Assembly (NCBI GenBank): GCA_038320345.1
Contig: JBBQED010000001.1
Span: forward strand, 194,357 to 258,356
Reading direction: 5' to 3'
Source: Bacteroidia bacterium
GTDB lineage: Bacteria; Bacteroidota; Bacteroidia; AKYH767-A; OLB10
DNA length: 64,000 nt
The notes below the pieces were generated by a model, which worked only from the letters and a program-made list of their open reading frames with translations, did not search any database and was not told the origin of the DNA. Below, in pieces: positions 1 to 64,000 of the stretch. The first letter of the stretch is position 1. Each line of letters begins with the position of its first letter. Position numbers and translations under genes: made by a program.

Positions 1-2
1 TC

Positions 3-530
3 GCTGTAGATCTGGCTGCGATCATACTTGAAAAAGTAGTTCACAATAATATGATCCTTTATAATACTGCACTCCCACTCGAAACCTTGCTGGTTATCTC
101 CATTTACTATCCATTATTCAAATCAAAAGCTAAGAAAAATGCCATTTTGATTACTATACCACTGTTAGCAATTTTTTTTATTGCTGATATTGTTTTTTAT
201 AGCGGACTTGAAAACTGGAATGTATTTGCATTGATCTGTGGATTGATGGTAAGTTCAGTATTTATTTATATGTATTTAAAACAAGAAGTTGAAAATATTC
301 ACGCCAGGCCTCAGGACAATTTTATTTTTTGGTTTTCAAGTGGTATGCTTCTCGATAATTGCGGGAGTTCTCCGATGTTCTCCGTTTACCAATGGATCGG
401 TGATATCCGACCGGATTTAGGCAATGATTTACTTCGAATCACTGTTATGGTAATTTATTTATTATTTTTTCTGATTGTAACATTTGGATTATTATGGACA
501 AAGAGATTGGGAATGTTGCGTTCTTCTTGA
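3..530 (+). CDS. polytopic membrane protein, 5' end outside the window (possible input domain of the adjacent kinase)
   Basis: The frame is open from nt 3, with no stop before the first ATG at 51. The translation has 4-5 hydrophobic helices (LLVISIYYPLF, LLAIFFIADIVFY, ALICGLMVSSVFIYMY, VMVIYLLFFLIVTFGLLW). It ends 37 nt inside the kinase ORF, in another frame. Confidence 0.45.
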   Translation, partial: AVDLAAIILEKVVHNNMILYNTALPLETLLVISIYYPLFKSKAKKNAILITIPLLAIFFIADIVFYSGLENWNVFALICGLMVSSVFIYMYLKQEVENIHARPQDNFIFWFSSGMLLDNCGSSPMFSVYQWIGDIRPDLGNDLLRITVMVIYLLFFLIVTFGLLWTKRLGMLRSS

Positions 531-1285
531 TCGTTGTAACGTTTCTGATTGTCTTTCTGGTATTGCTGCTAATCAATCTGCTGCTTACTGGAAGAAATCG
601 GAAATTAAAACATCAAACAGAAGTTCTGGAAATTAAAGCTTCCATTGAAGAAGAAGTAAATCGTGTAAAAATTGAAGTCGCAGAATCTACACTAAACGAT
701 GTGGCACATGATCTCCATGATAACGTTGGACAATTGCTCACGTTTTCTATCATTCAGTTGAATAACTTGCGGCAAAATCCATTACTATCTGAAAACAATT
801 TAGTGGGTGAAGCCCGCGATTCTGTACAGGAAGCACTCCAATCTATTCGGAGCATATCAAAAGTATTAAGTCATGATTATATTTCTTCTTTCGGAATAAA
901 AGAAGCTACACAAAGAATCTTCGAAAGTCTAGAACGAAATAATGTTTTAAAAACGCAGTTGGATTTTCAGGACGATCTTGAGTTTGTTTCCTCCTCCAAT
1001 GAGCTTTTTGCTTTCCGTATAATTCAGGAATGTGTTAACAATACGATAAAACATGCCGAAGCTTCAGAAATAACTTTAAAAGTATCTTTGTTGGGTAATG
1101 AAATCCAAATCATTTATCAAGATAATGGAAAGGGGTCCGATAAGAATTTGGAAATTGAAAAACTGAAAAATGGCCTAGGCATGACTTCTATGCGAAAACG
1201 TGCCGAAATGATGAAAGGAACGTTTGAAATATCTCCGGCTGTTCCTCATGGTCTGAAAATTTTACTGGAATTCCCGAATTCCTGA
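494..1285 (+). CDS. sensor histidine kinase, HisKA_3 (NarX/DegS) class
   Basis: It has one TM helix (FFLIVVTFLIVFLVLLLINLLL) and a coiled-coil linker. The H-box is 'VAHDLHDNVGQLL', the N-box 'ECVNNTIKHA', and the G-boxes 'DNGKG' and 'GLGMTSMRKRAE'. Confidence 0.85.
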   Translation: MDKEIGNVAFFLIVVTFLIVFLVLLLINLLLTGRNRKLKHQTEVLEIKASIEEEVNRVKIEVAESTLNDVAHDLHDNVGQLLTFSIIQLNNLRQNPLLSENNLVGEARDSVQEALQSIRSISKVLSHDYISSFGIKEATQRIFESLERNNVLKTQLDFQDDLEFVSSSNELFAFRIIQECVNNTIKHAEASEITLKVSLLGNEIQIIYQDNGKGSDKNLEIEKLKNGLGMTSMRKRAEMMKGTFEISPAVPHGLKILLEFPNS

Positions 1286-1302
1286 CTTCAATCTGATTAA
1301 AT

Positions 1303-1977
1303 ATGTCCATTACAGTAGCTCTAGTAGATGATCATACCCTCGTAAGGCGCGGGATAAAATTGCTGATCGAAAACTTGAAAGATTTCACAGTTATTATGGA
1401 AGCATCTAATGGAAAAGATTTTCTAGATCAGATAGAAGTAGCAATAGAAAGGCCGCAAATTATTTTGATGGATGTAAATATGCCTGTTATGGGCGGATTA
1501 GATACCATTAAAATTTTACACAGTCGATACGCTGATCTGAAAATTATTGCACTCTCCGTGAGTACGGATATGAAAAATATTCGTGAAATGATACAAGCCG
1601 GATCGCATGCATATCTTTTTAAAGATGCGCTCCCAGAAGTTATGCATCAAGTAATACTACAAGTTTTTGAAAAAGGCTTTTATTATGATAAATTTGTAAT
1701 TGAAAGTTTAGTAAAAGCTGAAGACACTACATCAAAAAAATATCGTCAACAAAATACTGTACAGCTTCGTCATCTGCAGGAAAGCATAACGGGTAGAGAG
1801 CTGGAATTTATTAAATTGTGCTGCACCGAACTCCCCTATAAAGAAATTGCAGACCAAATGGATATTAGTATAAGAACCGTAGATGGATACCGTGAAGCTG
1901 TTTTTGAGAAACTAAGTGTGAAATCAAGAATAGGGCTTGTACTCTTTGCTGTAACTTCTGGTTTAATAGAACTTTGA
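1303..1977 (+). CDS. response regulator, NarL/LuxR family (REC + GerE-type HTH)
   Basis: The receiver domain shows 'VALVDDHTLVRRG' and 'ILMDVNMPVMGG'. The C-terminal HTH is 'ELEFIKLCCTELPYKEIADQMDISIRTVDGYREAVFEKL'. It starts 17 nt after the kinase stop. Confidence 0.9.
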   Translation: MSITVALVDDHTLVRRGIKLLIENLKDFTVIMEASNGKDFLDQIEVAIERPQIILMDVNMPVMGGLDTIKILHSRYADLKIIALSVSTDMKNIREMIQAGSHAYLFKDALPEVMHQVILQVFEKGFYYDKFVIESLVKAEDTTSKKYRQQNTVQLRHLQESITGRELEFIKLCCTELPYKEIADQMDISIRTVDGYREAVFEKLSVKSRIGLVLFAVTSGLIEL

Positions 1978-2060
1978 AAAAGACGCCCTAAGTTCTCTGG
2001 ATCCTACTTTTTTGATTTGAAATAATTTTTGGATATTTTCACTGATTGAATCAATGTACT

Positions 2061-2825
2061 ATGCTCAGAAATCAACTAATAAAGAGTCGAAAAAATCATA
2101 GTAAGATCAAATGGAGGAGTCATGAAGTACTCCGCATTGAAGGATTCAGTGATGCCGTTTTTGCATTTGCAATGACTTTACTCGTGGTTTCACTCGAAGT
2201 ACCCGAAACTTTTTCAGAAATGAAACATGGATTGTATGGTGTATTTGGCTTCGCCATTTGCTTCATAATGCTCTTCATGATCTGGTATGAACAGTATATC
2301 TATTTCAGGTTGTTTAGTTTGAATGATTTAAGAACGATAGTGTTGAATGCACTTCTTCTTTTCGTGGTGTTGATCTATGTTTATCCCTTGAAATTTCTCT
2401 TTTCTCTCTTAACAATGGGTAATAGTTTTGAACATGATGGTGTAATGATGCAAAGGATTCAGAATTCGGACGAGATCCGAGAACTGATGGTAATTTATTC
2501 ATCCGGATTTTGCCTCGTATACTTTGTACTTTTTTTGTTATACTTAAATGCCTATAAAAAAAGAGCGGTGATCGGACTTAATGCAATTGAAAGTTATTGT
2601 ACAAAATCTGAGATCTATAAACATATCACTATGATTAGTATCGGAATGTTTTCGTTAGTTCTTTCCTGTATCTTAAATGATGGCTATGCCGGTTTATCTG
2701 GTATGGCATATATGATTATTGGACCAGCATTAGGTATACTCTTTTCCTTCCGGAGTAAGCAGCTAAAAAAGATTTTTACTGCAGAGGAAATAGCAGCTCA
2801 TGAAAGCTGGTTACACGAAGAATGA
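2061..2825 (+). CDS. TMEM175/DUF1211-family potassium channel-like membrane protein
   Basis: The TM1 signature 'RIEGFSDAVFAFAMTLLVVSLEVP' matches the RxxxFSD motif. About six helices are predicted. The track start at 2046 is TTG; the first in-frame ATG is 2061. Confidence 0.75.
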   Translation: MLRNQLIKSRKNHSKIKWRSHEVLRIEGFSDAVFAFAMTLLVVSLEVPETFSEMKHGLYGVFGFAICFIMLFMIWYEQYIYFRLFSLNDLRTIVLNALLLFVVLIYVYPLKFLFSLLTMGNSFEHDGVMMQRIQNSDEIRELMVIYSSGFCLVYFVLFLLYLNAYKKRAVIGLNAIESYCTKSEIYKHITMISIGMFSLVLSCILNDGYAGLSGMAYMIIGPALGILFSFRSKQLKKIFTAEEIAAHESWLHEE

Positions 2826-2842
2826 AGATTTCTCTAAACCAA

Positions 2843-3337
2843 TCAAGCCCATTGGCAGAGAATCCCGCCCATTAATGCAAAGCTAATTATCCAGAACCCA
2901 GAAACAACGAATATATACTTTACACTTCTGCGTTCATAAATCGCATTAGTGGCAATAATTGGAAGTATTAATGCGATACCTGCAAATGTTCCGTGAAACG
3001 CACCATGCTTAAAAGTTCGGTAATTTCGTCCGTACTTATCGATGAAATTTTTCATCATGATTGATAATTCAGAATCTGGATTTTTCAAATCTGGATCGCC
3101 CATTACAATGGATTGCAGATGGAACTGATGAATCACCAGCATCTGTAACATTACAGCTATTAGGAAACTAAAAATAAAAGTGAGGATAAGGGTCTTTGCC
3201 ATATTGGCGCCTTTCATACTTTCAAGGGTAAGGCCGGATTCTCTCATCCAAATGTTTCCAAATACTTTAGGATTGTACCAGATAAAGCCCATGATCATTG
3301 GGACGAGGGCTGCAATCAAAATAACGGGGAAGTTCAT
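2843..3337 (-). CDS. DUF1761-like small membrane protein
   Basis: The N-terminus 'MNFPVILIAALVPMIMGFIWYNPKVFGNIWM' and four hydrophobic helices resemble DUF1761. This assignment is from memory only. Confidence 0.5.
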   Translation of the reverse strand: MNFPVILIAALVPMIMGFIWYNPKVFGNIWMRESGLTLESMKGANMAKTLILTFIFSFLIAVMLQMLVIHQFHLQSIVMGDPDLKNPDSELSIMMKNFIDKYGRNYRTFKHGAFHGTFAGIALILPIIATNAIYERRSVKYIFVVSGFWIISFALMGGILCQWA

Positions 3338-3668
3338 AGGTAGGTGGTTTTTAGGTAGGGTGAAAGTATATCATTATTTCTTGTACTCCAAATTTGCTCC
3401 CGTGGAGACTAGTTTCCTCCCTTCGCCTTAAAACAATGCTTCCGCCAACACAACCTTCACTTCCGCCAATCTATTAAATTCTGTTGTAAAAAAAATTTAA
3501 AAGATTTCGTGAATATAAAATGAAAATAGTTTTGTAAAGTCAAATAAATATGAGTAGCATTGTCACAAATCTGTATAGTACCTAACCCTTACTAACCAAA
3601 ACCATTACAATCCTTGTGATCATTAAAAACGCGGGGAGATTTCTAAACGAAGTTTTAGTTGACCTTTA

Positions 3669-3707
3669 ATCCTAATAATAAAATAATATTTATTTTGTTA
3701 TTAGGAT
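3669..3707. repeat. 39-nt inverted repeat / hairpin (18-bp arms, 3-nt loop, one T-G pair)
   Basis: The left arm ATCCTAATAATAAAATAA (3669-3686) pairs with TTATTTTGTTATTAGGAT (3690-3707). It lies 125 nt upstream of the ATG at 3832. Confidence 0.7.
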
Positions 3708-3831
3708 GACATTTGTCTTATACATATTTTTCAAGTTTATGCTTTTATTTACGATTAGAAACTACAATTTCTAGGGCTCTAAACATTTCTTAAGATTTAT
3801 TAATTAATTTAAATAGCCTCTATTTTTTGGC

Positions 3832-6800
3832 ATGATATTTATTAAGCCTTTCCTGATTCTGTTTCGTTATTTACTTCCTAATCTAAAACCTATTACCATG
3901 AACAAAGGCATCTTCAACCTCTGCATCCGGGAATGTATTACAGATTGGATAACAGTATCACAAAGGGAAATAATAAAATATAGTGTATTTTTTTTATTGG
4001 TGTTAATTAATAATGGTGGATTTTCACAGGGTGTAATCCCAACAAAAGGAAAAGACTTTTGGCTTGGATTTCCTTATAATCCGCAATTTGGCTCCTTTAT
4101 AAAGAGGTGTGATATTTTCATTACCTCAGAGGTAAATACCACCGGAACAATTACTATCCCATTACAAGGATATTCTCAGACCTTCACCGTTCTCGCCAAC
4201 CAAACTACAACAGTTACGCTTCCGCCAAATATTGTAGAACATTCTACTTCCGAAGTTAAAGAGAGTAAAGGAATAGAAATTATTACTAACGATACTGTAA
4301 GTGTTTTTGCAATCTCCTTTCAGCAATACACCGCTGATGGAACTGTTGTTTATCCTAAACAATCTTTAGGGACAGAATATCGAATCAGCAGTTACAAAGG
4401 ATTAAGTAATTATAGTCCGCCTAATTTAAATTCCGACTTACTCATTGTTGCAACGGAAGATGGCACTCAATTTAACATTACTCCTACAGTATCTACCCTA
4501 GGTGGAAAACCCGCTGGAGTCCCTTTCACTGTGAATCTGAATGCGGGACAATCTTATCAATTACTTTCGTCGAGTTACTCTAACGACCTTACTGGAACTC
4601 TTATAAAATCTACCGATAGTAGCGGCTCATGTAGGCCATTTGCTGTCTTTTCAGGTTCTACCTGTGTAAATATTCCTTCGGGTTGTACTGCTTGCGATAT
4701 ATTGTTTGATCAAGCTATCCCAGTGCCAAATTGGGGCAAGATTTACTATTCTGTTCCCTTCGCATTTGCAACTAGCTATACCATACGAATTCTTGCGGAT
4801 CAAAATTCTTCATTGGTAACTATTGATGGCGGTGCGCCAATCACTTTAAATGCTGGTCAGTTTACGGAGATAAATAATGTTATCGGTACTCGATGTATTA
4901 ATTCAAACAAGCCTATCTCCGTAATTCAGTACATGCAGGGGGTAAGTTGTTCTGGAGCAGGGGATCCGTCGATGATGTATCTGAATGCGCAGGAACAAAA
5001 AATTGATAAAGTTGTTTTCAGTACGGTCACTTCCACTGTGATTACTCAACATAACGTAAATGTTATTATGAATACTGCAGATATTGGTCAACTTAAACTT
5101 GATGGAATATCGGTAGCTTCCAATCTCTTCAATACGGTAAATTATTGCACAGCTGTTTCGTATGTCAAACTATCGCTCACTCAAGGAAGTCATATGCTTG
5201 AAGCGGATAGTGGATTTACGGCCTATGTATATGGTACGGGTAGTGCAGAGAGTTATGCGTACTCCGTAGGATCCTATTCAAAAAGTTCACCTATCCAAAT
5301 TGATTCTATCACTTGCTCTTCCGATACTATACACCTCGGATCTCAGAATATTTTGTTTGGTTCTTGGTGGTCAGAAAGTGCTGCTCCGAATGATACCATT
5401 GGTATAGGTGCTGTACTCACACTTACCCCTCCCATTCTTCCAGGTACTTATATTCAACATGGCAACGAATTTATTTCCGGTTGTGAGAAAAATTTCTATT
5501 ATGAAGTAGAAGTTCCAGATCCTCCACAATTATTAATCTCATCAATATCGGATTCTGTTTGTGTAAATCAACAAGTACAATTAGGCGTCACGCTTACTCC
5601 AGCAAGTTCTAATTATTTATATTCATGGTCGCCGGCAGTAGGTTTAAGCAATCCTAATAGCGCCAATCCGATTTTAACAGCAACAGTTAGTGGATGGTAT
5701 AAAGTGGCGGTTTCTTCTCCCAATGGTTGTGCTAATACTGTTTACGATAGTGTATACATTTATGTTTTACAACTTCCATTGCCATCTGTAAATATAAACG
5801 GAGCGCAATCCATTTGTCCAGGTGATACTGTTACATTAACCACTTCCAGTAATCTAAGTTATACATGGTTTCCGGGAGGTTCTACCGATAGTAGTATTGT
5901 GGTATCACCACTAATCACTACTGCTTATATTTTGTATGTTACGGATAGCAATGGTTGCGTTAACAGCGATACTCTTCAGATTACAGTTAAACCGATTCCT
6001 TCTGCAAATGCGGGTCTTGATCGCGCTATTTGTTTGGGGCAATCTACAACATTGTCTGCCGTGGGAGGTGTATCTTATCAATGGAATAACGGATTGTTTA
6101 CGGGTAATACAATTTCAGTTTCTCCCGCTTCAACTGTTGATTATATCGTAGAGGTAACTGGAGCAAATGGATGTGTCGATTTCGACACGGTTACCGTTAC
6201 TGTAAATCCTTTGCCTCTTGTAAATGCCGGTATCGATCAAACTATTTGCTATGGGGATAGTGCTTCCTTAAATGGCAACGGAGGAGGACTTTTTTATTGG
6301 TCTCCGAGTGGTCTAGCAAATGGCACAATTACAGTATCTCCAATGTTGACTACGAATTATATATTAAGAGTTACTGATCTGCTCGGATGTAGGAATTTTG
6401 ACACCGCTACCGTTTTTGTGCTCCCACTTCCTATTGCTAATGCTGGTCCTGATCGTACGATTTGTTTGGGTGACACAATAACTTTATATGCAAGTGGTGG
6501 TGTTTCTTTTCTTTGGAATTATAATGCAACAGCAGCTGATAGTATTACCATTTCTCCTTTGACTACAACAACCTATTCTGTGACAGTCACCGATTCCAAT
6601 CTTTGCCATCGTTCAGATAGTGCTCGTGTTTTTGTAAACCCACTTCCTCTAGCAAATGCTGGTGCGGATATCTCCTTTTGCGAAGGGCTTACATCCACTC
6701 TTACGGCAGTTCCGAGTGGACTTGTGTATTTATGGAATCCTGGAAATTTTAATACTTCATCAATCCAAATCTCACCAATCATCACAACTGATTACCAGCT

Positions 6801-8742
6801 AGAAGTAATAGATGCTAATGGATGTATAAATTTTGATACGGTGCATGTCGAAATTTTTCCGAAAGCAATTGCAACAGCCGGTCCTGATCAAACCATTTGC
6901 TCGGGAAGTTCAGCACAATTATTTGCAAATGGTGGAGTTTCTTTCCTCTGGACACCGAGTAACTTAACAAATGATTCTATTATTGTTAGTCCTGGCATAA
7001 CTACAGACTATGAACTAAAAGTAACTGATGTCAATGGCTGTCTCGCAACAGATACCGTAACCATCTATGTAGACCCCGCAATTTCCGGCTCATTGAATTT
7101 CGTATCCATTTGCATTGGAAACAATATTCAACTTACGGATTCAGGAGGTGTAAACTATAATTGGAGTCCAGGTGGTAGTAATAGCAATAGTATAATAGTA
7201 TCACCAACTACTACAACGACCTATATCGTTGATTTTAATACTCCAGTTGGCTGTCAAGTAATAGATAGTACAACTGTAATTGTAAACCCTTTGCCGCTCG
7301 CGTTCGCCGGATCAGATTTCTCAATTTGTTTGGGAGATCCGGTGAATTTGAGTGCTTCCGGTGGTGTAAGTTATTTATGGCTCAACATCGGCGATACCTC
7401 CTCTGTAATAACCTTAACTCCTAGCACAACAATGAATTATAGTGTAGCTGTCACAGATATTAATGGATGCGTTTCTGTTGATTCTGTTCGGGTACAAGTA
7501 AATAATTTACCCATAGCAAATGCAGGAAATGATCAAACCATCTGTATCGGAAATACAGCTACATTATTAGCTTCGGGAGGAGCTGTTTATCTGTGGATGC
7601 CAGGAAATAATTCAGGAGCGCAATATTCTGTTTCACCAATTACCAATACTAACTACACGGTGATGGTTACAGATACGAATGGATGTATCAATACCGATAC
7701 GCTACTTGTTGAAGTAATACCTTCTCCAGATGTTGTCTTTAGTGCTTCAGCATCCGCTTGTGAAAACATTCCTGTGCAGCTTTCCAACCTTACACAAGGT
7801 GTTGTTGTTAATACTTATTGGAATTTTGGAGATGGCACTTCTTCTTTTCTCAACAATCCATCGCACTTATTTCTTGATGATGATGAGTATGTGGTAAACT
7901 TACAAGTGACTAATGACTATGGATGTAGTGATAGTGCATCAGCAATCATTAAAATAAACCCAGTACCGATAATTGATTTCAGTACTACTACAGTATGTTT
8001 GGGAGAAGTTACTTCCTTTAAAAATATTTCTGAAGTTTCTAGCGGTTCGATATTACAATGGTTCTGGCAGCTAGGAGATGGTACCACTGAAACACAATTT
8101 GAACCTTTACATATTTATCCTTACTCCGGAGATTTTGATATTTCGTTAACAGCAACTTCCGATTCGGGATGCTCATCCACTGCCCTTAGTCCTCAGGCTG
8201 TAGTAGTAAGACCATTACCGGAAGCAGGATTTACTTCTGCACCAAATCCAGTATCCATCCTGAATCCAGTAGTGCATTTCTCTGATAAAAGTAGTAACGC
8301 AATTGCTTGGCAATGGAGTTTTGGAGATGGATATAGTGGCTCTGAATTAAGGAATCCGCAATATCAATATAGTGATACCGGAATTTTTAATGTTCAGCAG
8401 ATTGTTACCAATCAATACGGATGTCTGGATACTAGCTATAATGAAATTTATGTAGCCCCATATTTTACTTTGTACATTCCAAATGCATTCACCCCTAATG
8501 GTGATGATAAAAATGAAGAATTTAAAGCTAAGGGAATCGGTGCTGGCGATTTTGAAATGTCGATTTTTGATCGTTGGGGACAACTTGTTTATCATTCAAA
8601 GAATATAGAAAATTCATGGAATGGTAAGATGGAAAATAACAGCGAAGATTGTCAAGTAGGCGTGTACATTTATAAAGTGAATGTGAATGATTATCTCCAT
8701 GTAAGACATCAATTTGAAGGAACATTGAGTTTGATCCGCTAA
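3832..8742 (+). CDS. giant surface adhesin: IgGFc-binding-like N-terminal domain, ten Cys-containing Ig-like modules, three PKD domains, T9SS type B (gliding motility-associated, CHU_C) C-terminal domain
   Basis: The N-terminus 'KGKDFWLGFPYN' follows a signal-like segment. The repeats follow 'PLPxANAGxDxxIC.G....L.A.GGVSY.W......I.VSP..TT.Y.V.VTD.NGC..DTV.V.V'. The PKD motifs are 'WNFGDGT', 'WQLGDGT' and 'WSFGDG'. The C-terminus is 'IPNAFTPNGDDKNEEF...IFDRWGQLVY...WNGK...GVYIYKV'. An alternative start is the ATG at 3898. Confidence 0.85.
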   Translation: MIFIKPFLILFRYLLPNLKPITMNKGIFNLCIRECITDWITVSQREIIKYSVFFLLVLINNGGFSQGVIPTKGKDFWLGFPYNPQFGSFIKRCDIFITSEVNTTGTITIPLQGYSQTFTVLANQTTTVTLPPNIVEHSTSEVKESKGIEIITNDTVSVFAISFQQYTADGTVVYPKQSLGTEYRISSYKGLSNYSPPNLNSDLLIVATEDGTQFNITPTVSTLGGKPAGVPFTVNLNAGQSYQLLSSSYSNDLTGTLIKSTDSSGSCRPFAVFSGSTCVNIPSGCTACDILFDQAIPVPNWGKIYYSVPFAFATSYTIRILADQNSSLVTIDGGAPITLNAGQFTEINNVIGTRCINSNKPISVIQYMQGVSCSGAGDPSMMYLNAQEQKIDKVVFSTVTSTVITQHNVNVIMNTADIGQLKLDGISVASNLFNTVNYCTAVSYVKLSLTQGSHMLEADSGFTAYVYGTGSAESYAYSVGSYSKSSPIQIDSITCSSDTIHLGSQNILFGSWWSESAAPNDTIGIGAVLTLTPPILPGTYIQHGNEFISGCEKNFYYEVEVPDPPQLLISSISDSVCVNQQVQLGVTLTPASSNYLYSWSPAVGLSNPNSANPILTATVSGWYKVAVSSPNGCANTVYDSVYIYVLQLPLPSVNINGAQSICPGDTVTLTTSSNLSYTWFPGGSTDSSIVVSPLITTAYILYVTDSNGCVNSDTLQITVKPIPSANAGLDRAICLGQSTTLSAVGGVSYQWNNGLFTGNTISVSPASTVDYIVEVTGANGCVDFDTVTVTVNPLPLVNAGIDQTICYGDSASLNGNGGGLFYWSPSGLANGTITVSPMLTTNYILRVTDLLGCRNFDTATVFVLPLPIANAGPDRTICLGDTITLYASGGVSFLWNYNATAADSITISPLTTTTYSVTVTDSNLCHRSDSARVFVNPLPLANAGADISFCEGLTSTLTAVPSGLVYLWNPGNFNTSSIQISPIITTDYQLEVIDANGCINFDTVHVEIFPKAIATAGPDQTICSGSSAQLFANGGVSFLWTPSNLTNDSIIVSPGITTDYELKVTDVNGCLATDTVTIYVDPAISGSLNFVSICIGNNIQLTDSGGVNYNWSPGGSNSNSIIVSPTTTTTYIVDFNTPVGCQVIDSTTVIVNPLPLAFAGSDFSICLGDPVNLSASGGVSYLWLNIGDTSSVITLTPSTTMNYSVAVTDINGCVSVDSVRVQVNNLPIANAGNDQTICIGNTATLLASGGAVYLWMPGNNSGAQYSVSPITNTNYTVMVTDTNGCINTDTLLVEVIPSPDVVFSASASACENIPVQLSNLTQGVVVNTYWNFGDGTSSFLNNPSHLFLDDDEYVVNLQVTNDYGCSDSASAIIKINPVPIIDFSTTTVCLGEVTSFKNISEVSSGSILQWFWQLGDGTTETQFEPLHIYPYSGDFDISLTATSDSGCSSTALSPQAVVVRPLPEAGFTSAPNPVSILNPVVHFSDKSSNAIAWQWSFGDGYSGSELRNPQYQYSDTGIFNVQQIVTNQYGCLDTSYNEIYVAPYFTLYIPNAFTPNGDDKNEEFKAKGIGAGDFEMSIFDRWGQLVYHSKNIENSWNGKMENNSEDCQVGVYIYKVNVNDYLHVRHQFEGTLSLIR
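5515..7716 (+). repeat. ten tandem coding repeats of about 73 aa (about 220 nt) inside the adhesin gene
   Basis: Units were counted by eye from 'PDPPQLLISSISDSVC' to 'CINTDTLLVEV'. Each has a conserved Cys near the start and an 'NGC' near the end. Confidence 0.8.
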
Positions 8743-9069
8743 AAAATATCAATGCTTGTGAATGGATATTGTAGAGTTTCGAAAACATAATTACCCCATT
8801 CAAATAGGATGACCTCGATTACAGACTGTGAAATAGCCGAATATTCTATTAGTTCTTATCCTGCTTTATAAACAATATAAAGGTTAGCATCTAGTCGATA
8901 TAAACCGAAAATACTTAGAATCGAAGTGTCTCTAATGATTCAATAATCCATCAAGAGCTTCAAGTATGCACTCAGTAAACGAAACAACTTCTATGCAATC
9001 AACTCTAATATCATCAGATAAAAAGAAAATTGAAAAGTCCAGTGTATTAATTTGTACGTTCTAGAGTGA

Positions 9070-9543
9070 TCATTCTTGATCAAATGCTCTTTGGAGTGTT
9101 GCGATATCCAACTTATCCATTTTCAACATAGCCTGCATCACACGACCAGCCTTTTCTTTATCAGGATCACTCATCAACTTTCCTAATAGGGTAGGTACAA
9201 TCTGCCACGAGATGCCAAACTTATCTTTCAACCAAGCGCAGCGTTGCTTTTCACCACCCTCCGAAAGCTTTTCCCAGTAATAATCTACTTCGGTTTGATG
9301 TTCGCACATCACCACTAATGAAATAGCGGGATTAAAAGTGAACATCGGACCTCCATTCAATACATTGAACCTCTGTCCTTCCAATTCAAAAGAAGCCACA
9401 AGTACAGATCCCTCCGGACCTGGTCCGCCTTTACCATACCTGGAAATACTTAGGGATTTAGAATTTTTGAAGACTGACATATAAAAATCCATCGCCTCTT
9501 CGGCATTATTGTTAAACCATAAAAACGGAATGATCTTTTGCAT
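9070..9543 (-). CDS. VOC-superfamily protein, PhnB / 3-demethylubiquinone-9 3-methyltransferase-domain type
   Basis: The N-terminus 'MQKIIPFLWFNNNAEEAMDFYMSVFKNSK' is characteristic of this family, and the length is about 157 aa. Confidence 0.75.
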   Translation of the reverse strand: MQKIIPFLWFNNNAEEAMDFYMSVFKNSKSLSISRYGKGGPGPEGSVLVASFELEGQRFNVLNGGPMFTFNPAISLVVMCEHQTEVDYYWEKLSEGGEKQRCAWLKDKFGISWQIVPTLLGKLMSDPDKEKAGRVMQAMLKMDKLDIATLQRAFDQE

Positions 9544-9711
9544 ATCGTTAAATATTAAAATGAACTATTGAATTAATTTGATCACGAAAATACTCGCGAA
9601 AACAACACAAACGAGGGTCGAATGGCGACAATTTAAAGGGCTGATAACGACAAATACACAGGAAAACTTAAGGTTAGAATAAACTAAAGTAAGTTCAAGC
9701 AATAAAATATC

Positions 9712-10278
9712 TTACTCTATTTGAATATCGTATTTTGTAAGAAGTCCTGATATTCCATTCCTAGAAAATTTTGCCTTTCTGATACGATTAGTTTCAGGGT
9801 CGATGGAAAAATTATAGGAAGAAATAAAATCCACCTTTTCAAGAATTGTATTTTCAAATACCGCTCCTGCTAAATCACAGTTATCAAATATGGCTTCTGA
9901 TAAATCACATCGGGAAAAATCAACTTCGTGTAACCTGCAATTTTTAAAATGAGTCCTCTTTATTTTCGCTTGATGAAATGAAGCATGATCCAATAAACAA
10001 TTTTCAAAAGTTAAAGAATACGCAAACTCTCCTGGATTTTCAAACTTTGCTCCAAGCAATTTGCAACCCTTGAAATTTACGCCTCTTAAAATTGTTTTGC
10101 CCAAGTTCAACAAGCTAAGGTTTGCGTCGAAGAAATCACAATCTATAAATTTTACATCTTGCAGTTGTGCTCCGTTAAAATTACATTCCTTAAAAACACA
10201 GAGCTCGTATTCTGTCAAATTTAGTGGTGTGGCTGAAAAATTAGTTTTCTGATAGGTTTCCTCCAAAAAAGTTTTCAT
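9712..10278 (-). CDS. pentapeptide repeat protein
   Basis: A continuous five-residue periodicity is visible, for example 'CDFFDANLSLLNLGKTILRGVNFKGCKLLGAKF' and 'CRLHEVDFSRCDLSEAIFDNCDLAGAVFENT'. Confidence 0.85.
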   Translation of the reverse strand: MKTFLEETYQKTNFSATPLNLTEYELCVFKECNFNGAQLQDVKFIDCDFFDANLSLLNLGKTILRGVNFKGCKLLGAKFENPGEFAYSLTFENCLLDHASFHQAKIKRTHFKNCRLHEVDFSRCDLSEAIFDNCDLAGAVFENTILEKVDFISSYNFSIDPETNRIRKAKFSRNGISGLLTKYDIQIE

Positions 10279-10340
10279 CTCTCTTAAAAATAAAATAATG
10301 CTTTTATCTTTTATAACAATGGCAAATAACTACAGTGAAT

Positions 10341-11219
10341 TTATTTTACAATGATATCAAAATGACAATTGCTGAAATCAGTTTCAGTAGTAATAGCTTC
10401 AAAATTATCAGCTCTTGTAAAATTCCGGTAACCATAGGAAAATAATAATTCTATCAAAGCCTTAGCGCTGGTATTATTCTCGCGAAGATTACTGTCGTCA
10501 AGCTCTATAAAAAGTATTGGCTTCGATGACAAAATATGTGCTCCTCCTTTTAAAACCGAATATTCATATCCTTCAACGTCTAGTTTTATAAAATCCACTT
10601 TCTCAACTTTTCGTTCTTCCATCACTTTATCCAACACCTCTACATGAATGGACTTGAAAGGTAAATCTTTATCTTTAGCAAGGATCCTGTTCATACCAGG
10701 GTTATGCTCATTTACTTCATATAATTTCAATGTTGCCTTACTTTCCCCTAATCCAAGATTAATAAATTCAATATTCTTAAATTGATTTCTACTTAGGTTT
10801 TCTTGCGCTCTCTTAAAAGTATCTGGATGTGGTTCAAATGCTAAAATTCGTGCTTTCGAATTAATGCTTGCAAAAAATAAAGCTGTGGATCCAATATTTG
10901 CTCCAATATCAAGAATAGTAGTTGCATTCTTAATTTCGCTCAGAATGCTTCCGTAAGGCTGATCAGTAATTCCATAATAAAGGCAATGATCAACCACATT
11001 GCTAATGTCGAGTTTAAAATGAATACCTCCTCGCGTTACTTCCCGAATACTATTCCGTGCATACAAATAATCTGGCGGAATCATTTTTTTTAGGAAGGAA
11101 GAAGAACTCTTTAGTACTGTTCCAACAAACATTTTTTCGAAAATGGGAATGGTAATCACTCTTCTGAAAAAATTGAAAGTCCTAGTTTTAGAACTCTGTT
11201 TAAAATTATAATTCGACAT
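10341..11219 (-). CDS. FkbM-family SAM-dependent methyltransferase
   Basis: The SAM-binding region is 'LDIGANIGSTALFFAS...ILAFEPHPDTFKRAQENL'. A later motif is 'IKLDVEGYEYSVLKG'. The track start at 11225 is TTG; the first ATG is 11219. Confidence 0.8.
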   Translation of the reverse strand: MSNYNFKQSSKTRTFNFFRRVITIPIFEKMFVGTVLKSSSSFLKKMIPPDYLYARNSIREVTRGGIHFKLDISNVVDHCLYYGITDQPYGSILSEIKNATTILDIGANIGSTALFFASINSKARILAFEPHPDTFKRAQENLSRNQFKNIEFINLGLGESKATLKLYEVNEHNPGMNRILAKDKDLPFKSIHVEVLDKVMEERKVEKVDFIKLDVEGYEYSVLKGGAHILSSKPILFIELDDSNLRENNTSAKALIELLFSYGYRNFTRADNFEAITTETDFSNCHFDIIVK

Positions 11220-11449
11220 ACTCAATTTCTATATCAATTCTTATTCAGTAATATCATTTTGCCTTTAGGAAATCCAGTTTCACAACTGCATACTAAAACT
11301 ATTGCAATTTACTCTGATATAAGGAGGCGAAAGTAACAAAGAAATAGGAAGAAAACGGGAATTGCGCTTAAGGGAGCTTCTTAAAAAGATAGATTTTTTG
11401 ATTATTCTGATAATATTTGCTACATTAGAGTTGCCTAAACCTGTTTACC

Positions 11450-13279
11450 ATGAAAAAAGTCCTTACCCTACTCTTGATTATTCCCTTCTTTTCGTTTACC
11501 AACGCATTTTCGCAAGCAAGTATTATTGCCTCTGGAATAGATGTTCATGGCACATCCCCACAGAATAAAAACAGCATTTGTGACCTAAATAATAATGGGA
11601 TTCAATGCGATCTTATAGCTCAGCCTACTACAGGAAATAATATTTATGATTGGAGTTATATTGCCGCAAACGGAACCGCGACTTCTCTAGGGACAACGGC
11701 TCCTTTTATTAATCCAATTTTCGGTTCTGGAGAATACAAGTGTAACATTATTGATGGGAATACCTTTTTAATATTGTTTACTGTGAGTTCGTGGGTTCTG
11801 ATGTCGGATAATGCGACCTATCCAGCGAATTCCTATAATAATATTTCAATGGCTAATGGTCCATGTGGCAGCAAAGTTTTAACTGCGTCAGGATTATGGA
11901 CTGGGTACCAATGGCAATTAAACGGGACTGATATTCCAGGTGCCAATTCACAATCTTTTACCGCTACTCAAAGTGGTTTATATAGATGTAAGCTTTTAAA
12001 TAATTGTGGGTTTGCTACTTCAACGGTTTTACAGATAAACGTAACTACGCCGTTCCCTAAACCTGTACTTATTGCTATTGGAGGAAATAATAATTGTAGT
12101 GGTAGCGGTATTGTAAGAATTCAAGCGCCTTATGTTGCGGGCACGCACTATAAATGGTTCGATGCGCCTTCTAATGTCTGGCTTACATCAGCTCCTGATA
12201 CCAATTTCTTAGATGTTTCCGGTCTTAACCGATCACTTTATGTAGTTCAATACAATACTTGTAAAAGTGATACTTCCGTTCAGATTACTGTATCGGCCTC
12301 AACAACTTTACCTATTGCCCCAACAATTTCTCCAGCTGGACCAATTAATATTTGTACCGGATCCGCCTCAACACTAACCGCCCCTTACGGTGTATATTAT
12401 TTTGCATGGTATAAAAATAATGTCATCATTTCTGGAGCAAATGGATATAATTATGTTGCCAATACTTCAGGAGTTTATAGTGCAATACTTACAGATGCTT
12501 GCGGAAACACTCGAACTACCCCATCGGTTACACTAACCGTCAGAAGTAACCCCTCTGCAATTCTAACAGCTCAAGGAAATACAACCTTCTGTAATGGTGG
12601 TAATGTTACGTTGCAAGCCAATACAGGCTCTGGATATTCCTATCAATGGAAAAAATATAGCTCCATAATTGCGGGGGCAACTGCTCCAACATATATTGCT
12701 AATTCAACGGGGAACTACAAGGTCATTGTAACTTCTCAATACGGTTGTTCCAAAAATTCAACTGGCGTTCCTGTAACTGTAAATCCCCGCCCTACTTCAA
12801 GCATTAATCCTCCAGGACCTTTAACAATGTGTGCAGGAGATAGTATTACATTGAATGCCAATACGGGAACTGGATTGCTATATCAGTGGCGTAAAAACGG
12901 TAGTGCATTAAGTGGTGCAACAGCATCTATTTATAAAGCAAAATCCCAAGGAACTTATACTTTACTGGTGACTAACGGCAATGGATGTACGCGAGTTTCA
13001 ACAGGTTGCAGCATAACCGTAAATTGCCGTGTAGGTGAACCTGATAATGAGGTTCTCATTCAACCGAATCCTTCAAGTAGTGATTTTAGCTTTAACTGGA
13101 CAGGGAATGAACCTGCGGAATTAACGATTTTTGATTTAACAGGAAAACAAATTGAATCTGCTATTATTGAATCCGGACAACAACTACAATATGGAAACCT
13201 ATGGCCTGCAGGAATGTATCTTGTTGTCATCCGCTCCTCACATGAAGTGCTAACGAATCGAATAATTAAAACAGAATAA
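11450..13279 (+). CDS. secreted Ig-like repeat protein with T9SS type A C-terminal sorting domain
   Basis: The signal peptide is 'MKKVLTLLLIIPFFSFTNAFSQ'. Modules of about 75 aa repeat 'C.G......A.TG.G..YQW.K......GAT...Y.A...G.Y.V.VT...GC'. The C-terminus is 'IQPNPSSSDFSF...LTIFDLTGKQI...GMYLVVI'. Confidence 0.8.
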   Translation: MKKVLTLLLIIPFFSFTNAFSQASIIASGIDVHGTSPQNKNSICDLNNNGIQCDLIAQPTTGNNIYDWSYIAANGTATSLGTTAPFINPIFGSGEYKCNIIDGNTFLILFTVSSWVLMSDNATYPANSYNNISMANGPCGSKVLTASGLWTGYQWQLNGTDIPGANSQSFTATQSGLYRCKLLNNCGFATSTVLQINVTTPFPKPVLIAIGGNNNCSGSGIVRIQAPYVAGTHYKWFDAPSNVWLTSAPDTNFLDVSGLNRSLYVVQYNTCKSDTSVQITVSASTTLPIAPTISPAGPINICTGSASTLTAPYGVYYFAWYKNNVIISGANGYNYVANTSGVYSAILTDACGNTRTTPSVTLTVRSNPSAILTAQGNTTFCNGGNVTLQANTGSGYSYQWKKYSSIIAGATAPTYIANSTGNYKVIVTSQYGCSKNSTGVPVTVNPRPTSSINPPGPLTMCAGDSITLNANTGTGLLYQWRKNGSALSGATASIYKAKSQGTYTLLVTNGNGCTRVSTGCSITVNCRVGEPDNEVLIQPNPSSSDFSFNWTGNEPAELTIFDLTGKQIESAIIESGQQLQYGNLWPAGMYLVVIRSSHEVLTNRIIKTE

Positions 13280-13665
13280 ATACAATAGTGTTTGAGATGA
13301 ATGACTTGCTATTGGACATTATTTTACTACCCATTTGATCATTGAATACACTGCTTATGATTACGAGTTTTCCAAAATCAACTTAATTATCTTCTCCTAC
13401 CTACTCTAATTTGAACAATAGAAGAAAAACACGCATTTTTAAAATAGATACTTGGATCTTTTTTCGAAGAGGTTGGTAATGCATTTTTTAAATATGGTTT
13501 TTAATCCCGTTTCATAAAGCTGATAGTAATTGAAAGTGACCCTTACCTTTTATTCACTACAAAATCAAACATTCAGTAGGAGTCAAATATAATTACTGAC
13601 GCACTTATTGAACTGCCTCCAAACCGCAAAAGTACATCGTACATGATTTTTTTTACTTTTGAAGA

Positions 13666-16578
13666 ATGAAAATTCGTCTTCTGTTCTCTTTGCTTTTTAT
13701 TACTTCCCTCTTAGCAGCTCAACAAAATTATGTTCGTTATGTAAATCCTTTTATTGGAACAGGAGGACATGGACATACATTTCCGGGGGCAACGGCTCCG
13801 TTTGGGATGATGCAATTAAGCCCAGATACAAGAATCGATGGAAGTTGGGATGGATGTAGTGGGTATCATGCAAGCGATTCCCTAATCTATGGATTTTCAC
13901 ATACACATCTAAGCGGGACAGGTTGTTCAGATTATGGAGATATTGCCCTTCTTCCCTTTATGGAATATCAAGAAGATAGTAGCGTGCTTGCAGGAATCTT
14001 TGATTATAAAAAATATGCTTCGGCTTATCAGCATAAAAATGAAAAAGCTAGTCCAGGATATTATTCAGTAGTTTTTGATAATGGAATCTCAACCGAATTA
14101 ACAACCACCACTCGAACTGGAATGCATCGGTATCGCTGGCCACAAGGGAGATCACACCGATTAGTCATCCAAGTAGATCATCGCGATAAAACACTAACCT
14201 CTACAATAAAAATTATCGATGCAAACACCATCGAGATTTCCAGAAGAAGCGAATCATGGGCCGCTGATCAATATATTTTCCTACAGCTAAAATTTTCTGC
14301 TCCCTTTACTAAAGAAATCTTAGCGAGAAAAGAAGCAAGTTCAAAAGGAGATAAAACCGGTTACCTTACTTTAAGTTTTAATGCATCCGATACTGTTCCC
14401 TTATTGGTAAAAGTAGGAATGTCGACTGTTAGCATAGAAGGTGCAATCAAAAATTTAGAAACAGAAAATCCAGGATGGAACTTTGATTTCGTCAGGTTGA
14501 AAACAGAAGCCGAATGGAATAAAGAGCTCCATAAAATTGAGGTTTCTTCCAAAAATGATTCTGTTTTAACAATATTCTATACTGCCTTATATCACACCAT
14601 GATTCAACCGAATGTGAATATGGATGTAGATCATCAGTATCGTGGAAGGGATAGTAAAATACATACCGCTCAGGATTTTACTTATTATTCTGTTTTCTCT
14701 TTATGGGATACTTTTCGCGCTGCTCATCCGCTTTATACCATTATCGACCGAGCTCGAACATTGGATTTCATCAAAACATTTCTGTCTCAATATAAAGATG
14801 GGGGAAGATTGCCAGTGTGGGAACTAGCATCAAACGAAACAGATTGTATGATTGGCTATCATTCAGTGAGTGTGATCACTGATGCTTGGATGAAAGGAAT
14901 TAAAAATTTTGATGCCGACGTTGCACTCGATGCGATGAAGAAAAGTGCCAATTGGAACCACCTTGGATTACCTGCTTATACAGCACAAGAATATTTAAGT
15001 GTGGATGATGAAAGTGAATCTGTTTCCAAAACGTTAGAATATGCTTACGATGATTGGTGCATTGCGCAGTTTGCAAAATCAATAAATAAGCCTAAAGATT
15101 ATTTAACATTTTCACGCAGAGCGGAGTCTTGGAAAAATCTCTTTGATCCTCAAACTGGATTTATTCGTCCACGCGAGAATGGAGGTTGGATGTACCCGTT
15201 CGATCCTCGTGAAGTAAGCAATAATTTCACGGAAGCTAATGCATGGCAATATACTTTTTTTGTACCTCAAGATTTAATTGGCTTGATGGTTCGTTCGGGA
15301 GGAACAGAAAAGTTTTCTTCTAAGCTAGACTTACTTTTTAATACAACTGCAAAAACTACAGGCCGAGATCAGGCAGATATCACAGGTTTAATTGGACAAT
15401 ATGCGCATGGCAATGAACCTAGCCATCACATGATATACTTATTTGATTATTGCAATAAGCCTTGGAAAACTCAAGAGCGCTTACATCAGATCTTGCGTGA
15501 TTTCTATACTGCAGCTCCTGATGGTTTAATTGGTAATGAAGATTGCGGACAGATGAGCGCTTGGTATGTGTTATCCGCATTGGGATTTTATCAGGTATGT
15601 CCCGGTAATCCTCAATTTGCAATTGGCGCACCTCTTTTTCCTAAAGCTGTAATTCATCTTGAAAACGGAAAGAATTTTCAAATCATTGCAAAAGGAATTT
15701 CTCCTGAAAATTATTATCTAAAAGGAAATAAAAACTACACACTTTCTTATGATGAAATTCAACAGGGTGGAAGCAGAATTTTTACAATGAGTCCCTTTCC
15801 AGATAGTTTAAGTACATCAGCTGCTACCTTCCCCGTTACAACTATGAATGGAGATTTATTGTCACTTCCTGTTATTAAAAGTTCGGCGAAGATTTTTAGA
15901 AATAAAATTCGTGTGGAGCTTCTTAATACAGTTCCGGGGGAACAGATGAAATTATTCTATACACTCAATGGAAAAGATCCTGATGAAAAGAGTGAATTGT
16001 ACGAAACACCCCTATTGGTAGATACTACACTAACTGTTAAAGTAATTGTGATCGATAAAAATGGGGGGAAAAGTGGAATCAGTAGCGGTACTTTTCATAA
16101 GATCCCTAATAACTGGTCGATATGGTTGTTCTCTAAATACAATAAGCAGTATCATGCAGGCGGAGAAGATGGATTAATAGATGGGATTCATGGAGATCTT
16201 GCATGGAAAAAAGGGAAATGGCAAGGGTACCAAAGTCAGGATTTTGAGTGTATGATAGATTTAAAAACCATCAAACCTTTTCATGAAATCACAACCACCT
16301 TTTTACAAGATACACGTTCGTGGATACTATTACCTAAGCTAGTAGAATATTCGATCTCCGATGATGGAATAAATTTTAGTCCTTGTGGTAGTGCGTATCC
16401 AGTATTGGTAGATTCTAATTACACAGTCAGCATTGAACATTTTACGGTCAAACCTAAAGACTTGAAAACAGGAAGATATCTAAAAGTTAAAGCATACAAT
16501 TATGGTAAACTTCCCGCATGGCATCAAGGTGCGGGAGACGATGCTTTTATTTTTATTGATGAGATAGAAATAAAATAA
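13666..16578 (+). CDS. glycoside hydrolase family 92 (alpha-mannosidase) with C-terminal chitobiase-like and discoidin-like domains
   Basis: A signal peptide is followed by 'NPFIGTGGHGHTFPGATAPFGMMQLSPDT', 'GFSHTHLSGTG' and 'YAHGNEPSHH'. The C-terminus includes 'LFYTLNGKDPDEKSELYETPL'. Confidence 0.9.
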   Translation: MKIRLLFSLLFITSLLAAQQNYVRYVNPFIGTGGHGHTFPGATAPFGMMQLSPDTRIDGSWDGCSGYHASDSLIYGFSHTHLSGTGCSDYGDIALLPFMEYQEDSSVLAGIFDYKKYASAYQHKNEKASPGYYSVVFDNGISTELTTTTRTGMHRYRWPQGRSHRLVIQVDHRDKTLTSTIKIIDANTIEISRRSESWAADQYIFLQLKFSAPFTKEILARKEASSKGDKTGYLTLSFNASDTVPLLVKVGMSTVSIEGAIKNLETENPGWNFDFVRLKTEAEWNKELHKIEVSSKNDSVLTIFYTALYHTMIQPNVNMDVDHQYRGRDSKIHTAQDFTYYSVFSLWDTFRAAHPLYTIIDRARTLDFIKTFLSQYKDGGRLPVWELASNETDCMIGYHSVSVITDAWMKGIKNFDADVALDAMKKSANWNHLGLPAYTAQEYLSVDDESESVSKTLEYAYDDWCIAQFAKSINKPKDYLTFSRRAESWKNLFDPQTGFIRPRENGGWMYPFDPREVSNNFTEANAWQYTFFVPQDLIGLMVRSGGTEKFSSKLDLLFNTTAKTTGRDQADITGLIGQYAHGNEPSHHMIYLFDYCNKPWKTQERLHQILRDFYTAAPDGLIGNEDCGQMSAWYVLSALGFYQVCPGNPQFAIGAPLFPKAVIHLENGKNFQIIAKGISPENYYLKGNKNYTLSYDEIQQGGSRIFTMSPFPDSLSTSAATFPVTTMNGDLLSLPVIKSSAKIFRNKIRVELLNTVPGEQMKLFYTLNGKDPDEKSELYETPLLVDTTLTVKVIVIDKNGGKSGISSGTFHKIPNNWSIWLFSKYNKQYHAGGEDGLIDGIHGDLAWKKGKWQGYQSQDFECMIDLKTIKPFHEITTTFLQDTRSWILLPKLVEYSISDDGINFSPCGSAYPVLVDSNYTVSIEHFTVKPKDLKTGRYLKVKAYNYGKLPAWHQGAGDDAFIFIDEIEIK

Positions 16579-16638
16579 GAAGGCAAAAATGATGAGAGCG
16601 TATATTTAAGATCAAATCGATCGTAATAAACTAAATTG

Positions 16639-17595
16639 CTATTTTATCTTCATTATAAAATTCACGATCTCTTGTACAAGTTCTGGTTTAACAGGTGCTA
16701 AAGGATCATTGTACATACTGAGGTTTTGTGTACGATCTGCAGAGGCCGCCTTCAGCACATGATTCATTCCTTCAATTTTCATATAGCTTGCTGCAGGATT
16801 CGCCGCAGCTAATAATTCAGCATCTTTAACACTTACCTGAATATCGGTAGTGCCTTGTAAAATTAAAACTGGAGTTTTCAACTTTTTGATTTCTGCTGCA
16901 GGATCATATTTAAACCACGATATCAAATAAGGTTGAATAGCAGGTCTGAATAATGTATTTAAGGAAGGATCAATTTTACTCATCATTCTACCTTGCACCA
17001 GACTATCCAACACCTGATTGCACATAGCAACAACATTCATCGGTTGACCTCTTAACTGCTGACGTAAAATCTGATCTGCAGGTTGACCAGCTCCTGCAAC
17101 TGAAATAAAACCAAGCGCCTCTGCGCGCTCTGCAGCAATCATTCCGATGAGCGATCCTTCACTATGTCCTAATACTATGACTTTAGAAAACCTATGATCT
17201 GATTTCAATAGTTTAATCCACTCCTCTGCATCTTGAATGTAATCATCAAAACGCAGATCCTTTTCATTTTCTCCCGCATCACGGCTTTCTGCAATTCCTC
17301 TTTTGTCAAACCTTAAACTAGCAATCTGATTTTGATAAAGTTCGGTTGCAAGAAGTTTCAATGAATTATTTTTCATGGATACATTATTCCCATCACGATC
17401 AGTAGGACCAGATCCTGCTATGAACAAAACTACTGGCATCGGTTTAGGTGATGCTGGTATCATTAAACTACCATGAATATTTCCGGATTTAGTAAATAAT
17501 ATAACCTCAGAACTTTTAGGTAGTGAATCGGTTTGTGCAATAAGTTGGGCAACGGAAAATATAAATAAGATAGCTGTTGTGAAGATTGTTTTCAT
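16639..17595 (-). CDS. secreted alpha/beta hydrolase
   Basis: The signal peptide is 'MKTIFTTAILFIFSVAQLIAQ'. 'LFIAGSGPTDRDGNN' and the nucleophile elbow 'GHSEGS' are present. Its ATG lies 1 nt after the upstream gene's stop. Confidence 0.8.
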   Translation of the reverse strand: MKTIFTTAILFIFSVAQLIAQTDSLPKSSEVILFTKSGNIHGSLMIPASPKPMPVVLFIAGSGPTDRDGNNVSMKNNSLKLLATELYQNQIASLRFDKRGIAESRDAGENEKDLRFDDYIQDAEEWIKLLKSDHRFSKVIVLGHSEGSLIGMIAAERAEALGFISVAGAGQPADQILRQQLRGQPMNVVAMCNQVLDSLVQGRMMSKIDPSLNTLFRPAIQPYLISWFKYDPAAEIKKLKTPVLILQGTTDIQVSVKDAELLAAANPAASYMKIEGMNHVLKAASADRTQNLSMYNDPLAPVKPELVQEIVNFIMKIK

Positions 17596-17596
17596 C

Positions 17597-18256
17597 TTAA
17601 ATTATTGTGTTTTTTTCGGCTTTGCGAAATAGTAAATAGGAATAACCAATGGGTAGAATTGCAAGGATGGCAACATAACAAAGAAAAAATACAATTATAT
17701 CTTTTCCGGTTATAAAAAAATTTAAGACTAACATCAGCAATGAAGTAACTACCCACAGTGGACCTGCAAAACGGTGTGTTTTTAACCATACTTCTTCGCT
17801 GGCTAGTGTCCATGGTGTTCTGATTCCAAAGAAATAATTTTGACGAACGGTAGTCATATAATTTCCTAACAATAAAAACAAAACCGGAACGCAGTAATAA
17901 AGGATCACAGACATATTTACAGGATATCCTAGCGAATACATCGCTATAAGAATGAAAATCAGCGTAAGAAATGCATGGATAAGTAACCTCACTTTCAAAT
18001 AGGTGCTTTGAAAAAGTAGATAATTTTTCTTGACAGGATCTATCCCAGGAAAAATAAGAAATGAAATATAAACGATAATACTTATCACCGGCAATAAAAA
18101 TAGACCGGTAACTTTATCTGAGTAGTTATCAGGTTTCCCTTCAAAATTAAAATGAACAGGTATCTCTTCTGGAAATCTACTCCAAAAAATGAATATGATA
18201 ACGAATGGTATAAGAAGCAGTGCCCAGATTAATCCATCTCTTTTTGCAATTTTCAT
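17597..18256 (-). CDS. SdpI-family membrane protein (DUF1648 + SdpI domains)
   Basis: 'FPEEIPVHFNFEGKPDNYSDK' is DUF1648-like, followed by six hydrophobic helices. The gene sits directly downstream of an SdpR-like repressor. Confidence 0.7.
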   Translation of the reverse strand: MKIAKRDGLIWALLLIPFVIIFIFWSRFPEEIPVHFNFEGKPDNYSDKVTGLFLLPVISIIVYISFLIFPGIDPVKKNYLLFQSTYLKVRLLIHAFLTLIFILIAMYSLGYPVNMSVILYYCVPVLFLLLGNYMTTVRQNYFFGIRTPWTLASEEVWLKTHRFAGPLWVVTSLLMLVLNFFITGKDIIVFFLCYVAILAILPIGYSYLLFRKAEKNTII

Positions 18257-18263
18257 CGGTACG

Positions 18264-18536
18264 TTATTTTTTAGTTTTTTTCTTCTCTGAAATGTTCATT
18301 ACCCAATTTAACATATCGTCAAACACGGTTGTATTTAAAGAATAAATAATATATTGTCCTTCTTTAATGGACACTACAATTTCAGCTTGCTTTAATAAAT
18401 CAAGATGATGAGAGATGCTCGGCTTACTAATTGAAAAATGATCTGCGATCTCACCTGCGGTCATGTCCCGCTGCCTCAGCAAATCGATAATCTGTCTTCG
18501 AGTTGGATCTCCCAATGCTTTAAAAAGTAAGTTCAT
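18264..18536 (-). CDS. ArsR/SdpR-family autorepressor-type transcription factor
   Basis: The sequence is 'MNLLFKALGDPTRRQIIDLLRQRDMTAGEIADHFSISKPSISHHLDLLKQAEIV'. The track start at 18587 is TTG. The ATG at 18536 gives a 90-aa protein typical of the family. Confidence 0.85.
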   Translation of the reverse strand: MNLLFKALGDPTRRQIIDLLRQRDMTAGEIADHFSISKPSISHHLDLLKQAEIVVSIKEGQYIIYSLNTTVFDDMLNWVMNISEKKKTKK

Positions 18537-18804
18537 CCTCTTATTTATATATTTAGACAAATATCTAAATACTTTTTTAAATTGCAAGGATTTAGCTGAA
18601 TTTCTTTAGTTGTTAGTTCGGTTATTGATTTCCACAGTTCTTTTATTGAAAGAGGAGTAAATTTGAGTTCTCGACTCATTTTCTAGAGCCACGGAGTCCT
18701 TTTTTAAGGGGTATTAATATTAGTTTCTGGCTGTATCGGGATTTTTTTTATCTTTATTTCTGGAATCTGTGTAATCCAATCTTCTTAACCTCTCTACCCA
18801 ACTC

Positions 18805-20511
18805 ATGAAAAAGGTGTTTCTTCTCCTTTTACTGTCGTGTTTTACAGGCATTTTGTCTGCCCAAACTGTCGGATTACAGTGGGTAAAACAGCTTGGAGGA
18901 AACGATTATGATGCAGGTAAGGCTATTGCCGTAGATGCTTCCGGAAATGTTTATACAACTGGAGCCTTTTCAGGAACTGCCGATTTTGATCCGGGTCTCG
19001 GCGTTTACAATTTAACTTCTGCTGGAGAAAATGATATCTTCCTTTCTAAGCTAGATGCGTCTGGAAATTTCCAATGGGCAATTCGCATTGGAGGACCTTT
19101 ATTTGACTGGGGACAAGCGCTTTCAATTGATGGAAGTGGAAATATTTATCTGACAGGTTATATTGGAAGTCTGGAAGATTTTAACCTTGCTCCTACAGGA
19201 ACTTTATCGATGTCGGAGCTCGATTTTTTCAATGTCTTTATCACAAAAATTAATTCGGATGGTCAAATTCAATGGTCAGATGATCTTACTGGACAATCCA
19301 CACAAGTAAGTACTTCCCTTGCACTTGATTGGGATGGCAATGTTTATATTTCTGGAAATTTCAGAGGAGAAACCGACTTCGATCCAGGCGCAGGAACATT
19401 TCTTATGACGGCGAATGTTGATACTTTCGATATTTTTGTGTTGAAGTTAACGGGAAGCGGAAACTTTGTTTGGACTAAACAATTTGGAGGTCCTGATTTC
19501 GATTTCGGCAGTGCCTTAGCGGTAGATATGTTGGGAAGCGTTTACATGACCGGCTCTTTTTCAGGAACGGCAGATTTTGATCCAGGTCCAGGTGTGAGTT
19601 CATTAACCTCAGCAGGAAATAACGACGCCTTTGTATTGCGATTAAATGCTTCTGGTGATCTTTTATGGGTGAAACAATTCAGCGGACCTCAAACGGTTGC
19701 TGCTTCCTCCATTGCGCTTGATGCTTCTAATAATATCGTGACTTCTGGTTACTTCGCTGGTCAAGTTGATTTTAATCCTGACAATGCTATTGTGTATTTG
19801 ACTTCAGCAGGGAGTTACGATATCTACATTTCCAAAATCGATCAGAATGGAAATTTTATGTGGATTACCCAGATGGGAGGAGTTGGAACTGATGCCAGTT
19901 ATTCTTTAGAAATTGATCTTGATGGAAACATCTACACTACAGGAACATTCTCAGACGTTGCCGATTTTAATCCTGATCCTATTACTTCAAATAATATCAC
20001 CTCTTATGGTGATTACGATATCTTCCTCTCTAAGCTTGACGCGAATGGCAGTTTCATCAGCGCGAATCAGATGGGTGGCAGTGATTTTAATTCCGCTTAC
20101 AGTCTTTGTGTTGATGCAACAAAGAATATCTATCTAACCGGTCAACTACTTGGAACTTCTGACATGGATCCGGAACAAAGTGGAATATTTATGATTAGTT
20201 CAATTGGTGCTTCCTCTGATATCTTTGTATCTAAGTTGAGTCAGTTTACCGTTGGGTTACATGAAATGGTGAACGCTTCATTTGCTGTCTATCCAAATCC
20301 TTCCACTTCAACATTTACATTATCTGCCCTTCAGCCTTTTCATGATGCAGTTATTAAAGTTATTAACCCAGCAGGACAAACTATTTGTGAGCAATCGGAA
20401 ATAAAGGGTATGCACTATACTGTGGATCTTTCTGCGCTAAAATCGGGCATGTATTTTTTATTGGTTACTGATGGTCAAGAAACATCTAGAACCCGAATTA
20501 TTAAAAACTAA
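18805..20511 (+). CDS. SBBP (beta-propeller) repeat protein with T9SS type A C-terminal sorting domain
   Basis: Repeated 'GG...D.G.AIAVD.SGNVY.TG.F.GT.DFDPG' units are present. The C-terminus is 'VYPNPSTSTFTL...VINPAGQTI...GMYFLLV'. Confidence 0.85.
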   Translation: MKKVFLLLLLSCFTGILSAQTVGLQWVKQLGGNDYDAGKAIAVDASGNVYTTGAFSGTADFDPGLGVYNLTSAGENDIFLSKLDASGNFQWAIRIGGPLFDWGQALSIDGSGNIYLTGYIGSLEDFNLAPTGTLSMSELDFFNVFITKINSDGQIQWSDDLTGQSTQVSTSLALDWDGNVYISGNFRGETDFDPGAGTFLMTANVDTFDIFVLKLTGSGNFVWTKQFGGPDFDFGSALAVDMLGSVYMTGSFSGTADFDPGPGVSSLTSAGNNDAFVLRLNASGDLLWVKQFSGPQTVAASSIALDASNNIVTSGYFAGQVDFNPDNAIVYLTSAGSYDIYISKIDQNGNFMWITQMGGVGTDASYSLEIDLDGNIYTTGTFSDVADFNPDPITSNNITSYGDYDIFLSKLDANGSFISANQMGGSDFNSAYSLCVDATKNIYLTGQLLGTSDMDPEQSGIFMISSIGASSDIFVSKLSQFTVGLHEMVNASFAVYPNPSTSTFTLSALQPFHDAVIKVINPAGQTICEQSEIKGMHYTVDLSALKSGMYFLLVTDGQETSRTRIIKN

Positions 20512-20660
20512 TTCTCTCTTACTATTTTCCCGTTTTATTGCTGATCACTTGATCTAAAGTTTATTCTTACTACTTACGATTTTCTAATTATTCCTCTTTC
20601 CCATTCAGGGAAACTACCTCTATCTTTACTGCTTAATATCTTTTATTGATCTGTCGACTT

Positions 20661-21374
20661 ATGAAATTGATGAGTATCCTTCTTCTTACGCTGATAAGTA
20701 GTCAGCTATGTGCACAACAAATAACCGTGCAGGAGTGGGATCTACAAGCAGAAACTAATAAAAGTATGCTACCAAAGTATGGTAATCTCCCAAAAGATGA
20801 AACAGAGTTACAAGCTGATTCTTTGTTTTTTGTTACGATAGCAGAGAAAGACAATTCCAGAATCTCTGCTTCAAAAGAGCTCATTAAATTAGGATTTACT
20901 AATCTCTATCGCAACGAAGTAAAAATAGCAATGTATCGTTTTAATCAAGCGTATTTACTCGACTCTTTAAATTCAGATATTTACTGGGGATTTGCAGCAG
21001 TGTACATGACCATTGGAGCTGCTGATCGTGCTAAGTTGAAGTATGAAGAAGGGCTGAAAATGAATCCACAAAACACGCACCTATTAACCGATTACGGAAC
21101 TTATTATATGTCGCTCTATTTTGAAAGCAAGAATATGGATTCAAAAAAAGCGGGTGAATATCTGAATGCTGCTCTTAAAAATCTGAATGCCTCTTATAAA
21201 CTTGATGCCTTAGATGAAAACACCACCTTTAAGCTTTCGGTCTGTTATTGGAGCAAAAATGAGTGTGATAAAGCGTGGAGATTCCATGATGAATGTAAAA
21301 CTCTCGGAGGGCGACCTATATCAGAAGAATATACTAATGAATTACTGAAATCGTGTAAAAGAAAGGTAAAATGA
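20661..21374 (+). CDS. secreted TPR-like protein
   Basis: The signal peptide is 'MKLMSILLLTLISSQLCAQQ'. Helical-repeat-like segments include 'AMYRFNQAYLLDSLNSDIYWGFAAVY' and 'AKLKYEEGLKMNPQNTHLLTDYG'. The track start at 20646 is TTG. Confidence 0.5.
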   Translation: MKLMSILLLTLISSQLCAQQITVQEWDLQAETNKSMLPKYGNLPKDETELQADSLFFVTIAEKDNSRISASKELIKLGFTNLYRNEVKIAMYRFNQAYLLDSLNSDIYWGFAAVYMTIGAADRAKLKYEEGLKMNPQNTHLLTDYGTYYMSLYFESKNMDSKKAGEYLNAALKNLNASYKLDALDENTTFKLSVCYWSKNECDKAWRFHDECKTLGGRPISEEYTNELLKSCKRKVK

Positions 21375-21396
21375 ATTTGACTGCTCGATAGAACTT

Positions 21397-22167
21397 ATGA
21401 AACAATTATTTTCTCTGCTGTTATTTTTATGCTCGATATCGACTATGATCGCACAAAAACCTTCTAAGAAAATACTGAAGGATTTAATCTATAATGAGGA
21501 TACTTTAACACTTCGAGAATATTTAGAAAACGGTTTTGATTTACAAGAACAATGTTTTGCACACGGCAATACTCTTATTCATTATGCCCTTTATCAAAGA
21601 AAATCAGATGTTGCGAATTGGTTAATTAAAAATGGGGTTCCTTGTGATTTAAAAAATAATCTTGGCTTTACCCCTCTCGGCTTAGCCATTATTAATCGCG
21701 ATTATGTGCTCATGAATTTGATGCTAAATCAAGTTTGCAATGTATCCACACCAGGTTATATGGGAAATACAGCCATCAGCAATGTATTGTTCAATTTTCA
21801 GAAAAGTAAAAATAGAGCAGTTGAATATAGTGCCTTACAAAGATTGCTTCATTTCGATAAAAACATCAATTACACTTGCCCAAAATATAAAAATACTAGC
21901 TATATGATGCAATGTGTTTCATGGGCAGATACGCTTGCTGCAAAAATGCTCACTACGCACGACATTCAGCTTAATACAAGAGACCGTAAAGGTATGACTG
22001 CTTTGCACTATGCCGTCCAACTAAATAAACCCGATTTCGTCTCCTTTCTAATTTCACAAGGTGCAAGTACAAGTATTAAAAACAATAATGGTAAAACTCC
22101 TGTTGATCTGGCAAAAAAGAAAAGGAACGACAGTATCCTCAGTTTGCTAAATTCCAATAAAAATTGA
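21397..22167 (+). CDS. ankyrin repeat protein with N-terminal signal peptide
   Basis: 'GNTLIHYALYQRKSDVANWLIKNGVPCDLKNNLGFTPLGLA' and 'KGMTALHYAVQLNKPDFVSFLISQGASTSIKNNNGKTPVDLA' are ankyrin repeats. The signal peptide is 'MKQLFSLLLFLCSISTMIAQ'. Confidence 0.8.
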   Translation: MKQLFSLLLFLCSISTMIAQKPSKKILKDLIYNEDTLTLREYLENGFDLQEQCFAHGNTLIHYALYQRKSDVANWLIKNGVPCDLKNNLGFTPLGLAIINRDYVLMNLMLNQVCNVSTPGYMGNTAISNVLFNFQKSKNRAVEYSALQRLLHFDKNINYTCPKYKNTSYMMQCVSWADTLAAKMLTTHDIQLNTRDRKGMTALHYAVQLNKPDFVSFLISQGASTSIKNNNGKTPVDLAKKKRNDSILSLLNSNKN

Positions 22168-22276
22168 TCTGCGCATCGCATTATCTTGATGTTTTATAGG
22201 AAAGGTCCTAATTAATTTGGATTTACTTTGTTACTAATTTGATTCTTTCTAAATTTACACTACAATACCTAATCTC

Positions 22277-22819
22277 ATGAAAACGAAAAAAATCCTCTTT
22301 TTAGCTGTTGCTGTGGGAACTGCTGCAGTTTTTAATTCTTGCGAAAAATCAAAGGTTGATGTGTCCTTTAACCTTGACATTGCTAATGTTTATTTGGTAG
22401 TTGATACTACTTCACAATTTGGAACTGTGGATCTAGCGAATACACAGTTTCAATCAGATCTTCAACAAAAACTCGACGATAATAATGCAAGTATTAACGA
22501 TATTGAATCGATCACTTTAACTAGTGCAGATCTTGTAATGGTAAATCCAGGATCCCAGAATTTTGACATCGTGGATAAAGCCTATGGCCTGATGTCAGCT
22601 TCTGGACTCTCTGAAACTCAGGTGGCCTTCTTAGATCCAGTTCCTGATGGAGTAACGGAGATCGCTATGTCAACAGGAGACGCAAATCTTAAAGAATACC
22701 TCAAACAAAGTGTAGTAAACTTCAGAGTAACCGGAACTACGAATGCTCCAAATACTCAAGCTGATAGTATTGAAGCGCGTTTAACATTTAAAGTAAAAGC
22801 GAAAATTGATCCCTTGTAA
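22277..22819 (+). CDS. hypothetical lipoprotein
   Basis: The signal peptide ends in the lipobox-like 'AVFNSC'. I recognised no domain. A strong terminator follows the gene. Confidence 0.5.
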   Translation: MKTKKILFLAVAVGTAAVFNSCEKSKVDVSFNLDIANVYLVVDTTSQFGTVDLANTQFQSDLQQKLDDNNASINDIESITLTSADLVMVNPGSQNFDIVDKAYGLMSASGLSETQVAFLDPVPDGVTEIAMSTGDANLKEYLKQSVVNFRVTGTTNAPNTQADSIEARLTFKVKAKIDPL

Positions 22820-22842
22820 GAATTGAATCTTATTTAAATCCA

Positions 22843-22877
22843 AATGCCTGTCAACCCATTGACAGGCATTTTTTTTA
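22843..22877 (+). terminator. rho-independent terminator
   Basis: A 12-bp perfect stem AATGCCTGTCAA/TTGACAGGCATT with loop CCCA is followed by seven T. It starts 24 nt after the stop at 22819. Confidence 0.85.
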
Positions 22878-23551
22878 CATTTAATTTTCATTCTTGATTT
22901 TACCTTTTTATCCTGATTTTTTAGCGCTCTATATTTCGCTTTATAAAAGTCAATTGAGAATTCTGGTAATCACGAAAAAAATATACGTTCTTGAAAATTC
23001 AAAGCAGGAATGTATGGTATGATGCTTTTGTGCAATTACCAACCAGAAGTAGCTAGAGTACTTGTTTCTCAATAATACTTAGATCTTGTTTCGCTCTGTT
23101 TTTTATTAAAAAATATCTTGTACAATAATGACACTAATCTTCCTTAACCATTTTTGATATCTTTTAATTCTAGAAATCAAAAATCAGTTTATATCGAAAA
23201 AAATTTCAAAAAATGTATTCCGTTTTATTACATGTTGTTTATCTACTCTTAAAAATCAAAGAGCGGAACTCTTAGATCTGTATTCAATATTGTTTAATTA
23301 CTGCTAAACTACTGTAGTTTATTTATTCCCTCTTATAACTTGATATCAAGGTTGTTAAGTAGTTCGAAATCCTGTTAATTTTTCTCTAACAGAATATCAC
23401 TTTTTACTTTAATTCGAAAAGAGTTACAATTCAATCAGATCATTACAGACAATTTTACCTGTGAATTTTTACTGCTGCATTAATTCGCAACTTCTCATAG
23501 GCGTAAGCGTTACGTTCCTGTTATCAGAAAAATAGTTTATCCATAACTAAC

Positions 23552-26500
23552 GTGAAGCAAGTGAAAACAAAAATAAAATTATTGAGTCCAGTTCTGCAAA
23601 AAACTGAAATACTAAAATATAAATTTTTTAGTATAATAGTATTAGTGCTATTGCTAACACTACCTCAATTGGTATTGGCAACTACCGTTAATACGCTCAA
23701 CTCCTCTGGAGCATGGGAGACGGATGTGAACTGGTCGTTAGGACACCGTCCAACAAATTCAGAAGATGCAGTTATTCCAGCTAACATCTCCGTAAACATA
23801 AACTCAGCTGCAATATGTGCAAGTCTGACAATTGGTGATGGGAATTTTTCATCAGCAGTTACGATTAACGGATCAAACAGTTTAACTACGACTCTTGCAG
23901 GAGGAGGGACAGGAGATCTCTCTTTTAATACTACCAATAATAGTAATTCGTATTCATTATCTGCTGGGGCTGGTTCAATTGTTATTGCAGGTACTGTGCT
24001 TTCAGGCGGAAATAATGGTGGAAGCATTACGGTTAGTACAGGAAGTATTTCCTTCATTAACGCTGCCGGTATGACATGGGGAACTGCCATCAACTTAACA
24101 GTAAGTGGTGCAGGTAGTGCTTCATTTACAGGGCCACTTAATCTATCAACAAGTTCTGCAGGAAGCACAACCTTCCTCTTGACCTCCACAGGAAACTTTA
24201 CATTCAATGGTCTAGTAACGCAAAGTGATGCAACCTATACCTTATCTAATACAACAACTGCGGGAACCATTAATTTTAATGGAGGATATAATTTTAGTGC
24301 AGGTGCCTTTACTACATTATCAGGTGAGACGATCAACTTTGCAGGTAATTTAACAGTTACAGATACTCCTATTAATTTTGCATCTGGAAGTAATACTGTT
24401 TTCACGGGATCAGCCACAATCACTCCTTTAGCAACAGTTGCCTTTGGAAATTTTAGAATTAATTCTGGTGTAACAGTAACTGCTGCAGGAGATCTCTCTG
24501 TAATTGGAAACTGGACTAATAACGGAGGAACATTTACTCCCGGAATCAATACAGTAACTTTTAATGGAACTGCTGCGCAAGCCATAAACGGCACCTCTCC
24601 AAGTCAGAGTTTTTACAATATAACACTTGGATTAACCGCTGGTCAAGCGCTGAGTGTTTCTGGTAGCACGACTACATTAACTACACAAAATTTTACACAG
24701 ACAACCGGAGATTTCTCTGCAGGAACAGCTACTTCTGTTAACATCAATGGAAATTTAACTATTGCTTCAGGAACATATACACCAGGAACTACAACCAATA
24801 TCACAGGTGATTTTAGTAATGCGGGTACCTATACTGCAGCAGCAACAAAAACGATTGCATTTGTAGGAGCTAGTAACAGTACTGTGACCGGTTTGGGAAC
24901 ATACACGATCTTTAACTTTACGTTAAATAAATCATCAAAGACAACAATCGTAGATCTACAGTCCGCTAATTTTATTACTGGAATCAACACAGGTAATGTT
25001 TATAATTTTACGTTCACACAAGGAACACTAAAATACAATAACTCAGCTACTCTCACTGATTGCCATAACAATGGAGTTACTACTGCATTAACTATCCCCT
25101 TTAATGTGGTGATTGAATCTAACGCTGGTACCATGAATCTTTGCAAATCAGGAACCATGACCGGTACTGCGTCTAATGTTGTATTGTCAGGAGCACTATA
25201 CATTAACGGAGGAAGTGTTTTGGTTCTAAGAAGTACTACTACTGTCGATTTTCAGTATCGGGTGAATGGAGGAACGCCTCAACTATATATTACGAGCGGT
25301 AATTTAAGTTTGGGAGGTGGATTCAATTATAACCCTACTACGGCTGTGGATTATATTGATTTCAGTATGACTGGTGGAACTGTAAATACGGGTACAACCC
25401 CAACCAATCTCGCAACTTTCGCATTGGGGAATTATACTGGAGGAAAGACTAACATGACTGGAGGTATCATCTATCTGGAAGATGCAACTACAGGAAACTA
25501 TCCAGATATTGATTTGGGAGGAAGTAATGTATCACCATATAATGTTAGCGGGGGAACTGTACAATTTGGTACTGCGGGAACAGCAGGTTCTACCATTTTT
25601 GCTTTCCAAGCTTATTCATCAACTAATTACCCTCACTTTCTTTTAGCTTCGGGTATTGCGAAACAGGTAGTAGTATTTAATAATTCTGATTACAAAGTAT
25701 TAAGTCTGACAATTAGTTCCGGCATGACCTTCGACAATCGTGATTATTTGACGAGTACAGATAATCATAGAATGACAATAATGTCGAATAACGGCAGTAG
25801 CTCCTTCTCCAATTCAGGAACTTTTACCCCACGAACCGGAACCATTGAATTTACTGGAACCGCCAACCAAATAATTAACGGGTCTAATGCTACACTCACA
25901 CTTTACAATGTGATTATAAATAATTCTGGAGGAGCAGGTACTTCCATAGCCGGTAGCATAACGACATTTAACACTCAAAATTTTACGGAAACTGCAGGAA
26001 ACTTTAATCCTGGAACAGCCGCTACAATGACCATTACCGGAAACACAACACTAACCTCTGGAACATTCACTGCACCTACCACTCTAAATGTAAAAGGAAA
26101 CTGGACAAACAATGGTGGAACATTTAGCCCCGGAACGAATACCGTAAACTTTACGGGTACGGCAACACAATCCATCACAGGAACTTCAAGCTCTGAAACA
26201 TTCTATAATGTTGTTCTTGCAAAAACCGCAGGTCAAGTATTAAACACCGCTGGAAGTATTTCCTCTATAACCACGAATAATCTAACGATGACTACTGGTA
26301 ATTTCACTGCTCCCGCAACACTTAATATCAACGCTACTTCTAACTCCTTATTGACTTTAACAGCTGGTACTTTTACAGCTGGTACAACAATCAATATCAA
26401 CGGTAATTGGACCAACAATGGCGGAACATTTACTCCTGGTACTGGAACTGTAAACTTTACAGGTACTGGAACACAAAACATTAATGGAACAGCTACAGCA

Positions 26501-29500
26501 CAAACCTTCTATAACCTTGTTGTGGCAAAAACATCCGGACAATTACTTACTCCGAATGGATCTACGACTACTTTAACCACTCAAGATTTCACAGCAACTT
26601 CGGGGAATTTTACTGCTCCAGCTACAATGAATATCAATGGTAACTATACGTTAATGGATGGAACATATACTGCCGGAAGCAATACCAATGTAAAAGGAGA
26701 CTGGTCGCATTCTTCTTCAGGAACAGCCCTTTTTATTCCGGGGATCAACTCCGTTACTTTTAATGGAACAGGCGCTCAAAGTATTAAAGGAACTGCCACG
26801 TCAGAAACATTTTACAATGTAATAGTAAATAAAACAGCCGGTACATTACTAAATACTAGCGGAAATATTACTTCAATTACAACCAATAATTTCACCAATA
26901 CCCTAGGTAATTTTACAGCTCCAGCAACGTTGAATATCACTTCCACATCAACCTCCGCTTTAACAATGACCACTGGCACATTTACGGCAGGGGCAACCAT
27001 TAATATCAATGGAAATTGGACCAACAATGGAGGAACATTTACCCCGAGTACCAATACTGTTAATTTTACTGGAACAGCTGCACAGAGTATAAACGGGACT
27101 ACGGCGGCTCAAAATTTCTATAATGTGGTCGTTCTTAAAACAGCTGGTCAATTATTAAATACAGGCGGTAGTGTAACTTCTATAACTACCAATAACCTTA
27201 CTGTGACATCTGGTAACTTTACTGCTCCTGCCACTTTAAATATCAATTCTACAACAGCGTCCAATCTAACCTTAACTGCAGGAACGTTTACTGCCGGTAC
27301 GACGGTTAATATTACGGGTGATTGGATTAACAATGGGGGAACATTTACTCCTGGTACCAATACTATTAATTTTGTAGGAACAGGATCACAAAGTATTAGA
27401 GGTACTGCTGCTTCCCAAACTTTTTATCATGTAGTCGTCAATAAAACAGCTGGTCAGTTGTTAAATACTGCCGGATCGACAACTACGCTGACAACACAAA
27501 ATCTTACGAATACTCAAGGAAATTTTACGGCACCAGCTACACTAAATATTAATGGAAATTACACACTAACGGATGGTACATTTACTGCTGGTACCACAAT
27601 TAATTCCAAAGGAAATTGGACTCATGCCTCCATTGGCTCCGCTGTTTTTTCTCCAGGAACAAATACCGTAAATTTCAGTGGAACTGGAGCTCAGACTATA
27701 AATGGCACAGCAACATCAGAAACCTTTTATAATGTTATAATTGCTAAAACAGCCGGGCAATTACTAAACACCGGTGGAAGCATAATTACTATCACAACAA
27801 ATAACCTGACTGAGACAACTGGAAATTTTACGGCACCTACTACACTCAATATTAATGCAACATCAACAGCTTCGCTTCTGTTAACTGCAGGAACTTTTAC
27901 TGCTGGTACAACAGTTAATATTAACGGCGACTGGACAAACAACGGTGGAACTTTTACACCTTCAACCAGCACGGTCAACTTTACAGGTACAGGTGCGCAA
28001 AGTATAAAAGGAACTGCAGTTGCTCAAACTTTCTATCATGTAAATGTCGCTAAAACAGCGGGTCAGTTATTAAACACTTCAGGATCTACAGTAACGTTAA
28101 CAACGCAAAATCTTAGTCAGACAACAGGGAACTTCACTGCGCCATCGACTCTAAATATCAATGGAAATTTAACAATTGCAGATGGTACCTTCACAGCAGG
28201 TACAACCATAAATGCAAAAGGCGATTGGGTCCATAATTCTGGTGTCTCTGCACTGTTTACCCCTGGATTAAACACAGTGAATTTTACTGGTACGGGAACA
28301 CAGCAATTAAAAGGAACTGCAATATCAGAAACTTTTTATAATGTGGTGATCAATAAAACTGCAGCCAGTCTATTGAACTCCTCAGGAAGCATTGCCACTA
28401 TGACCGTAAATAATCTGACCAATACACAAGGTGATTTTACAGCTCCTGCTACATTGACTATCAATGGAAATTACATTTTAACAAATGGAACTTTTACTGC
28501 TGGGGCAAATATCAATATAAAAGGAAACTGGACACACGCAACATTAGCTTCAGCTATTTTTAGTTCTGGAACAGGAATAGTAAGTTTTATTGGAACAGGT
28601 GCACAAACAATAAACGGAACAAAAACTTCCGAAACGTTCTCTACGCTTGAAATCAATAAAACTATTGGTACCACACTCAATACTGGTGGAAGTGTAGTAA
28701 CCATAAACACCTTAAATTTGATTCAGACTCAAGGAAATTTCACGGCTCCTGCCACATTTACTGCAAATGGTGATTTAACTTTAACTACAGGAACTTTCAC
28801 TGCTGGGGCTACAATGAATATAAAAGGCAATTGGAATAACAATGGCGGCACTTTTACTCCCGGAACGAATACAGTAAATTTCAATGGATCAGCAAATGCA
28901 CAAACTATAGGTGGAAGCTCCGCTACTACTTTTTATAATATCAATACTAATAATACATACACTACATCTCCTCAATTTACTATCGGGATTAATACCACAA
29001 TAAGCAATCAATTTACAATGACTGCAGGTGAAATTAATCTCTCAACGAATACGCTAACATTAGGAACTTCCGCTGCAGCCCCTGGCTCGCTAGTATGCAC
29101 ACCTTCCTCTTCGAATTTTATGGGTGGAGGTAATTTTAAAAGATGGTTTAATACCACAACTATTGCTGCCGGAAACGTAAGAGGATTATTCCCAATGGGA
29201 ACAATAAGTGGAGATTATTATGCGCCCATGTATTTATCGACACCTGTAAGTGCTCCAACAACAGGGGGAACTATTACAGCTTCTTTCACGGATGCTTCTA
29301 CAAAAACAGATGTGAATATTACTGATGGTGCTTCCACCATTGAAAGAAGAAATGATGCCAATTGGACTATGGTTACTGCGAATGGACTTGCTGGTGGTAC
29401 CTACAATTTGGTTGCTGAAAGAACATTCTGCGCGATCTGTGTGGGAGATGTAAACGACCTTAGATTAATGCTTGCAAATAGCGTGGTGGGTACTGCAGGA

Positions 29501-30166
29501 ACCAATGGAGGAACTACTACTCAGCCGCAGGTATCCCGTACCGGACTAACACTTGCTCAAGTTGCCAATTCCTTTTTTATCGGCTCCGTTAGCTTTGTCA
29601 ATTCTCCATTGCCCATTGAATTAATCTCGTTTGATGCTCAGTTAAAGAATGACAAAGTTAAAATCAATTGGGTAACTGCCTCTGAAAGTAATAATGCATG
29701 GTTTGTGATTGAGAAATCAATTGATGGCCTAAATTATGAACTACTGGAAAAAATAAAAGGTGCAGGAAATAGCAGTTCTGTAAATTCTTATACAGCATCT
29801 GATGAAAATCCATCCATAGGGCGTTCAGCTTATCGTTTAAAACAAATTGATTTTGATGGTAAAATAAATTTGTTTGCCCCTGTGTGGATCTTTAATAATA
29901 GAATAAACACAAATCAAATTACATTATTTCCTAACCCCAACGATGGAACTGGAATTAATGTAACAATTTACTCTGATCGAATTCAAATGATGAACATTAC
30001 TATTTACGATGTGGTAGGTAAGTTAGTACTTAGTGAAAATGTGAAGTTGATCCCCGATCAAAATGTAATTACGGTTAATCCACCTGAAAAATTAAAACCC
30101 GGTATATACTTTCTAACTGCCGATCTTGACTCCAAACAATTTAATTCAAGATTGCTGATTAAATAA
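23552..30166 (+). CDS. giant Thr/Asn/Gly-rich repeat fibre/adhesin with T9SS type A C-terminal sorting domain
   Basis: The ORF is 2204 aa with a GTG start and a hydrophobic signal-like segment 'FFSIIVLVLLLTLPQLVLA'. The N-terminal motif is 'WETDVNWSLGHRPTNSEDAVIPA'. Ten tandem 101-aa units follow. The C-terminus is 'LFPNPNDGTGINVTIY...ITIYDVVGKLV...GIYFLTA'. Confidence 0.85.
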   Translation: MKQVKTKIKLLSPVLQKTEILKYKFFSIIVLVLLLTLPQLVLATTVNTLNSSGAWETDVNWSLGHRPTNSEDAVIPANISVNINSAAICASLTIGDGNFSSAVTINGSNSLTTTLAGGGTGDLSFNTTNNSNSYSLSAGAGSIVIAGTVLSGGNNGGSITVSTGSISFINAAGMTWGTAINLTVSGAGSASFTGPLNLSTSSAGSTTFLLTSTGNFTFNGLVTQSDATYTLSNTTTAGTINFNGGYNFSAGAFTTLSGETINFAGNLTVTDTPINFASGSNTVFTGSATITPLATVAFGNFRINSGVTVTAAGDLSVIGNWTNNGGTFTPGINTVTFNGTAAQAINGTSPSQSFYNITLGLTAGQALSVSGSTTTLTTQNFTQTTGDFSAGTATSVNINGNLTIASGTYTPGTTTNITGDFSNAGTYTAAATKTIAFVGASNSTVTGLGTYTIFNFTLNKSSKTTIVDLQSANFITGINTGNVYNFTFTQGTLKYNNSATLTDCHNNGVTTALTIPFNVVIESNAGTMNLCKSGTMTGTASNVVLSGALYINGGSVLVLRSTTTVDFQYRVNGGTPQLYITSGNLSLGGGFNYNPTTAVDYIDFSMTGGTVNTGTTPTNLATFALGNYTGGKTNMTGGIIYLEDATTGNYPDIDLGGSNVSPYNVSGGTVQFGTAGTAGSTIFAFQAYSSTNYPHFLLASGIAKQVVVFNNSDYKVLSLTISSGMTFDNRDYLTSTDNHRMTIMSNNGSSSFSNSGTFTPRTGTIEFTGTANQIINGSNATLTLYNVIINNSGGAGTSIAGSITTFNTQNFTETAGNFNPGTAATMTITGNTTLTSGTFTAPTTLNVKGNWTNNGGTFSPGTNTVNFTGTATQSITGTSSSETFYNVVLAKTAGQVLNTAGSISSITTNNLTMTTGNFTAPATLNINATSNSLLTLTAGTFTAGTTININGNWTNNGGTFTPGTGTVNFTGTGTQNINGTATAQTFYNLVVAKTSGQLLTPNGSTTTLTTQDFTATSGNFTAPATMNINGNYTLMDGTYTAGSNTNVKGDWSHSSSGTALFIPGINSVTFNGTGAQSIKGTATSETFYNVIVNKTAGTLLNTSGNITSITTNNFTNTLGNFTAPATLNITSTSTSALTMTTGTFTAGATININGNWTNNGGTFTPSTNTVNFTGTAAQSINGTTAAQNFYNVVVLKTAGQLLNTGGSVTSITTNNLTVTSGNFTAPATLNINSTTASNLTLTAGTFTAGTTVNITGDWINNGGTFTPGTNTINFVGTGSQSIRGTAASQTFYHVVVNKTAGQLLNTAGSTTTLTTQNLTNTQGNFTAPATLNINGNYTLTDGTFTAGTTINSKGNWTHASIGSAVFSPGTNTVNFSGTGAQTINGTATSETFYNVIIAKTAGQLLNTGGSIITITTNNLTETTGNFTAPTTLNINATSTASLLLTAGTFTAGTTVNINGDWTNNGGTFTPSTSTVNFTGTGAQSIKGTAVAQTFYHVNVAKTAGQLLNTSGSTVTLTTQNLSQTTGNFTAPSTLNINGNLTIADGTFTAGTTINAKGDWVHNSGVSALFTPGLNTVNFTGTGTQQLKGTAISETFYNVVINKTAASLLNSSGSIATMTVNNLTNTQGDFTAPATLTINGNYILTNGTFTAGANINIKGNWTHATLASAIFSSGTGIVSFIGTGAQTINGTKTSETFSTLEINKTIGTTLNTGGSVVTINTLNLIQTQGNFTAPATFTANGDLTLTTGTFTAGATMNIKGNWNNNGGTFTPGTNTVNFNGSANAQTIGGSSATTFYNINTNNTYTTSPQFTIGINTTISNQFTMTAGEINLSTNTLTLGTSAAAPGSLVCTPSSSNFMGGGNFKRWFNTTTIAAGNVRGLFPMGTISGDYYAPMYLSTPVSAPTTGGTITASFTDASTKTDVNITDGASTIERRNDANWTMVTANGLAGGTYNLVAERTFCAICVGDVNDLRLMLANSVVGTAGTNGGTTTQPQVSRTGLTLAQVANSFFIGSVSFVNSPLPIELISFDAQLKNDKVKINWVTASESNNAWFVIEKSIDGLNYELLEKIKGAGNSSSVNSYTASDENPSIGRSAYRLKQIDFDGKINLFAPVWIFNNRINTNQITLFPNPNDGTGINVTIYSDRIQMMNITIYDVVGKLVLSENVKLIPDQNVITVNPPEKLKPGIYFLTADLDSKQFNSRLLIK
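25835..28864 (+). repeat. ten in-frame tandem repeats of 294-306 nt (98-102 aa)
   Basis: Unit starts were mapped by eye at 25835, 26135, 26441, 26744, 27050, 27356, 27659, 27965, 28268 and 28571. The consensus is 'TNTVNFTGTGAQSI.GTA...TFYNV...KTAGQLLNT.GS.T..TT.NLT.T.GNFTAP.TLNING...LT.GTFTAGTT.N..G.WT....G.F.PG'. More diverged copies lie at about 24394-24850. Confidence 0.9.
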
Positions 30167-30172
30167 CATTGA

Positions 30173-30202
30173 AGCCTGACCAAATGGTCAGGCTTTCTTT
30201 TT
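30173..30202 (+). terminator. rho-independent terminator
   Basis: A 9-bp stem AGCCTGACC/GGTCAGGCT with loop AAAT is followed by TTCTTTTT. It starts 7 nt after the stop at 30166. Confidence 0.85.
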
Positions 30203-30397
30203 AAGATAATAAAGTTGAACTTGTATTTTAATTTTTAATGCGGCAACAGATCAAAATCTTAACCTGTTCTTTTAAATAACTATACCTCAATTATTAATTT
30301 AATCGGATTTGATTTTTTTTAGATTGACTACCTGCATTTTTCTTTTTCCTCCCTATTAGTCAAGACTTAATTTATGGTCAGATTGGATTGTTTACAA

Positions 30398-32152
30398 TTA
30401 ATCTTGCTGTTCCAGAAGCGGTAATCTAACTATAAAAGTACTTTCCGTTTTACTAAACTCCGGATGTATTTCCGTAAAATAAGAATATCGGGATTTTATA
30501 TTTGCTATTCCTACGGAAGTAGACTTAACTACATTGATTTTCTCCTGCAAATTATTCTCAATGACCAGGTAGGGCTTTGAGCAGTACAGTTTAATAAACA
30601 ATGGATCTGCTTTTGAGATAAGATTATGGTTCAAGGCATTCTCTATGGCGATCTGAATACTGAAAGGAGGGAGCTTCATCATCAAAAATTCTGGATCTAT
30701 GTTTTTAATAATCTTGAGACTATCTCCAAAACGCGTTTGTTGAAGGAAAAAATAAGATTCGGCATGTTCTAATTCTTGCTTTAATGTAATAAGATTCTGC
30801 TCTTTCAATTCCAATACCGTCCTGTATAACTTTGAAAAAGCGTTTGTAAATGCAACGGCTTTATCGGTATCAATTTCGATAAGATAAGAAAGGGAGTTAA
30901 GCGTATTAAAAAGAAAGTGCGGGCTTACTTGGCTTTTTAGAATTTCAAATCTGGCTAACACATTCTCACTTTGCAGATATTCGTTATTTTTTTCAAGGGC
31001 AAGCTTCTCACTCTCAATAAGCTGTTTTTCTCTAGCAAGCAAGGCAAAATTCTTCTTTCTCAATAAAAAGTTTCTGTAAAGAATAAAGAAAAGTACTGCA
31101 ATCAGTCCGATAATTACCACCATAATATTTCTGAAAAAACGAACTCTTTCTGTTTTTAGATCAGCAAGGTTTTTACTGATTTTCAGATTTTCAATTTCCT
31201 TGTCTTTTAAAGAAATTTTAAACTTCGTTTCGGCTTCTGCAATATTTTCTTGATTTTCTTTTGTATGCAATTCCTCTCTTAAAACCTTAAGTCTATCGAA
31301 ATAAAACATCGCGTTCTTCGAGTCATTCATTGTAAAATACAAGTCGATGATGTTCTCACAAAAAGCAATTTGTAATTCCAACGATTCAATAGCTTCGGCG
31401 GCGGTCCCTCCCAACTTAAAATAATATAGTGCTTTATCCAGCATCTTATTATCTAAATACAGCCCTCCCAACGATATTCCAATTCTTGCTAGCTGATCCT
31501 GACTATTGGTTTTCTTTTGATAAGCGAGCGCTTGTAGCTCAAATTTTTCACAATTTTTAAAATCCTCCAGCCTGCTGTAACAAACACCAATATTATGATA
31601 TACTACTCCGATCTGGTAATCGTCACGGGGAGATATATTATAAGGTAAAGCCTTCTTATACATTTCAATCGCCAATTCAATTTTATCAGTATAGTCATAC
31701 GTAACGCCTAAGTTGGTATAAACAATATTTAACATTACCGAATCGGATGGATCGACAAGTTTAAGTGCCTTTTTATAATATCCATTGGCTTCTTCAAATT
31801 GTGTTGTCCGAATTAACACTCCTCCAATACTATTGAGCATCCTTGTTTCCCCTTCTCTGTTTCCCAGCCTCACATAAATATCATATGCCTGACTAAATGA
31901 TTTAATGGCTTCCCCATATTTTCCTGTGTTGCGTTTTGCATGTCCCTTTACATCGAGAAAACGTGCGTACTTAAGACTATCGTTTTTTGCTAGAAACCCA
32001 TCTTCCATTGCCTCTACAACACTGTCTACGTAGGCGGGTTTAACTGCTGAAAGCTTTTTCAAACTATCCAATAATGTGATTTCAACAGGACCTCCCTTTG
32101 CATGAAAAAGAGTAATAAACAGATAAATCAGACTCAAGACTATCTTTCTCAT
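30398..32152 (-). CDS. TPR-domain sensor histidine kinase of the LytS/His_kinase (LytTR-partner) type
   Basis: The architecture is an N-terminal signal/TM, TPR-like repeats, a coiled coil, the TM 'MVVIIGLIAVLFFILY', then 'LKSQVSPHFLFNTLNSLSYLI' and a short ATPase-like C-terminus. Confidence 0.85.
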   Translation of the reverse strand: MRKIVLSLIYLFITLFHAKGGPVEITLLDSLKKLSAVKPAYVDSVVEAMEDGFLAKNDSLKYARFLDVKGHAKRNTGKYGEAIKSFSQAYDIYVRLGNREGETRMLNSIGGVLIRTTQFEEANGYYKKALKLVDPSDSVMLNIVYTNLGVTYDYTDKIELAIEMYKKALPYNISPRDDYQIGVVYHNIGVCYSRLEDFKNCEKFELQALAYQKKTNSQDQLARIGISLGGLYLDNKMLDKALYYFKLGGTAAEAIESLELQIAFCENIIDLYFTMNDSKNAMFYFDRLKVLREELHTKENQENIAEAETKFKISLKDKEIENLKISKNLADLKTERVRFFRNIMVVIIGLIAVLFFILYRNFLLRKKNFALLAREKQLIESEKLALEKNNEYLQSENVLARFEILKSQVSPHFLFNTLNSLSYLIEIDTDKAVAFTNAFSKLYRTVLELKEQNLITLKQELEHAESYFFLQQTRFGDSLKIIKNIDPEFLMMKLPPFSIQIAIENALNHNLISKADPLFIKLYCSKPYLVIENNLQEKINVVKSTSVGIANIKSRYSYFTEIHPEFSKTESTFIVRLPLLEQQD

Positions 32153-32461
32153 TTGTAGCAGTACAGGTTAAAAATGATAAGGTGGATATGGGTAAGGCAA
32201 CACATAGACACCTTCGGCTTATGCAAATATAAAACTTAACATGAAAATCAAAAAAATATCCCTCTTCCCTTCTTTTTATGTGATTGTGTTATGGTTTATT
32301 CTTTCGTTAGCCTCTTTTTAGCCTCTTAGCTCTCCTGTAAACAGCTACATAGCAAAAACAATTTGGAAGGAATAAATAGTACTCAATTCTTTTATGTATT
32401 TTAGTAATTGGGCCGATTATCGTATTCTTACTTTAAATTTTTAAACCTAATAATTTTAACC

Positions 32462-33433
32462 ATGAATCCAATCTGGTCATCGATTGTGCTCCGTACATCT
32501 CTTCGGCACAAAAAAAATTTAAACCGTGAAAAAATTTCAAATTATGAGTTAGCCAAGGGATTGCGTGCCTTTCAAACCACAACGTTTGAAATTATTAAAG
32601 ATCTTTTTTTAATTACAATTGGTATATTTTCTGCGGCTTTTGGGTTCAAAGGTTTCTTACTTACCAATCAATTTATAGATGGAGGCGCAACCGGGATTTC
32701 ATTACTTTTAACCAATATTTTTTCAATTCCACTTTATCAGTTTATCATTGCTGTTAATGTTCCCTTTATCATTCTTGGATATAATATCATTGGGAAAACC
32801 TTTGCATTAAAAACTACTATTGCCATCGCAGGCTTAGCGCTGGTACTGGCAACTGTTACTTTTCCTAATGTGACTAATGATAATTTACTAGTAGCGGTCT
32901 TTGGTGGCTTTTTCTTAGGCGCAGGCATTGGATTAGCTGTTAGGGGTGGTGCTGTAATTGACGGAACAGAAGTGCTCGCAATTTATTTGAGTCGAAAAAT
33001 CGGAACCACAATGGGGGATATAATCATTATAATCAATGTTATAATTTTCTCGGTGGCGGCATATTTTCTATCGATAGAGATAGCATTATATTCTATGATT
33101 ACTTATCTGTCCGCTTCAAAAACATTAGATTTTATCGTAGATGGAATTGAAGAATATACCGGAGTTACCATCATCTCTGTCCATAGTGATGATATCAGAA
33201 ATATGATCATTCATCGTATGGGTAGAGGTGTAACAATTTATGAAGGAAAAAATGGTTACGGTAAACGAGGAGAACTACGTGAAATTGAGATTATTTATAC
33301 CGTTGTCACGCGACTGGAGTTAAATAAATTAAATGCTGAAATAAAAATGATCGATCGTTACGCTTTTGTAGTAACAAGTGCTGTTAAAGATACGCATGGG
33401 GGAATGATCAAAAAACGACCATTGCAACATTAA
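32462..33433 (+). CDS. YitT-family membrane protein with C-terminal DUF2179 domain
   Basis: 'GFKGFLLTNQFIDGGATGISLLL' and 'GGAVIDGTEVLAIYLSRK' match the family. The soluble C-terminus is 'GVTIISVHSD...GVTIYEGKNGYG'. The track start at 32408 is TTG; the first ATG is 32462. Confidence 0.8.
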   Translation: MNPIWSSIVLRTSLRHKKNLNREKISNYELAKGLRAFQTTTFEIIKDLFLITIGIFSAAFGFKGFLLTNQFIDGGATGISLLLTNIFSIPLYQFIIAVNVPFIILGYNIIGKTFALKTTIAIAGLALVLATVTFPNVTNDNLLVAVFGGFFLGAGIGLAVRGGAVIDGTEVLAIYLSRKIGTTMGDIIIIINVIIFSVAAYFLSIEIALYSMITYLSASKTLDFIVDGIEEYTGVTIISVHSDDIRNMIIHRMGRGVTIYEGKNGYGKRGELREIEIIYTVVTRLELNKLNAEIKMIDRYAFVVTSAVKDTHGGMIKKRPLQH

Positions 33434-33623
33434 AAGTAGTCGTGATTTACATTTTAAAAGAAATAAATATTTGTCTACTTGACTAAATTTTCCAAGCTAA
33501 AAAAATTTGCTAAACTATGTTTCAACCAGTATGATTTTTTGTATTGATTAACAGTAAATCAGTGAGGGATCAATCCTCTTTTTCCAATCGTTCCGAATTA
33601 ATCTTCTACGGAATAAGTCGCTG

Positions 33624-35624
33624 CTAAATATTCTCCTTATCAACTTCTATAGATTCAGAACGTGTAGGAAATATAAATGAAAATGGCATGGCGCGGAAAT
33701 AGGCCCTTAGTGAAAATAATAGATTTTTCATCCTCTTCACATTTAAGCTCCGCGATCGTACTGCTATATAAATGGCCGATCCAAAACTAACAAAGAGGTT
33801 GATAAGCCCCATTAATATAAGTGAGAGACTTACTTCAATCAACAAATTGGAATCAATAGGAAAGTTACTTCCTTGTAAGGATAGTCCAAATACTCCAGTA
33901 GAGAGTGTTACGTGCCGTACATCAAAAGGAAGTCCGAGCAACTTCCCAAACATTCCAGCAAAACCAAGAAAAAATCCTAGATAAACGTTACCTAATATTA
34001 CTCCAAGATTGTTCTTTAGATAAGAGCCGATTTTATGTAGGCGGTTTTCACTAAATATTTTTATCAGGAAGGGATGCTGACGAATTCGTTCAGGAATTCG
34101 ATCATAAATCACTTTGTTATCATAATACCCGGCAATCAAACCACCCATCATCAAAAACACACCGGCAATTGCAGCATAAAAGAGGGAACCGGTTTCCCAA
34201 GGATGTAAACTCTGCATCATTTCATGTGATTCCTCTGGAGTAGTGAGATTAGATCCCATCACTGAAAAGTAAATCCAGCCCAATAAAAAAGTAAATGGTA
34301 AAACAACAATAATGTTTCCAATGAGTGATATAAACTGTGCTCTCGAAATTTCCGAAATTAATTTTACGGTTTTTAACATCGATTTATCTACCGTCACTTG
34401 ATCATCGATGGAAGCAGCAATAGTATTAGCCGTTAATGCTGGCTGTTTAGTAGCAAGTGTAAAATGAAGAAAATGAATCAGCACAAACCCTACAGCGTAA
34501 ATTAAACTATAAAGAAGTGCTTCCCAAAAAGCAGGAAACTCTGCATGATGTACAAACACTTTTAGGATTACTAAAAAACTTACGATAAATCCACCGCCCA
34601 ATGCGCCTCTGAACATTGCATTATACTCTTTCCAATTCGAAGCACTGTAATGCTCGCCTTTATGTGAAGTATGTTCTGTTATTTTATAAGCGATTAAACT
34701 GAGATTATCATTGATATGTTTGCGAATACTAAACCGCTTATTCTCTGCTTGAATGGATTCCTTTGTAAAAAGCAAAAGCTGCTCTGTAAAAAGATCCTTG
34801 TCCCGGAGTTCAATCAGATTTAAAATGACTGTAAGCCTTACAATGTGCTGCTCCAATCGCAACATTAAATAAGCTAGCTGAATACTGATGCCGTACTTGT
34901 CTTTATGTTTATGTAGCTCATTAATGCTTTCACGGCATTGAGAACACATTACTAAAATCTGTCGATAATCTTCATCGTTACGATTGATGTACGAAGGATC
35001 TTCTTTGAAATAATGTACATACTGCTGGACTTCTTTGTAAAGCCCAAAGAATGGAGATTGCAAGTCTTCTGTCTGAGGCAGTTTGTTCAATACTTCCGGT
35101 TCCAATCCGATAGCGGTAACACGCTGTGATAGTACCATCATCGCATTAAGCAAAAAATTCAAATTCTTTTGGTCCCAGAAAGAAGCATCTGCATTTATAC
35201 CGATCGCATTAATAAAATTAATCCATACAGTTTCATCGATGTTTTCAATATTACGAAAATCGCTTTTATTGTAAAATATTTTTCGAATGAGAAACTGTGT
35301 GTTCTCTGGTTCTTCCAGTGGTGGAAGAATTTTAAATTTTAAACGCTGAAAGATCTCTGTGAAAAAACCATGTCCTGTAAATATTCCGGTTTCCGTATAA
35401 AAAGTTAACGGATTATAAGAACTGTATAAATCAATAAGAAATCTACGTAAAGCTGTTGCAAGTTTTGGCTCTTGCAACAGTAATGTAGTTAACTCAATAA
35501 TTTTTTTAGTAGTAGAAGTTGAATTCCCCGAATGAATCCCCAACTCATTAATCAGATCTATCAGTATGGAGGGATCCGCATTCTCTTCAGACTGAATCTT
35601 CTCTAGCAATTCACGTATTCTCAT
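33624..35624 (-). CDS. 666-aa protein with a soluble N-terminal half and a polytopic C-terminal half; possibly the family annotated 'site-specific recombinase transmembrane protein' (Gcr-like), true function unknown
   Basis: The ORF is long and clean. About 330 helical soluble residues are followed by at least 6 hydrophobic helices (FIVSFLVILKVFV, LLYSLIYAVGFVLIHFLHF, LIGNIIVVLPFTFLLGWIYF, LFYAAIAGVFLMMGGLIAGY, VILGNVYLGFFLGFAGMFG, LSLILMGLINLFVSFGSAIYI). The family name is a recollection, not a match I could verify. Confidence 0.4.
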   Translation of the reverse strand: MRIRELLEKIQSEENADPSILIDLINELGIHSGNSTSTTKKIIELTTLLLQEPKLATALRRFLIDLYSSYNPLTFYTETGIFTGHGFFTEIFQRLKFKILPPLEEPENTQFLIRKIFYNKSDFRNIENIDETVWINFINAIGINADASFWDQKNLNFLLNAMMVLSQRVTAIGLEPEVLNKLPQTEDLQSPFFGLYKEVQQYVHYFKEDPSYINRNDEDYRQILVMCSQCRESINELHKHKDKYGISIQLAYLMLRLEQHIVRLTVILNLIELRDKDLFTEQLLLFTKESIQAENKRFSIRKHINDNLSLIAYKITEHTSHKGEHYSASNWKEYNAMFRGALGGGFIVSFLVILKVFVHHAEFPAFWEALLYSLIYAVGFVLIHFLHFTLATKQPALTANTIAASIDDQVTVDKSMLKTVKLISEISRAQFISLIGNIIVVLPFTFLLGWIYFSVMGSNLTTPEESHEMMQSLHPWETGSLFYAAIAGVFLMMGGLIAGYYDNKVIYDRIPERIRQHPFLIKIFSENRLHKIGSYLKNNLGVILGNVYLGFFLGFAGMFGKLLGLPFDVRHVTLSTGVFGLSLQGSNFPIDSNLLIEVSLSLILMGLINLFVSFGSAIYIAVRSRSLNVKRMKNLLFSLRAYFRAMPFSFIFPTRSESIEVDKENI

Positions 35625-35681
35625 ATTTAGTTGGCAACCTTACTTAAAAAGAGTAAAGTTACCCTAAAAAGATGAATCTAG

Positions 35682-35715
35682 AATTTTAGTTTCTCCAATT
35701 GGAGAAACTAAAATT
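35682..35715. repeat. 34-nt perfect palindrome
   Basis: AATTTTAGTTTCTCCAATTGGAGAAACTAAAATT was checked base by base: 17 of 17 pairs match. It lies 32 nt past the stop of the minus-strand gene ending at 35748 and 57 nt upstream of the minus-strand ATG at 35624. Confidence 0.9.
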
Positions 35716-35747
35716 AGAACTCCAATTTGATTTTCGTGCTTAGTACA

Positions 35748-38700
35748 TCATTTCCAATCCGGCCACCTTCCGGGCGTATATGGCGCGTTATTTATTTCTA
35801 ATTCTTTTTCAAGACTGATAATGGCGGCGTCTGTACTTTTCAATTCAGTTAATACTGAAGTAAATTGTTTCGCAGCTATATCATAACTATCGGTATAAAT
35901 TTTAGGAATAATAGAAGTGACATTCCAAACACTCCCCTGTATCCCATTAATGCGATCATTGATAGAAGTATTCGATTCGAATTCTCTCTTGCTTTTAGCA
36001 ACATCTCCAGTGAGCCGAATGTTTATGGAAAGTAATTGCTTTGAAATCGCTCTTGCTTTTTCCAACATAGCTTTGCCAGGTGCCTGCATATCCTGAATAG
36101 CCAAATTAATGTTCTTCAGTCGCTGATTCATCGTTGATGCTAAATCATTAGCCGCACTTACGGCTTTCAACAAATCAGATGCTTTTTGATAGAAGGCATC
36201 ATTGGAGGCAAGATTTGTGGGCAGAGTAGAGTTCTCCAACTGTTTACAAACAAAATTTACAGGACTTGTAAGTTCGGTGATGATACCATCATCGTACTTC
36301 GACAGCGTTACAGAATATGTTCCCGGTAAAACACGATATCCTAATTCTTCTTCAGAAAACAACTGATCTTCTTCGGGTACCGGACGATTATTTACCGGAG
36401 CTGGAGAGGGGTAACGGAAGTCCCATGTTATTCTCTGTAATCCTTTTTTTGCTGGTGCTTTAAGGTTACGTACCACATTTCCTGTTTGGTCTTTTATGGT
36501 AAATAAAAGATAGGGATCGGGCTGATTATCTTCTAGCCTTAGGCTGTCGATGGAAGGGTAATAAATGGTTACTTTTTTATCTACACCTGCCTTTTCATTC
36601 TCTTTACGTTTGTCTTTTATTTTTTTAACATCTTCTTTCAAAAAATAAGTGAACACAGCACCAGGAGCCGGATTTTTAGCAGCATAATAACTACTTCCCA
36701 TATGTCCAGTATTCCTTAACCCAAGTGGTGAACTCTGCACATATATCAAACTTTCCTTTATCGGAAATAATATGGCTTGCTTATCAAGATCTGCTTTTTT
36801 AAATGTTCTGAGCACCGAATAATCATCAAGCACATAAAATCCTCTTCCAAAAGTTGCGAGCACCAAATCATTTTCACGTCTTTGAATTTCAATATCCCGC
36901 ACTGCAACAGTGGGTAATCCGGATTTTAATTGAATCCATTTCTGACCTCCGTTATTGGAGAAGTACAAACCGAATTCGGTTCCTACAAATAATAATTGGG
37001 AGTCAACATGATCTTCTGCAATAGCATATACACTTCCTCTAACAGGTAAATTCGATTGAATAGCCGTCCATGTTTTACCTGCATCGGTGGTTTTTAAAAG
37101 ATAAGGTTTGAAATCTCCATATCGATGATGATTAAAACATACATAAGCAGTATTCTTATCATGTTGGGAAGAAATGATCTGATGTACATAACTCTGTGCT
37201 GGTACACCTGGCAGATTATCCATTTTCGTCCAACTCTTTCCGCCATCAGTAGTGAGCTGAATCAGTCCATCATCGGTCCCTACCCAAATCATATCTGGAT
37301 CAAATTTACTCTCTGCAATAGTGGTTAACTGTCCGTAGATATCGGTACTTCCATTTTTGGCAATAGCATCTACTGACCAAACTCTTCCCATGATCTCTAA
37401 TTTATTACGATCGATTTGTCGGGTGAGATCAGGACTGATTGCCGTCCATGAGTTACCTCTGTCATCGGTTTTAAATAATTTATTTGCTCCAAAATACAAA
37501 CGTGTATTGGAATGCTGACTAATCAACAAAGGTGCATCCCAGTTCCAACGCAGTGCTTCTTCTCCTTCACCTTCAATCGGCTTAATTGGCAAAAACTCTC
37601 CGCTCTTATGATCAAACCGGTTTAATCCTCCATACTGACTTTGAGCATAAATAAGATCTGGATTACTTTGGTCAACTTGTGTTTCAAATCCATCTCCTGT
37701 AGAAGTCACATACCAATCTGAATTCGCAATCCCATTCATCGAAACAGAACGTGAAGGTCCGCCTAAACTAAAATTATCTTGCGTACCTCCGTGAACGTTA
37801 TAGAACGGATAGGCATTATCGGTAGTCACTTTATAGAATTGAGTCACTGGCAAATTAGCTTTAAAGTCCCACGATTTTGCAAAGTCGTACGTTTCATAAA
37901 CACCTCCGTCACATCCTACCAATAAGTGATTTACATCTGAAGGGTCAATCCATATCGCATGATTATCCACATGCTTATTAATCTCTCCCAGATTGACAAC
38001 AGTCTTACCTCCATCGGTACTCAATTTAAAATAAGTGTCGGTAATAAAAATTTTATTTACGTCTTTGGGATCGCAAACAATTTCTTGATAGTAATTTCCA
38101 GCGGAAAAATAAGGTCCTCTTTTTTCCCAACTAGCTCCTTTATCATTTGAACGGTAAATTCCACCTTTATCATCTTTCGCTTCCACTACGGAATACAACA
38201 CATCAGGATTCACACTACTGATCGCTAAACCCATTCTTCCAATATCTCCTGAAGGTAATCCACCTTCAAGTTTTTTCCAGGTACTTCCACCATCTACTGA
38301 TTTATAAATTGCGGATTCTGGTCCTCCACCGATATATGTAAATACTTTGCGCATACGCTGATGAAAAGCGGCATATAAAATTTTGGGATTGCGAGGATCC
38401 ATCACCAAATCATTGCATCCGGTATACGCACTCACTGATTTTACGCAAGTCCAAGTAGACCCACCATCTGTTGTTTTGTATACTCCGCGCTCTCCACCTT
38501 CACTCCAAACGGGACCATACGCGGCAACATAAACAGTATTAGGATCACTCGGATCTACCAGCACTTTTGCAATGTGCTCTGATGATTTTAATCCCATATT
38601 TTTCCAGCTCTTTCCTCCATCTTCACTCTTGTAAACACCATCGCCATAAGAAACTGAACGTTGGTTATTATTTTCTCCAGAACCTACCCAAACAATATTT

Positions 38701-39020
38701 GAATTCGTTGGATCTAAGGAGATGCAACCAATAGAATAGGATCCTTGTCCGTCAAATACGGGGAGATAGGTTACTCCGCGATTGGTAGTTTTCCAAACAC
38801 CACCTGCAGCACTTGCTACATAGTATTCACTGCTATTCTGTGGATTCACAGCAAAATCAGAGATCCTACCGGAGGTCACTGCCGGACCAATGCTACGGAA
38901 TTTAAGGCTGTTAAACATGTCGGTATTGAACAAACTTGCACTGTCGGGATCTGTCTTTTTCTGACAGAATGCATGATATGCGCTCAATAATACCACAAGC
39001 ATTAGGATGCTTTTTTTCAT
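35748..39020 (-). CDS. VPS10/sortilin-type BNR (Asp-box) repeat beta-propeller protein, secreted
   Basis: A signal peptide is present. Nine Asp-box-like motifs occur (SEDGGKSW, TTDGGSTW, SVDGGSTW, SNDKGASW, STDGGKTV, TDDRGNSW, TTDGGKSW, TTDAGKTW, SNNGGQKW). The N-terminus is 'FRSIGPAVTSGRISDFAVNP'. Confidence 0.8.
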   Translation of the reverse strand: MKKSILMLVVLLSAYHAFCQKKTDPDSASLFNTDMFNSLKFRSIGPAVTSGRISDFAVNPQNSSEYYVASAAGGVWKTTNRGVTYLPVFDGQGSYSIGCISLDPTNSNIVWVGSGENNNQRSVSYGDGVYKSEDGGKSWKNMGLKSSEHIAKVLVDPSDPNTVYVAAYGPVWSEGGERGVYKTTDGGSTWTCVKSVSAYTGCNDLVMDPRNPKILYAAFHQRMRKVFTYIGGGPESAIYKSVDGGSTWKKLEGGLPSGDIGRMGLAISSVNPDVLYSVVEAKDDKGGIYRSNDKGASWEKRGPYFSAGNYYQEIVCDPKDVNKIFITDTYFKLSTDGGKTVVNLGEINKHVDNHAIWIDPSDVNHLLVGCDGGVYETYDFAKSWDFKANLPVTQFYKVTTDNAYPFYNVHGGTQDNFSLGGPSRSVSMNGIANSDWYVTSTGDGFETQVDQSNPDLIYAQSQYGGLNRFDHKSGEFLPIKPIEGEGEEALRWNWDAPLLISQHSNTRLYFGANKLFKTDDRGNSWTAISPDLTRQIDRNKLEIMGRVWSVDAIAKNGSTDIYGQLTTIAESKFDPDMIWVGTDDGLIQLTTDGGKSWTKMDNLPGVPAQSYVHQIISSQHDKNTAYVCFNHHRYGDFKPYLLKTTDAGKTWTAIQSNLPVRGSVYAIAEDHVDSQLLFVGTEFGLYFSNNGGQKWIQLKSGLPTVAVRDIEIQRRENDLVLATFGRGFYVLDDYSVLRTFKKADLDKQAILFPIKESLIYVQSSPLGLRNTGHMGSSYYAAKNPAPGAVFTYFLKEDVKKIKDKRKENEKAGVDKKVTIYYPSIDSLRLEDNQPDPYLLFTIKDQTGNVVRNLKAPAKKGLQRITWDFRYPSPAPVNNRPVPEEDQLFSEEELGYRVLPGTYSVTLSKYDDGIITELTSPVNFVCKQLENSTLPTNLASNDAFYQKASDLLKAVSAANDLASTMNQRLKNINLAIQDMQAPGKAMLEKARAISKQLLSINIRLTGDVAKSKREFESNTSINDRINGIQGSVWNVTSIIPKIYTDSYDIAAKQFTSVLTELKSTDAAIISLEKELEINNAPYTPGRWPDWK

Positions 39021-39311
39021 AAACGGGAAGGATAATTGGAACTATTATTAATCAATTTTAGAGGCCAGTAATGCTTACGAACCTAGTCGTAATATCTTTA
39101 AATTCAAATTTAAAATACGATAATTAGACAAAACCACACTTTTGATGGGATCAACTGCCAAAAGCTAGGTACTACTGAAGATGGATTCTATTCGATTATC
39201 TCAAGTCGGATACCCTTTTTCTTTTCTTTGAGTCGTGATTCTGCCCAATGTTATGGAATTGTTTATTTTGCGTTAACTTTACCCTAACAACTCCCAAAAC
39301 AGATCTGAACA

Positions 39312-41849
39312 ATGAATTCTTTAAAAACTACTATATTCCTCTTCATTTTACTCTCGTTTTCCTCTACTCAGAAGCTGTATTCTCAAGTGGTAATCAACGA
39401 GTATTCCTGTAGTAACCTCACACAATTTGCCGACAATTACGGAGACTATGGTGACTGGTTTGAATTATACAATACTTCAGCTTCAAATATGAGCATTGGA
39501 GGATATTACCTCAGCGACGACTCTCTCAATAATCTCAAGTGGATGATTCCTCCTACGGTAAACATACCTGCAAACGGCTTCCTTCGCTTCTGGGCTTCAG
39601 GCAGAAATATCGCAGTGGGTACCTCTTATCATACCAATTTTAAACTAACGCAAACCAAAAATTCAGCAGAAGTGCTTGTGTTGACCGATCCAGGTGGAAC
39701 TATCGTGGATTATAAAAAAATCAACCATAAAACTCAACTGGGCCACTCCTACGGAAGAACGCTCAATGGAGCAGCTTTCTGGAGTTATTTTACAACGCCA
39801 ACACCCAATTCTAGCAATAACACCTCCAACCCTTATGATGATTATGCGGATCGCCCCGACTACAGTGCAGTAGCTGGATTTTATCCTGCCGCAACTACTG
39901 TAGCTATTACAACTACTGAACTAAATGCCGATATTCATTATACACTAGACGGAACTATACCGACCGTATCCTCTCCTATTTACACCACCCCACTTACGAT
40001 TTCTTCAACTAGTGTTTTGAAAGCCATCACCATGAGTGCTGACCCGTTAATTCTACCTAGCTTCATGGAATATGCAACGTTTTTCATCAATGTGTCTCAT
40101 ACTATGCCGGTTGTTTCCATTGCTGGAACTCAATTGAACACTCTTGCAAATGGATCTGGTTCTCTTGAACCAAAAGGCTCTTTCGAATTGTTTGATGTTA
40201 ATCAACAACGTGTAGCGCATACTTACGGTGAATTTAATCGTCACGGACAAGATTCTTGGGTAAATAGTCAGCGGAGTCTGGATTTTATTTCAAGAGATGA
40301 AATGGGATATAATCACAGTGTAGAAGATAAAATTTTTTCTTCCTCAACTCGTGAAAACTTCCAGCGACTCGTTTTAAGAGCTGCCGGTGATGATAATTAT
40401 CCTGCCGATCATCATTCAGCTAATGCCGGTAGTGCTCATATCCGTGATGCCTATGTGCATAATCTTGCCATCGAGGGCGGAATGGATCTGGATGTTAGAA
40501 GAGCAGAGAAATGTGTGGTATACCTCAATGGAAATTATTGGGGCGTTTATGATATCCGAGAAAATCCAGATGATCATGACTTCACTAATTATTATTATGG
40601 TCAGGACAAATTTAATATTCAATACATTGAAACATGGGGTAATACTTGGGCACAATATGGAGGACAGGCTTCCATCAACGACTGGAACACGCTGTATAAT
40701 TTCGCCATGAATAATAATTTAAACTTTCCGTCAAATTATCAGTATGTCACAGATCGCCTCGATGTAAATAGTCTAGCCGATTATGTTATTGCCAATGCAT
40801 TCTCTGTTTGCTCAGATTGGTTAAATTATAATACAGGATGGTGGAGAGGACTTGATAGTACCGGCACTCACTTAAAATGGGGGTATATCCTTTGGGATAA
40901 TGATGCAACTTTTGGACATTATATCAATTATACTGGGATTCCAGATACAACAGCAATGGCAGAGCCTTGCGATCCAGAAGGATTAACAGGTGGGTCCGAT
41001 CCAGAAGGACATATAGCCTTGCTGAATAAGCTGCGTACAAATCCTACGTTTAACCAATATTATATCGGACGACAAATTGATTTGTGGAATACAGTTTTTA
41101 GTTGTGATAATATGCTAACAAAGTTGGATAGTATAATCGCGGTTCTGGATCCGGAAATGACAATGCATGCTTTAAGATGGAATGGAACTTATTCAGAATG
41201 GTATGCAAATGCTCAGTACTTAAGAACATTTATTCAGACAAGATGTACAAATCTAAGCGGTGGTTTTATTAGTTGTTACAACCTTACAGGACCTTACCAA
41301 CTAACATTGAATACAGATCCTATAGGTGCAGGAACGGTTCAGTTAAATTCGTTAACACTTAATCAATTCCCCTGGACGGGAACTTATTTTGGTGGAATGA
41401 CTACTAAATTAAAAGTGAATCCAAATGCGAATTATTCGTTCACAAACTGGTCATCAACTTCACAGGTATTTACTCCTGGAAATACAGCGCTCAACGTTGA
41501 CTTTACACTCGGTGCAAATGATTCAATAATTGCTCATTTCCTCACTACTACTTCTGTTGTAGAAGTTGATGGGAAGACTCCTAACTTAAATGTTTACCCA
41601 ACGCTGTTCAGTGATGAAGCAACTATTGATTTTAACCTTCCGGAAGCTGCTACAGTATCCATCAATTTGTATTCGTTAACAGGCGCACAGGTAATACAAC
41701 TGCAAGCTCCTGAAACTAAGCTTCAAGCAGGTAAGTACGGAATGAAAATAAATTTAGCCGGTACTACTATTCCTGCAGGAATCTATCTACTGAACTTTAG
41801 GGCCGGTAGCTTTAGCAGAAGTATAAAGCTCATTTATACTGCTCAATAA
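39312..41849 (+). CDS. CotH-family kinase-like protein with lamin-tail (LTD) and chitobiase-like domains and a T9SS type A C-terminal sorting domain
   Basis: After the signal peptide, the LTD region is 'VVINEYSCSN...GDWFELYNTSASNMSIGGYYLSDD'. The chitobiase-like segment is 'IHYTLDGTIPTVSSPIYTTPL'. The CotH core is 'LVLRAAGDDN...IRDAYVHNLA...VVYLNGNYWGVYDIRENPD' with 'WDNDATFGH'. The C-terminus is 'VYPTLFSDEATIDF...INLYSLTGAQV...GIYLLNF'. Confidence 0.85.
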   Translation: MNSLKTTIFLFILLSFSSTQKLYSQVVINEYSCSNLTQFADNYGDYGDWFELYNTSASNMSIGGYYLSDDSLNNLKWMIPPTVNIPANGFLRFWASGRNIAVGTSYHTNFKLTQTKNSAEVLVLTDPGGTIVDYKKINHKTQLGHSYGRTLNGAAFWSYFTTPTPNSSNNTSNPYDDYADRPDYSAVAGFYPAATTVAITTTELNADIHYTLDGTIPTVSSPIYTTPLTISSTSVLKAITMSADPLILPSFMEYATFFINVSHTMPVVSIAGTQLNTLANGSGSLEPKGSFELFDVNQQRVAHTYGEFNRHGQDSWVNSQRSLDFISRDEMGYNHSVEDKIFSSSTRENFQRLVLRAAGDDNYPADHHSANAGSAHIRDAYVHNLAIEGGMDLDVRRAEKCVVYLNGNYWGVYDIRENPDDHDFTNYYYGQDKFNIQYIETWGNTWAQYGGQASINDWNTLYNFAMNNNLNFPSNYQYVTDRLDVNSLADYVIANAFSVCSDWLNYNTGWWRGLDSTGTHLKWGYILWDNDATFGHYINYTGIPDTTAMAEPCDPEGLTGGSDPEGHIALLNKLRTNPTFNQYYIGRQIDLWNTVFSCDNMLTKLDSIIAVLDPEMTMHALRWNGTYSEWYANAQYLRTFIQTRCTNLSGGFISCYNLTGPYQLTLNTDPIGAGTVQLNSLTLNQFPWTGTYFGGMTTKLKVNPNANYSFTNWSSTSQVFTPGNTALNVDFTLGANDSIIAHFLTTTSVVEVDGKTPNLNVYPTLFSDEATIDFNLPEAATVSINLYSLTGAQVIQLQAPETKLQAGKYGMKINLAGTTIPAGIYLLNFRAGSFSRSIKLIYTAQ

Positions 41850-41952
41850 ACATCTTATTTTTAGTAAACTATTCTGCCGTGGAAACGTATAAACTCGTTA
41901 ACGCAAGTACCGGCAGGGTTCAGTATGTAATTAACTTGTCGCTATCGTATCC

Positions 41953-42342
41953 ATGAATAAATTAACCATTATACTTCTTGCAGCAATCGTTGTGATGAGT
42001 TCTTGTAAAAAAGGGCCGGGTCAAGGAGGCACTGCCACTATTAAAGGGAATGTTCATACTACCGACTACAATTCCACCCTACTGATCATTCAAGGAGAAT
42101 ATCCCTCAGCCGATCAAGATGTGTATATCATTTATGGAAATGATATTACTTACGGAGATCGTGCTAAATCAGGACCGGACGGAAACTATGAATTTAAATA
42201 CTTAAGAGAGGGTGATTACAAGATCTATGTGTACTCCGATGATACTACATTGTCCGGTAAAATTGCAGTATATACCAATGTAGAAATCACGAAGAAAAAG
42301 CAAACTGTATTTGCAGATACTCTCCAAATTAAAAAGAATTAA
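41953..42342 (+). CDS. small lipoprotein with carboxypeptidase-regulatory-like beta-sandwich
   Basis: The lipobox-like signal is 'AAIVVMSSC'. 'GTATIKGNV...GPDGNYEFKYLREGDYKIYVYS' resembles the CarboxypepD_reg fold. Confidence 0.55.
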   Translation: MNKLTIILLAAIVVMSSCKKGPGQGGTATIKGNVHTTDYNSTLLIIQGEYPSADQDVYIIYGNDITYGDRAKSGPDGNYEFKYLREGDYKIYVYSDDTTLSGKIAVYTNVEITKKKQTVFADTLQIKKN

Positions 42343-42944
42343 TGACTTTCAAAATGCAACTCTGCTTAACAAAATGGAAGTGTTTCTTCCTTTTCCTTTT
42401 ACTCCTTAATTCAATTTCCAACGCACAGAGTAAAAAAGAAATTAAAAAGTATAAGATCTCCTCCACAACAGAAACCCTAACAGAATGGGTCGCAGGAAAA
42501 GAAGTTAGTAGGACAGAGCTCTCTGAAATTTACGATAATAATGGAAATGTAATTGAAAGTACAGAATATAATAAGGATGGCTCTTTTAAGAAAAAAGAAT
42601 CTAGAAAATACAATAAATCAGGTGAGATTACTGAAGAGGTTAAATATTCCGAACGCGGGACAATCATCAGCAAAACCATTTATTCCTATAACGCTAATAA
42701 TGATAAAGTAACCGAACAAACTTTCGATGTAAACGGTAAACTGGTAGAATGGATAAAATATGGCTATGATTCCTTGAATCAGAAAATTTTTGAATTACAG
42801 CTTGATGAACAAGGAAAAGTGCTTAAAAAGTCGATGTATACCTACACTAAAAATGGCTTGCGAAAAGAAAAGAAAACTTACAATGGCAAGGAGGAATTGA
42901 TTTCCGTAAAAAAATATATGTACAACTCTTCCTCTGAAGATTAA
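42342..42944 (+). CDS. secreted Lys/Glu-rich protein made of short YD/MORN-like repeats
   Basis: A signal peptide ends in 'SISNAQ'. A periodicity of about 22-25 aa appears in 'IYDNNGNVIESTEYNKDGS', 'YSYNANNDKVTEQTFDVNGKL', 'YGYDSLNQKIFELQLDEQGKV' and 'YTYTKNGLRKEKKTYNGKEEL'. Its ATG overlaps the upstream stop (TAATG). Confidence 0.45.
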   Translation: MTFKMQLCLTKWKCFFLFLLLLNSISNAQSKKEIKKYKISSTTETLTEWVAGKEVSRTELSEIYDNNGNVIESTEYNKDGSFKKKESRKYNKSGEITEEVKYSERGTIISKTIYSYNANNDKVTEQTFDVNGKLVEWIKYGYDSLNQKIFELQLDEQGKVLKKSMYTYTKNGLRKEKKTYNGKEELISVKKYMYNSSSED

Positions 42945-42965
42945 CCGGAATTTACCCGGATAACC

Positions 42966-43730
42966 ATGGAAAATATCGATCAACACTTACGTAATTTTAT
43001 TACAGTAAATCTTTTGGATCTCGAAAAGGCGGCTCTTCTCGATAGGATTGATACGAAGTATGTTTTCAATCATACCCAACTTCCAAGCTTTCTTGAGCAG
43101 CTCAAAGACCATTATTTTGTGCTTGAAATCGATGATAAAAGAATGTTTCATTATGAATCCCTTTACTTCGACACTGATGATCTAGCTCTTTATAATTTAC
43201 ATTACTGCGGACGTCTGAACAGATATAAGATTCGCTTTCGTAGATATGTAGAATCGAATCTGAGTTTTTTTGAAATTAAATTCAAAAACAATAAAGGGAG
43301 AACAATTAAAAGTAGAATTAGTCAGTCGCCCGATGATATCATTAAAGGAGATGCCTTAAGTTTGCTCTCCGAAAAAACTCCCTTTACTCAAAAACACCTG
43401 AAAGCAACTATCTGGGTGAATTATATCCGAATTACCTTGGTGAGTAAAGATTTCAGTGAACGATTGACGCTCGATCTCGACCTTACTTTTAAAAATAGCA
43501 GTAAGGAAAAACAGATAGAAAATTTGGTGATCGCTGAGTTAAAACAAGGGAAATTAGGGTATTCTTTTTTTGGAAATCTGATGAAAGTAAACCGTATCAA
43601 ACAAGGCTCATTGAGTAAATACTGTTACGGCATTACCAATCTTTACAAAGAAGTACGATCCAATAATTTCAAAGAACAAATTGCTCTCTTAAATAAAATC
43701 CTACATGCTCCTACTCCAGAGTCTAAATAG
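42966..43730 (+). CDS. VTC-domain protein (polyphosphate polymerase catalytic tunnel, triphosphate tunnel metalloenzyme fold)
   Basis: There is no signal peptide. The motifs 'RIDTKYVF', 'SLYFDTDDLALY', 'YKIRFRRY', 'FFEIKFKNNKG', 'VIAELKQ' and 'LSKYCYG' follow the pattern I associate with bacterial VTC-domain proteins and yeast Vtc4. Confidence 0.75.
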   Translation: MENIDQHLRNFITVNLLDLEKAALLDRIDTKYVFNHTQLPSFLEQLKDHYFVLEIDDKRMFHYESLYFDTDDLALYNLHYCGRLNRYKIRFRRYVESNLSFFEIKFKNNKGRTIKSRISQSPDDIIKGDALSLLSEKTPFTQKHLKATIWVNYIRITLVSKDFSERLTLDLDLTFKNSSKEKQIENLVIAELKQGKLGYSFFGNLMKVNRIKQGSLSKYCYGITNLYKEVRSNNFKEQIALLNKILHAPTPESK

Positions 43731-44325
43731 TGAATCAGCAGAAACAGCGCTCACGCTGTTCGATAAATTATCTCCTAAATTCTTTATCCGACTTACCGTT
43801 GATATGGTGGCGGTTTTTATACTTATTCGCTTTGTTTATTTCCCGATCTATAGAAGCCGTGAAAATATCTTTACCTTTTATATTTTTAACCTGATCATCT
43901 TCATGATTACTTTTCTGCTCAATAAAGTAGAAATGAGTATGGGGGCTGCCTTCGGTTTATTTGCCGTGTTCTCTATGCTGAGGTATCGGACAGAAGATAT
44001 TTCCATTAAAGACATGACCTATCTCTTCCTCGTTATAGCGATGGGACTTATCAATGCCGTTAGTAAAGGGAGTTGGGATGAGCTGACGCTTCTCTGTGGT
44101 ATTATTGTTCTCGTTACGTATTTACTGGAGAGTAAAGTGCTGATGAAAAAAGAAGTAGTGAAAATCGTTATGTATGAAAATATAGAATTCATAAAGCCAG
44201 AAAACAAAGCTTTACTCATCGCTGATCTGGAAAATAGAATGGGAGTAAAAATTAATCAAGTCACCATCGGAAAAGTAGATTTCCTCAGAGATGCCGCTCA
44301 GTTGCATGTCTTTTATTATGAATAA
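43705..44325 (+). CDS. DUF4956-like polytopic membrane protein
   Basis: It has 4-5 helices (VAVFILIRFVYFPIY, IFTFYIFNLIIFMITFLL, GAAFGLFAVFSMLRY, YLFLVIAMGLINAV, LTLLCGIIVLVTYLL), the motif 'MLRYRTEDIS', and a soluble tail of about 60 aa. It overlaps the VTC ORF by 26 nt; an alternative ATG is at 43804. Confidence 0.6.
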   Translation: MLLLQSLNSESAETALTLFDKLSPKFFIRLTVDMVAVFILIRFVYFPIYRSRENIFTFYIFNLIIFMITFLLNKVEMSMGAAFGLFAVFSMLRYRTEDISIKDMTYLFLVIAMGLINAVSKGSWDELTLLCGIIVLVTYLLESKVLMKKEVVKIVMYENIEFIKPENKALLIADLENRMGVKINQVTIGKVDFLRDAAQLHVFYYE

Positions 44326-44980
44326 AAAAGTTTTTCTCTTCCTGCTTGTTTTGCCTTCTTTTGCCAAGGCACAGGTAAATGATGCAGGATTGTGGACCAG
44401 CATTAATCTAGATAAAAAAATCAACAAACAATTTACCATTAACTTCACGGAAGAGCTCCGCTTTAACGAAAATATTTCTGAGCTTGGTAATTACTTTTCT
44501 GAATTTTCACTCGAATACAAATTTAATAAAATGATTTCCGCCTCTGTTGGCTACCGTTTTATTCAAAAAAGAAACTTGGATGGATACTATAGTAAACGAC
44601 ATCGTTTCATCTCTGAAATAGCTTTTAAAAAGAAGTTAAGAAACCTTGCCGTTAACTTAAAGCTGAAATATCAAAGCCAGTATAGTAACTATTATTCCAG
44701 TGAAACAGGCAAAATTCCCGACCAATATCTTCGTACAAAATTACAGCTGAAATACGACCTCAATAAACGCTATACTCCTTCTATTTCGGGAGAATCCTTT
44801 TATTTTTTAAATAGTAAAGAAGGTGTGCTTTTTAATAATTACCGCCTAACAATAGGATTCAATTACGAATTTTCTAAAAAATCATCGTTGGATCTAGCGT
44901 ATCTGATCAATAAAGAAATTCAAGTTAATGACCCATGGACTTCTTACATCACTTCGATTGGATGGAATTATAGTTTTTGA
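44318..44980 (+). CDS. DUF2490-like outer-membrane beta-barrel protein
   Basis: The signal peptide is 'MNKKVFLFLLVLPSFAKAQ'. Alternating amphipathic strands are visible and the C-terminus ends 'GWNYSF'. The ATG at 44318 overlaps the upstream stop by 8 nt; the track start is 44291. Confidence 0.55.
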   Translation: MNKKVFLFLLVLPSFAKAQVNDAGLWTSINLDKKINKQFTINFTEELRFNENISELGNYFSEFSLEYKFNKMISASVGYRFIQKRNLDGYYSKRHRFISEIAFKKKLRNLAVNLKLKYQSQYSNYYSSETGKIPDQYLRTKLQLKYDLNKRYTPSISGESFYFLNSKEGVLFNNYRLTIGFNYEFSKKSSLDLAYLINKEIQVNDPWTSYITSIGWNYSF

Positions 44981-44983
44981 TGT

Positions 44984-45658
44984 TCAGGATTTTATTAACC
45001 CCGCCTGCGTTCGGCTCATTTTTATACCTTTTATTCCAGGAATCAATCCCAATTGTAAAACATAGCTCCCAATAGGATTTCCTTTTTTCAAACAGGATAT
45101 TCTGGCTCTATACAAACCAGCCGGAAATGTTTTTCCAGAAATTCTTAATACAGGATTGGTAAATTTTCCTGTAGGCTGCGCAATCGTTTCATGGGAATCT
45201 TCGCTAAAGCCAAGTTTAATCCATCGTTCAACTTTAACTCCTGCATTGAAAGTGCCTTCCTCATAGGGAACATCTGCGCGATCAAGGCCAATCCAAGGAT
45301 CAAAAAAAGTATCTCTACGTGAAGTATTCTGTAGAAAGGCATCGGTCTCTACATCTCCTGCATCGGCAAAAACATAATTAGGCACCGGAGAAATCAACCT
45401 CATTCCAATCTCCTCCACATCAATGGGAACAATAAAATAAATAAAAAAATACTGATGACTATCAAATACTTCATCGGCCTTCTCAGTAGTACTGATATAA
45501 TCATAAAATCCTGTTGTTCGAGGATAAGGTATTCGCTGGACTTTACCTTCATTCACAATTTTTCCACTCTCGGAAGTAAAAAGCTCCAATCGTTGAGCCA
45601 TCCCCGAACTTGAAATTAATACTGCTAGTACCGGTAAAATAATTTGTCTGATGTTCAT
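44984..45658 (-). CDS. hypothetical secreted protein
   Basis: The signal peptide is 'MNIRQIILPVLAVLISSSGMAQ'. I recognised no domain. It is convergent with the cluster, with 3 nt between the stops. Confidence 0.5.
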   Translation of the reverse strand: MNIRQIILPVLAVLISSSGMAQRLELFTSESGKIVNEGKVQRIPYPRTTGFYDYISTTEKADEVFDSHQYFFIYFIVPIDVEEIGMRLISPVPNYVFADAGDVETDAFLQNTSRRDTFFDPWIGLDRADVPYEEGTFNAGVKVERWIKLGFSEDSHETIAQPTGKFTNPVLRISGKTFPAGLYRARISCLKKGNPIGSYVLQLGLIPGIKGIKMSRTQAGLIKS

Positions 45659-45965
45659 GTGATTAATTTAAAAGATTAAATCAAATTACTCTTCTCCTAT
45701 TATACCTTATGTCTTTCCTTTAGTTCAAAGATAAGATTACAAATCTGTGCCATGCCGAAGATTAAATGAAGAAATTAATTGGGCAGCCTATTTATTCAAG
45801 GTAGCGCTAAATTCTGACCTTTCAGCTACTAAAATGGTCGATATGCTGTTAAAGAAAATCTCTGGAGCGTTAAAAAATTTCAAGTTCTAATGCTGAACAG
45901 ATAGTACAGGTGAAATAACATTTAGGATGACCTCTGAAAACTGAAAAGCAAAGATTGACTACCTA

Positions 45966-46619
45966 CTAACCGTTCTTTACATTGATCTTCAGCGTATCTT
46001 CAAAAAACTTCACATCTCCTGATGTAATATCATGCAATCCTCCTACAATTCCAATGCTTCCCTCTTCAATCATTTCCTTTAAAATTGGACTCCTCTCCAT
46101 TATCGCTTTTACTGTTCTCCTAACATGAATGATGGTAACTTTTTCAACAAAATCTAAATTCCCCGAATTTCTATCAACGGTAATCGACTTTTCATCATCA
46201 ACCGCAGGGCGAATTTTCGTTAAGAGTGCCGTCAGGTTCCCCATTTCCGTATGGTCACAAGCTCCAATTACGGCTCCACATCTCGTATGTCCAAGTACAA
46301 CAATAATTTTTGCGCCGGCAACTTTGCAGCCGTATTCCATGCTCCCTAGAATATCTTCATTAATGATGTTTCCAGCAATCCTTACGGAGAATATATCTCC
46401 AAGACCCTGGTCGAATATCAGCTCTGCAGATGTTCGTGAATCAATACAACTAAGTATTACAGCAAAGGGGTGCTGTCCCTCGGAAGTTTCATTCGCCTGC
46501 TTTAATAAGTTGCGATTGGCCTTCAAATTATTCATGAAACGTATATTTCCTTCTTGGAGAATCTCCAAAGCCTCTGTAGGAGTAATAGAGTCCTGAATTT
46601 CTTTATTTAAGGTTTTCAT
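45966..46619 (-). CDS. beta-class carbonic anhydrase
   Basis: The zinc ligand motifs 'SCIDSR' and 'GHTRCGA' are present, together with 'FSVRIAGN'. Confidence 0.9.
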   Translation of the reverse strand: MKTLNKEIQDSITPTEALEILQEGNIRFMNNLKANRNLLKQANETSEGQHPFAVILSCIDSRTSAELIFDQGLGDIFSVRIAGNIINEDILGSMEYGCKVAGAKIIVVLGHTRCGAVIGACDHTEMGNLTALLTKIRPAVDDEKSITVDRNSGNLDFVEKVTIIHVRRTVKAIMERSPILKEMIEEGSIGIVGGLHDITSGDVKFFEDTLKINVKNG

Positions 46620-46901
46620 GTTTTCTGAAGTGAAAATGCTGCTGCTACTGTTAGAGCTTAAAACGATTTAACTGGAAACTCATTCCGGCAAATATAACAT
46701 TTGTGTTTATCATTTTTAATCTCCTCAAATTCGCCCTTCATCGGTTAGTCCAATTTTATTAGATTTAACTTGTTATTTTATTATCCAGTACTTACTTTTA
46801 CTTTGTATATAGGTGTAAATCATAGTATCTCATTAGATGAAGCCCGTAACTATTCTTTAAATTTTAAGTGCCTTACACCCTACTTATTTCTTTGATTTAC
46901 G

Positions 46902-47369
46902 ATGCAGTCCTCCGCAAAAAATGTTAAAGACTACTTAAAGGAAATTCCTGAAGACCGTAAAGAAGGATTTTCTAAACTCCGTGATACGATCCTTAAAAAT
47001 CTTCCTAAAGGCTTTGAAGAAGGCATGACTTATGGGATGATTGGTTATTACATTCCTCATAGTATTTATCCGCCCGGCTATCATGTAACGCCAGAACTGC
47101 CTTTGGGAGTTGTATCTATTGCGTCACAGAAAAATTTTATTGCATTATACCATATGGGATTGTATGGTGATCCTAAATTGCTGGAGTGGTTTAAAAAAGA
47201 ATATGCGGCAAATTCAAAAACCAAACTGGACATGGGAAAAAGTTGTGTCCGTTTTAAGAAGCCGGATCAAATTCCATTTACACTTATTGGTGAACTCATC
47301 AAAAAAGTTTCCGTGAAAGAATTTATTGCTCAATACGAAAAAAATCTTGCTGCTTTAAAGAAAAAATAA
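46902..47369 (+). CDS. DUF1801 (YdhG-like) domain protein
   Basis: 'VKDYLKEIPEDRKEGFSKLRDTILKNLPKGFEEGMTYGMIGYYIP' matches the family, and the length is typical. Confidence 0.7.
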   Translation: MQSSAKNVKDYLKEIPEDRKEGFSKLRDTILKNLPKGFEEGMTYGMIGYYIPHSIYPPGYHVTPELPLGVVSIASQKNFIALYHMGLYGDPKLLEWFKKEYAANSKTKLDMGKSCVRFKKPDQIPFTLIGELIKKVSVKEFIAQYEKNLAALKKK

Positions 47370-47386
47370 AACCTAAAAACCTACCT

Positions 47387-47926
47387 ATGAAAATTTTAAA
47401 ATCTCTGCTGATCGGTCTGATAAGCATAGTTGCTATCCTGCTTATTGCTGCGCTCTTTGTTAAAAAAGATTTTGCAGTGGAAAGAGAAATAACCATCAAT
47501 AAACCTAAACAGGAAGTATTTGATTATCTCAAATACCTGAAGAATCAAAACAATTTTAGTGTGTGGGCAAAGAAAGATCCGGCGATGAAAAAAACATTTA
47601 TCGGAACCGATGGAACTGTTGGTTTTATTTCCGCTTGGGATAGTGAAAGTAAAGATGTGGGCAAAGGTGAACAGGAAATAAAAGCAATTAAAGATGGAGA
47701 ACGTCTTGATTATGAAATACGCTTTAAAGTTCCTTTTGAAGCTACCAATTTTAGTTTCCTAACCACAGAATCCGTTTCTGACTCCCAAACAAAAGTGAAA
47801 TGGGGCTTCTATGGGAAAAGTCAATATCCTTTTAACCTCATGATGGCGGTTATGGATATGGATAAAACTGTTGGTGGCGATTTACAAAACGGTCTCGCTA
47901 ACCTCAAAGCACTGCTAGAACAATAA
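47387..47926 (+). CDS. SRPBCC-superfamily protein with N-terminal membrane anchor
   Basis: The N-terminal helix is 'LLIGLISIVAILLIAALFV'. The body 'VEREITINKPKQEVFDYLKYLKNQNNFSVW...KVKWGFYG' resembles the polyketide cyclase/START-like fold. Confidence 0.65.
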   Translation: MKILKSLLIGLISIVAILLIAALFVKKDFAVEREITINKPKQEVFDYLKYLKNQNNFSVWAKKDPAMKKTFIGTDGTVGFISAWDSESKDVGKGEQEIKAIKDGERLDYEIRFKVPFEATNFSFLTTESVSDSQTKVKWGFYGKSQYPFNLMMAVMDMDKTVGGDLQNGLANLKALLEQ

Positions 47927-47942
47927 TCTTCAATAATCTAGA

Positions 47943-47981
47943 AAGAGGCTGTTTCAATAACTTGAAATAGCCTCTTTTTTT
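47943..47981 (+). terminator. rho-independent terminator
   Basis: A 15-bp stem AAGAGGCTGTTTCAA/TTGAAATAGCCTCTT (one G-T pair) with loop TAAC is followed by a T run. It starts 17 nt after the stop at 47926. Confidence 0.8.
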
Positions 47982-48087
47982 ATGCGATCCTTTTTACCGA
48001 TCCTTTTGTGCATATCAAATGCTGGAAATTCATGGGGTCCAATGTAGGTTTTGTATTTTGGCTCAGTATTTAAAAGGGAATCCTGAT

Positions 48088-49833
48088 ATGAAGAAAAATA
48101 AAATTACAAGTGAACCCCCAGTATCTATGTCAGCATCCTCCCTTACATCAGACACTTCCGGAAAAAATAATTTTATATTCTGGATCGTTGGTACCTTCTT
48201 AGTTGCATTGTTTTACATGATCCTAAAAATGTATTCCATGCAGCCTTATGTTGGCGATGAATCCATTTATATCTATCAAGGGAAAATGCTGGCCCAAGGA
48301 TTTACTCCCTACCGTGATTATGCAATGGCTCACCCTCCTGTTCAAACGATTTTTATTGCTGCGGTAATTAAACTTTTTGGATACTCATTATTGGGGTTTC
48401 GAATGATTCCAATTCTCTGGACCTTAATCGCAGGTATATTGCTCTCCGTAATGGTACGTAAAGAACTTGGTAGTATTGCTGCAGTTTTTTCAATGGCATT
48501 ATTTATTCTCGCCTATGAACCCCTCCGTGCTTCTATACATTTTACAGGAGTAAACATGACCATTACCTTGTTGATGGCTTCGCTATTAGCGCATAGGAAT
48601 AAAAAAATAATCCTTTGTGCTGTATTCGCTATCCTTGCAATATACACTCGCCTTTACGCGCTTCCTGCCGTTTTTGCTCTTTTACTGATCACCTTTTATA
48701 CTGATAAAAAAGTCGGTATTAACTTATTGAAATGGGAACTGCTGTTAGGGTTCTCCTTGTTTATCATTTTTGGATTATGGACTGGTTTTGGTTCTATGAT
48801 CAATGACATTTTTCTCTTCCAAGCTCAAAAAACAAAAATGTCGCTCGATAAATTAAATGACATGCGCGACGGTGTGCTTTTCCATAATTCAATTCCGCTC
48901 ATCCTATTTATTCTTGGATCAGTAACCCTCTTGGTTAATTACATGAGCCGATTGAAAAATGCGGATGCTAGCCATAAAAAAAATCAGAAAAAAATTGAAA
49001 CTCAAAAACAAAATTATACCCTATTGCATATTTCGGTTTTAACGGTTTTTTTGACGCTGGGGATTTTACTAAACATGAGCAGAGTCTGGATGTATTATTA
49101 CGTTCTGGCATTCCCATATGCTGCCATTACGGGAGGATGGATGGTGGCTTACTGGATCAAACAAATCAGACTATTCATTCCCAACAAATCTTCCATCCCT
49201 TCAACTGATCAAAAAGCCAGTATTCCATGGTTAATCGGTTCTCTGGTGATTTTTCTCCTTTTCTGGGCAAATTCTTCAAATTTTGAGAAAAAATTGGATT
49301 ATTATAAAGATGCTGTCCTTGTTAGTTCCTCAAAACACCGTACTGTTTATACTTGGAGAGATGCCCCGCTCCCAGGAATCATCAACAATCTTGTGAAAGC
49401 ACTTATCTGGAAAGATGAAAGAGTGATTGGTGATCGTTATGCTGAATTTACTTATTACCTCTGGCACTGCAGCAGAGTGCTAGATATTAAAGATGAAGTG
49501 GTTGCTGTTTTAAATCAAGTTTCAACAATGGATGATGAGATTTTCGGAGATTCCGGAACCGTTCCTTTGTTCGCACTGCTTTGCAATAGACGGGTTGCAG
49601 GGAATGAAATCGATACCAATATCGAACGCTACCGCTCTGGAAATGCTGATCCGGATCAATTGATAAAGAATATCGACAAACCTCAAACACGATTTATTTT
49701 CTTGCAAGATAATTTCGGTGTGGCTGTGCTGCCGCAAGTTCAACGCCTTGTTCAATTAAAATATAAATTCGTAAAATCGTTTGCCTCGGCAACAGGAACT
49801 ACCCTCAAAATGTATGAAAGACTTCCAGGATAA
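48088..49833 (+). CDS. polytopic GT-C-type glycosyltransferase-like membrane protein (ArnT/PMT, GT39/83-like)
   Basis: The first-loop acidic motif is 'YVGDESIYIYQGKMLAQGFTPYRDY'. More than 10 hydrophobic helices precede a soluble C-terminal domain of about 200 aa. The ATG at 48088 (MKKNK) is preferred over the track start at 48019. Confidence 0.55.
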   Translation: MKKNKITSEPPVSMSASSLTSDTSGKNNFIFWIVGTFLVALFYMILKMYSMQPYVGDESIYIYQGKMLAQGFTPYRDYAMAHPPVQTIFIAAVIKLFGYSLLGFRMIPILWTLIAGILLSVMVRKELGSIAAVFSMALFILAYEPLRASIHFTGVNMTITLLMASLLAHRNKKIILCAVFAILAIYTRLYALPAVFALLLITFYTDKKVGINLLKWELLLGFSLFIIFGLWTGFGSMINDIFLFQAQKTKMSLDKLNDMRDGVLFHNSIPLILFILGSVTLLVNYMSRLKNADASHKKNQKKIETQKQNYTLLHISVLTVFLTLGILLNMSRVWMYYYVLAFPYAAITGGWMVAYWIKQIRLFIPNKSSIPSTDQKASIPWLIGSLVIFLLFWANSSNFEKKLDYYKDAVLVSSSKHRTVYTWRDAPLPGIINNLVKALIWKDERVIGDRYAEFTYYLWHCSRVLDIKDEVVAVLNQVSTMDDEIFGDSGTVPLFALLCNRRVAGNEIDTNIERYRSGNADPDQLIKNIDKPQTRFIFLQDNFGVAVLPQVQRLVQLKYKFVKSFASATGTTLKMYERLPG

Positions 49834-50011
49834 TTGGGCGTTCCTAACCAACGACCAGCACCTAAATTCATTATCTCCGCCTAACTTATTGATTGTTTAG
49901 GTGTCTTTTTTAAAGATTAAACTATTTCAACTGATAAATGTTAATGTTTTTCTGGCACTGCGAAAGTGGTAACTTACCCTTTTGCTTTAAAAATGTCAGT
50001 AAATTTGCAGC

Positions 50012-51010
50012 ATGCAATCAGGGAAAGAACTTATTCTTGCTACCAAACCATTCGCAAAAGAAATCAGGTGGAAAAGTTGGTACTATACCCTCACCAGTTT
50101 TATATTGTTAATTGCCGGTATCGTAGGCACTTATATGGTGGGGCCATTGTGGGGTCGTTTATTATGCTCGGTGTTCACCGCAGCAATGCTATCTAGAGTC
50201 TTTATTATTTTTCATGATTTTCAACATCACTCTATCCTTTACAAATCTGTTCCTGCCAATATTCTTTTTACCCTTTTCGGGATTTATATGATCACTCCTC
50301 CGAGTATCTGGAAAAGATCTCATGATCATCACCATAATAATAATTCAAAACTATTTAGTGCGAGTATCGGGTCCTTTCCTATCATGACGAAAGACCGCTT
50401 CCTCAATGCAACAAAAAACGAAAGGTTTCTTTATCTCTCCATTCGTCATCCCATGAATATGTTTTTTGCCTATTTCACCACTTTCATGTATGGTCTTTGT
50501 ATCAATTCCTTTCTGAGTAGTCCTCGCCGTCACTGGGATTCGCTAGTAGTTTTATTACTGCATTATTCTATTGCCATATTTTTAATTGTTCAGTTTGGCT
50601 GGCTTACTTGGTTCCTTAGTTTCTTCTTTCCTTTCTTCCTCTCCCATATGCTGGGATCTTATTTGTTTTATGCTCAGCATAATTTCCCTGATGTAGTGCA
50701 TCGCAGTAATGTGGATTGGACGTACGACAAAGCCGCTCTGGAATCTTCTAGTTACATGGTGATGAATCCTATTATGAATTGGGCAACTGCGAATATCGGT
50801 TACCATCATGTTCATCATCTCAATTCACGTATTCCGTTTTATCGTCTTCCTGAAGCGATGAAAAGTCTACCTGAATTACAGCATGCAAAGAAAACATCTC
50901 TCAAAACAAAGGATATTATTGCTTGTCTGAAGTTAAAAGTATGGGATCCTGAAAAAAACCGCATGATTGGATTCGATGAGTTCAATGAAAAGGAACTCGC
51001 AAGCATCTAA
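50012..51010 (+). CDS. membrane fatty acid desaturase
   Basis: Three histidine boxes, 'HDFQHH', 'HDHHHNN' and 'HHVHHLN', sit in a polytopic membrane protein. Confidence 0.85.
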   Translation: MQSGKELILATKPFAKEIRWKSWYYTLTSFILLIAGIVGTYMVGPLWGRLLCSVFTAAMLSRVFIIFHDFQHHSILYKSVPANILFTLFGIYMITPPSIWKRSHDHHHNNNSKLFSASIGSFPIMTKDRFLNATKNERFLYLSIRHPMNMFFAYFTTFMYGLCINSFLSSPRRHWDSLVVLLLHYSIAIFLIVQFGWLTWFLSFFFPFFLSHMLGSYLFYAQHNFPDVVHRSNVDWTYDKAALESSSYMVMNPIMNWATANIGYHHVHHLNSRIPFYRLPEAMKSLPELQHAKKTSLKTKDIIACLKLKVWDPEKNRMIGFDEFNEKELASI

Positions 51011-51019
51011 GCTCTTTTA

Positions 51020-52048
51020 TTATTTCTGCTCTTTTTTATTTCTTTTTTCCAGTTTATCCACCCGTTGAACAATAGCATCTAGGTTCCGGAAATGAATAAA
51101 TGCTTTCCTGTATTTACTTGCTTCAAAGGAGGGTGATCCCATTTGAATTTCTCCTGATTTCGTTATTGATTTGGAAATTCCCGATTGGGCAGTTACAATA
51201 GTGTGATCTGCTATCACAACATGTCCAACAATTCCAACCTGTCCACTGAACATACAGTTCTTTCCAATTTTTGTAGACCCCGCAACAACACCTCCTGCTG
51301 CGATGTAAGTGTTTTCTCCAACCTCCACATTATGGGCAATATGAATAAGGTTGTCAAACTTTACTCCCTTGCGTAAAATAGTAGATCCAAGTGTAGCACG
51401 ATCAATTGCACAATTGGCACCGATCTCCACATTATCTTCAATAATTACATTTCCAATCTGAGGGATTTTCTGATTATCATTTTGTGGATTAAAACGAAAT
51501 CCATCACTTCCGATTACCGTTCCCGAATGCAGAATACAATTTTTTCCGATTTGTGTTTCAGAATAAATCTTTACTCCTGAAAATAGTGTGGTATCATCTC
51601 CGATTTCTACGTTGTCACCAATATACACCTGAGGATAAATTTTTACATTATTTCCAATCACTGAATTTTCACCAACAAAAGAAAATTCTCCTGCATATAC
51701 ATTGTTACCCACTTTCGCACTTTCAGTAATAAAGGCATGACTTGAAATTCCCGTTTTATTCAGCTTTATCTGATTGTACATCTCCAACAACTTTGAAAAT
51801 GCGATTTCTGCACTTTCCACTCGAATCAGTGTGGTATTTACAGGTCCTGTGAGTTCAAAATCTTTGTTGATGATCACTACAGAGGCTTTTGTGGTATACA
51901 GATACTGGGCATACTTAGGATTGGAAAGAAAGGAAACAGAACCCGCAACTCCTTCTTCAATTTTAGAAAGCTTACTGATTTTTACTGCTTCATTTCCCTC
52001 TATTACTCCTTGAAGGATCCCTGCTATTTGCTGCGCGCTGAATTCCAT
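51020..52048 (-). CDS. lpxD: UDP-3-O-acylglucosamine N-acyltransferase
   Basis: The N-terminal domain is '[20 protein letters not shown]...[12 protein letters not shown]'. Long hexapeptide (left-handed beta-helix) repeats follow, and the length of 342 aa fits. Confidence 0.9.
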
Positions 52049-52237
52049 ATAAATCGTTTTTCTCTGGTTTTACAAAGATATTCTATTCTATGATTTATGC
52101 ACGAGCCCTACCTCAGTATTCACTGTTTAAACAGCAAATAATTGTCCCGTCAATATTAATCTTCTTGTTCATAGTCTGTCACGACTTTCCCTCTCAATTT
52201 CAGGTTTTTTAACTAGGTTTGACCATTGAATAATCGT

Positions 52238-53905
52238 ATGACTGATATAGAAATTGCCCACTCGGTTTCCATGCTACACATCAAAGAAGTAGCGAAAAAA
52301 ATTAATGTCTCTAATGATGATCTGGAATACTACGGTAAATACAAGGCTAAACTTCCGCTTTCATTAATTAATCCGGATAAAATCGCTACTTCAAATCTAA
52401 TTCTTGTAACTGCAGTTACGCCTACTCCTGCGGGTGAAGGAAAAACTACAGTTTCTATTGGCTTGAATGAGGGACTAAATAAAATAGGTAAAAAATCAAT
52501 GGTGGTGCTTAGAGAACCATCACTAGGACCCGTTTTCGGAATTAAAGGAGGAGCTGCTGGTGGTGGATATTCACAGGTGGTTCCTATGGAAGATATCAAC
52601 CTTCACTTCACTGGTGATTTCAGCGCAATCGAAAAAGCGAATAACTTCCTTGCAGCAATTATTGACAATATTATTCAGAACCCAAAACACCCAATAAAAA
52701 TTGATCCTCGTACAGTGCTCTGGAAAAGAGTGATGGATATGAATGACCGAAGCTTGCGTGATATCATCATTGGTGTGGGTGGCAAAGCAAATGGAATAAT
52801 GCGTCAGGATGGGTTTAATATTACTGCTGCTTCTGAAATAATGGCGATCCTGTGTATGTCGGAAAGCCTGGCTGATTTGAAAGAAAAAATTGGAAATATT
52901 TTAGTGGCCTTTAACTTCGAAAATGAACCTGTTTACGCGCGTCAATTGAATGTTCAAGAAGCAATGGCGATCTTACTCAGAGATGCGATCAAACCTAATC
53001 TCGTTCAGACACTAGAAGGCAATCCTGCAATTCTTCATGGTGGCCCCTTTGCAAATATCGCTCAAGGAACTAATAGTATCCTTGCGACGAAAATGGGATT
53101 AAGCCTTTCCGATTATGTAGTAACTGAAGCTGGTTTCGGGGCCGATCTGGGCGCAGAAAAATTCCTCGACCTGAAATGTGGTTATGGTAAATTAACTCCT
53201 AAAGCAATGGTGATTGTTGCAACCATCAGAGCTTTACGTCACCACGGCGGTGCAAAACCCGATGAACTGAATACTCCTTCTCTTGAAAAAGTTGTGAAAG
53301 GTTTTGCTAATCTGGAAAAGCATATTGAAAACTCCCGCAAATTCGGTTTTAATCCGGTGGTGGCAATCAATCATTTTATCACCGATAGTGAAGAGGAAAT
53401 TCTCGAATTACAAAGGAGATGTGCTTCCCTTAATATTCGTGCTGTACTGAGTAAAGGCTGGACTCTTGGTGGTGATGGTACAACCGATCTTGCAAAAGCT
53501 GTCGTCGCAGAAATCGAAGGAAGCAGCATGAAATTTAAACCGCTCTATAACTGGAGTCTGAGCGTTAAAGAAAAGATTAGCATCATCGCCAAAGAAATTT
53601 ATGGTGCCGATGAAGTGGAGTATAACACCAAAGCACTTATTGATCTCAAAAGAATTGAAAGAATTGGATTAGGTCATCTCCCAATATGCATGGCGAAAAC
53701 TCAAAAATCTTTTTCTGATAATGAAAAACTGATTGGTCGTCCTAAGGGTTTTACAATTACGGTTCGGGAATTTGAAATTGCTGCAGGTGCCGGATTCTTG
53801 GTTCCCATACTTGGATCTATCATGCGAATGCCGGGATTACCTGCCATTCCCGCCTCTGAAAATATGAAGATTGATGATAATGGAGTAATCAGCGGCCTCT
53901 CCTGA
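52238..53905 (+). CDS. fhs: formate--tetrahydrofolate ligase
   Basis: 'VTAVTPTPAGEGKTTVSIGL', 'GPVFGIKGGAAGGGYSQV' and 'HGGPFANIAHG'-like 'HGGPFANIAQG' are all present. The track start at 52226 is TTG; the first ATG is 52238. Confidence 0.95.
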   Translation: MTDIEIAHSVSMLHIKEVAKKINVSNDDLEYYGKYKAKLPLSLINPDKIATSNLILVTAVTPTPAGEGKTTVSIGLNEGLNKIGKKSMVVLREPSLGPVFGIKGGAAGGGYSQVVPMEDINLHFTGDFSAIEKANNFLAAIIDNIIQNPKHPIKIDPRTVLWKRVMDMNDRSLRDIIIGVGGKANGIMRQDGFNITAASEIMAILCMSESLADLKEKIGNILVAFNFENEPVYARQLNVQEAMAILLRDAIKPNLVQTLEGNPAILHGGPFANIAQGTNSILATKMGLSLSDYVVTEAGFGADLGAEKFLDLKCGYGKLTPKAMVIVATIRALRHHGGAKPDELNTPSLEKVVKGFANLEKHIENSRKFGFNPVVAINHFITDSEEEILELQRRCASLNIRAVLSKGWTLGGDGTTDLAKAVVAEIEGSSMKFKPLYNWSLSVKEKISIIAKEIYGADEVEYNTKALIDLKRIERIGLGHLPICMAKTQKSFSDNEKLIGRPKGFTITVREFEIAAGAGFLVPILGSIMRMPGLPAIPASENMKIDDNGVISGLS

Positions 53906-53942
53906 GGTGTTGTGTTAAATTCAGTAATATAAAAATTGTACT

Positions 53943-54257
53943 ATGTCGTTCTCAAAAACTTCGCTAGGTCGGTTAAGGTGGATTGGTATCGCAGAAGGAA
54001 TTTCCTTTCTCATACTTTTATTCGTTGCGATGCCGCTTAAATATTTGGGCGGGATTCCTGAGGCTGTTAAATATACAGGTTGGATGCATGGGATTTTATT
54101 CATCATGTATATCTATGCCCTGATAAGTGTTTATATCGATTACAAATGGACAATCAAGCGTACCGCAATTGGTTTCATTGCGTCCCTACTTCCCTTTGGG
54201 ACTTTCGTATTGGATAAACAACTTAAGCAGGACGAAGCAGCCTTGAAGTTAAAATAA
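53943..54257 (+). CDS. DUF3817 small membrane protein
   Basis: 'LRWIGIAEGISFLILLFVAMPLKYLGGIPEAVKYTGWMHGILFIMY' matches the family, with three helices in 104 aa. Confidence 0.7.
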   Translation: MSFSKTSLGRLRWIGIAEGISFLILLFVAMPLKYLGGIPEAVKYTGWMHGILFIMYIYALISVYIDYKWTIKRTAIGFIASLLPFGTFVLDKQLKQDEAALKLK

Positions 54258-54390
54258 TAACACTTTTGAGTGCCGCATTGAATCGACATCTCTAAAATTA
54301 GGATGGTGAAAGTGTGCTGGGAAAGCGTAATCTGTTAATTTTTATCGGTTTTTACCCTAAAACCTGATTTGCGGGCTACTTTTATACCCG

Positions 54391-55554
54391 ATGTTACAAC
54401 CTTCATTTGATTCCTGGACGACCATCTTCCTTTTTGCAGCAATTCAAGGCCTCTTTGTAGCAATTGTTCTTTTCTTCATTAAGAAAGAAAATAGGTTGAA
54501 CAATTTTTTGCTTGCCTCCTATATATTTCTTTTTTCTGTTACGCTCATCGAATACGTTCTTTACTGGACGCATTATCTCCAACTTTATCCTCATATGATG
54601 GATGTAAGTGCAACCTTCCCGATGGTGTTTGGAGTGATCTTATATTTCTATTTCCGCAACGTGTTTGAAAATAAAGCGCTTTCAAAAAAGGATCTCTTAC
54701 ACCTGATCCCTTTCCTGCTTGCAGTACTATTATTACTCCCTCAATATTTAAGTACGGCCGCTGTTAAACTCATTTGGATGACAGGAGGTCAGGCGAAAGC
54801 ATCTGTTTTTCACTGGCCATTTCAACAGCAAACACTAATACGGATTTTTCCCTGGATTAAAATTGTGCATATGTTGATTTATGCTAGCTTCATTTCTTAT
54901 TCCTATACCTCCCTGAGTAAAACAAATCAAGAAGTAAGCTCGTGGTTCAATTGGCTGACAGGACTTTTCATCGCATTTATCGTGAGCTATGCCTCTTATT
55001 ATATTCTAGTCAATTTCGCATTTTTTAATGTGGAATGGGATTATATGATTTCCTTCTCTATGATGTTCGCCATCTATTTTATTGCATGGTTCGGATACCT
55101 GCAACCGAAAGTATTTAGTGGCTTTACAATAATAGATGCTATAAGAGGAGGTCCTCGTTATAAAAATTCTGCCCTCAATGAAGACATCAGTCAAGAAATT
55201 CTGACCCGATTAAACACCTTAATGCACACTGAAAAAGTTTATCGGGAAAATGATTTACGACTTGAGAAATTAGCAGGGATCTTATCCGTCTCCAAGCATC
55301 ACCTTTCTCAAGTTATCAATGAGCAAACAGAGATGAATTACTTTGAATACATCAATCATCTCAGGATCGAGGAAGCCAAAGAGTTACTCATTCAAAAGAC
55401 CAAGAAAGAACTCAATATCATCGAAGTTGCTTTTATGGTTGGGTTTAATAATAAAGTCTCCTTTAACAACACCTTCAAAAAAATAGTCGGAAAAACTCCA
55501 ACAGAATTTCGTAATGCTTGTTGGCAAGAACAGGAAAAATCCCATTTTCAGTAA
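54391..55554 (+). CDS. AraC-family transcriptional regulator with polytopic N-terminal membrane domain
   Basis: About 7 hydrophobic helices precede the AraC HTH pair 'LEKLAGILSVSKHHLSQVINE' and 'IIEVAFMVGFNNKVSFNNTFKKIVGKTPTEFR'. Confidence 0.85.
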   Translation: MLQPSFDSWTTIFLFAAIQGLFVAIVLFFIKKENRLNNFLLASYIFLFSVTLIEYVLYWTHYLQLYPHMMDVSATFPMVFGVILYFYFRNVFENKALSKKDLLHLIPFLLAVLLLLPQYLSTAAVKLIWMTGGQAKASVFHWPFQQQTLIRIFPWIKIVHMLIYASFISYSYTSLSKTNQEVSSWFNWLTGLFIAFIVSYASYYILVNFAFFNVEWDYMISFSMMFAIYFIAWFGYLQPKVFSGFTIIDAIRGGPRYKNSALNEDISQEILTRLNTLMHTEKVYRENDLRLEKLAGILSVSKHHLSQVINEQTEMNYFEYINHLRIEEAKELLIQKTKKELNIIEVAFMVGFNNKVSFNNTFKKIVGKTPTEFRNACWQEQEKSHFQ

Positions 55555-55610
55555 ATCTCGATCCGTTTTACCCTGTTTTTTCTACCCCGTGCTTTCATTT
55601 GCAATAAATT

Positions 55611-57380
55611 ATGAAAGCCATGAAAAACTTTACCGGATTGCTAATGCTCTTCTCCATTATCTCGTCTGCACTTTGTGCACAAGGAGGATTTAAAAAAATT
55701 ACAGACCCCAACAATCCTATCACCAACTTTACTACAGCTGGAATCTATAAAGGAGCTGCTTGGATTGATTTTGATAATGATAATGACCTGGACCTCTTTG
55801 CTGGACATAATTTCTTGTTTAGGAATGATGGTAACGGCGTCTTTGTACAAATCGTGAATCCCTTTAATTTCACTCCGGCGCAACAATTTGTTACCGGAAC
55901 TTCTTGGGCCGACATCAATAATGATGGCTATATTGATTGCCTTTTGGCTCAAGATCCTTCCCTTGTTTTTATGAACAACGGAAATGGTACTTTTACGGAT
56001 GTCTCATCACAGATCCCCAATTTTAGCACGTATCCTTCGTGGGGTTGCGCCATAGGGGATTGGAATAAAGATCAATTTCTTGATTTTACCTTTGTACACG
56101 CAGCAGGTTTCCATGCTACCGGTCCTTTTCCGAGTAAACTCTATCTGAACACCAACAATCAAATTACACCGCAAAACATCTCGGGGTATTTATTAACTGA
56201 TTCCATAAAACCTTTCACTGTACCTTATTGGAGCGATTATGATCTTGATGGCGACATGGATCTATTTATTGCAAGTGGCCCCGGTGGTTCTCCTGGTCCG
56301 GATTTCTGTTATAAAAATCTAAAGATGGAAACAGGGCTGGATACTTTCGCGTTGATGACAACAGAATTATTTACTACTCAATTACAAGATGGACAATGTT
56401 ATAATTTTATTGACTTCGATAATGATCAGGACTTAGATTTATGCCTAACGAATTATCAAGGAGCATTAACTCAACTGTATGTAAATAACAATGGGGTGTA
56501 CTCCACAATAGTAACTCCATTCACCGAACAAGTATCTAATCTAAGTAATGATTGGGGCGATTTTGATAACGATGGAGATCTCGATGTAATGATAACGAAT
56601 GATCATCGGCAATGTAGATACTACAAGAATCTTGGGAATGGAACATTTGCACCCTATATAATTTTGGGAATCTCCGGTAGTGGAGGAATAACGAATGGGG
56701 ATTATGATAATGATGGAGATCTGGATGTGTTTATTCATGGTGCGAGTTTCGCAAGAGCACTTTTTGAAAATGATTCTGCGGCCATTGGTAATAATTGGAT
56801 TAATATAAAATGCACGGGTACCGTTTCTAATAAATCAGCTATAGGAACTATCGTTAAATTAAAAGCTACTATCAATGGGAATTCGGTTTGGCAGATGAGA
56901 GAAATAAATGCACAAAACTCTTTTCAAGGTCAAAATGATTTGCGAGTTCATTTTGGATTAGGAAATGCGACAATGGTGGATTCGCTGATTCTAAAATATT
57001 CTTCCGGCATAGCAGATACTCTCATCAATATTCCGGTGAATCAGTTTTACTGTCATGAAGAAGGCTCGAACGCACTTTGTTTTACAACCTCTATAAAAGA
57101 AAATATTCCTGCAAAACTTAATTTTGATCTATTTCCTGAGCCCGCTACCGACCTCTTAAATATGCGATTTAAATCTCCTCTCAGTATCGAAAATATTCAA
57201 ATTAAAATCTTCGATTTGCAAGGAAAAATTTTATATCAAGAAGAAAGGTCAAAAGTCGAAACGAGCACTGTCATAAATATTGCTGCGTTATCTGCCGGTG
57301 TTTATTTCATAACGGTAGAGGGAAACAATTTCCATGCTGGAGAAAAGTTCATCAAAATAAATACTAGCGTAAAACAATAA
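55611..57380 (+). CDS. FG-GAP/VCBS repeat + ASPIC/UnbV (CRTAC1-like) protein with T9SS type A C-terminal sorting domain
   Basis: Repeated 'DFDNDNDLDLF', 'DINNDGYID', 'DYDLDGDMDLF', 'DFDNDGDLDV' and 'DYDNDGDLDVF' units are present. The UnbV-like segment is 'NNWINIKCTGTVSNKSAIGTIVKL...RVHFGLG'. The C-terminus is 'LFPEPATDLLNMRF...IKIFDLQGKIL...GVYFITV'. Confidence 0.85.
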   Translation: MKAMKNFTGLLMLFSIISSALCAQGGFKKITDPNNPITNFTTAGIYKGAAWIDFDNDNDLDLFAGHNFLFRNDGNGVFVQIVNPFNFTPAQQFVTGTSWADINNDGYIDCLLAQDPSLVFMNNGNGTFTDVSSQIPNFSTYPSWGCAIGDWNKDQFLDFTFVHAAGFHATGPFPSKLYLNTNNQITPQNISGYLLTDSIKPFTVPYWSDYDLDGDMDLFIASGPGGSPGPDFCYKNLKMETGLDTFALMTTELFTTQLQDGQCYNFIDFDNDQDLDLCLTNYQGALTQLYVNNNGVYSTIVTPFTEQVSNLSNDWGDFDNDGDLDVMITNDHRQCRYYKNLGNGTFAPYIILGISGSGGITNGDYDNDGDLDVFIHGASFARALFENDSAAIGNNWINIKCTGTVSNKSAIGTIVKLKATINGNSVWQMREINAQNSFQGQNDLRVHFGLGNATMVDSLILKYSSGIADTLINIPVNQFYCHEEGSNALCFTTSIKENIPAKLNFDLFPEPATDLLNMRFKSPLSIENIQIKIFDLQGKILYQEERSKVETSTVINIAALSAGVYFITVEGNNFHAGEKFIKINTSVKQ

Positions 57381-57407
57381 TTCCTTCTTCCACTAAACTT
57401 TACATCT

Positions 57408-57520
57408 GGGCGTTCCCTTACCTGCTGCTATGCACCAGGTAAGGTCAGGCTTTCCGTTTCAATCTTTTTTCCCACCCGCAATCCACACTCAAAAAAGGAT
57501 TTTCACTGCAATCCTTAACG
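57408..57520. repeat. GC-rich structured intergenic element (REP-like): two hairpins plus two degenerate direct 20-mers
   Basis: Hairpin 1 is CCTTACCTG (57416-57424) paired with CAGGTAAGG (57436-57444). Hairpin 2 is AAGGATT (57495-57501) paired with AATCCTT (57510-57516). The direct units GGCTTTCCGTTTCAATCTTT (57448) and GGATTTTCACTGCAATCCTT (57497) share 14 of 20 positions. Confidence 0.4.
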
Positions 57521-57687
57521 CAAACTGTCATTAAAAATGTAATGGTCTGCTGCCCACTTTGTTTTTTACTCTCCCAAAAAATTCTTAACTTATTCTAAAA
57601 AAATAATCGAAATTGTCTTTCTAAAAACTACTTTTTGAAATCGTGATGGTGGCTCTTTTCACTAAATTTGAGCTAAATTATTTCACA

Positions 57688-58266
57688 ATGTCTATTGGTC
57701 TTTTTATCGACGCTTCTTATTGCTATAAAGTATTTCGTGATAAAATAGATTATATCAAACTTCGTCAGCATATCGAAATAACAATGGGTGATACCATTGA
57801 TGAAGCCTATTACTTTAGCGCGGATAACGATCCTCCTGTTGCTGCGAACATGCACGCTTTCTTAAGTACACCTTATCCTGCAGGTCCGGGTTTTAGAGTG
57901 AAGATTTACAGAATGAGTAAAAAAAATCTCTTTTGGCCAGATCACTTGGGCGGGAATCCTGTAACTCACCCCACTGAAAAAAATACTTTTTATGAACTAA
58001 GAAGCCAGAAAGGTGTTGATGTAGGATTAGTATTTCATATGACCCGTTCCTATTACCGCAGAAAATGGTCGCACTTGGTTTTAGTTGCGGGTGATGGAGA
58101 TTTTAATGAGCCCGTTCAAAATCTTGTGGAGGCAGAAGGTGTTGATCTCGTTCTTGTTGGTTCCACTTCCACGATCTCTTCAGAACTTCAATCCTATGCC
58201 CGTTCTATTATCGAAATCGATAAGGAGCCTCTTCATCAGCAATTACTTTTGTCTGCTAAAATCTAG
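57688..58266 (+). CDS. NYN-domain (LabA/DUF88-like) predicted ribonuclease
   Basis: 'IGLFIDASYCY', 'QKGVDVGLV' and 'LVLVAGDGDFNEPVQNLVEAEGVDLVLVG' follow the NYN acidic-residue pattern. The ATG at 57688 is preferred over the GTG track start at 57643. Confidence 0.75.
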   Translation: MSIGLFIDASYCYKVFRDKIDYIKLRQHIEITMGDTIDEAYYFSADNDPPVAANMHAFLSTPYPAGPGFRVKIYRMSKKNLFWPDHLGGNPVTHPTEKNTFYELRSQKGVDVGLVFHMTRSYYRRKWSHLVLVAGDGDFNEPVQNLVEAEGVDLVLVGSTSTISSELQSYARSIIEIDKEPLHQQLLLSAKI

Positions 58267-58274
58267 TGCGTACA

Positions 58275-58877
58275 ATGGATCTCTTTAATCCGGATTCCAG
58301 AACCAATATTCTTCCATCGGGAGGAACTGCCATTTATTATGGTCGAATCTTCAACCTTGAAATAGCAAATTTTTACCTCGATGAATTATTGAATACTATT
58401 CCCTGGAAAAATGATGAAGCACTGGTTTTTGGTAAGTTGATTATTACAAAAAGAAAAGTGGCTTGGTATGGCGATAGTGCTTTTTCTTATACGTATTCCA
58501 ACATTACTCGGCAAGCATTAGTGTGGACCAATGAATTATTGGCGCTCAAAAAAATAACAGAAGAAATTACAGGATCAACTTTTAATTCCTGCTTGTTGAA
58601 TTTATACCATAGTGGTGACGAAGGCGTAACCTGGCATAGTGATGATGAAAAGACACTCCTTAAAAATGGTACTATTGCCTCTATTAGTTTTGGTGCCGAA
58701 CGAAAATTTTCTTTTAAGCATAAACATACCGGCACTTCAACTTCTGTACTTCTGGAACATGGAAGCTTACTTGAGATGAAAGATGAAATTCAAAGCAATT
58801 GGTTACATAGCTTACCGAAGTCTAAAAAAATAACAACCCCCAGAATAAACCTTACCTTCAGAACAATTTTGCGCTGA
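58275..58877 (+). CDS. alkB: Fe(II)/2-oxoglutarate-dependent dioxygenase AlkB (ALKBH2/3-like)
   Basis: 'LLNLYHSGDEGVTWHSDDE', 'ISFGAERKFSFKH', 'LEHGSLLEM', 'WLHSLPK' and 'RINLTFR' are present. A GTG at 58266 would overlap the upstream TAG by 1 nt; the first ATG is 58275. Confidence 0.85.
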   Translation: MDLFNPDSRTNILPSGGTAIYYGRIFNLEIANFYLDELLNTIPWKNDEALVFGKLIITKRKVAWYGDSAFSYTYSNITRQALVWTNELLALKKITEEITGSTFNSCLLNLYHSGDEGVTWHSDDEKTLLKNGTIASISFGAERKFSFKHKHTGTSTSVLLEHGSLLEMKDEIQSNWLHSLPKSKKITTPRINLTFRTILR

Positions 58878-58906
58878 CAAAACGTGATCTCTTAAGGGGT
58901 CTCCTT

Positions 58907-59752
58907 CTAAAACATTATTCCTAATGTAAGCCCTCCAGTTAAGGTCATCGGAAAGTTCTTTCCTAAATAAACATGACTATAAGCATAAGGCTCGAATTCA
59001 AGATCATTATAATCTGTACTGTTTAAATTAGGATCCGCTTTATAACTACTATGCTGATATCCATAACCCATTCCAAAATACCAATCTAGTGTCAATATAT
59101 CTCCTAAAAGATATTGCTTACCAAAAATAATATTGAAAGCAAGATTATCATAGGTGATCCGCTTTTTAACAGTATTTACAGTCTGATCCTGCCAGAAATG
59201 ATTATAGATAAGTTCGGGTTTAATATATGCACCTCTTAATGGATGTGACCTTCTTTCTCCTCTGTAATAATAATCCTTTCCAGTCCAAAATTTTGGTCCT
59301 GCTTTAAAATAAACGCCTGAAGCATTTGGCCTTCCATCTCCTAATCCTACACCAATCAATCCTATTTTACCTTCTAAATTCATTCCTTTTTTTAACACTG
59401 TTTCATAGCCAAAAGCAAGACTGTAATACAAAGGTGAAAAAAATTGAAATTTGATGACATGTGTTTTTTCGCGTGCCCTTTCATCAGTTTCAGAGATCTG
59501 TAAAGGATCACTAAAAAAATTTATTACCGTTCCGTTAGCTAAAATAATTTTCCTGACTTTTGATTTTTCTAATACAATAATCGGTGCCTCATTCGCTCCC
59601 CATGGCAAATATTTTATTTCATCAATTCCGATTTCTGTAACCTTTACCACAAGAATTTCAGCATTTTTCACAAGCTGTAAAGTATCCTGTGCTTTTGTAA
59701 AAGTTGCGAGCAACAGGAAAAAACCCAGTACTATTATTCTGTGCGTTTGCAT
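58907..59752 (-). CDS. hypothetical outer-membrane beta-barrel protein
   Basis: The signal peptide is 'MQTHRIIVLGFFLLLATFTKAQ'. The sequence is Gly/Tyr-rich with alternating strands, and the C-terminus ends 'GLTLGIMF'. Confidence 0.5.
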   Translation of the reverse strand: MQTHRIIVLGFFLLLATFTKAQDTLQLVKNAEILVVKVTEIGIDEIKYLPWGANEAPIIVLEKSKVRKIILANGTVINFFSDPLQISETDERAREKTHVIKFQFFSPLYYSLAFGYETVLKKGMNLEGKIGLIGVGLGDGRPNASGVYFKAGPKFWTGKDYYYRGERRSHPLRGAYIKPELIYNHFWQDQTVNTVKKRITYDNLAFNIIFGKQYLLGDILTLDWYFGMGYGYQHSSYKADPNLNSTDYNDLEFEPYAYSHVYLGKNFPMTLTGGLTLGIMF

Positions 59753-60051
59753 CGATCTGATTTTAGTTAACGAAGATAAAAGATTAAATCCGCTAACTGT
59801 TTATTATTTCGTGTTCTTGTTTTATAAAATCTACTACTGTTGATGTTATCTTTTGCAAATTTTACTACTTCAAGCTCTGGTCATTAAAAAATCACACTTT
59901 CATCCTGCATTGCCTTCTTTTTTAGTAAAAACAGTACTTAGTTAGAACTCCTTCAGGTTTTCAACGGAAATGATTAGATAAGTCGCTGAAATGATGACAA
60001 TTCTCCCTACACTTTTCAGTAACTTTACATGTTAATTCCCGTTTATACAGT

Positions 60052-63000
60052 ATGCGATTTCCTGTTGTCATTATTGCATTTTCAGTTTTTGTGCTCGCTC
60101 TGCTTTTTGCAGGAGGGGTCTCCTTATGGAATGCCCTTTCTAACCCTTTGCAGATCAGTGCTCCACATGTTGAAAAAAGGGACCGAATGGATCTTGCGAT
60201 CAAACAGGAATTTGAACTTACTCGTGACCCAAATACAAATACAGTTCCCAGAGAACGATTGATGGCTGCTAGGAGTTATGCTGAACAGCTTCGTCAGAAT
60301 GCTCAGAATAATCGGATTGCCGGAGCTATTGCTGGAATTACTTGGTCAGAAAGAGGTCCAAAAAACGTTGGTGGTAGAACACGTGCGCTGATGGTTGATC
60401 CCAATGATCCCACCTTTAAATCTGTATTTGCTGCCGGTGTAGGAGGTGGACTATGGAAAACTACTGACATCACACAGCCTACCCCCTCCTGGGTTGCTGT
60501 AAATGATTTTTTCTCGAATATCGCTATTACTGCTTTATGTTATAATCCCACTAGTCCTAGTATTATGTATTTCGGTACTGGTGAAGGATGGTTTAATGGT
60601 GATGCTATAAATGGTGATGGGATCTGGAAAAGTATTGATGGTGGTCTTACTTTCACTCAACTGCTTTCCACTGCTGGAATAGCTAATTTCAGTTTCATTA
60701 ACAAAATAGTAGTTCACCCCACTACTGGAGATGTTTATGCAGCTACTTCAGCAGGTCTCTTTAGATCACAAAATGGAGGAACAACTTGGTCGAAAGTGTT
60801 AGGCACTGGTGTAGGTGGAGGAATTAATGCAATGGCCGATGTTGAAATTGCAGCTGATAATTCAGTTGTTGCTGCAACGGGTAGAATATTTTCCGGTGCC
60901 GATGGCGTTTATCGTTCTACTACCGGAAATTCAGGATCATTTGTAAAATTGAATACTGGAAACGGCTTCCCAACAACTGGATTTGAAAGAATCGAAATTG
61001 CATGTGCGCCTTCAAATGCTAGTGTGATATATGCGCTTACTCAAGATGTGAGTACATATGGGATCTTTAATATTTATAAAACAATTAATCAAGGAGTTTC
61101 TTGGACAGCCTGCGCATTACCTAATGATGCTGATCCCGGAATAGCTGCTGAATTTACAAGAGGACAAGCTTGGTATGATTTCTCAGCTGCAGTAGATCCT
61201 AATAATGCAAATACATTAGTAGTTGGTGGTGTCGATTTATTTAAATCAACGAATGGAGGAACCAGCTGGACTCAATTAAGTCATTGGTACGGTGGTTTTG
61301 GATTTCAAGAAGTTCACGCTGATCAACATGCAGCGATATATCAACCGGGAAGCTCTTCCGTAGTATACTTTGGAAATGATGGCGGTTGCTGGAGATCTTC
61401 AGACGGAGGAACAACCATAGCACAGAAATCTTATAATTATAATGTTACCCAGTATTATGCCTGTGCTATCAATCCTGGTTTAGGATCTAATCAGTTTATG
61501 GCTGGAGCTCAGGATAACGGTACTCAGCAATATAGTACTCCTGGAATAAATAATACGATTGAGGTTACTGGCGGTGATGGTGCTTATTGTCATATTGACC
61601 AGAGTGATCCCTTGATGCAGTATTCTTCTTATGTTTATAATAATATTTACCGGTCGAATGATGGGGGACTAACGTTCACGTCTATCCGTTCTTCTAATAA
61701 TGGTTCCTTTATTAATCCTAGCGATTTTGATGATACCGGAAATAATTTTTATGCTTGTTATCTCGGCGGACAATTTACCCGTCTCATCACTGCACATACC
61801 AGTACCACTTGGTCGAATATTTCGATCTCTCCGTTTAACGGAGCAAAAGTCACTTCGGTAACTGTTTCTCCTACTACCGCCAACCGCGTTTTCTTTGGCT
61901 TAAATAACGGAAGGGTGGTGCGAGTTGATAATGCAAATGCGGCGACGCCTACAGGTACTTGGATTAACAGTGGCACTGGAATGATAGGTTCGGTTAGCAT
62001 TTCTTCTATCGCCTGCGAAAAAGATGATGACACTCACTTGTTGGCTACCATCAGTAATTATGGTGTAAATAGTGTTTGGGAAACTAAAAATGGTGGAACA
62101 ACATGGACTTCCGTAGAAGGAAATCTTCCAGATATGCCGATACGTTGTGTTATGTTTAGTCCCCTCGATAGTTCAGATGCACTCGTTGCAACTGAAATTG
62201 GAGTTTGGACTACCGATAATTTGAATGGACCGGCTACTGTTTGGGGGCCTAGTAATTCAGGACTTGCAAACGTAAGAACGGATGACCTTCAAATAAGATC
62301 TTCCGATAATATCATCATTGCTGCTACTCATGGTCGTGGGTTGTTCAGTACTGATTTTTACGCTCCAGCACGACCAGATTTTACTGCTGACCTGAGATTA
62401 ATTTATAATGGTAAAACGATTGCCTTCACCGATGGTTCGGTAAAGGCAACTTCATGGCTATGGAATTTTGGAGATGGCTTTTCTTCCTCTTCTAAAAATC
62501 CAACACATACTTACGTTACTCCAGGTGTTTATAATGTTTCACTTCAAATCAATGGAACATTATCTGAAGTAAAGAATACCTATATTCAAGTATTACCGAA
62601 TCGCGGAACTCCCTATACTCCTGCTCTCGGCGGGAATTTTGAAAGTAATGTATTTGATTTTGGTGCCGAATCAACTGGTGGCACCAGCTGGCAACGTGGA
62701 AGCAGCGCAGTAGTGGGGAAAAACGGAACGAATAGTGGCTCCTATTCCTGGGTAACCAATCTCACTGGAAATTATTCCGATAATGCGTATGCTCTTTTTT
62801 ATACGCCTAATTATAATTTTACTGCTGCTGGAACTTATACCTTGCGCTTCTATCGAAAAAATAGTTGTGAATCAGGATACGATGGTTTTCAAGTAGAATA
62901 TTCATTGAACAAAGGAACAACTTGGGCTTTACTCGGAACTGCTGGCGCTGGTTGGTACGACTTTGCTAATGGTGCCGGAGGTACTGCATTCCCTGCAGGA

Positions 63001-63726
63001 TCTCCATTCTTCAATGCTGCACAAGCTGCCTTTGTACAAACCAATTATAATGTTAGCCCACTCGCAGGAAATGCGAATGTGGCTTTTCGTTTTGTGTTCC
63101 GTTCAGATGGATCCGTTAGCGCTCCCGGTGTTGCGTTGGATGATTTTCAAATCATAGGTCCAACCAATAATCCGTTACCTGTTACATTGGTTTCATTCAC
63201 CGGTCGCAGAGTGAATAATTATAATCAACTAAGTTGGACTACCCTTAGTGAAGTCAACAATAAAGGTTTTTTTGTGATGCGTTCTACAGATGGAAAAACG
63301 TTCACTGAAATTGGGTTTGTGAGTGGTTCTGGAACCGTTAATGACCAACGCGAATACAGTCTTAAAGATTTTGATTTAACAAACCGTGTCGTATATTATC
63401 GTTTGCGTCAAGTTGATTTTGATGGAAAAGAAGAGTACTCCCGCATCATTGCTCTAAGAAATACTGATGATAATGCCCTCTGGGTACAGCTCTTCCCAAT
63501 CCCGCTTCAAGATAATCTGAATCTATTGTTTGCCGAATCTTTAAATGGAAAAGTACTCCTCCGTATTTATGATTCTTCTGGAAGCTTAGTATTAAATAGA
63601 TCCGAACAGGTAAATGGAGTTACGTTTTCACTACCATTACCTGAAACACAATTTAAATCCGGAGTTTATTTTGTAGAAGTAACAAACGGATCCCGTGTAG
63701 TTAGGATCCGCGTAGTTAAATTATAA
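60052..63726 (+). CDS. BNR/Asp-box beta-propeller + PKD + beta-sandwich protein with T9SS type A C-terminal sorting domain
   Basis: The Asp-box motifs are SIDGGLTF, SQNGGTTW, TINQGVSW, STNGGTSW, SSDGGTT, SNDGGLTF and TKNGGTTW. The PKD motif is 'WLWNFGDGFSSSSKNPTHTYVTPGVYNVSL'. The pre-sorting domain begins 'PLPVTLVSF'. The C-terminus is 'LFPIPLQDNLNLLF...RIYDSSGSLV...GVYFVEV'. Confidence 0.85.
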   Translation: MRFPVVIIAFSVFVLALLFAGGVSLWNALSNPLQISAPHVEKRDRMDLAIKQEFELTRDPNTNTVPRERLMAARSYAEQLRQNAQNNRIAGAIAGITWSERGPKNVGGRTRALMVDPNDPTFKSVFAAGVGGGLWKTTDITQPTPSWVAVNDFFSNIAITALCYNPTSPSIMYFGTGEGWFNGDAINGDGIWKSIDGGLTFTQLLSTAGIANFSFINKIVVHPTTGDVYAATSAGLFRSQNGGTTWSKVLGTGVGGGINAMADVEIAADNSVVAATGRIFSGADGVYRSTTGNSGSFVKLNTGNGFPTTGFERIEIACAPSNASVIYALTQDVSTYGIFNIYKTINQGVSWTACALPNDADPGIAAEFTRGQAWYDFSAAVDPNNANTLVVGGVDLFKSTNGGTSWTQLSHWYGGFGFQEVHADQHAAIYQPGSSSVVYFGNDGGCWRSSDGGTTIAQKSYNYNVTQYYACAINPGLGSNQFMAGAQDNGTQQYSTPGINNTIEVTGGDGAYCHIDQSDPLMQYSSYVYNNIYRSNDGGLTFTSIRSSNNGSFINPSDFDDTGNNFYACYLGGQFTRLITAHTSTTWSNISISPFNGAKVTSVTVSPTTANRVFFGLNNGRVVRVDNANAATPTGTWINSGTGMIGSVSISSIACEKDDDTHLLATISNYGVNSVWETKNGGTTWTSVEGNLPDMPIRCVMFSPLDSSDALVATEIGVWTTDNLNGPATVWGPSNSGLANVRTDDLQIRSSDNIIIAATHGRGLFSTDFYAPARPDFTADLRLIYNGKTIAFTDGSVKATSWLWNFGDGFSSSSKNPTHTYVTPGVYNVSLQINGTLSEVKNTYIQVLPNRGTPYTPALGGNFESNVFDFGAESTGGTSWQRGSSAVVGKNGTNSGSYSWVTNLTGNYSDNAYALFYTPNYNFTAAGTYTLRFYRKNSCESGYDGFQVEYSLNKGTTWALLGTAGAGWYDFANGAGGTAFPAGSPFFNAAQAAFVQTNYNVSPLAGNANVAFRFVFRSDGSVSAPGVALDDFQIIGPTNNPLPVTLVSFTGRRVNNYNQLSWTTLSEVNNKGFFVMRSTDGKTFTEIGFVSGSGTVNDQREYSLKDFDLTNRVVYYRLRQVDFDGKEEYSRIIALRNTDDNALWVQLFPIPLQDNLNLLFAESLNGKVLLRIYDSSGSLVLNRSEQVNGVTFSLPLPETQFKSGVYFVEVTNGSRVVRIRVVKL

Positions 63727-63803
63727 AAGTATTTCGGAATTTCTTTAGAAGATTACCGTGAATGCTATTAAAAAAGTAATTAGAAATATCAATGTAAGTG
63801 CAA

Positions 63804-63998
63804 TCAGAAAAATAACATCAGCCCCCTTTTCATAAAAGTAAGGTCTTCTTTAGATGTTCTGATAGAGAGAAAGGATAGCACACTTGACATAATTAATAGT
63901 ATAGCGGCAACTCCAGTAAATTCGTCGATCATCGAAACATCGCTGTAACTTGAAATTTTCAGCGATGTTAATACTACCAAGCAAAATCCAAGTAAGTT
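63804..63998 (-). CDS. possible 3' end of a membrane-protein gene whose start lies beyond the window
   Basis: The minus-strand frame is open from the window edge to TGA (63804-63806). It translates as '...LGFCLVVLTSLKISSYSDVSMIDEFTGVAAILLIMSSVLSFLSIRTSKEDLTFMKRGLMLFF'. It is absent from the ORF track because the start is missing. Confidence 0.3.
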   Translation of the reverse strand, partial: NLLGFCLVVLTSLKISSYSDVSMIDEFTGVAAILLIMSSVLSFLSIRTSKEDLTFMKRGLMLFF

Positions 63999-64000
63999 AG

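Follow-up and report, generated by a model that had tools for sequence, protein, structure and literature searches.

What would bring a CotH-family kinase-like protein, a VTC polyphosphate (polyP)-polymerase domain, a DUF4956 membrane protein, and an outer-membrane barrel together in one gene cluster of a Bacteroidota genome? The cluster lies in the window, by which we mean the whole 64,000-nucleotide stretch of DNA that was analyzed, and an earlier note had read it as six closely spaced plus-strand ORFs. All six are present: CotH-family (39312–41849; 845 aa), small lipoprotein (41953–42342; 129 aa), lysine-rich repeat protein (42342–42944; 200 aa), VTC-domain (42966–43730; 254 aa), DUF4956 (43705–44325; 206 aa), and DUF2490 (44318–44980; 220 aa counted from its ATG at 44318; at its longest the ORF opens at 44291). 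The junctions are also as claimed, in order +103, −1, +21, −26, and −8 nt; the −1 junction between the lipoprotein and repeat protein genes can be read directly from the letters as TAATG, and DUF4956 starts inside the VTC gene with a 26-nt overlap. Pfam searches agreed with the VTC, DUF4956, DUF2490, and CotH assignments made in that note, and the signals read from the sequence fit its placement of the products on successive envelope layers.

The VTC protein matches its Pfam family over its full length (E 1.3e-26) and has neither a signal peptide nor a hydrophobic or membrane segment. Its AlphaFold2 model (pLDDT 86.6, pTM 0.84) has a Vtc4-like fold: its top 13 matches in the PDB are without exception Vtc4, Vtc3, or Vtc2 tunnel domains (E as low as 7e-12, TM 0.57–0.66), the best being 8i6v, 7ytj, and 3g3q/r/t, and other TTM enzymes rank behind them. 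K31, R90, R92, K105, and K115 align with Vtc4 K200, R264, R266, K281, and K294, and R155, R166, E191, and S217/K218 align with R361, R373, E426, and S457/K458; these catalytic residues are invariant or nearly so across phyla. Sequence and model together predict a cytoplasmic triphosphate-tunnel enzyme of the Vtc4 polyphosphate-polymerase type. The yeast VTC complex (Vtc4/Vtc3 or Vtc2/Vtc1) couples polyP synthesis to translocation toward the positive, extracytoplasmic-equivalent side. The window enzyme shares with it the Pfam family, the tunnel fold, the catalytic residues, a predicted cytoplasmic location, and a genetic tie to a membrane protein, and the yeast target compartment is topologically equivalent (extracytoplasmic) to that proposed below. 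The SPX domain and membrane segment of yeast Vtc4 are absent from the bacterial protein, whose membrane partner, DUF4956, is a separate polypeptide; the diderm bacterial module further differs from yeast VTC in its outer-membrane channel, its periplasmic proteins, and the exported kinase-fold enzyme often attached to it. Among bacterial proteins of the VTC-domain, DUF4956, and DUF2490 families, we know of none with a demonstrated biochemical activity.

DUF4956 (Pfam E 9e-53) has four to five membrane helices by sequence, and its model (pLDDT 80) places five after an N-terminal helix; a pore is beyond what the model of a single chain can reveal. The C-terminal domain is modeled as an ACT-like beta-alpha-beta-beta fold that is probably cytoplasmic. 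Comparison of the model with the PDB gave no matches at E≤1e-3, just weak ones to ACT domains, and no similarity to solved structures was detectable, VTC channel entries included; DUF4956 is unrelated to the membrane domain of yeast VTC. An RYRTE motif (aa 93–97) is almost invariant across phyla. DUF4956 adjoins VTC in 125 of 126 unique loci, with overlaps mostly of 23, 26, 4, or 32 nt, and is the better conserved of the two among relatives (73–85% identity vs. 49–64% for VTC).

The protein encoded downstream of DUF4956 matches DUF2490 (E 4.4e-25), a family classified as a putative porin (TCDB 1.B.81; PMC4827864). With its signal peptide and C-terminal ...WNYSF it is a predicted outer-membrane beta-barrel, and its gene is found in 93 of 105 Bacteroidota-type loci. 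In proteobacterial loci a Porin_O_P gene takes its place after DUF4956; its Pfam matches in Pseudoalteromonas, Shewanella, and others run from E 1e-43 to 1e-50, and it occurs with two different gene orders. OprP and OprO, of this family, are classical phosphate and pyrophosphate uptake channels. DUF2490 is likewise a predicted beta-barrel with a signal peptide, and is itself strongly basic; it is smaller (about 220 aa vs. about 370 aa), and a profile comparison of DUF2490 with Porin_O_P found no homology (hhalign probability 2.8%). A porin is passive and is therefore silent on the direction of transport.

Two further proteins would lie between the membranes. The 129-aa protein carries a lipobox (...VMSSC, read from the sequence) and, given that no acidic surface-export motif follows the Cys, probably faces the periplasm. 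Weak Pfam matches to fn3_3 and CarboxypepD_reg and a family-profile match to NOMO2 (9c7v, E 2.4e-4) suggest a CarboxypepD_reg/NOMO-like beta-sandwich; the gene is present in 86 of 110 Bacteroidota-type loci. The repeat protein, present in 93 of 116 loci, is lysine-rich and has a signal peptide, a nearly invariant mature N terminus (SKKxIKK), and, in the family alignment, RHS/YD-like hairpin repeats of ∼22 residues, with weak matches to RHS_repeat (E 0.018) and Rhs 7q97 (E 0.14). It is probably periplasmic. VTC (net charge +14), DUF2490 (median +11, positive in 99% of homologs), and the repeat protein (median +7, positive in 98%) are all basic in 98–99% of homologs, compared with 43% of background ORFs.

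The CotH-family protein (39312–41849, plus strand; Pfam and NCBIfam) begins with a signal peptide read from the sequence, followed by LTD (aa 23–133), CHB_HEX_C/Fn3_assoc (aa 188–243), the CotH domain (aa 344–646; nt 40341–41249; E 2.8e-28), an InlB-B-like repeat (aa 689–744), and a T9SS type A C-terminal domain (aa 761–841; nt 41592–41834); CHB_HEX_C_1 and Flg_new_2 are among the Pfam matches in the same protein. The T9SS domain, on which the earlier note had relied for export, is borderline in this protein, above the cutoff for TIGR04183 (24.0 bits vs. 23) but below it for Pfam Por_Secre_tail (23.7 vs. 27), and is clear in orthologs (54.5 bits in locus L009). A profile of 12 CotH domains matches the Bacillus cereus CotH structure 5JD9 (E 8e-27). 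The kinase-like fold family is shared with spore-coat CotH (5JD9/5JDA), as are the catalytic Asp (aa 502), Asn (aa 507), and metal-binding Asp of the WD.D..FG motif (aa 529), all (nearly) invariant, with a D-to-D spacing of 23 residues. Spore CotH works inside the mother cell, in a cytoplasm that offers ATP, whereas the window protein has export signals, carries the additional LTD and CHB_HEX_C domains, and belongs to a nonsporulating member of the Bacteroidota. In all phyla examined, the CotH linked to VTC carries an export signal, be it of the Sec, lipoprotein, Tat, or T9SS kind. It is strongly acidic (median net charge −23). Some loci without CotH encode other exported proteins instead, including phosphoesterases, and phytase-like esterase, metallophosphoesterase, and HAD or histidine-phosphatase neighbors are seen at some loci.

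A survey of 208 unique related loci showed that VTC and DUF4956 are almost always neighbors, usually overlapping, and that order and adjacency are kept in >150 species-level genomes from several phyla, many of them aquatic Gammaproteobacteria and Bacteroidota; the conservation on which the earlier note had staked its proposal thus extends far beyond the source genome. To the pair, Bacteroidota loci add the lipoprotein, the basic repeat protein, and the DUF2490 barrel, and the gammaproteobacterial order is CotH–VTC–DUF4956 followed by the phosphate-selective porin of the OprO/P family. All six genes recur, their order unchanged, among unrelated flanking genes in a relative with a 64%-identical VTC, and the five-gene core recurs amid unrelated flanks. 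Among 120 unique Bacteroidota-type loci, the upstream flanks (627 kb in all) contain 71 CotH ORFs and the downstream flanks (630 kb) contain none. Because order is kept amid unrelated flanks and CotH is confined to the upstream side, the six-gene grouping is not due to chance. About 54% of loci of the Bacteroidota type have CotH ahead of the core; among those of the porin type, about 81% include CotH. Sorted by type, 156 unique loci with enough flank comprised 51 with DUF2490, CotH, and a lipoprotein or repeat gene, 37 with DUF2490 and a lipoprotein or repeat gene but without CotH, 30 with Porin_O_P and CotH, and 7 with Porin_O_P without CotH. The CotH/VTC/DUF4956 trio also occurs in Deinococcus, in a 4.95-Mb metagenome contig (L156), and in a Phototrophicaceae MAG (L154), whose CotH was detected only by the HMM built here; two-component systems adjoin the VTC/DUF4956 pair in two loci. 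The cluster is a conserved module whose obligatory core is VTC and DUF4956, plus an outer-membrane channel in diderms, with CotH a frequent, nonobligatory partner.

The trio itself has a literature. Gram-positive pelDEADAFG loci carry an accessory set of cotH, polyP polymerase, DUF4956, and DUF4832 (Whitfield et al. 2020, PMC7112168), which in Streptococcus intermedius is the Pel-linked SIR_1594–1591; deletion of its CotH or DUF4956 homolog alters Pel-dependent aggregation (PMC12345266). Clostridium perfringens NELoc-2 contains a related run of VTC, a "tubulin/FtsZ-like" membrane protein, and CotH (PMC2879425). The earlier note had held that the assembly has no described function: none has been described, but the association was already in print for Pel loci (PMC7112168, PMC12345266). 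The Pel-locus set resembles the window trio in its secreted CotH, cytoplasmic VTC-like protein, and DUF4956 with four to five TM helices and an ACT-like tail, and in being contiguous and co-oriented; by contrast, neither pel genes nor DUF4832 occur within about 15 kb of the cluster in the window. The authors of the mBio 2025 study did not find the trio outside Pel loci (PMC12345266); judging by the genes listed around it, it also occurs without Pel genes in Proteobacteria and Deinococcota. Beyond what the Pel set contains, Gram-negative forms have DUF2490 or a phosphate porin, and those of Bacteroidota also have the lipoprotein, the repeat protein, and a CotH with a T9SS signal. What is new is the Gram-negative forms with an outer-membrane channel; the trio association was known.

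Our preferred reading, to which we assign a probability of roughly 0.45, is an envelope-spanning module in which a VTC–DUF4956 core couples polyP synthesis to export and serves extracellular phospho-enzymes. VTC would dock from the cytoplasm onto an oligomer of DUF4956, by way of the ACT-like domain and a ring of RYRTE motifs, build a polyP chain from ATP gamma-phosphates, and thread it out through DUF4956 as it grows, much as Vtc4 feeds the VTC membrane channel in yeast, with the inside-negative membrane potential favoring outward passage of the anion. The two periplasmic proteins, one a basic repeat protein and the other a small lipoprotein, may handle or guide the chain, which would leave by the basic DUF2490 barrel or, in Proteobacteria, the phosphate-selective OprO/P-type porin. 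Outside, the T9SS-exported CotH kinase-fold enzyme would work with or on polyP, most plausibly as phosphoryl donor where ATP is lacking, and an exported phosphoesterase may fill its place in other lineages. Passage of polyP through the envelope gains strength from the OprO/P-family porin holding the outer-membrane position in Proteobacteria, from the consistently basic VTC, repeat protein, and DUF2490, from the export of VTC-linked CotH in every phylum examined, and from conservation of the Vtc4 catalytic residues. The trans-envelope polyP module of the earlier note is partly supported: its families, conservation, and sorting signals are upheld, CotH proves a frequent rather than a fixed member, and polyP synthesis, the direction of transport, and the use of polyP by CotH are predictions. 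Against export stand the lack of an SPX domain and membrane segment in the bacterial enzyme, a DUF4956 unrelated to the yeast VTC membrane domain, the acidity of CotH and its absence from almost half of Bacteroidota loci, a hairpin that several relatives have in the gap between the CotH and lipoprotein genes, and the S. intermedius VTC-homolog deletion, for which no aggregation defect was reported (PMC12345266). If correct, this would be an undescribed route for moving polyphosphate across a bacterial envelope.

The same parts could run inward, with environmental polyP or pyrophosphate entering through the outer-membrane anion channel, the repeat protein, and DUF4956 to a VTC that pulls in the polymer and hydrolyzes it or transfers it to ADP, while extracellular phospho-compounds are processed by whichever enzyme is exported, CotH or a phosphoesterase. 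Tight linkage of classical uptake porins to DUF4956, the phosphatase and esterase neighbors, the many aquatic carriers, and the two-component systems at two loci favor such import, and, because exported phosphoesterases replace CotH at some loci, phosphate scavenging fits that pattern equally well. We nevertheless consider import unlikely, given that the nearest structural relatives of VTC are Vtc4-type polymerases rather than TTM hydrolases, with the polymerase lysine kept; that the one VTC enzyme characterized so far carries polyP out of the cytoplasm; that the membrane potential opposes polyanion entry; and that a kinase-fold partner and the link to Gram-positive Pel export loci fit it poorly. 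Somewhat more doubtful still is a regulatory device, in which the tunnel would bind or hydrolyze ATP, PPPi, or short polyP and the ACT-like domain of DUF4956 would relay phosphate or energy status to the envelope, as proposed for MgtC-like proteins, with CotH independently phosphorylating surface or matrix targets with ATP obtained elsewhere. Many TTM proteins are hydrolases, and some are among the lower-ranked structural matches of VTC; the weak ACT resemblance and the flanking two-component systems also suit sensing, as does the S. intermedius DUF4956 homolog, described as MgtC-like plus ACT, whose deletion alters Pel amount when loss of VTC brings no reported aggregation defect (PMC12345266). 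A Pfam search of DUF4956 relaxed to E≤10, however, finds no MgtC domain, and sensing leaves unexplained both the consistently basic periplasmic and outer-membrane components and why two phyla, drawing on unrelated barrel families, couple a dedicated outer-membrane anion channel translationally to DUF4956.

That the genes are neighbors without shared function, their sorting pattern arising by chance among common Bacteroidota envelope proteins, is very improbable. CotH is missing from many related loci, the window flanks of the cluster encode housekeeping or secreted proteins unrelated to it, and neither a promoter nor a terminator could be assigned for the cluster, all of which coincidence would accommodate; it does not accommodate the one-sided position of CotH or the same partners in Proteobacteria and Deinococcota and, as reported, in Gram-positives. 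For the five-gene core, the conserved order, adjacency, and start/stop overlaps effectively refute it.

The cluster at 39312-44980 (+) encodes, in order, a CotH protein (845 aa), a lipoprotein (129 aa), a repeat protein (200 aa), a VTC protein (254 aa), a DUF4956 membrane protein (206 aa), and a DUF2490 protein (220 aa), the last five of which are referred to here as the core. All six plus-strand ORFs were found as the earlier note had described them, and the junctions of +103, -1 (TAATG), +21, -26, and -8 nt were reproduced from the sequence, the last being counted from the ATG at 44318, where a typical signal peptide begins; the longest DUF2490 ORF starts at 44291. Pfam backed every one of the CotH, VTC, DUF4956, and DUF2490 assignments, and matched no family to the lipoprotein or the repeat protein. 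The sequence also agrees with the sorting signals claimed for the six products, the VTC protein having no hydrophobic segment.

The VTC protein matches PF09359 at profile positions 2-234 of 235 (94.1 bits, cut-off 23; E 1.3e-26). Its AlphaFold2 model is confident (pLDDT 86.6, pTM 0.84), and the 13 top PDB matches of that model were tunnel domains of yeast Vtc4, Vtc3, and Vtc2 (TM 0.57-0.66, E down to 7e-12), with E. coli YgiF and CYTH proteins ranked below the VTC-complex domains (TM ≤0.52). The predicted fold is therefore nearer to Vtc4 than to other triphosphate-tunnel enzymes, with a closed beta-barrel tunnel. Single-sequence searches of PDB sequences with the VTC and CotH proteins returned nothing relevant, and the matches came with profiles: a cross-phylum VTC alignment (A7) matched Vtc4 (3g3q, E 0.0012) and Vtc2 (E 0.0016). 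A HMMER alignment to 3g3q paired K31 of the window protein with Vtc4 K200, R90/R92 with R264/R266, K105 with K281, K115 with K294, R155 with R361, R166 with R373, E191 with E426, and S217/K218 with S457/K458, and these residues are invariant or nearly so in sequences from Bacteroidota, Proteobacteria, Deinococcota, Actinomycetota, Verrucomicrobiota, and a Chloroflexota-type group. K200 is the catalytic lysine of Vtc4 and is substituted in the inactive Vtc2, while the other mapped basic and acidic residues line the tunnel; the functional roles of the Vtc4 tunnel residues were reportedly established by Hothorn and colleagues in 2009. By sequence and modeled structure, the window protein is a predicted bacterial variant of the VTC-type polyphosphate (polyP) polymerase. 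Unlike Vtc4, it consists of the VTC domain alone, with neither an SPX domain nor the C-terminal membrane domain that in Vtc4 contributes to the translocation channel.

The DUF4956 protein matches PF16316 over its entire length (178.9 bits, E 9e-53, positions 1-169 of 169) and belongs to a family of ~2,270 clusters at 50% identity. In its model (pLDDT 80), five membrane helices precede a C-terminal beta-alpha-beta-beta domain, and applying the positive-inside rule by eye places this domain, together with a near-invariant RYRTE motif, on the predicted cytoplasmic side, the compartment of the VTC protein. A PDB structure search gave no match at E ≤1e-3, though the library includes the VTC complexes 8i6v, 7ytj, and 9umg; the structure matches amounted to a weak resemblance to ACT domains. 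MgtC or any other additional Pfam domain was sought and rejected, with none found even at E ≤10. The DUF4956 gene product (43705-44325) shares 73-85% identity with its nearest relatives, compared with 49-64% for the VTC protein and its own, an unusually strong constraint for so small a membrane protein. Four database proteins (P0384, P0446, P0454, and P0417) were considered as DUF4956-DUF2490 or DUF4956-CotH Rosetta-stone fusions and rejected because internal signal peptides are retained; they are best read as probable joined neighboring genes or read-through. P0384 could nevertheless be a genuine polyprotein, since its K/E-rich linker of 90 residues contains no stop codon.

The DUF2490 protein (PF10677, 88.9 bits, cut-off 29.8; E 4.4e-25) ends in WNYSF, and its family is listed as TCDB 1.B.81, a putative porin (PMC4827864). 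The repeat protein is composed of RHS/YD-like hairpin repeats with a basic, nearly invariant mature N terminus, and the lipoprotein is a CarboxypepD_reg/NOMO-like beta-sandwich. Net charges are +14 for VTC, +11 for DUF2490, and +7 for the repeat protein, and are positive in 98-99% of homologs, compared with 43% among background ORFs; with a net charge of -23, CotH is strongly acidic. Anti-phage defense families gave no match to the cluster except a weak one between the repeat protein (42342-42944) and the PADLOC candidate PDC-M04B (E 9.7e-5), which probably reflects repeat composition.

The CotH protein matches PF08757 with 99.8 bits (cut-off 23.8; E 2.8e-28) and also bears LTD, CHB_HEX_C_1/Fn3_assoc, and InlB-B-like repeat domains (Pfam). 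The CotH HMM was built from three domain seeds, a version including the LTD and T9SS domains having missed divergent CotH classes. A profile of 12 divergent CotH domains matches Bacillus cereus CotH 5JD9 (E 8e-27); across these domains the catalytic D502 and the metal-binding D529 (WD.D..FG) are invariant, and N507, also metal-binding, is conserved in at least 90%. The aligned aspartates lie 23 residues apart in B. cereus CotH, as do D228 and D251 in Bacillus subtilis, and 27 apart in the window protein; the Bacillus numbering is reportedly that of Nguyen and colleagues in 2016. Unlike the Bacillus spore-coat enzyme, which has ATP as a cytoplasmic donor, the window CotH has a signal peptide (assessed by eye), a borderline T9SS domain, and a Bacteroidota setting. 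The type A sorting domain claimed for it held up in part: in this copy it is marginal, passing the TIGR04183 cut-off (24.0 bits; cut-off 23) and missing that of PF18962 (23.7; cut-off 27), and in orthologs the T9SS domain is clear, scoring up to 54.5 bits. In each phylum checked, CotH proteins linked to VTC are exported: by Sec and the marginal T9SS domain in the window, as a lipoprotein in two Gammaproteobacteria, by a twin-arginine signal at loci L154 (a Phototrophicaceae MAG) and L156 (a 4.95-Mb metagenome contig), and by Sec in Deinococcus.

Eighty species-level loci around VTC homologs were fetched and annotated, using HMMs that started from the window proteins and were extended in successive rounds, and the locus set was later enlarged. 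The window is Bacteroidota DNA: the nearest relatives are Bacteroidia MAGs, T9SS-tail proteins are numerous, and a Flavo-1 RNA is present. A relative with a 64%-identical VTC protein has the six genes in identical order between unrelated flanking genes. A second genome scan with a Verrucomicrobia VTC as seed again recovered mainly Bacteroidota. Among 129 unique loci, VTC and DUF4956 are adjacent in 125 of the 126 with enough flank, and their overlap is almost universal, the commonest lengths being 23, 26, 4, and 32 nt. Genes for DUF2490, the repeat protein, and the lipoprotein occur in 93/105, 93/116, and 86/110 Bacteroidota-type loci, respectively; Paludibacter and some other lineages have a reduced VTC-DUF4956-DUF2490 set, and Bacteroides thetaiotaomicron BT3498-99 are neighboring DUF4956 and DUF2490 genes (PMC10434189). 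As an internal control over 120 loci, 71 CotH ORFs were counted in 627 kb of upstream flank versus none in 630 kb downstream.

At loci without CotH, the upstream position is mostly taken by a different T9SS-tail protein, for example an SBBP beta-propeller, a 555-aa protein with no assigned family, or a metallophosphoesterase. The 555-aa family, which has no Pfam domain, lies directly upstream of the core in a subset of Bacteroidota, at L042:938-2605, L036:7311-8960, L054:7841-9505, and ~15 more loci; it was tried as a cryptic CotH and ruled out (hhalign probability 0.4%). In some relatives, a gene for an SBBP-type protein immediately precedes the core or separates it from CotH (L015:5898-8822, L159:3253-6174), and the T9SS metallophosphoesterase gene precedes the core in one Bacteroidota locus (L074:7865-8998).

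The neighborhood is conserved beyond its own genome, as the earlier note had anticipated, with loci in Bacteroidota, Proteobacteria, and Deinococcota. A wider search using a distant Deinococcus DUF4956 as query, plus Pfam-annotated contigs, recovered the order CotH-VTC-DUF4956-Porin_O_P in Halioglobus, Aliikangiella, and a contig carrying a DUF4956 similar to one named Desulfobacteraceae, and VTC-DUF4956-Porin_O_P-CotH on one further contig. Deinococcus taeanensis encodes CotH-VTC-DUF4956; L156 encodes VTC-DUF4956-CotH followed by a two-component system; and L154 encodes VTC-DUF4956-Cthe_2159 plus a CotH recognized by the custom HMM only. Shinella and Aminobacter have DUF4956-VTC followed by a phytase-like esterase, these alphaproteobacterial genes lying at L150:8818-9756 and L152:8789-9724. 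Given these esterases and the Bacteroidota metallophosphoesterase, exported phosphoesterases can substitute for CotH. An additional scan with proteobacterial VTC seeds added 80 loci, and identified CotH-VTC-DUF4956-Porin_O_P as the standard cassette in Haliea/Halioglobus, Shewanella, Colwellia, Pseudoalteromonas, Psychrosphaera, Paraglaciecola, Thalassotalea, and others; the linked porins were verified by Pfam (Porin_O_P, E 1e-43 to 1e-50).

Locus classes were tallied for the 156 unique loci whose flanks were long enough, CotH being counted on the same strand. DUF2490 together with the lipoprotein/repeat gene was found with CotH at 51 loci and without it at 37, and DUF2490 with neither at 8. 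The lipoprotein/repeat gene was absent from four further classes, comprising Porin_O_P with CotH (30 loci), Porin_O_P without CotH (7), no outer-membrane gene and no CotH (10), and no outer-membrane gene with CotH (7), and minor classes together accounted for 6 loci. From these classes, the DUF2490 slot of Bacteroidota corresponds to the slot of a phosphate-selective OprO/P-family porin in Proteobacteria. The likeness is one of gene position only, not homology: the window DUF2490 protein has no Porin_O_P (PF07396) match in Pfam, and DUF2490 as a diverged Porin_O_P was ruled out by hhalign against the module-linked porins (probability 2.8%). No other evidence points as strongly as this non-orthologous exchange to the passage of a phosphate-containing anion across the outer membrane in this system.

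Part of this gene association is already on record. A contiguous cotH/polyP-polymerase/DUF4956/DUF4832 set has been reported as accessory to the pelDEADAFG loci of Gram-positive bacteria (PMC7112168), and the C. perfringens NELoc-2 listing contains a run of VTC, a "tubulin-like" membrane protein, and CotH (PMC2879425). In Streptococcus intermedius, deletion of the CotH or DUF4956 homolog reduced Pel-dependent aggregation in sputum medium by >50% and altered Pel levels, deletion of VTC caused no comparable aggregation defect, and the trio of CotH, VTC, and DUF4956 was found only at Pel loci, according to the authors (PMC12345266). The window cluster differs from the Gram-positive set in that it is not contiguous with pelDEADAFG and has no DUF4832: no pel-type, DUF4832, or ppk genes were detected in the cluster or in neighbors scanned to ~15 kb each side. 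Our literature searches found no function assignment, Gram-negative form, or phosphate-porin link for the module, and no described bacterial polyP exporter. The Gram-negative form with an outer-membrane component is thus new; the gene association itself had been noted in Gram-positives.

The earlier note had proposed a trans-envelope polyP module, a reading partly supported, and reinforced, by the comparative evidence; it appears best supported when the emphasis is shifted to VTC and DUF4956. These two would form a two-polypeptide analog of the yeast VTC polymerase/translocase that uses ATP to build polyP at the inner membrane and extrudes it; both topology and membrane-potential sign match those of the yeast system. 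Diderms would add an outer-membrane anion channel and Bacteroidota two periplasmic proteins as well, and exported phospho-enzymes, most often CotH, would act with or on the product. The known bacterial polyP synthesis enzymes, PPK1 and PPK2, are cytoplasmic. We give a probability of roughly one in four to the full proposal, in which a VTC-type machine unrelated to PPK1/PPK2 makes polyP at the inner membrane and extrudes it through a dedicated envelope conduit, DUF4956 followed by either DUF2490 or an OprO/P-type porin, with the exported polymer serving secreted CotH kinases as phosphoryl donor.

The same genes could instead take up or scavenge phosphate polymers, given that porins of the OprO/P family classically mediate uptake and that phosphoesterase genes are present at some loci. 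A third reading takes the tunnel enzyme and the ACT-like membrane protein as a sensing or regulatory device. Adjacency by chance is effectively excluded for genes that stay together and overlap across so many loci. If the full proposal with CotH as recipient is true, no ATP-independent system for extracellular phosphorylation and no dedicated exporter of bacterial polyP would precede it. The module would also represent the eukaryotic VTC polymerase among bacteria and would give DUF4956, DUF2490, and the repeat protein their first functional contexts, with a bearing on biofilm matrix biology via the streptococcal Pel loci. Two questions would become directly testable, namely by what route bacterial polyP reaches the periplasm, cell surface, and medium, and what phosphoryl donor serves an exported kinase-fold CotH where ATP is scarce; judged from sequence, the module is a concrete candidate for both. 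Experiments are feasible because it is present in cultured, tractable organisms, including Pseudoalteromonas atlantica, Shewanella holmiensis, Colwellia maritima, Emticicia aquatica, and D. taeanensis.

A sigma-70 promoter scan of the window, uninformative for Bacteroidota, performed at chance level, and a Bacteroidota-type promoter pattern had no match near the cluster. A terminator scan returned 10 sites versus 3.6 in shuffles, none of them at the cluster gene junctions. The 103-nt gap between CotH and the lipoprotein gene (41850-41952) has a weak hairpin of its own, with folding no more stable than that of shuffled sequence (z -0.2), and its sequence is not conserved among relatives. Hairpins of 10-15 bp with differing sequences, identified by reading the alignment, occupy the same gap at L002:8883-8980, L004:8896-9000, L014:6036-6132, and L022:5488-5665, possibly as partial terminators. 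Because these hairpins are strong in several relatives, CotH may be partly uncoupled from the core, in keeping with its facultative presence.

Downstream, a LipL32-like surface lipoprotein gene (44984-45658, -; Pfam Lipl32, E 1.6e-31) is convergent with the DUF2490 gene, with 3 nt between the stop codons, and is placed outside the module because it is missing from related loci. Just upstream of the cluster lie a site-specific recombinase (33624-35624, -; PF10136, E 2e-190) and a 1090-aa Sortilin/BNR-repeat protein (35748-39020, -), neither with conserved linkage to the module in relatives. No tRNA genes were found in the window, and the sole Rfam match was a Flavo-1 RNA at 57439-57524 (-; RF01705, 54.6 bits, gathering score 42). 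The window encodes many T9SS-tail proteins, including an SBBP beta-propeller (18805-20511, +) 19 kb upstream of the cluster and, at 23552-30166 (+), a giant secreted protein of 2204 aa in which Pfam recognizes a T9SS C-terminal sorting domain and nothing else.
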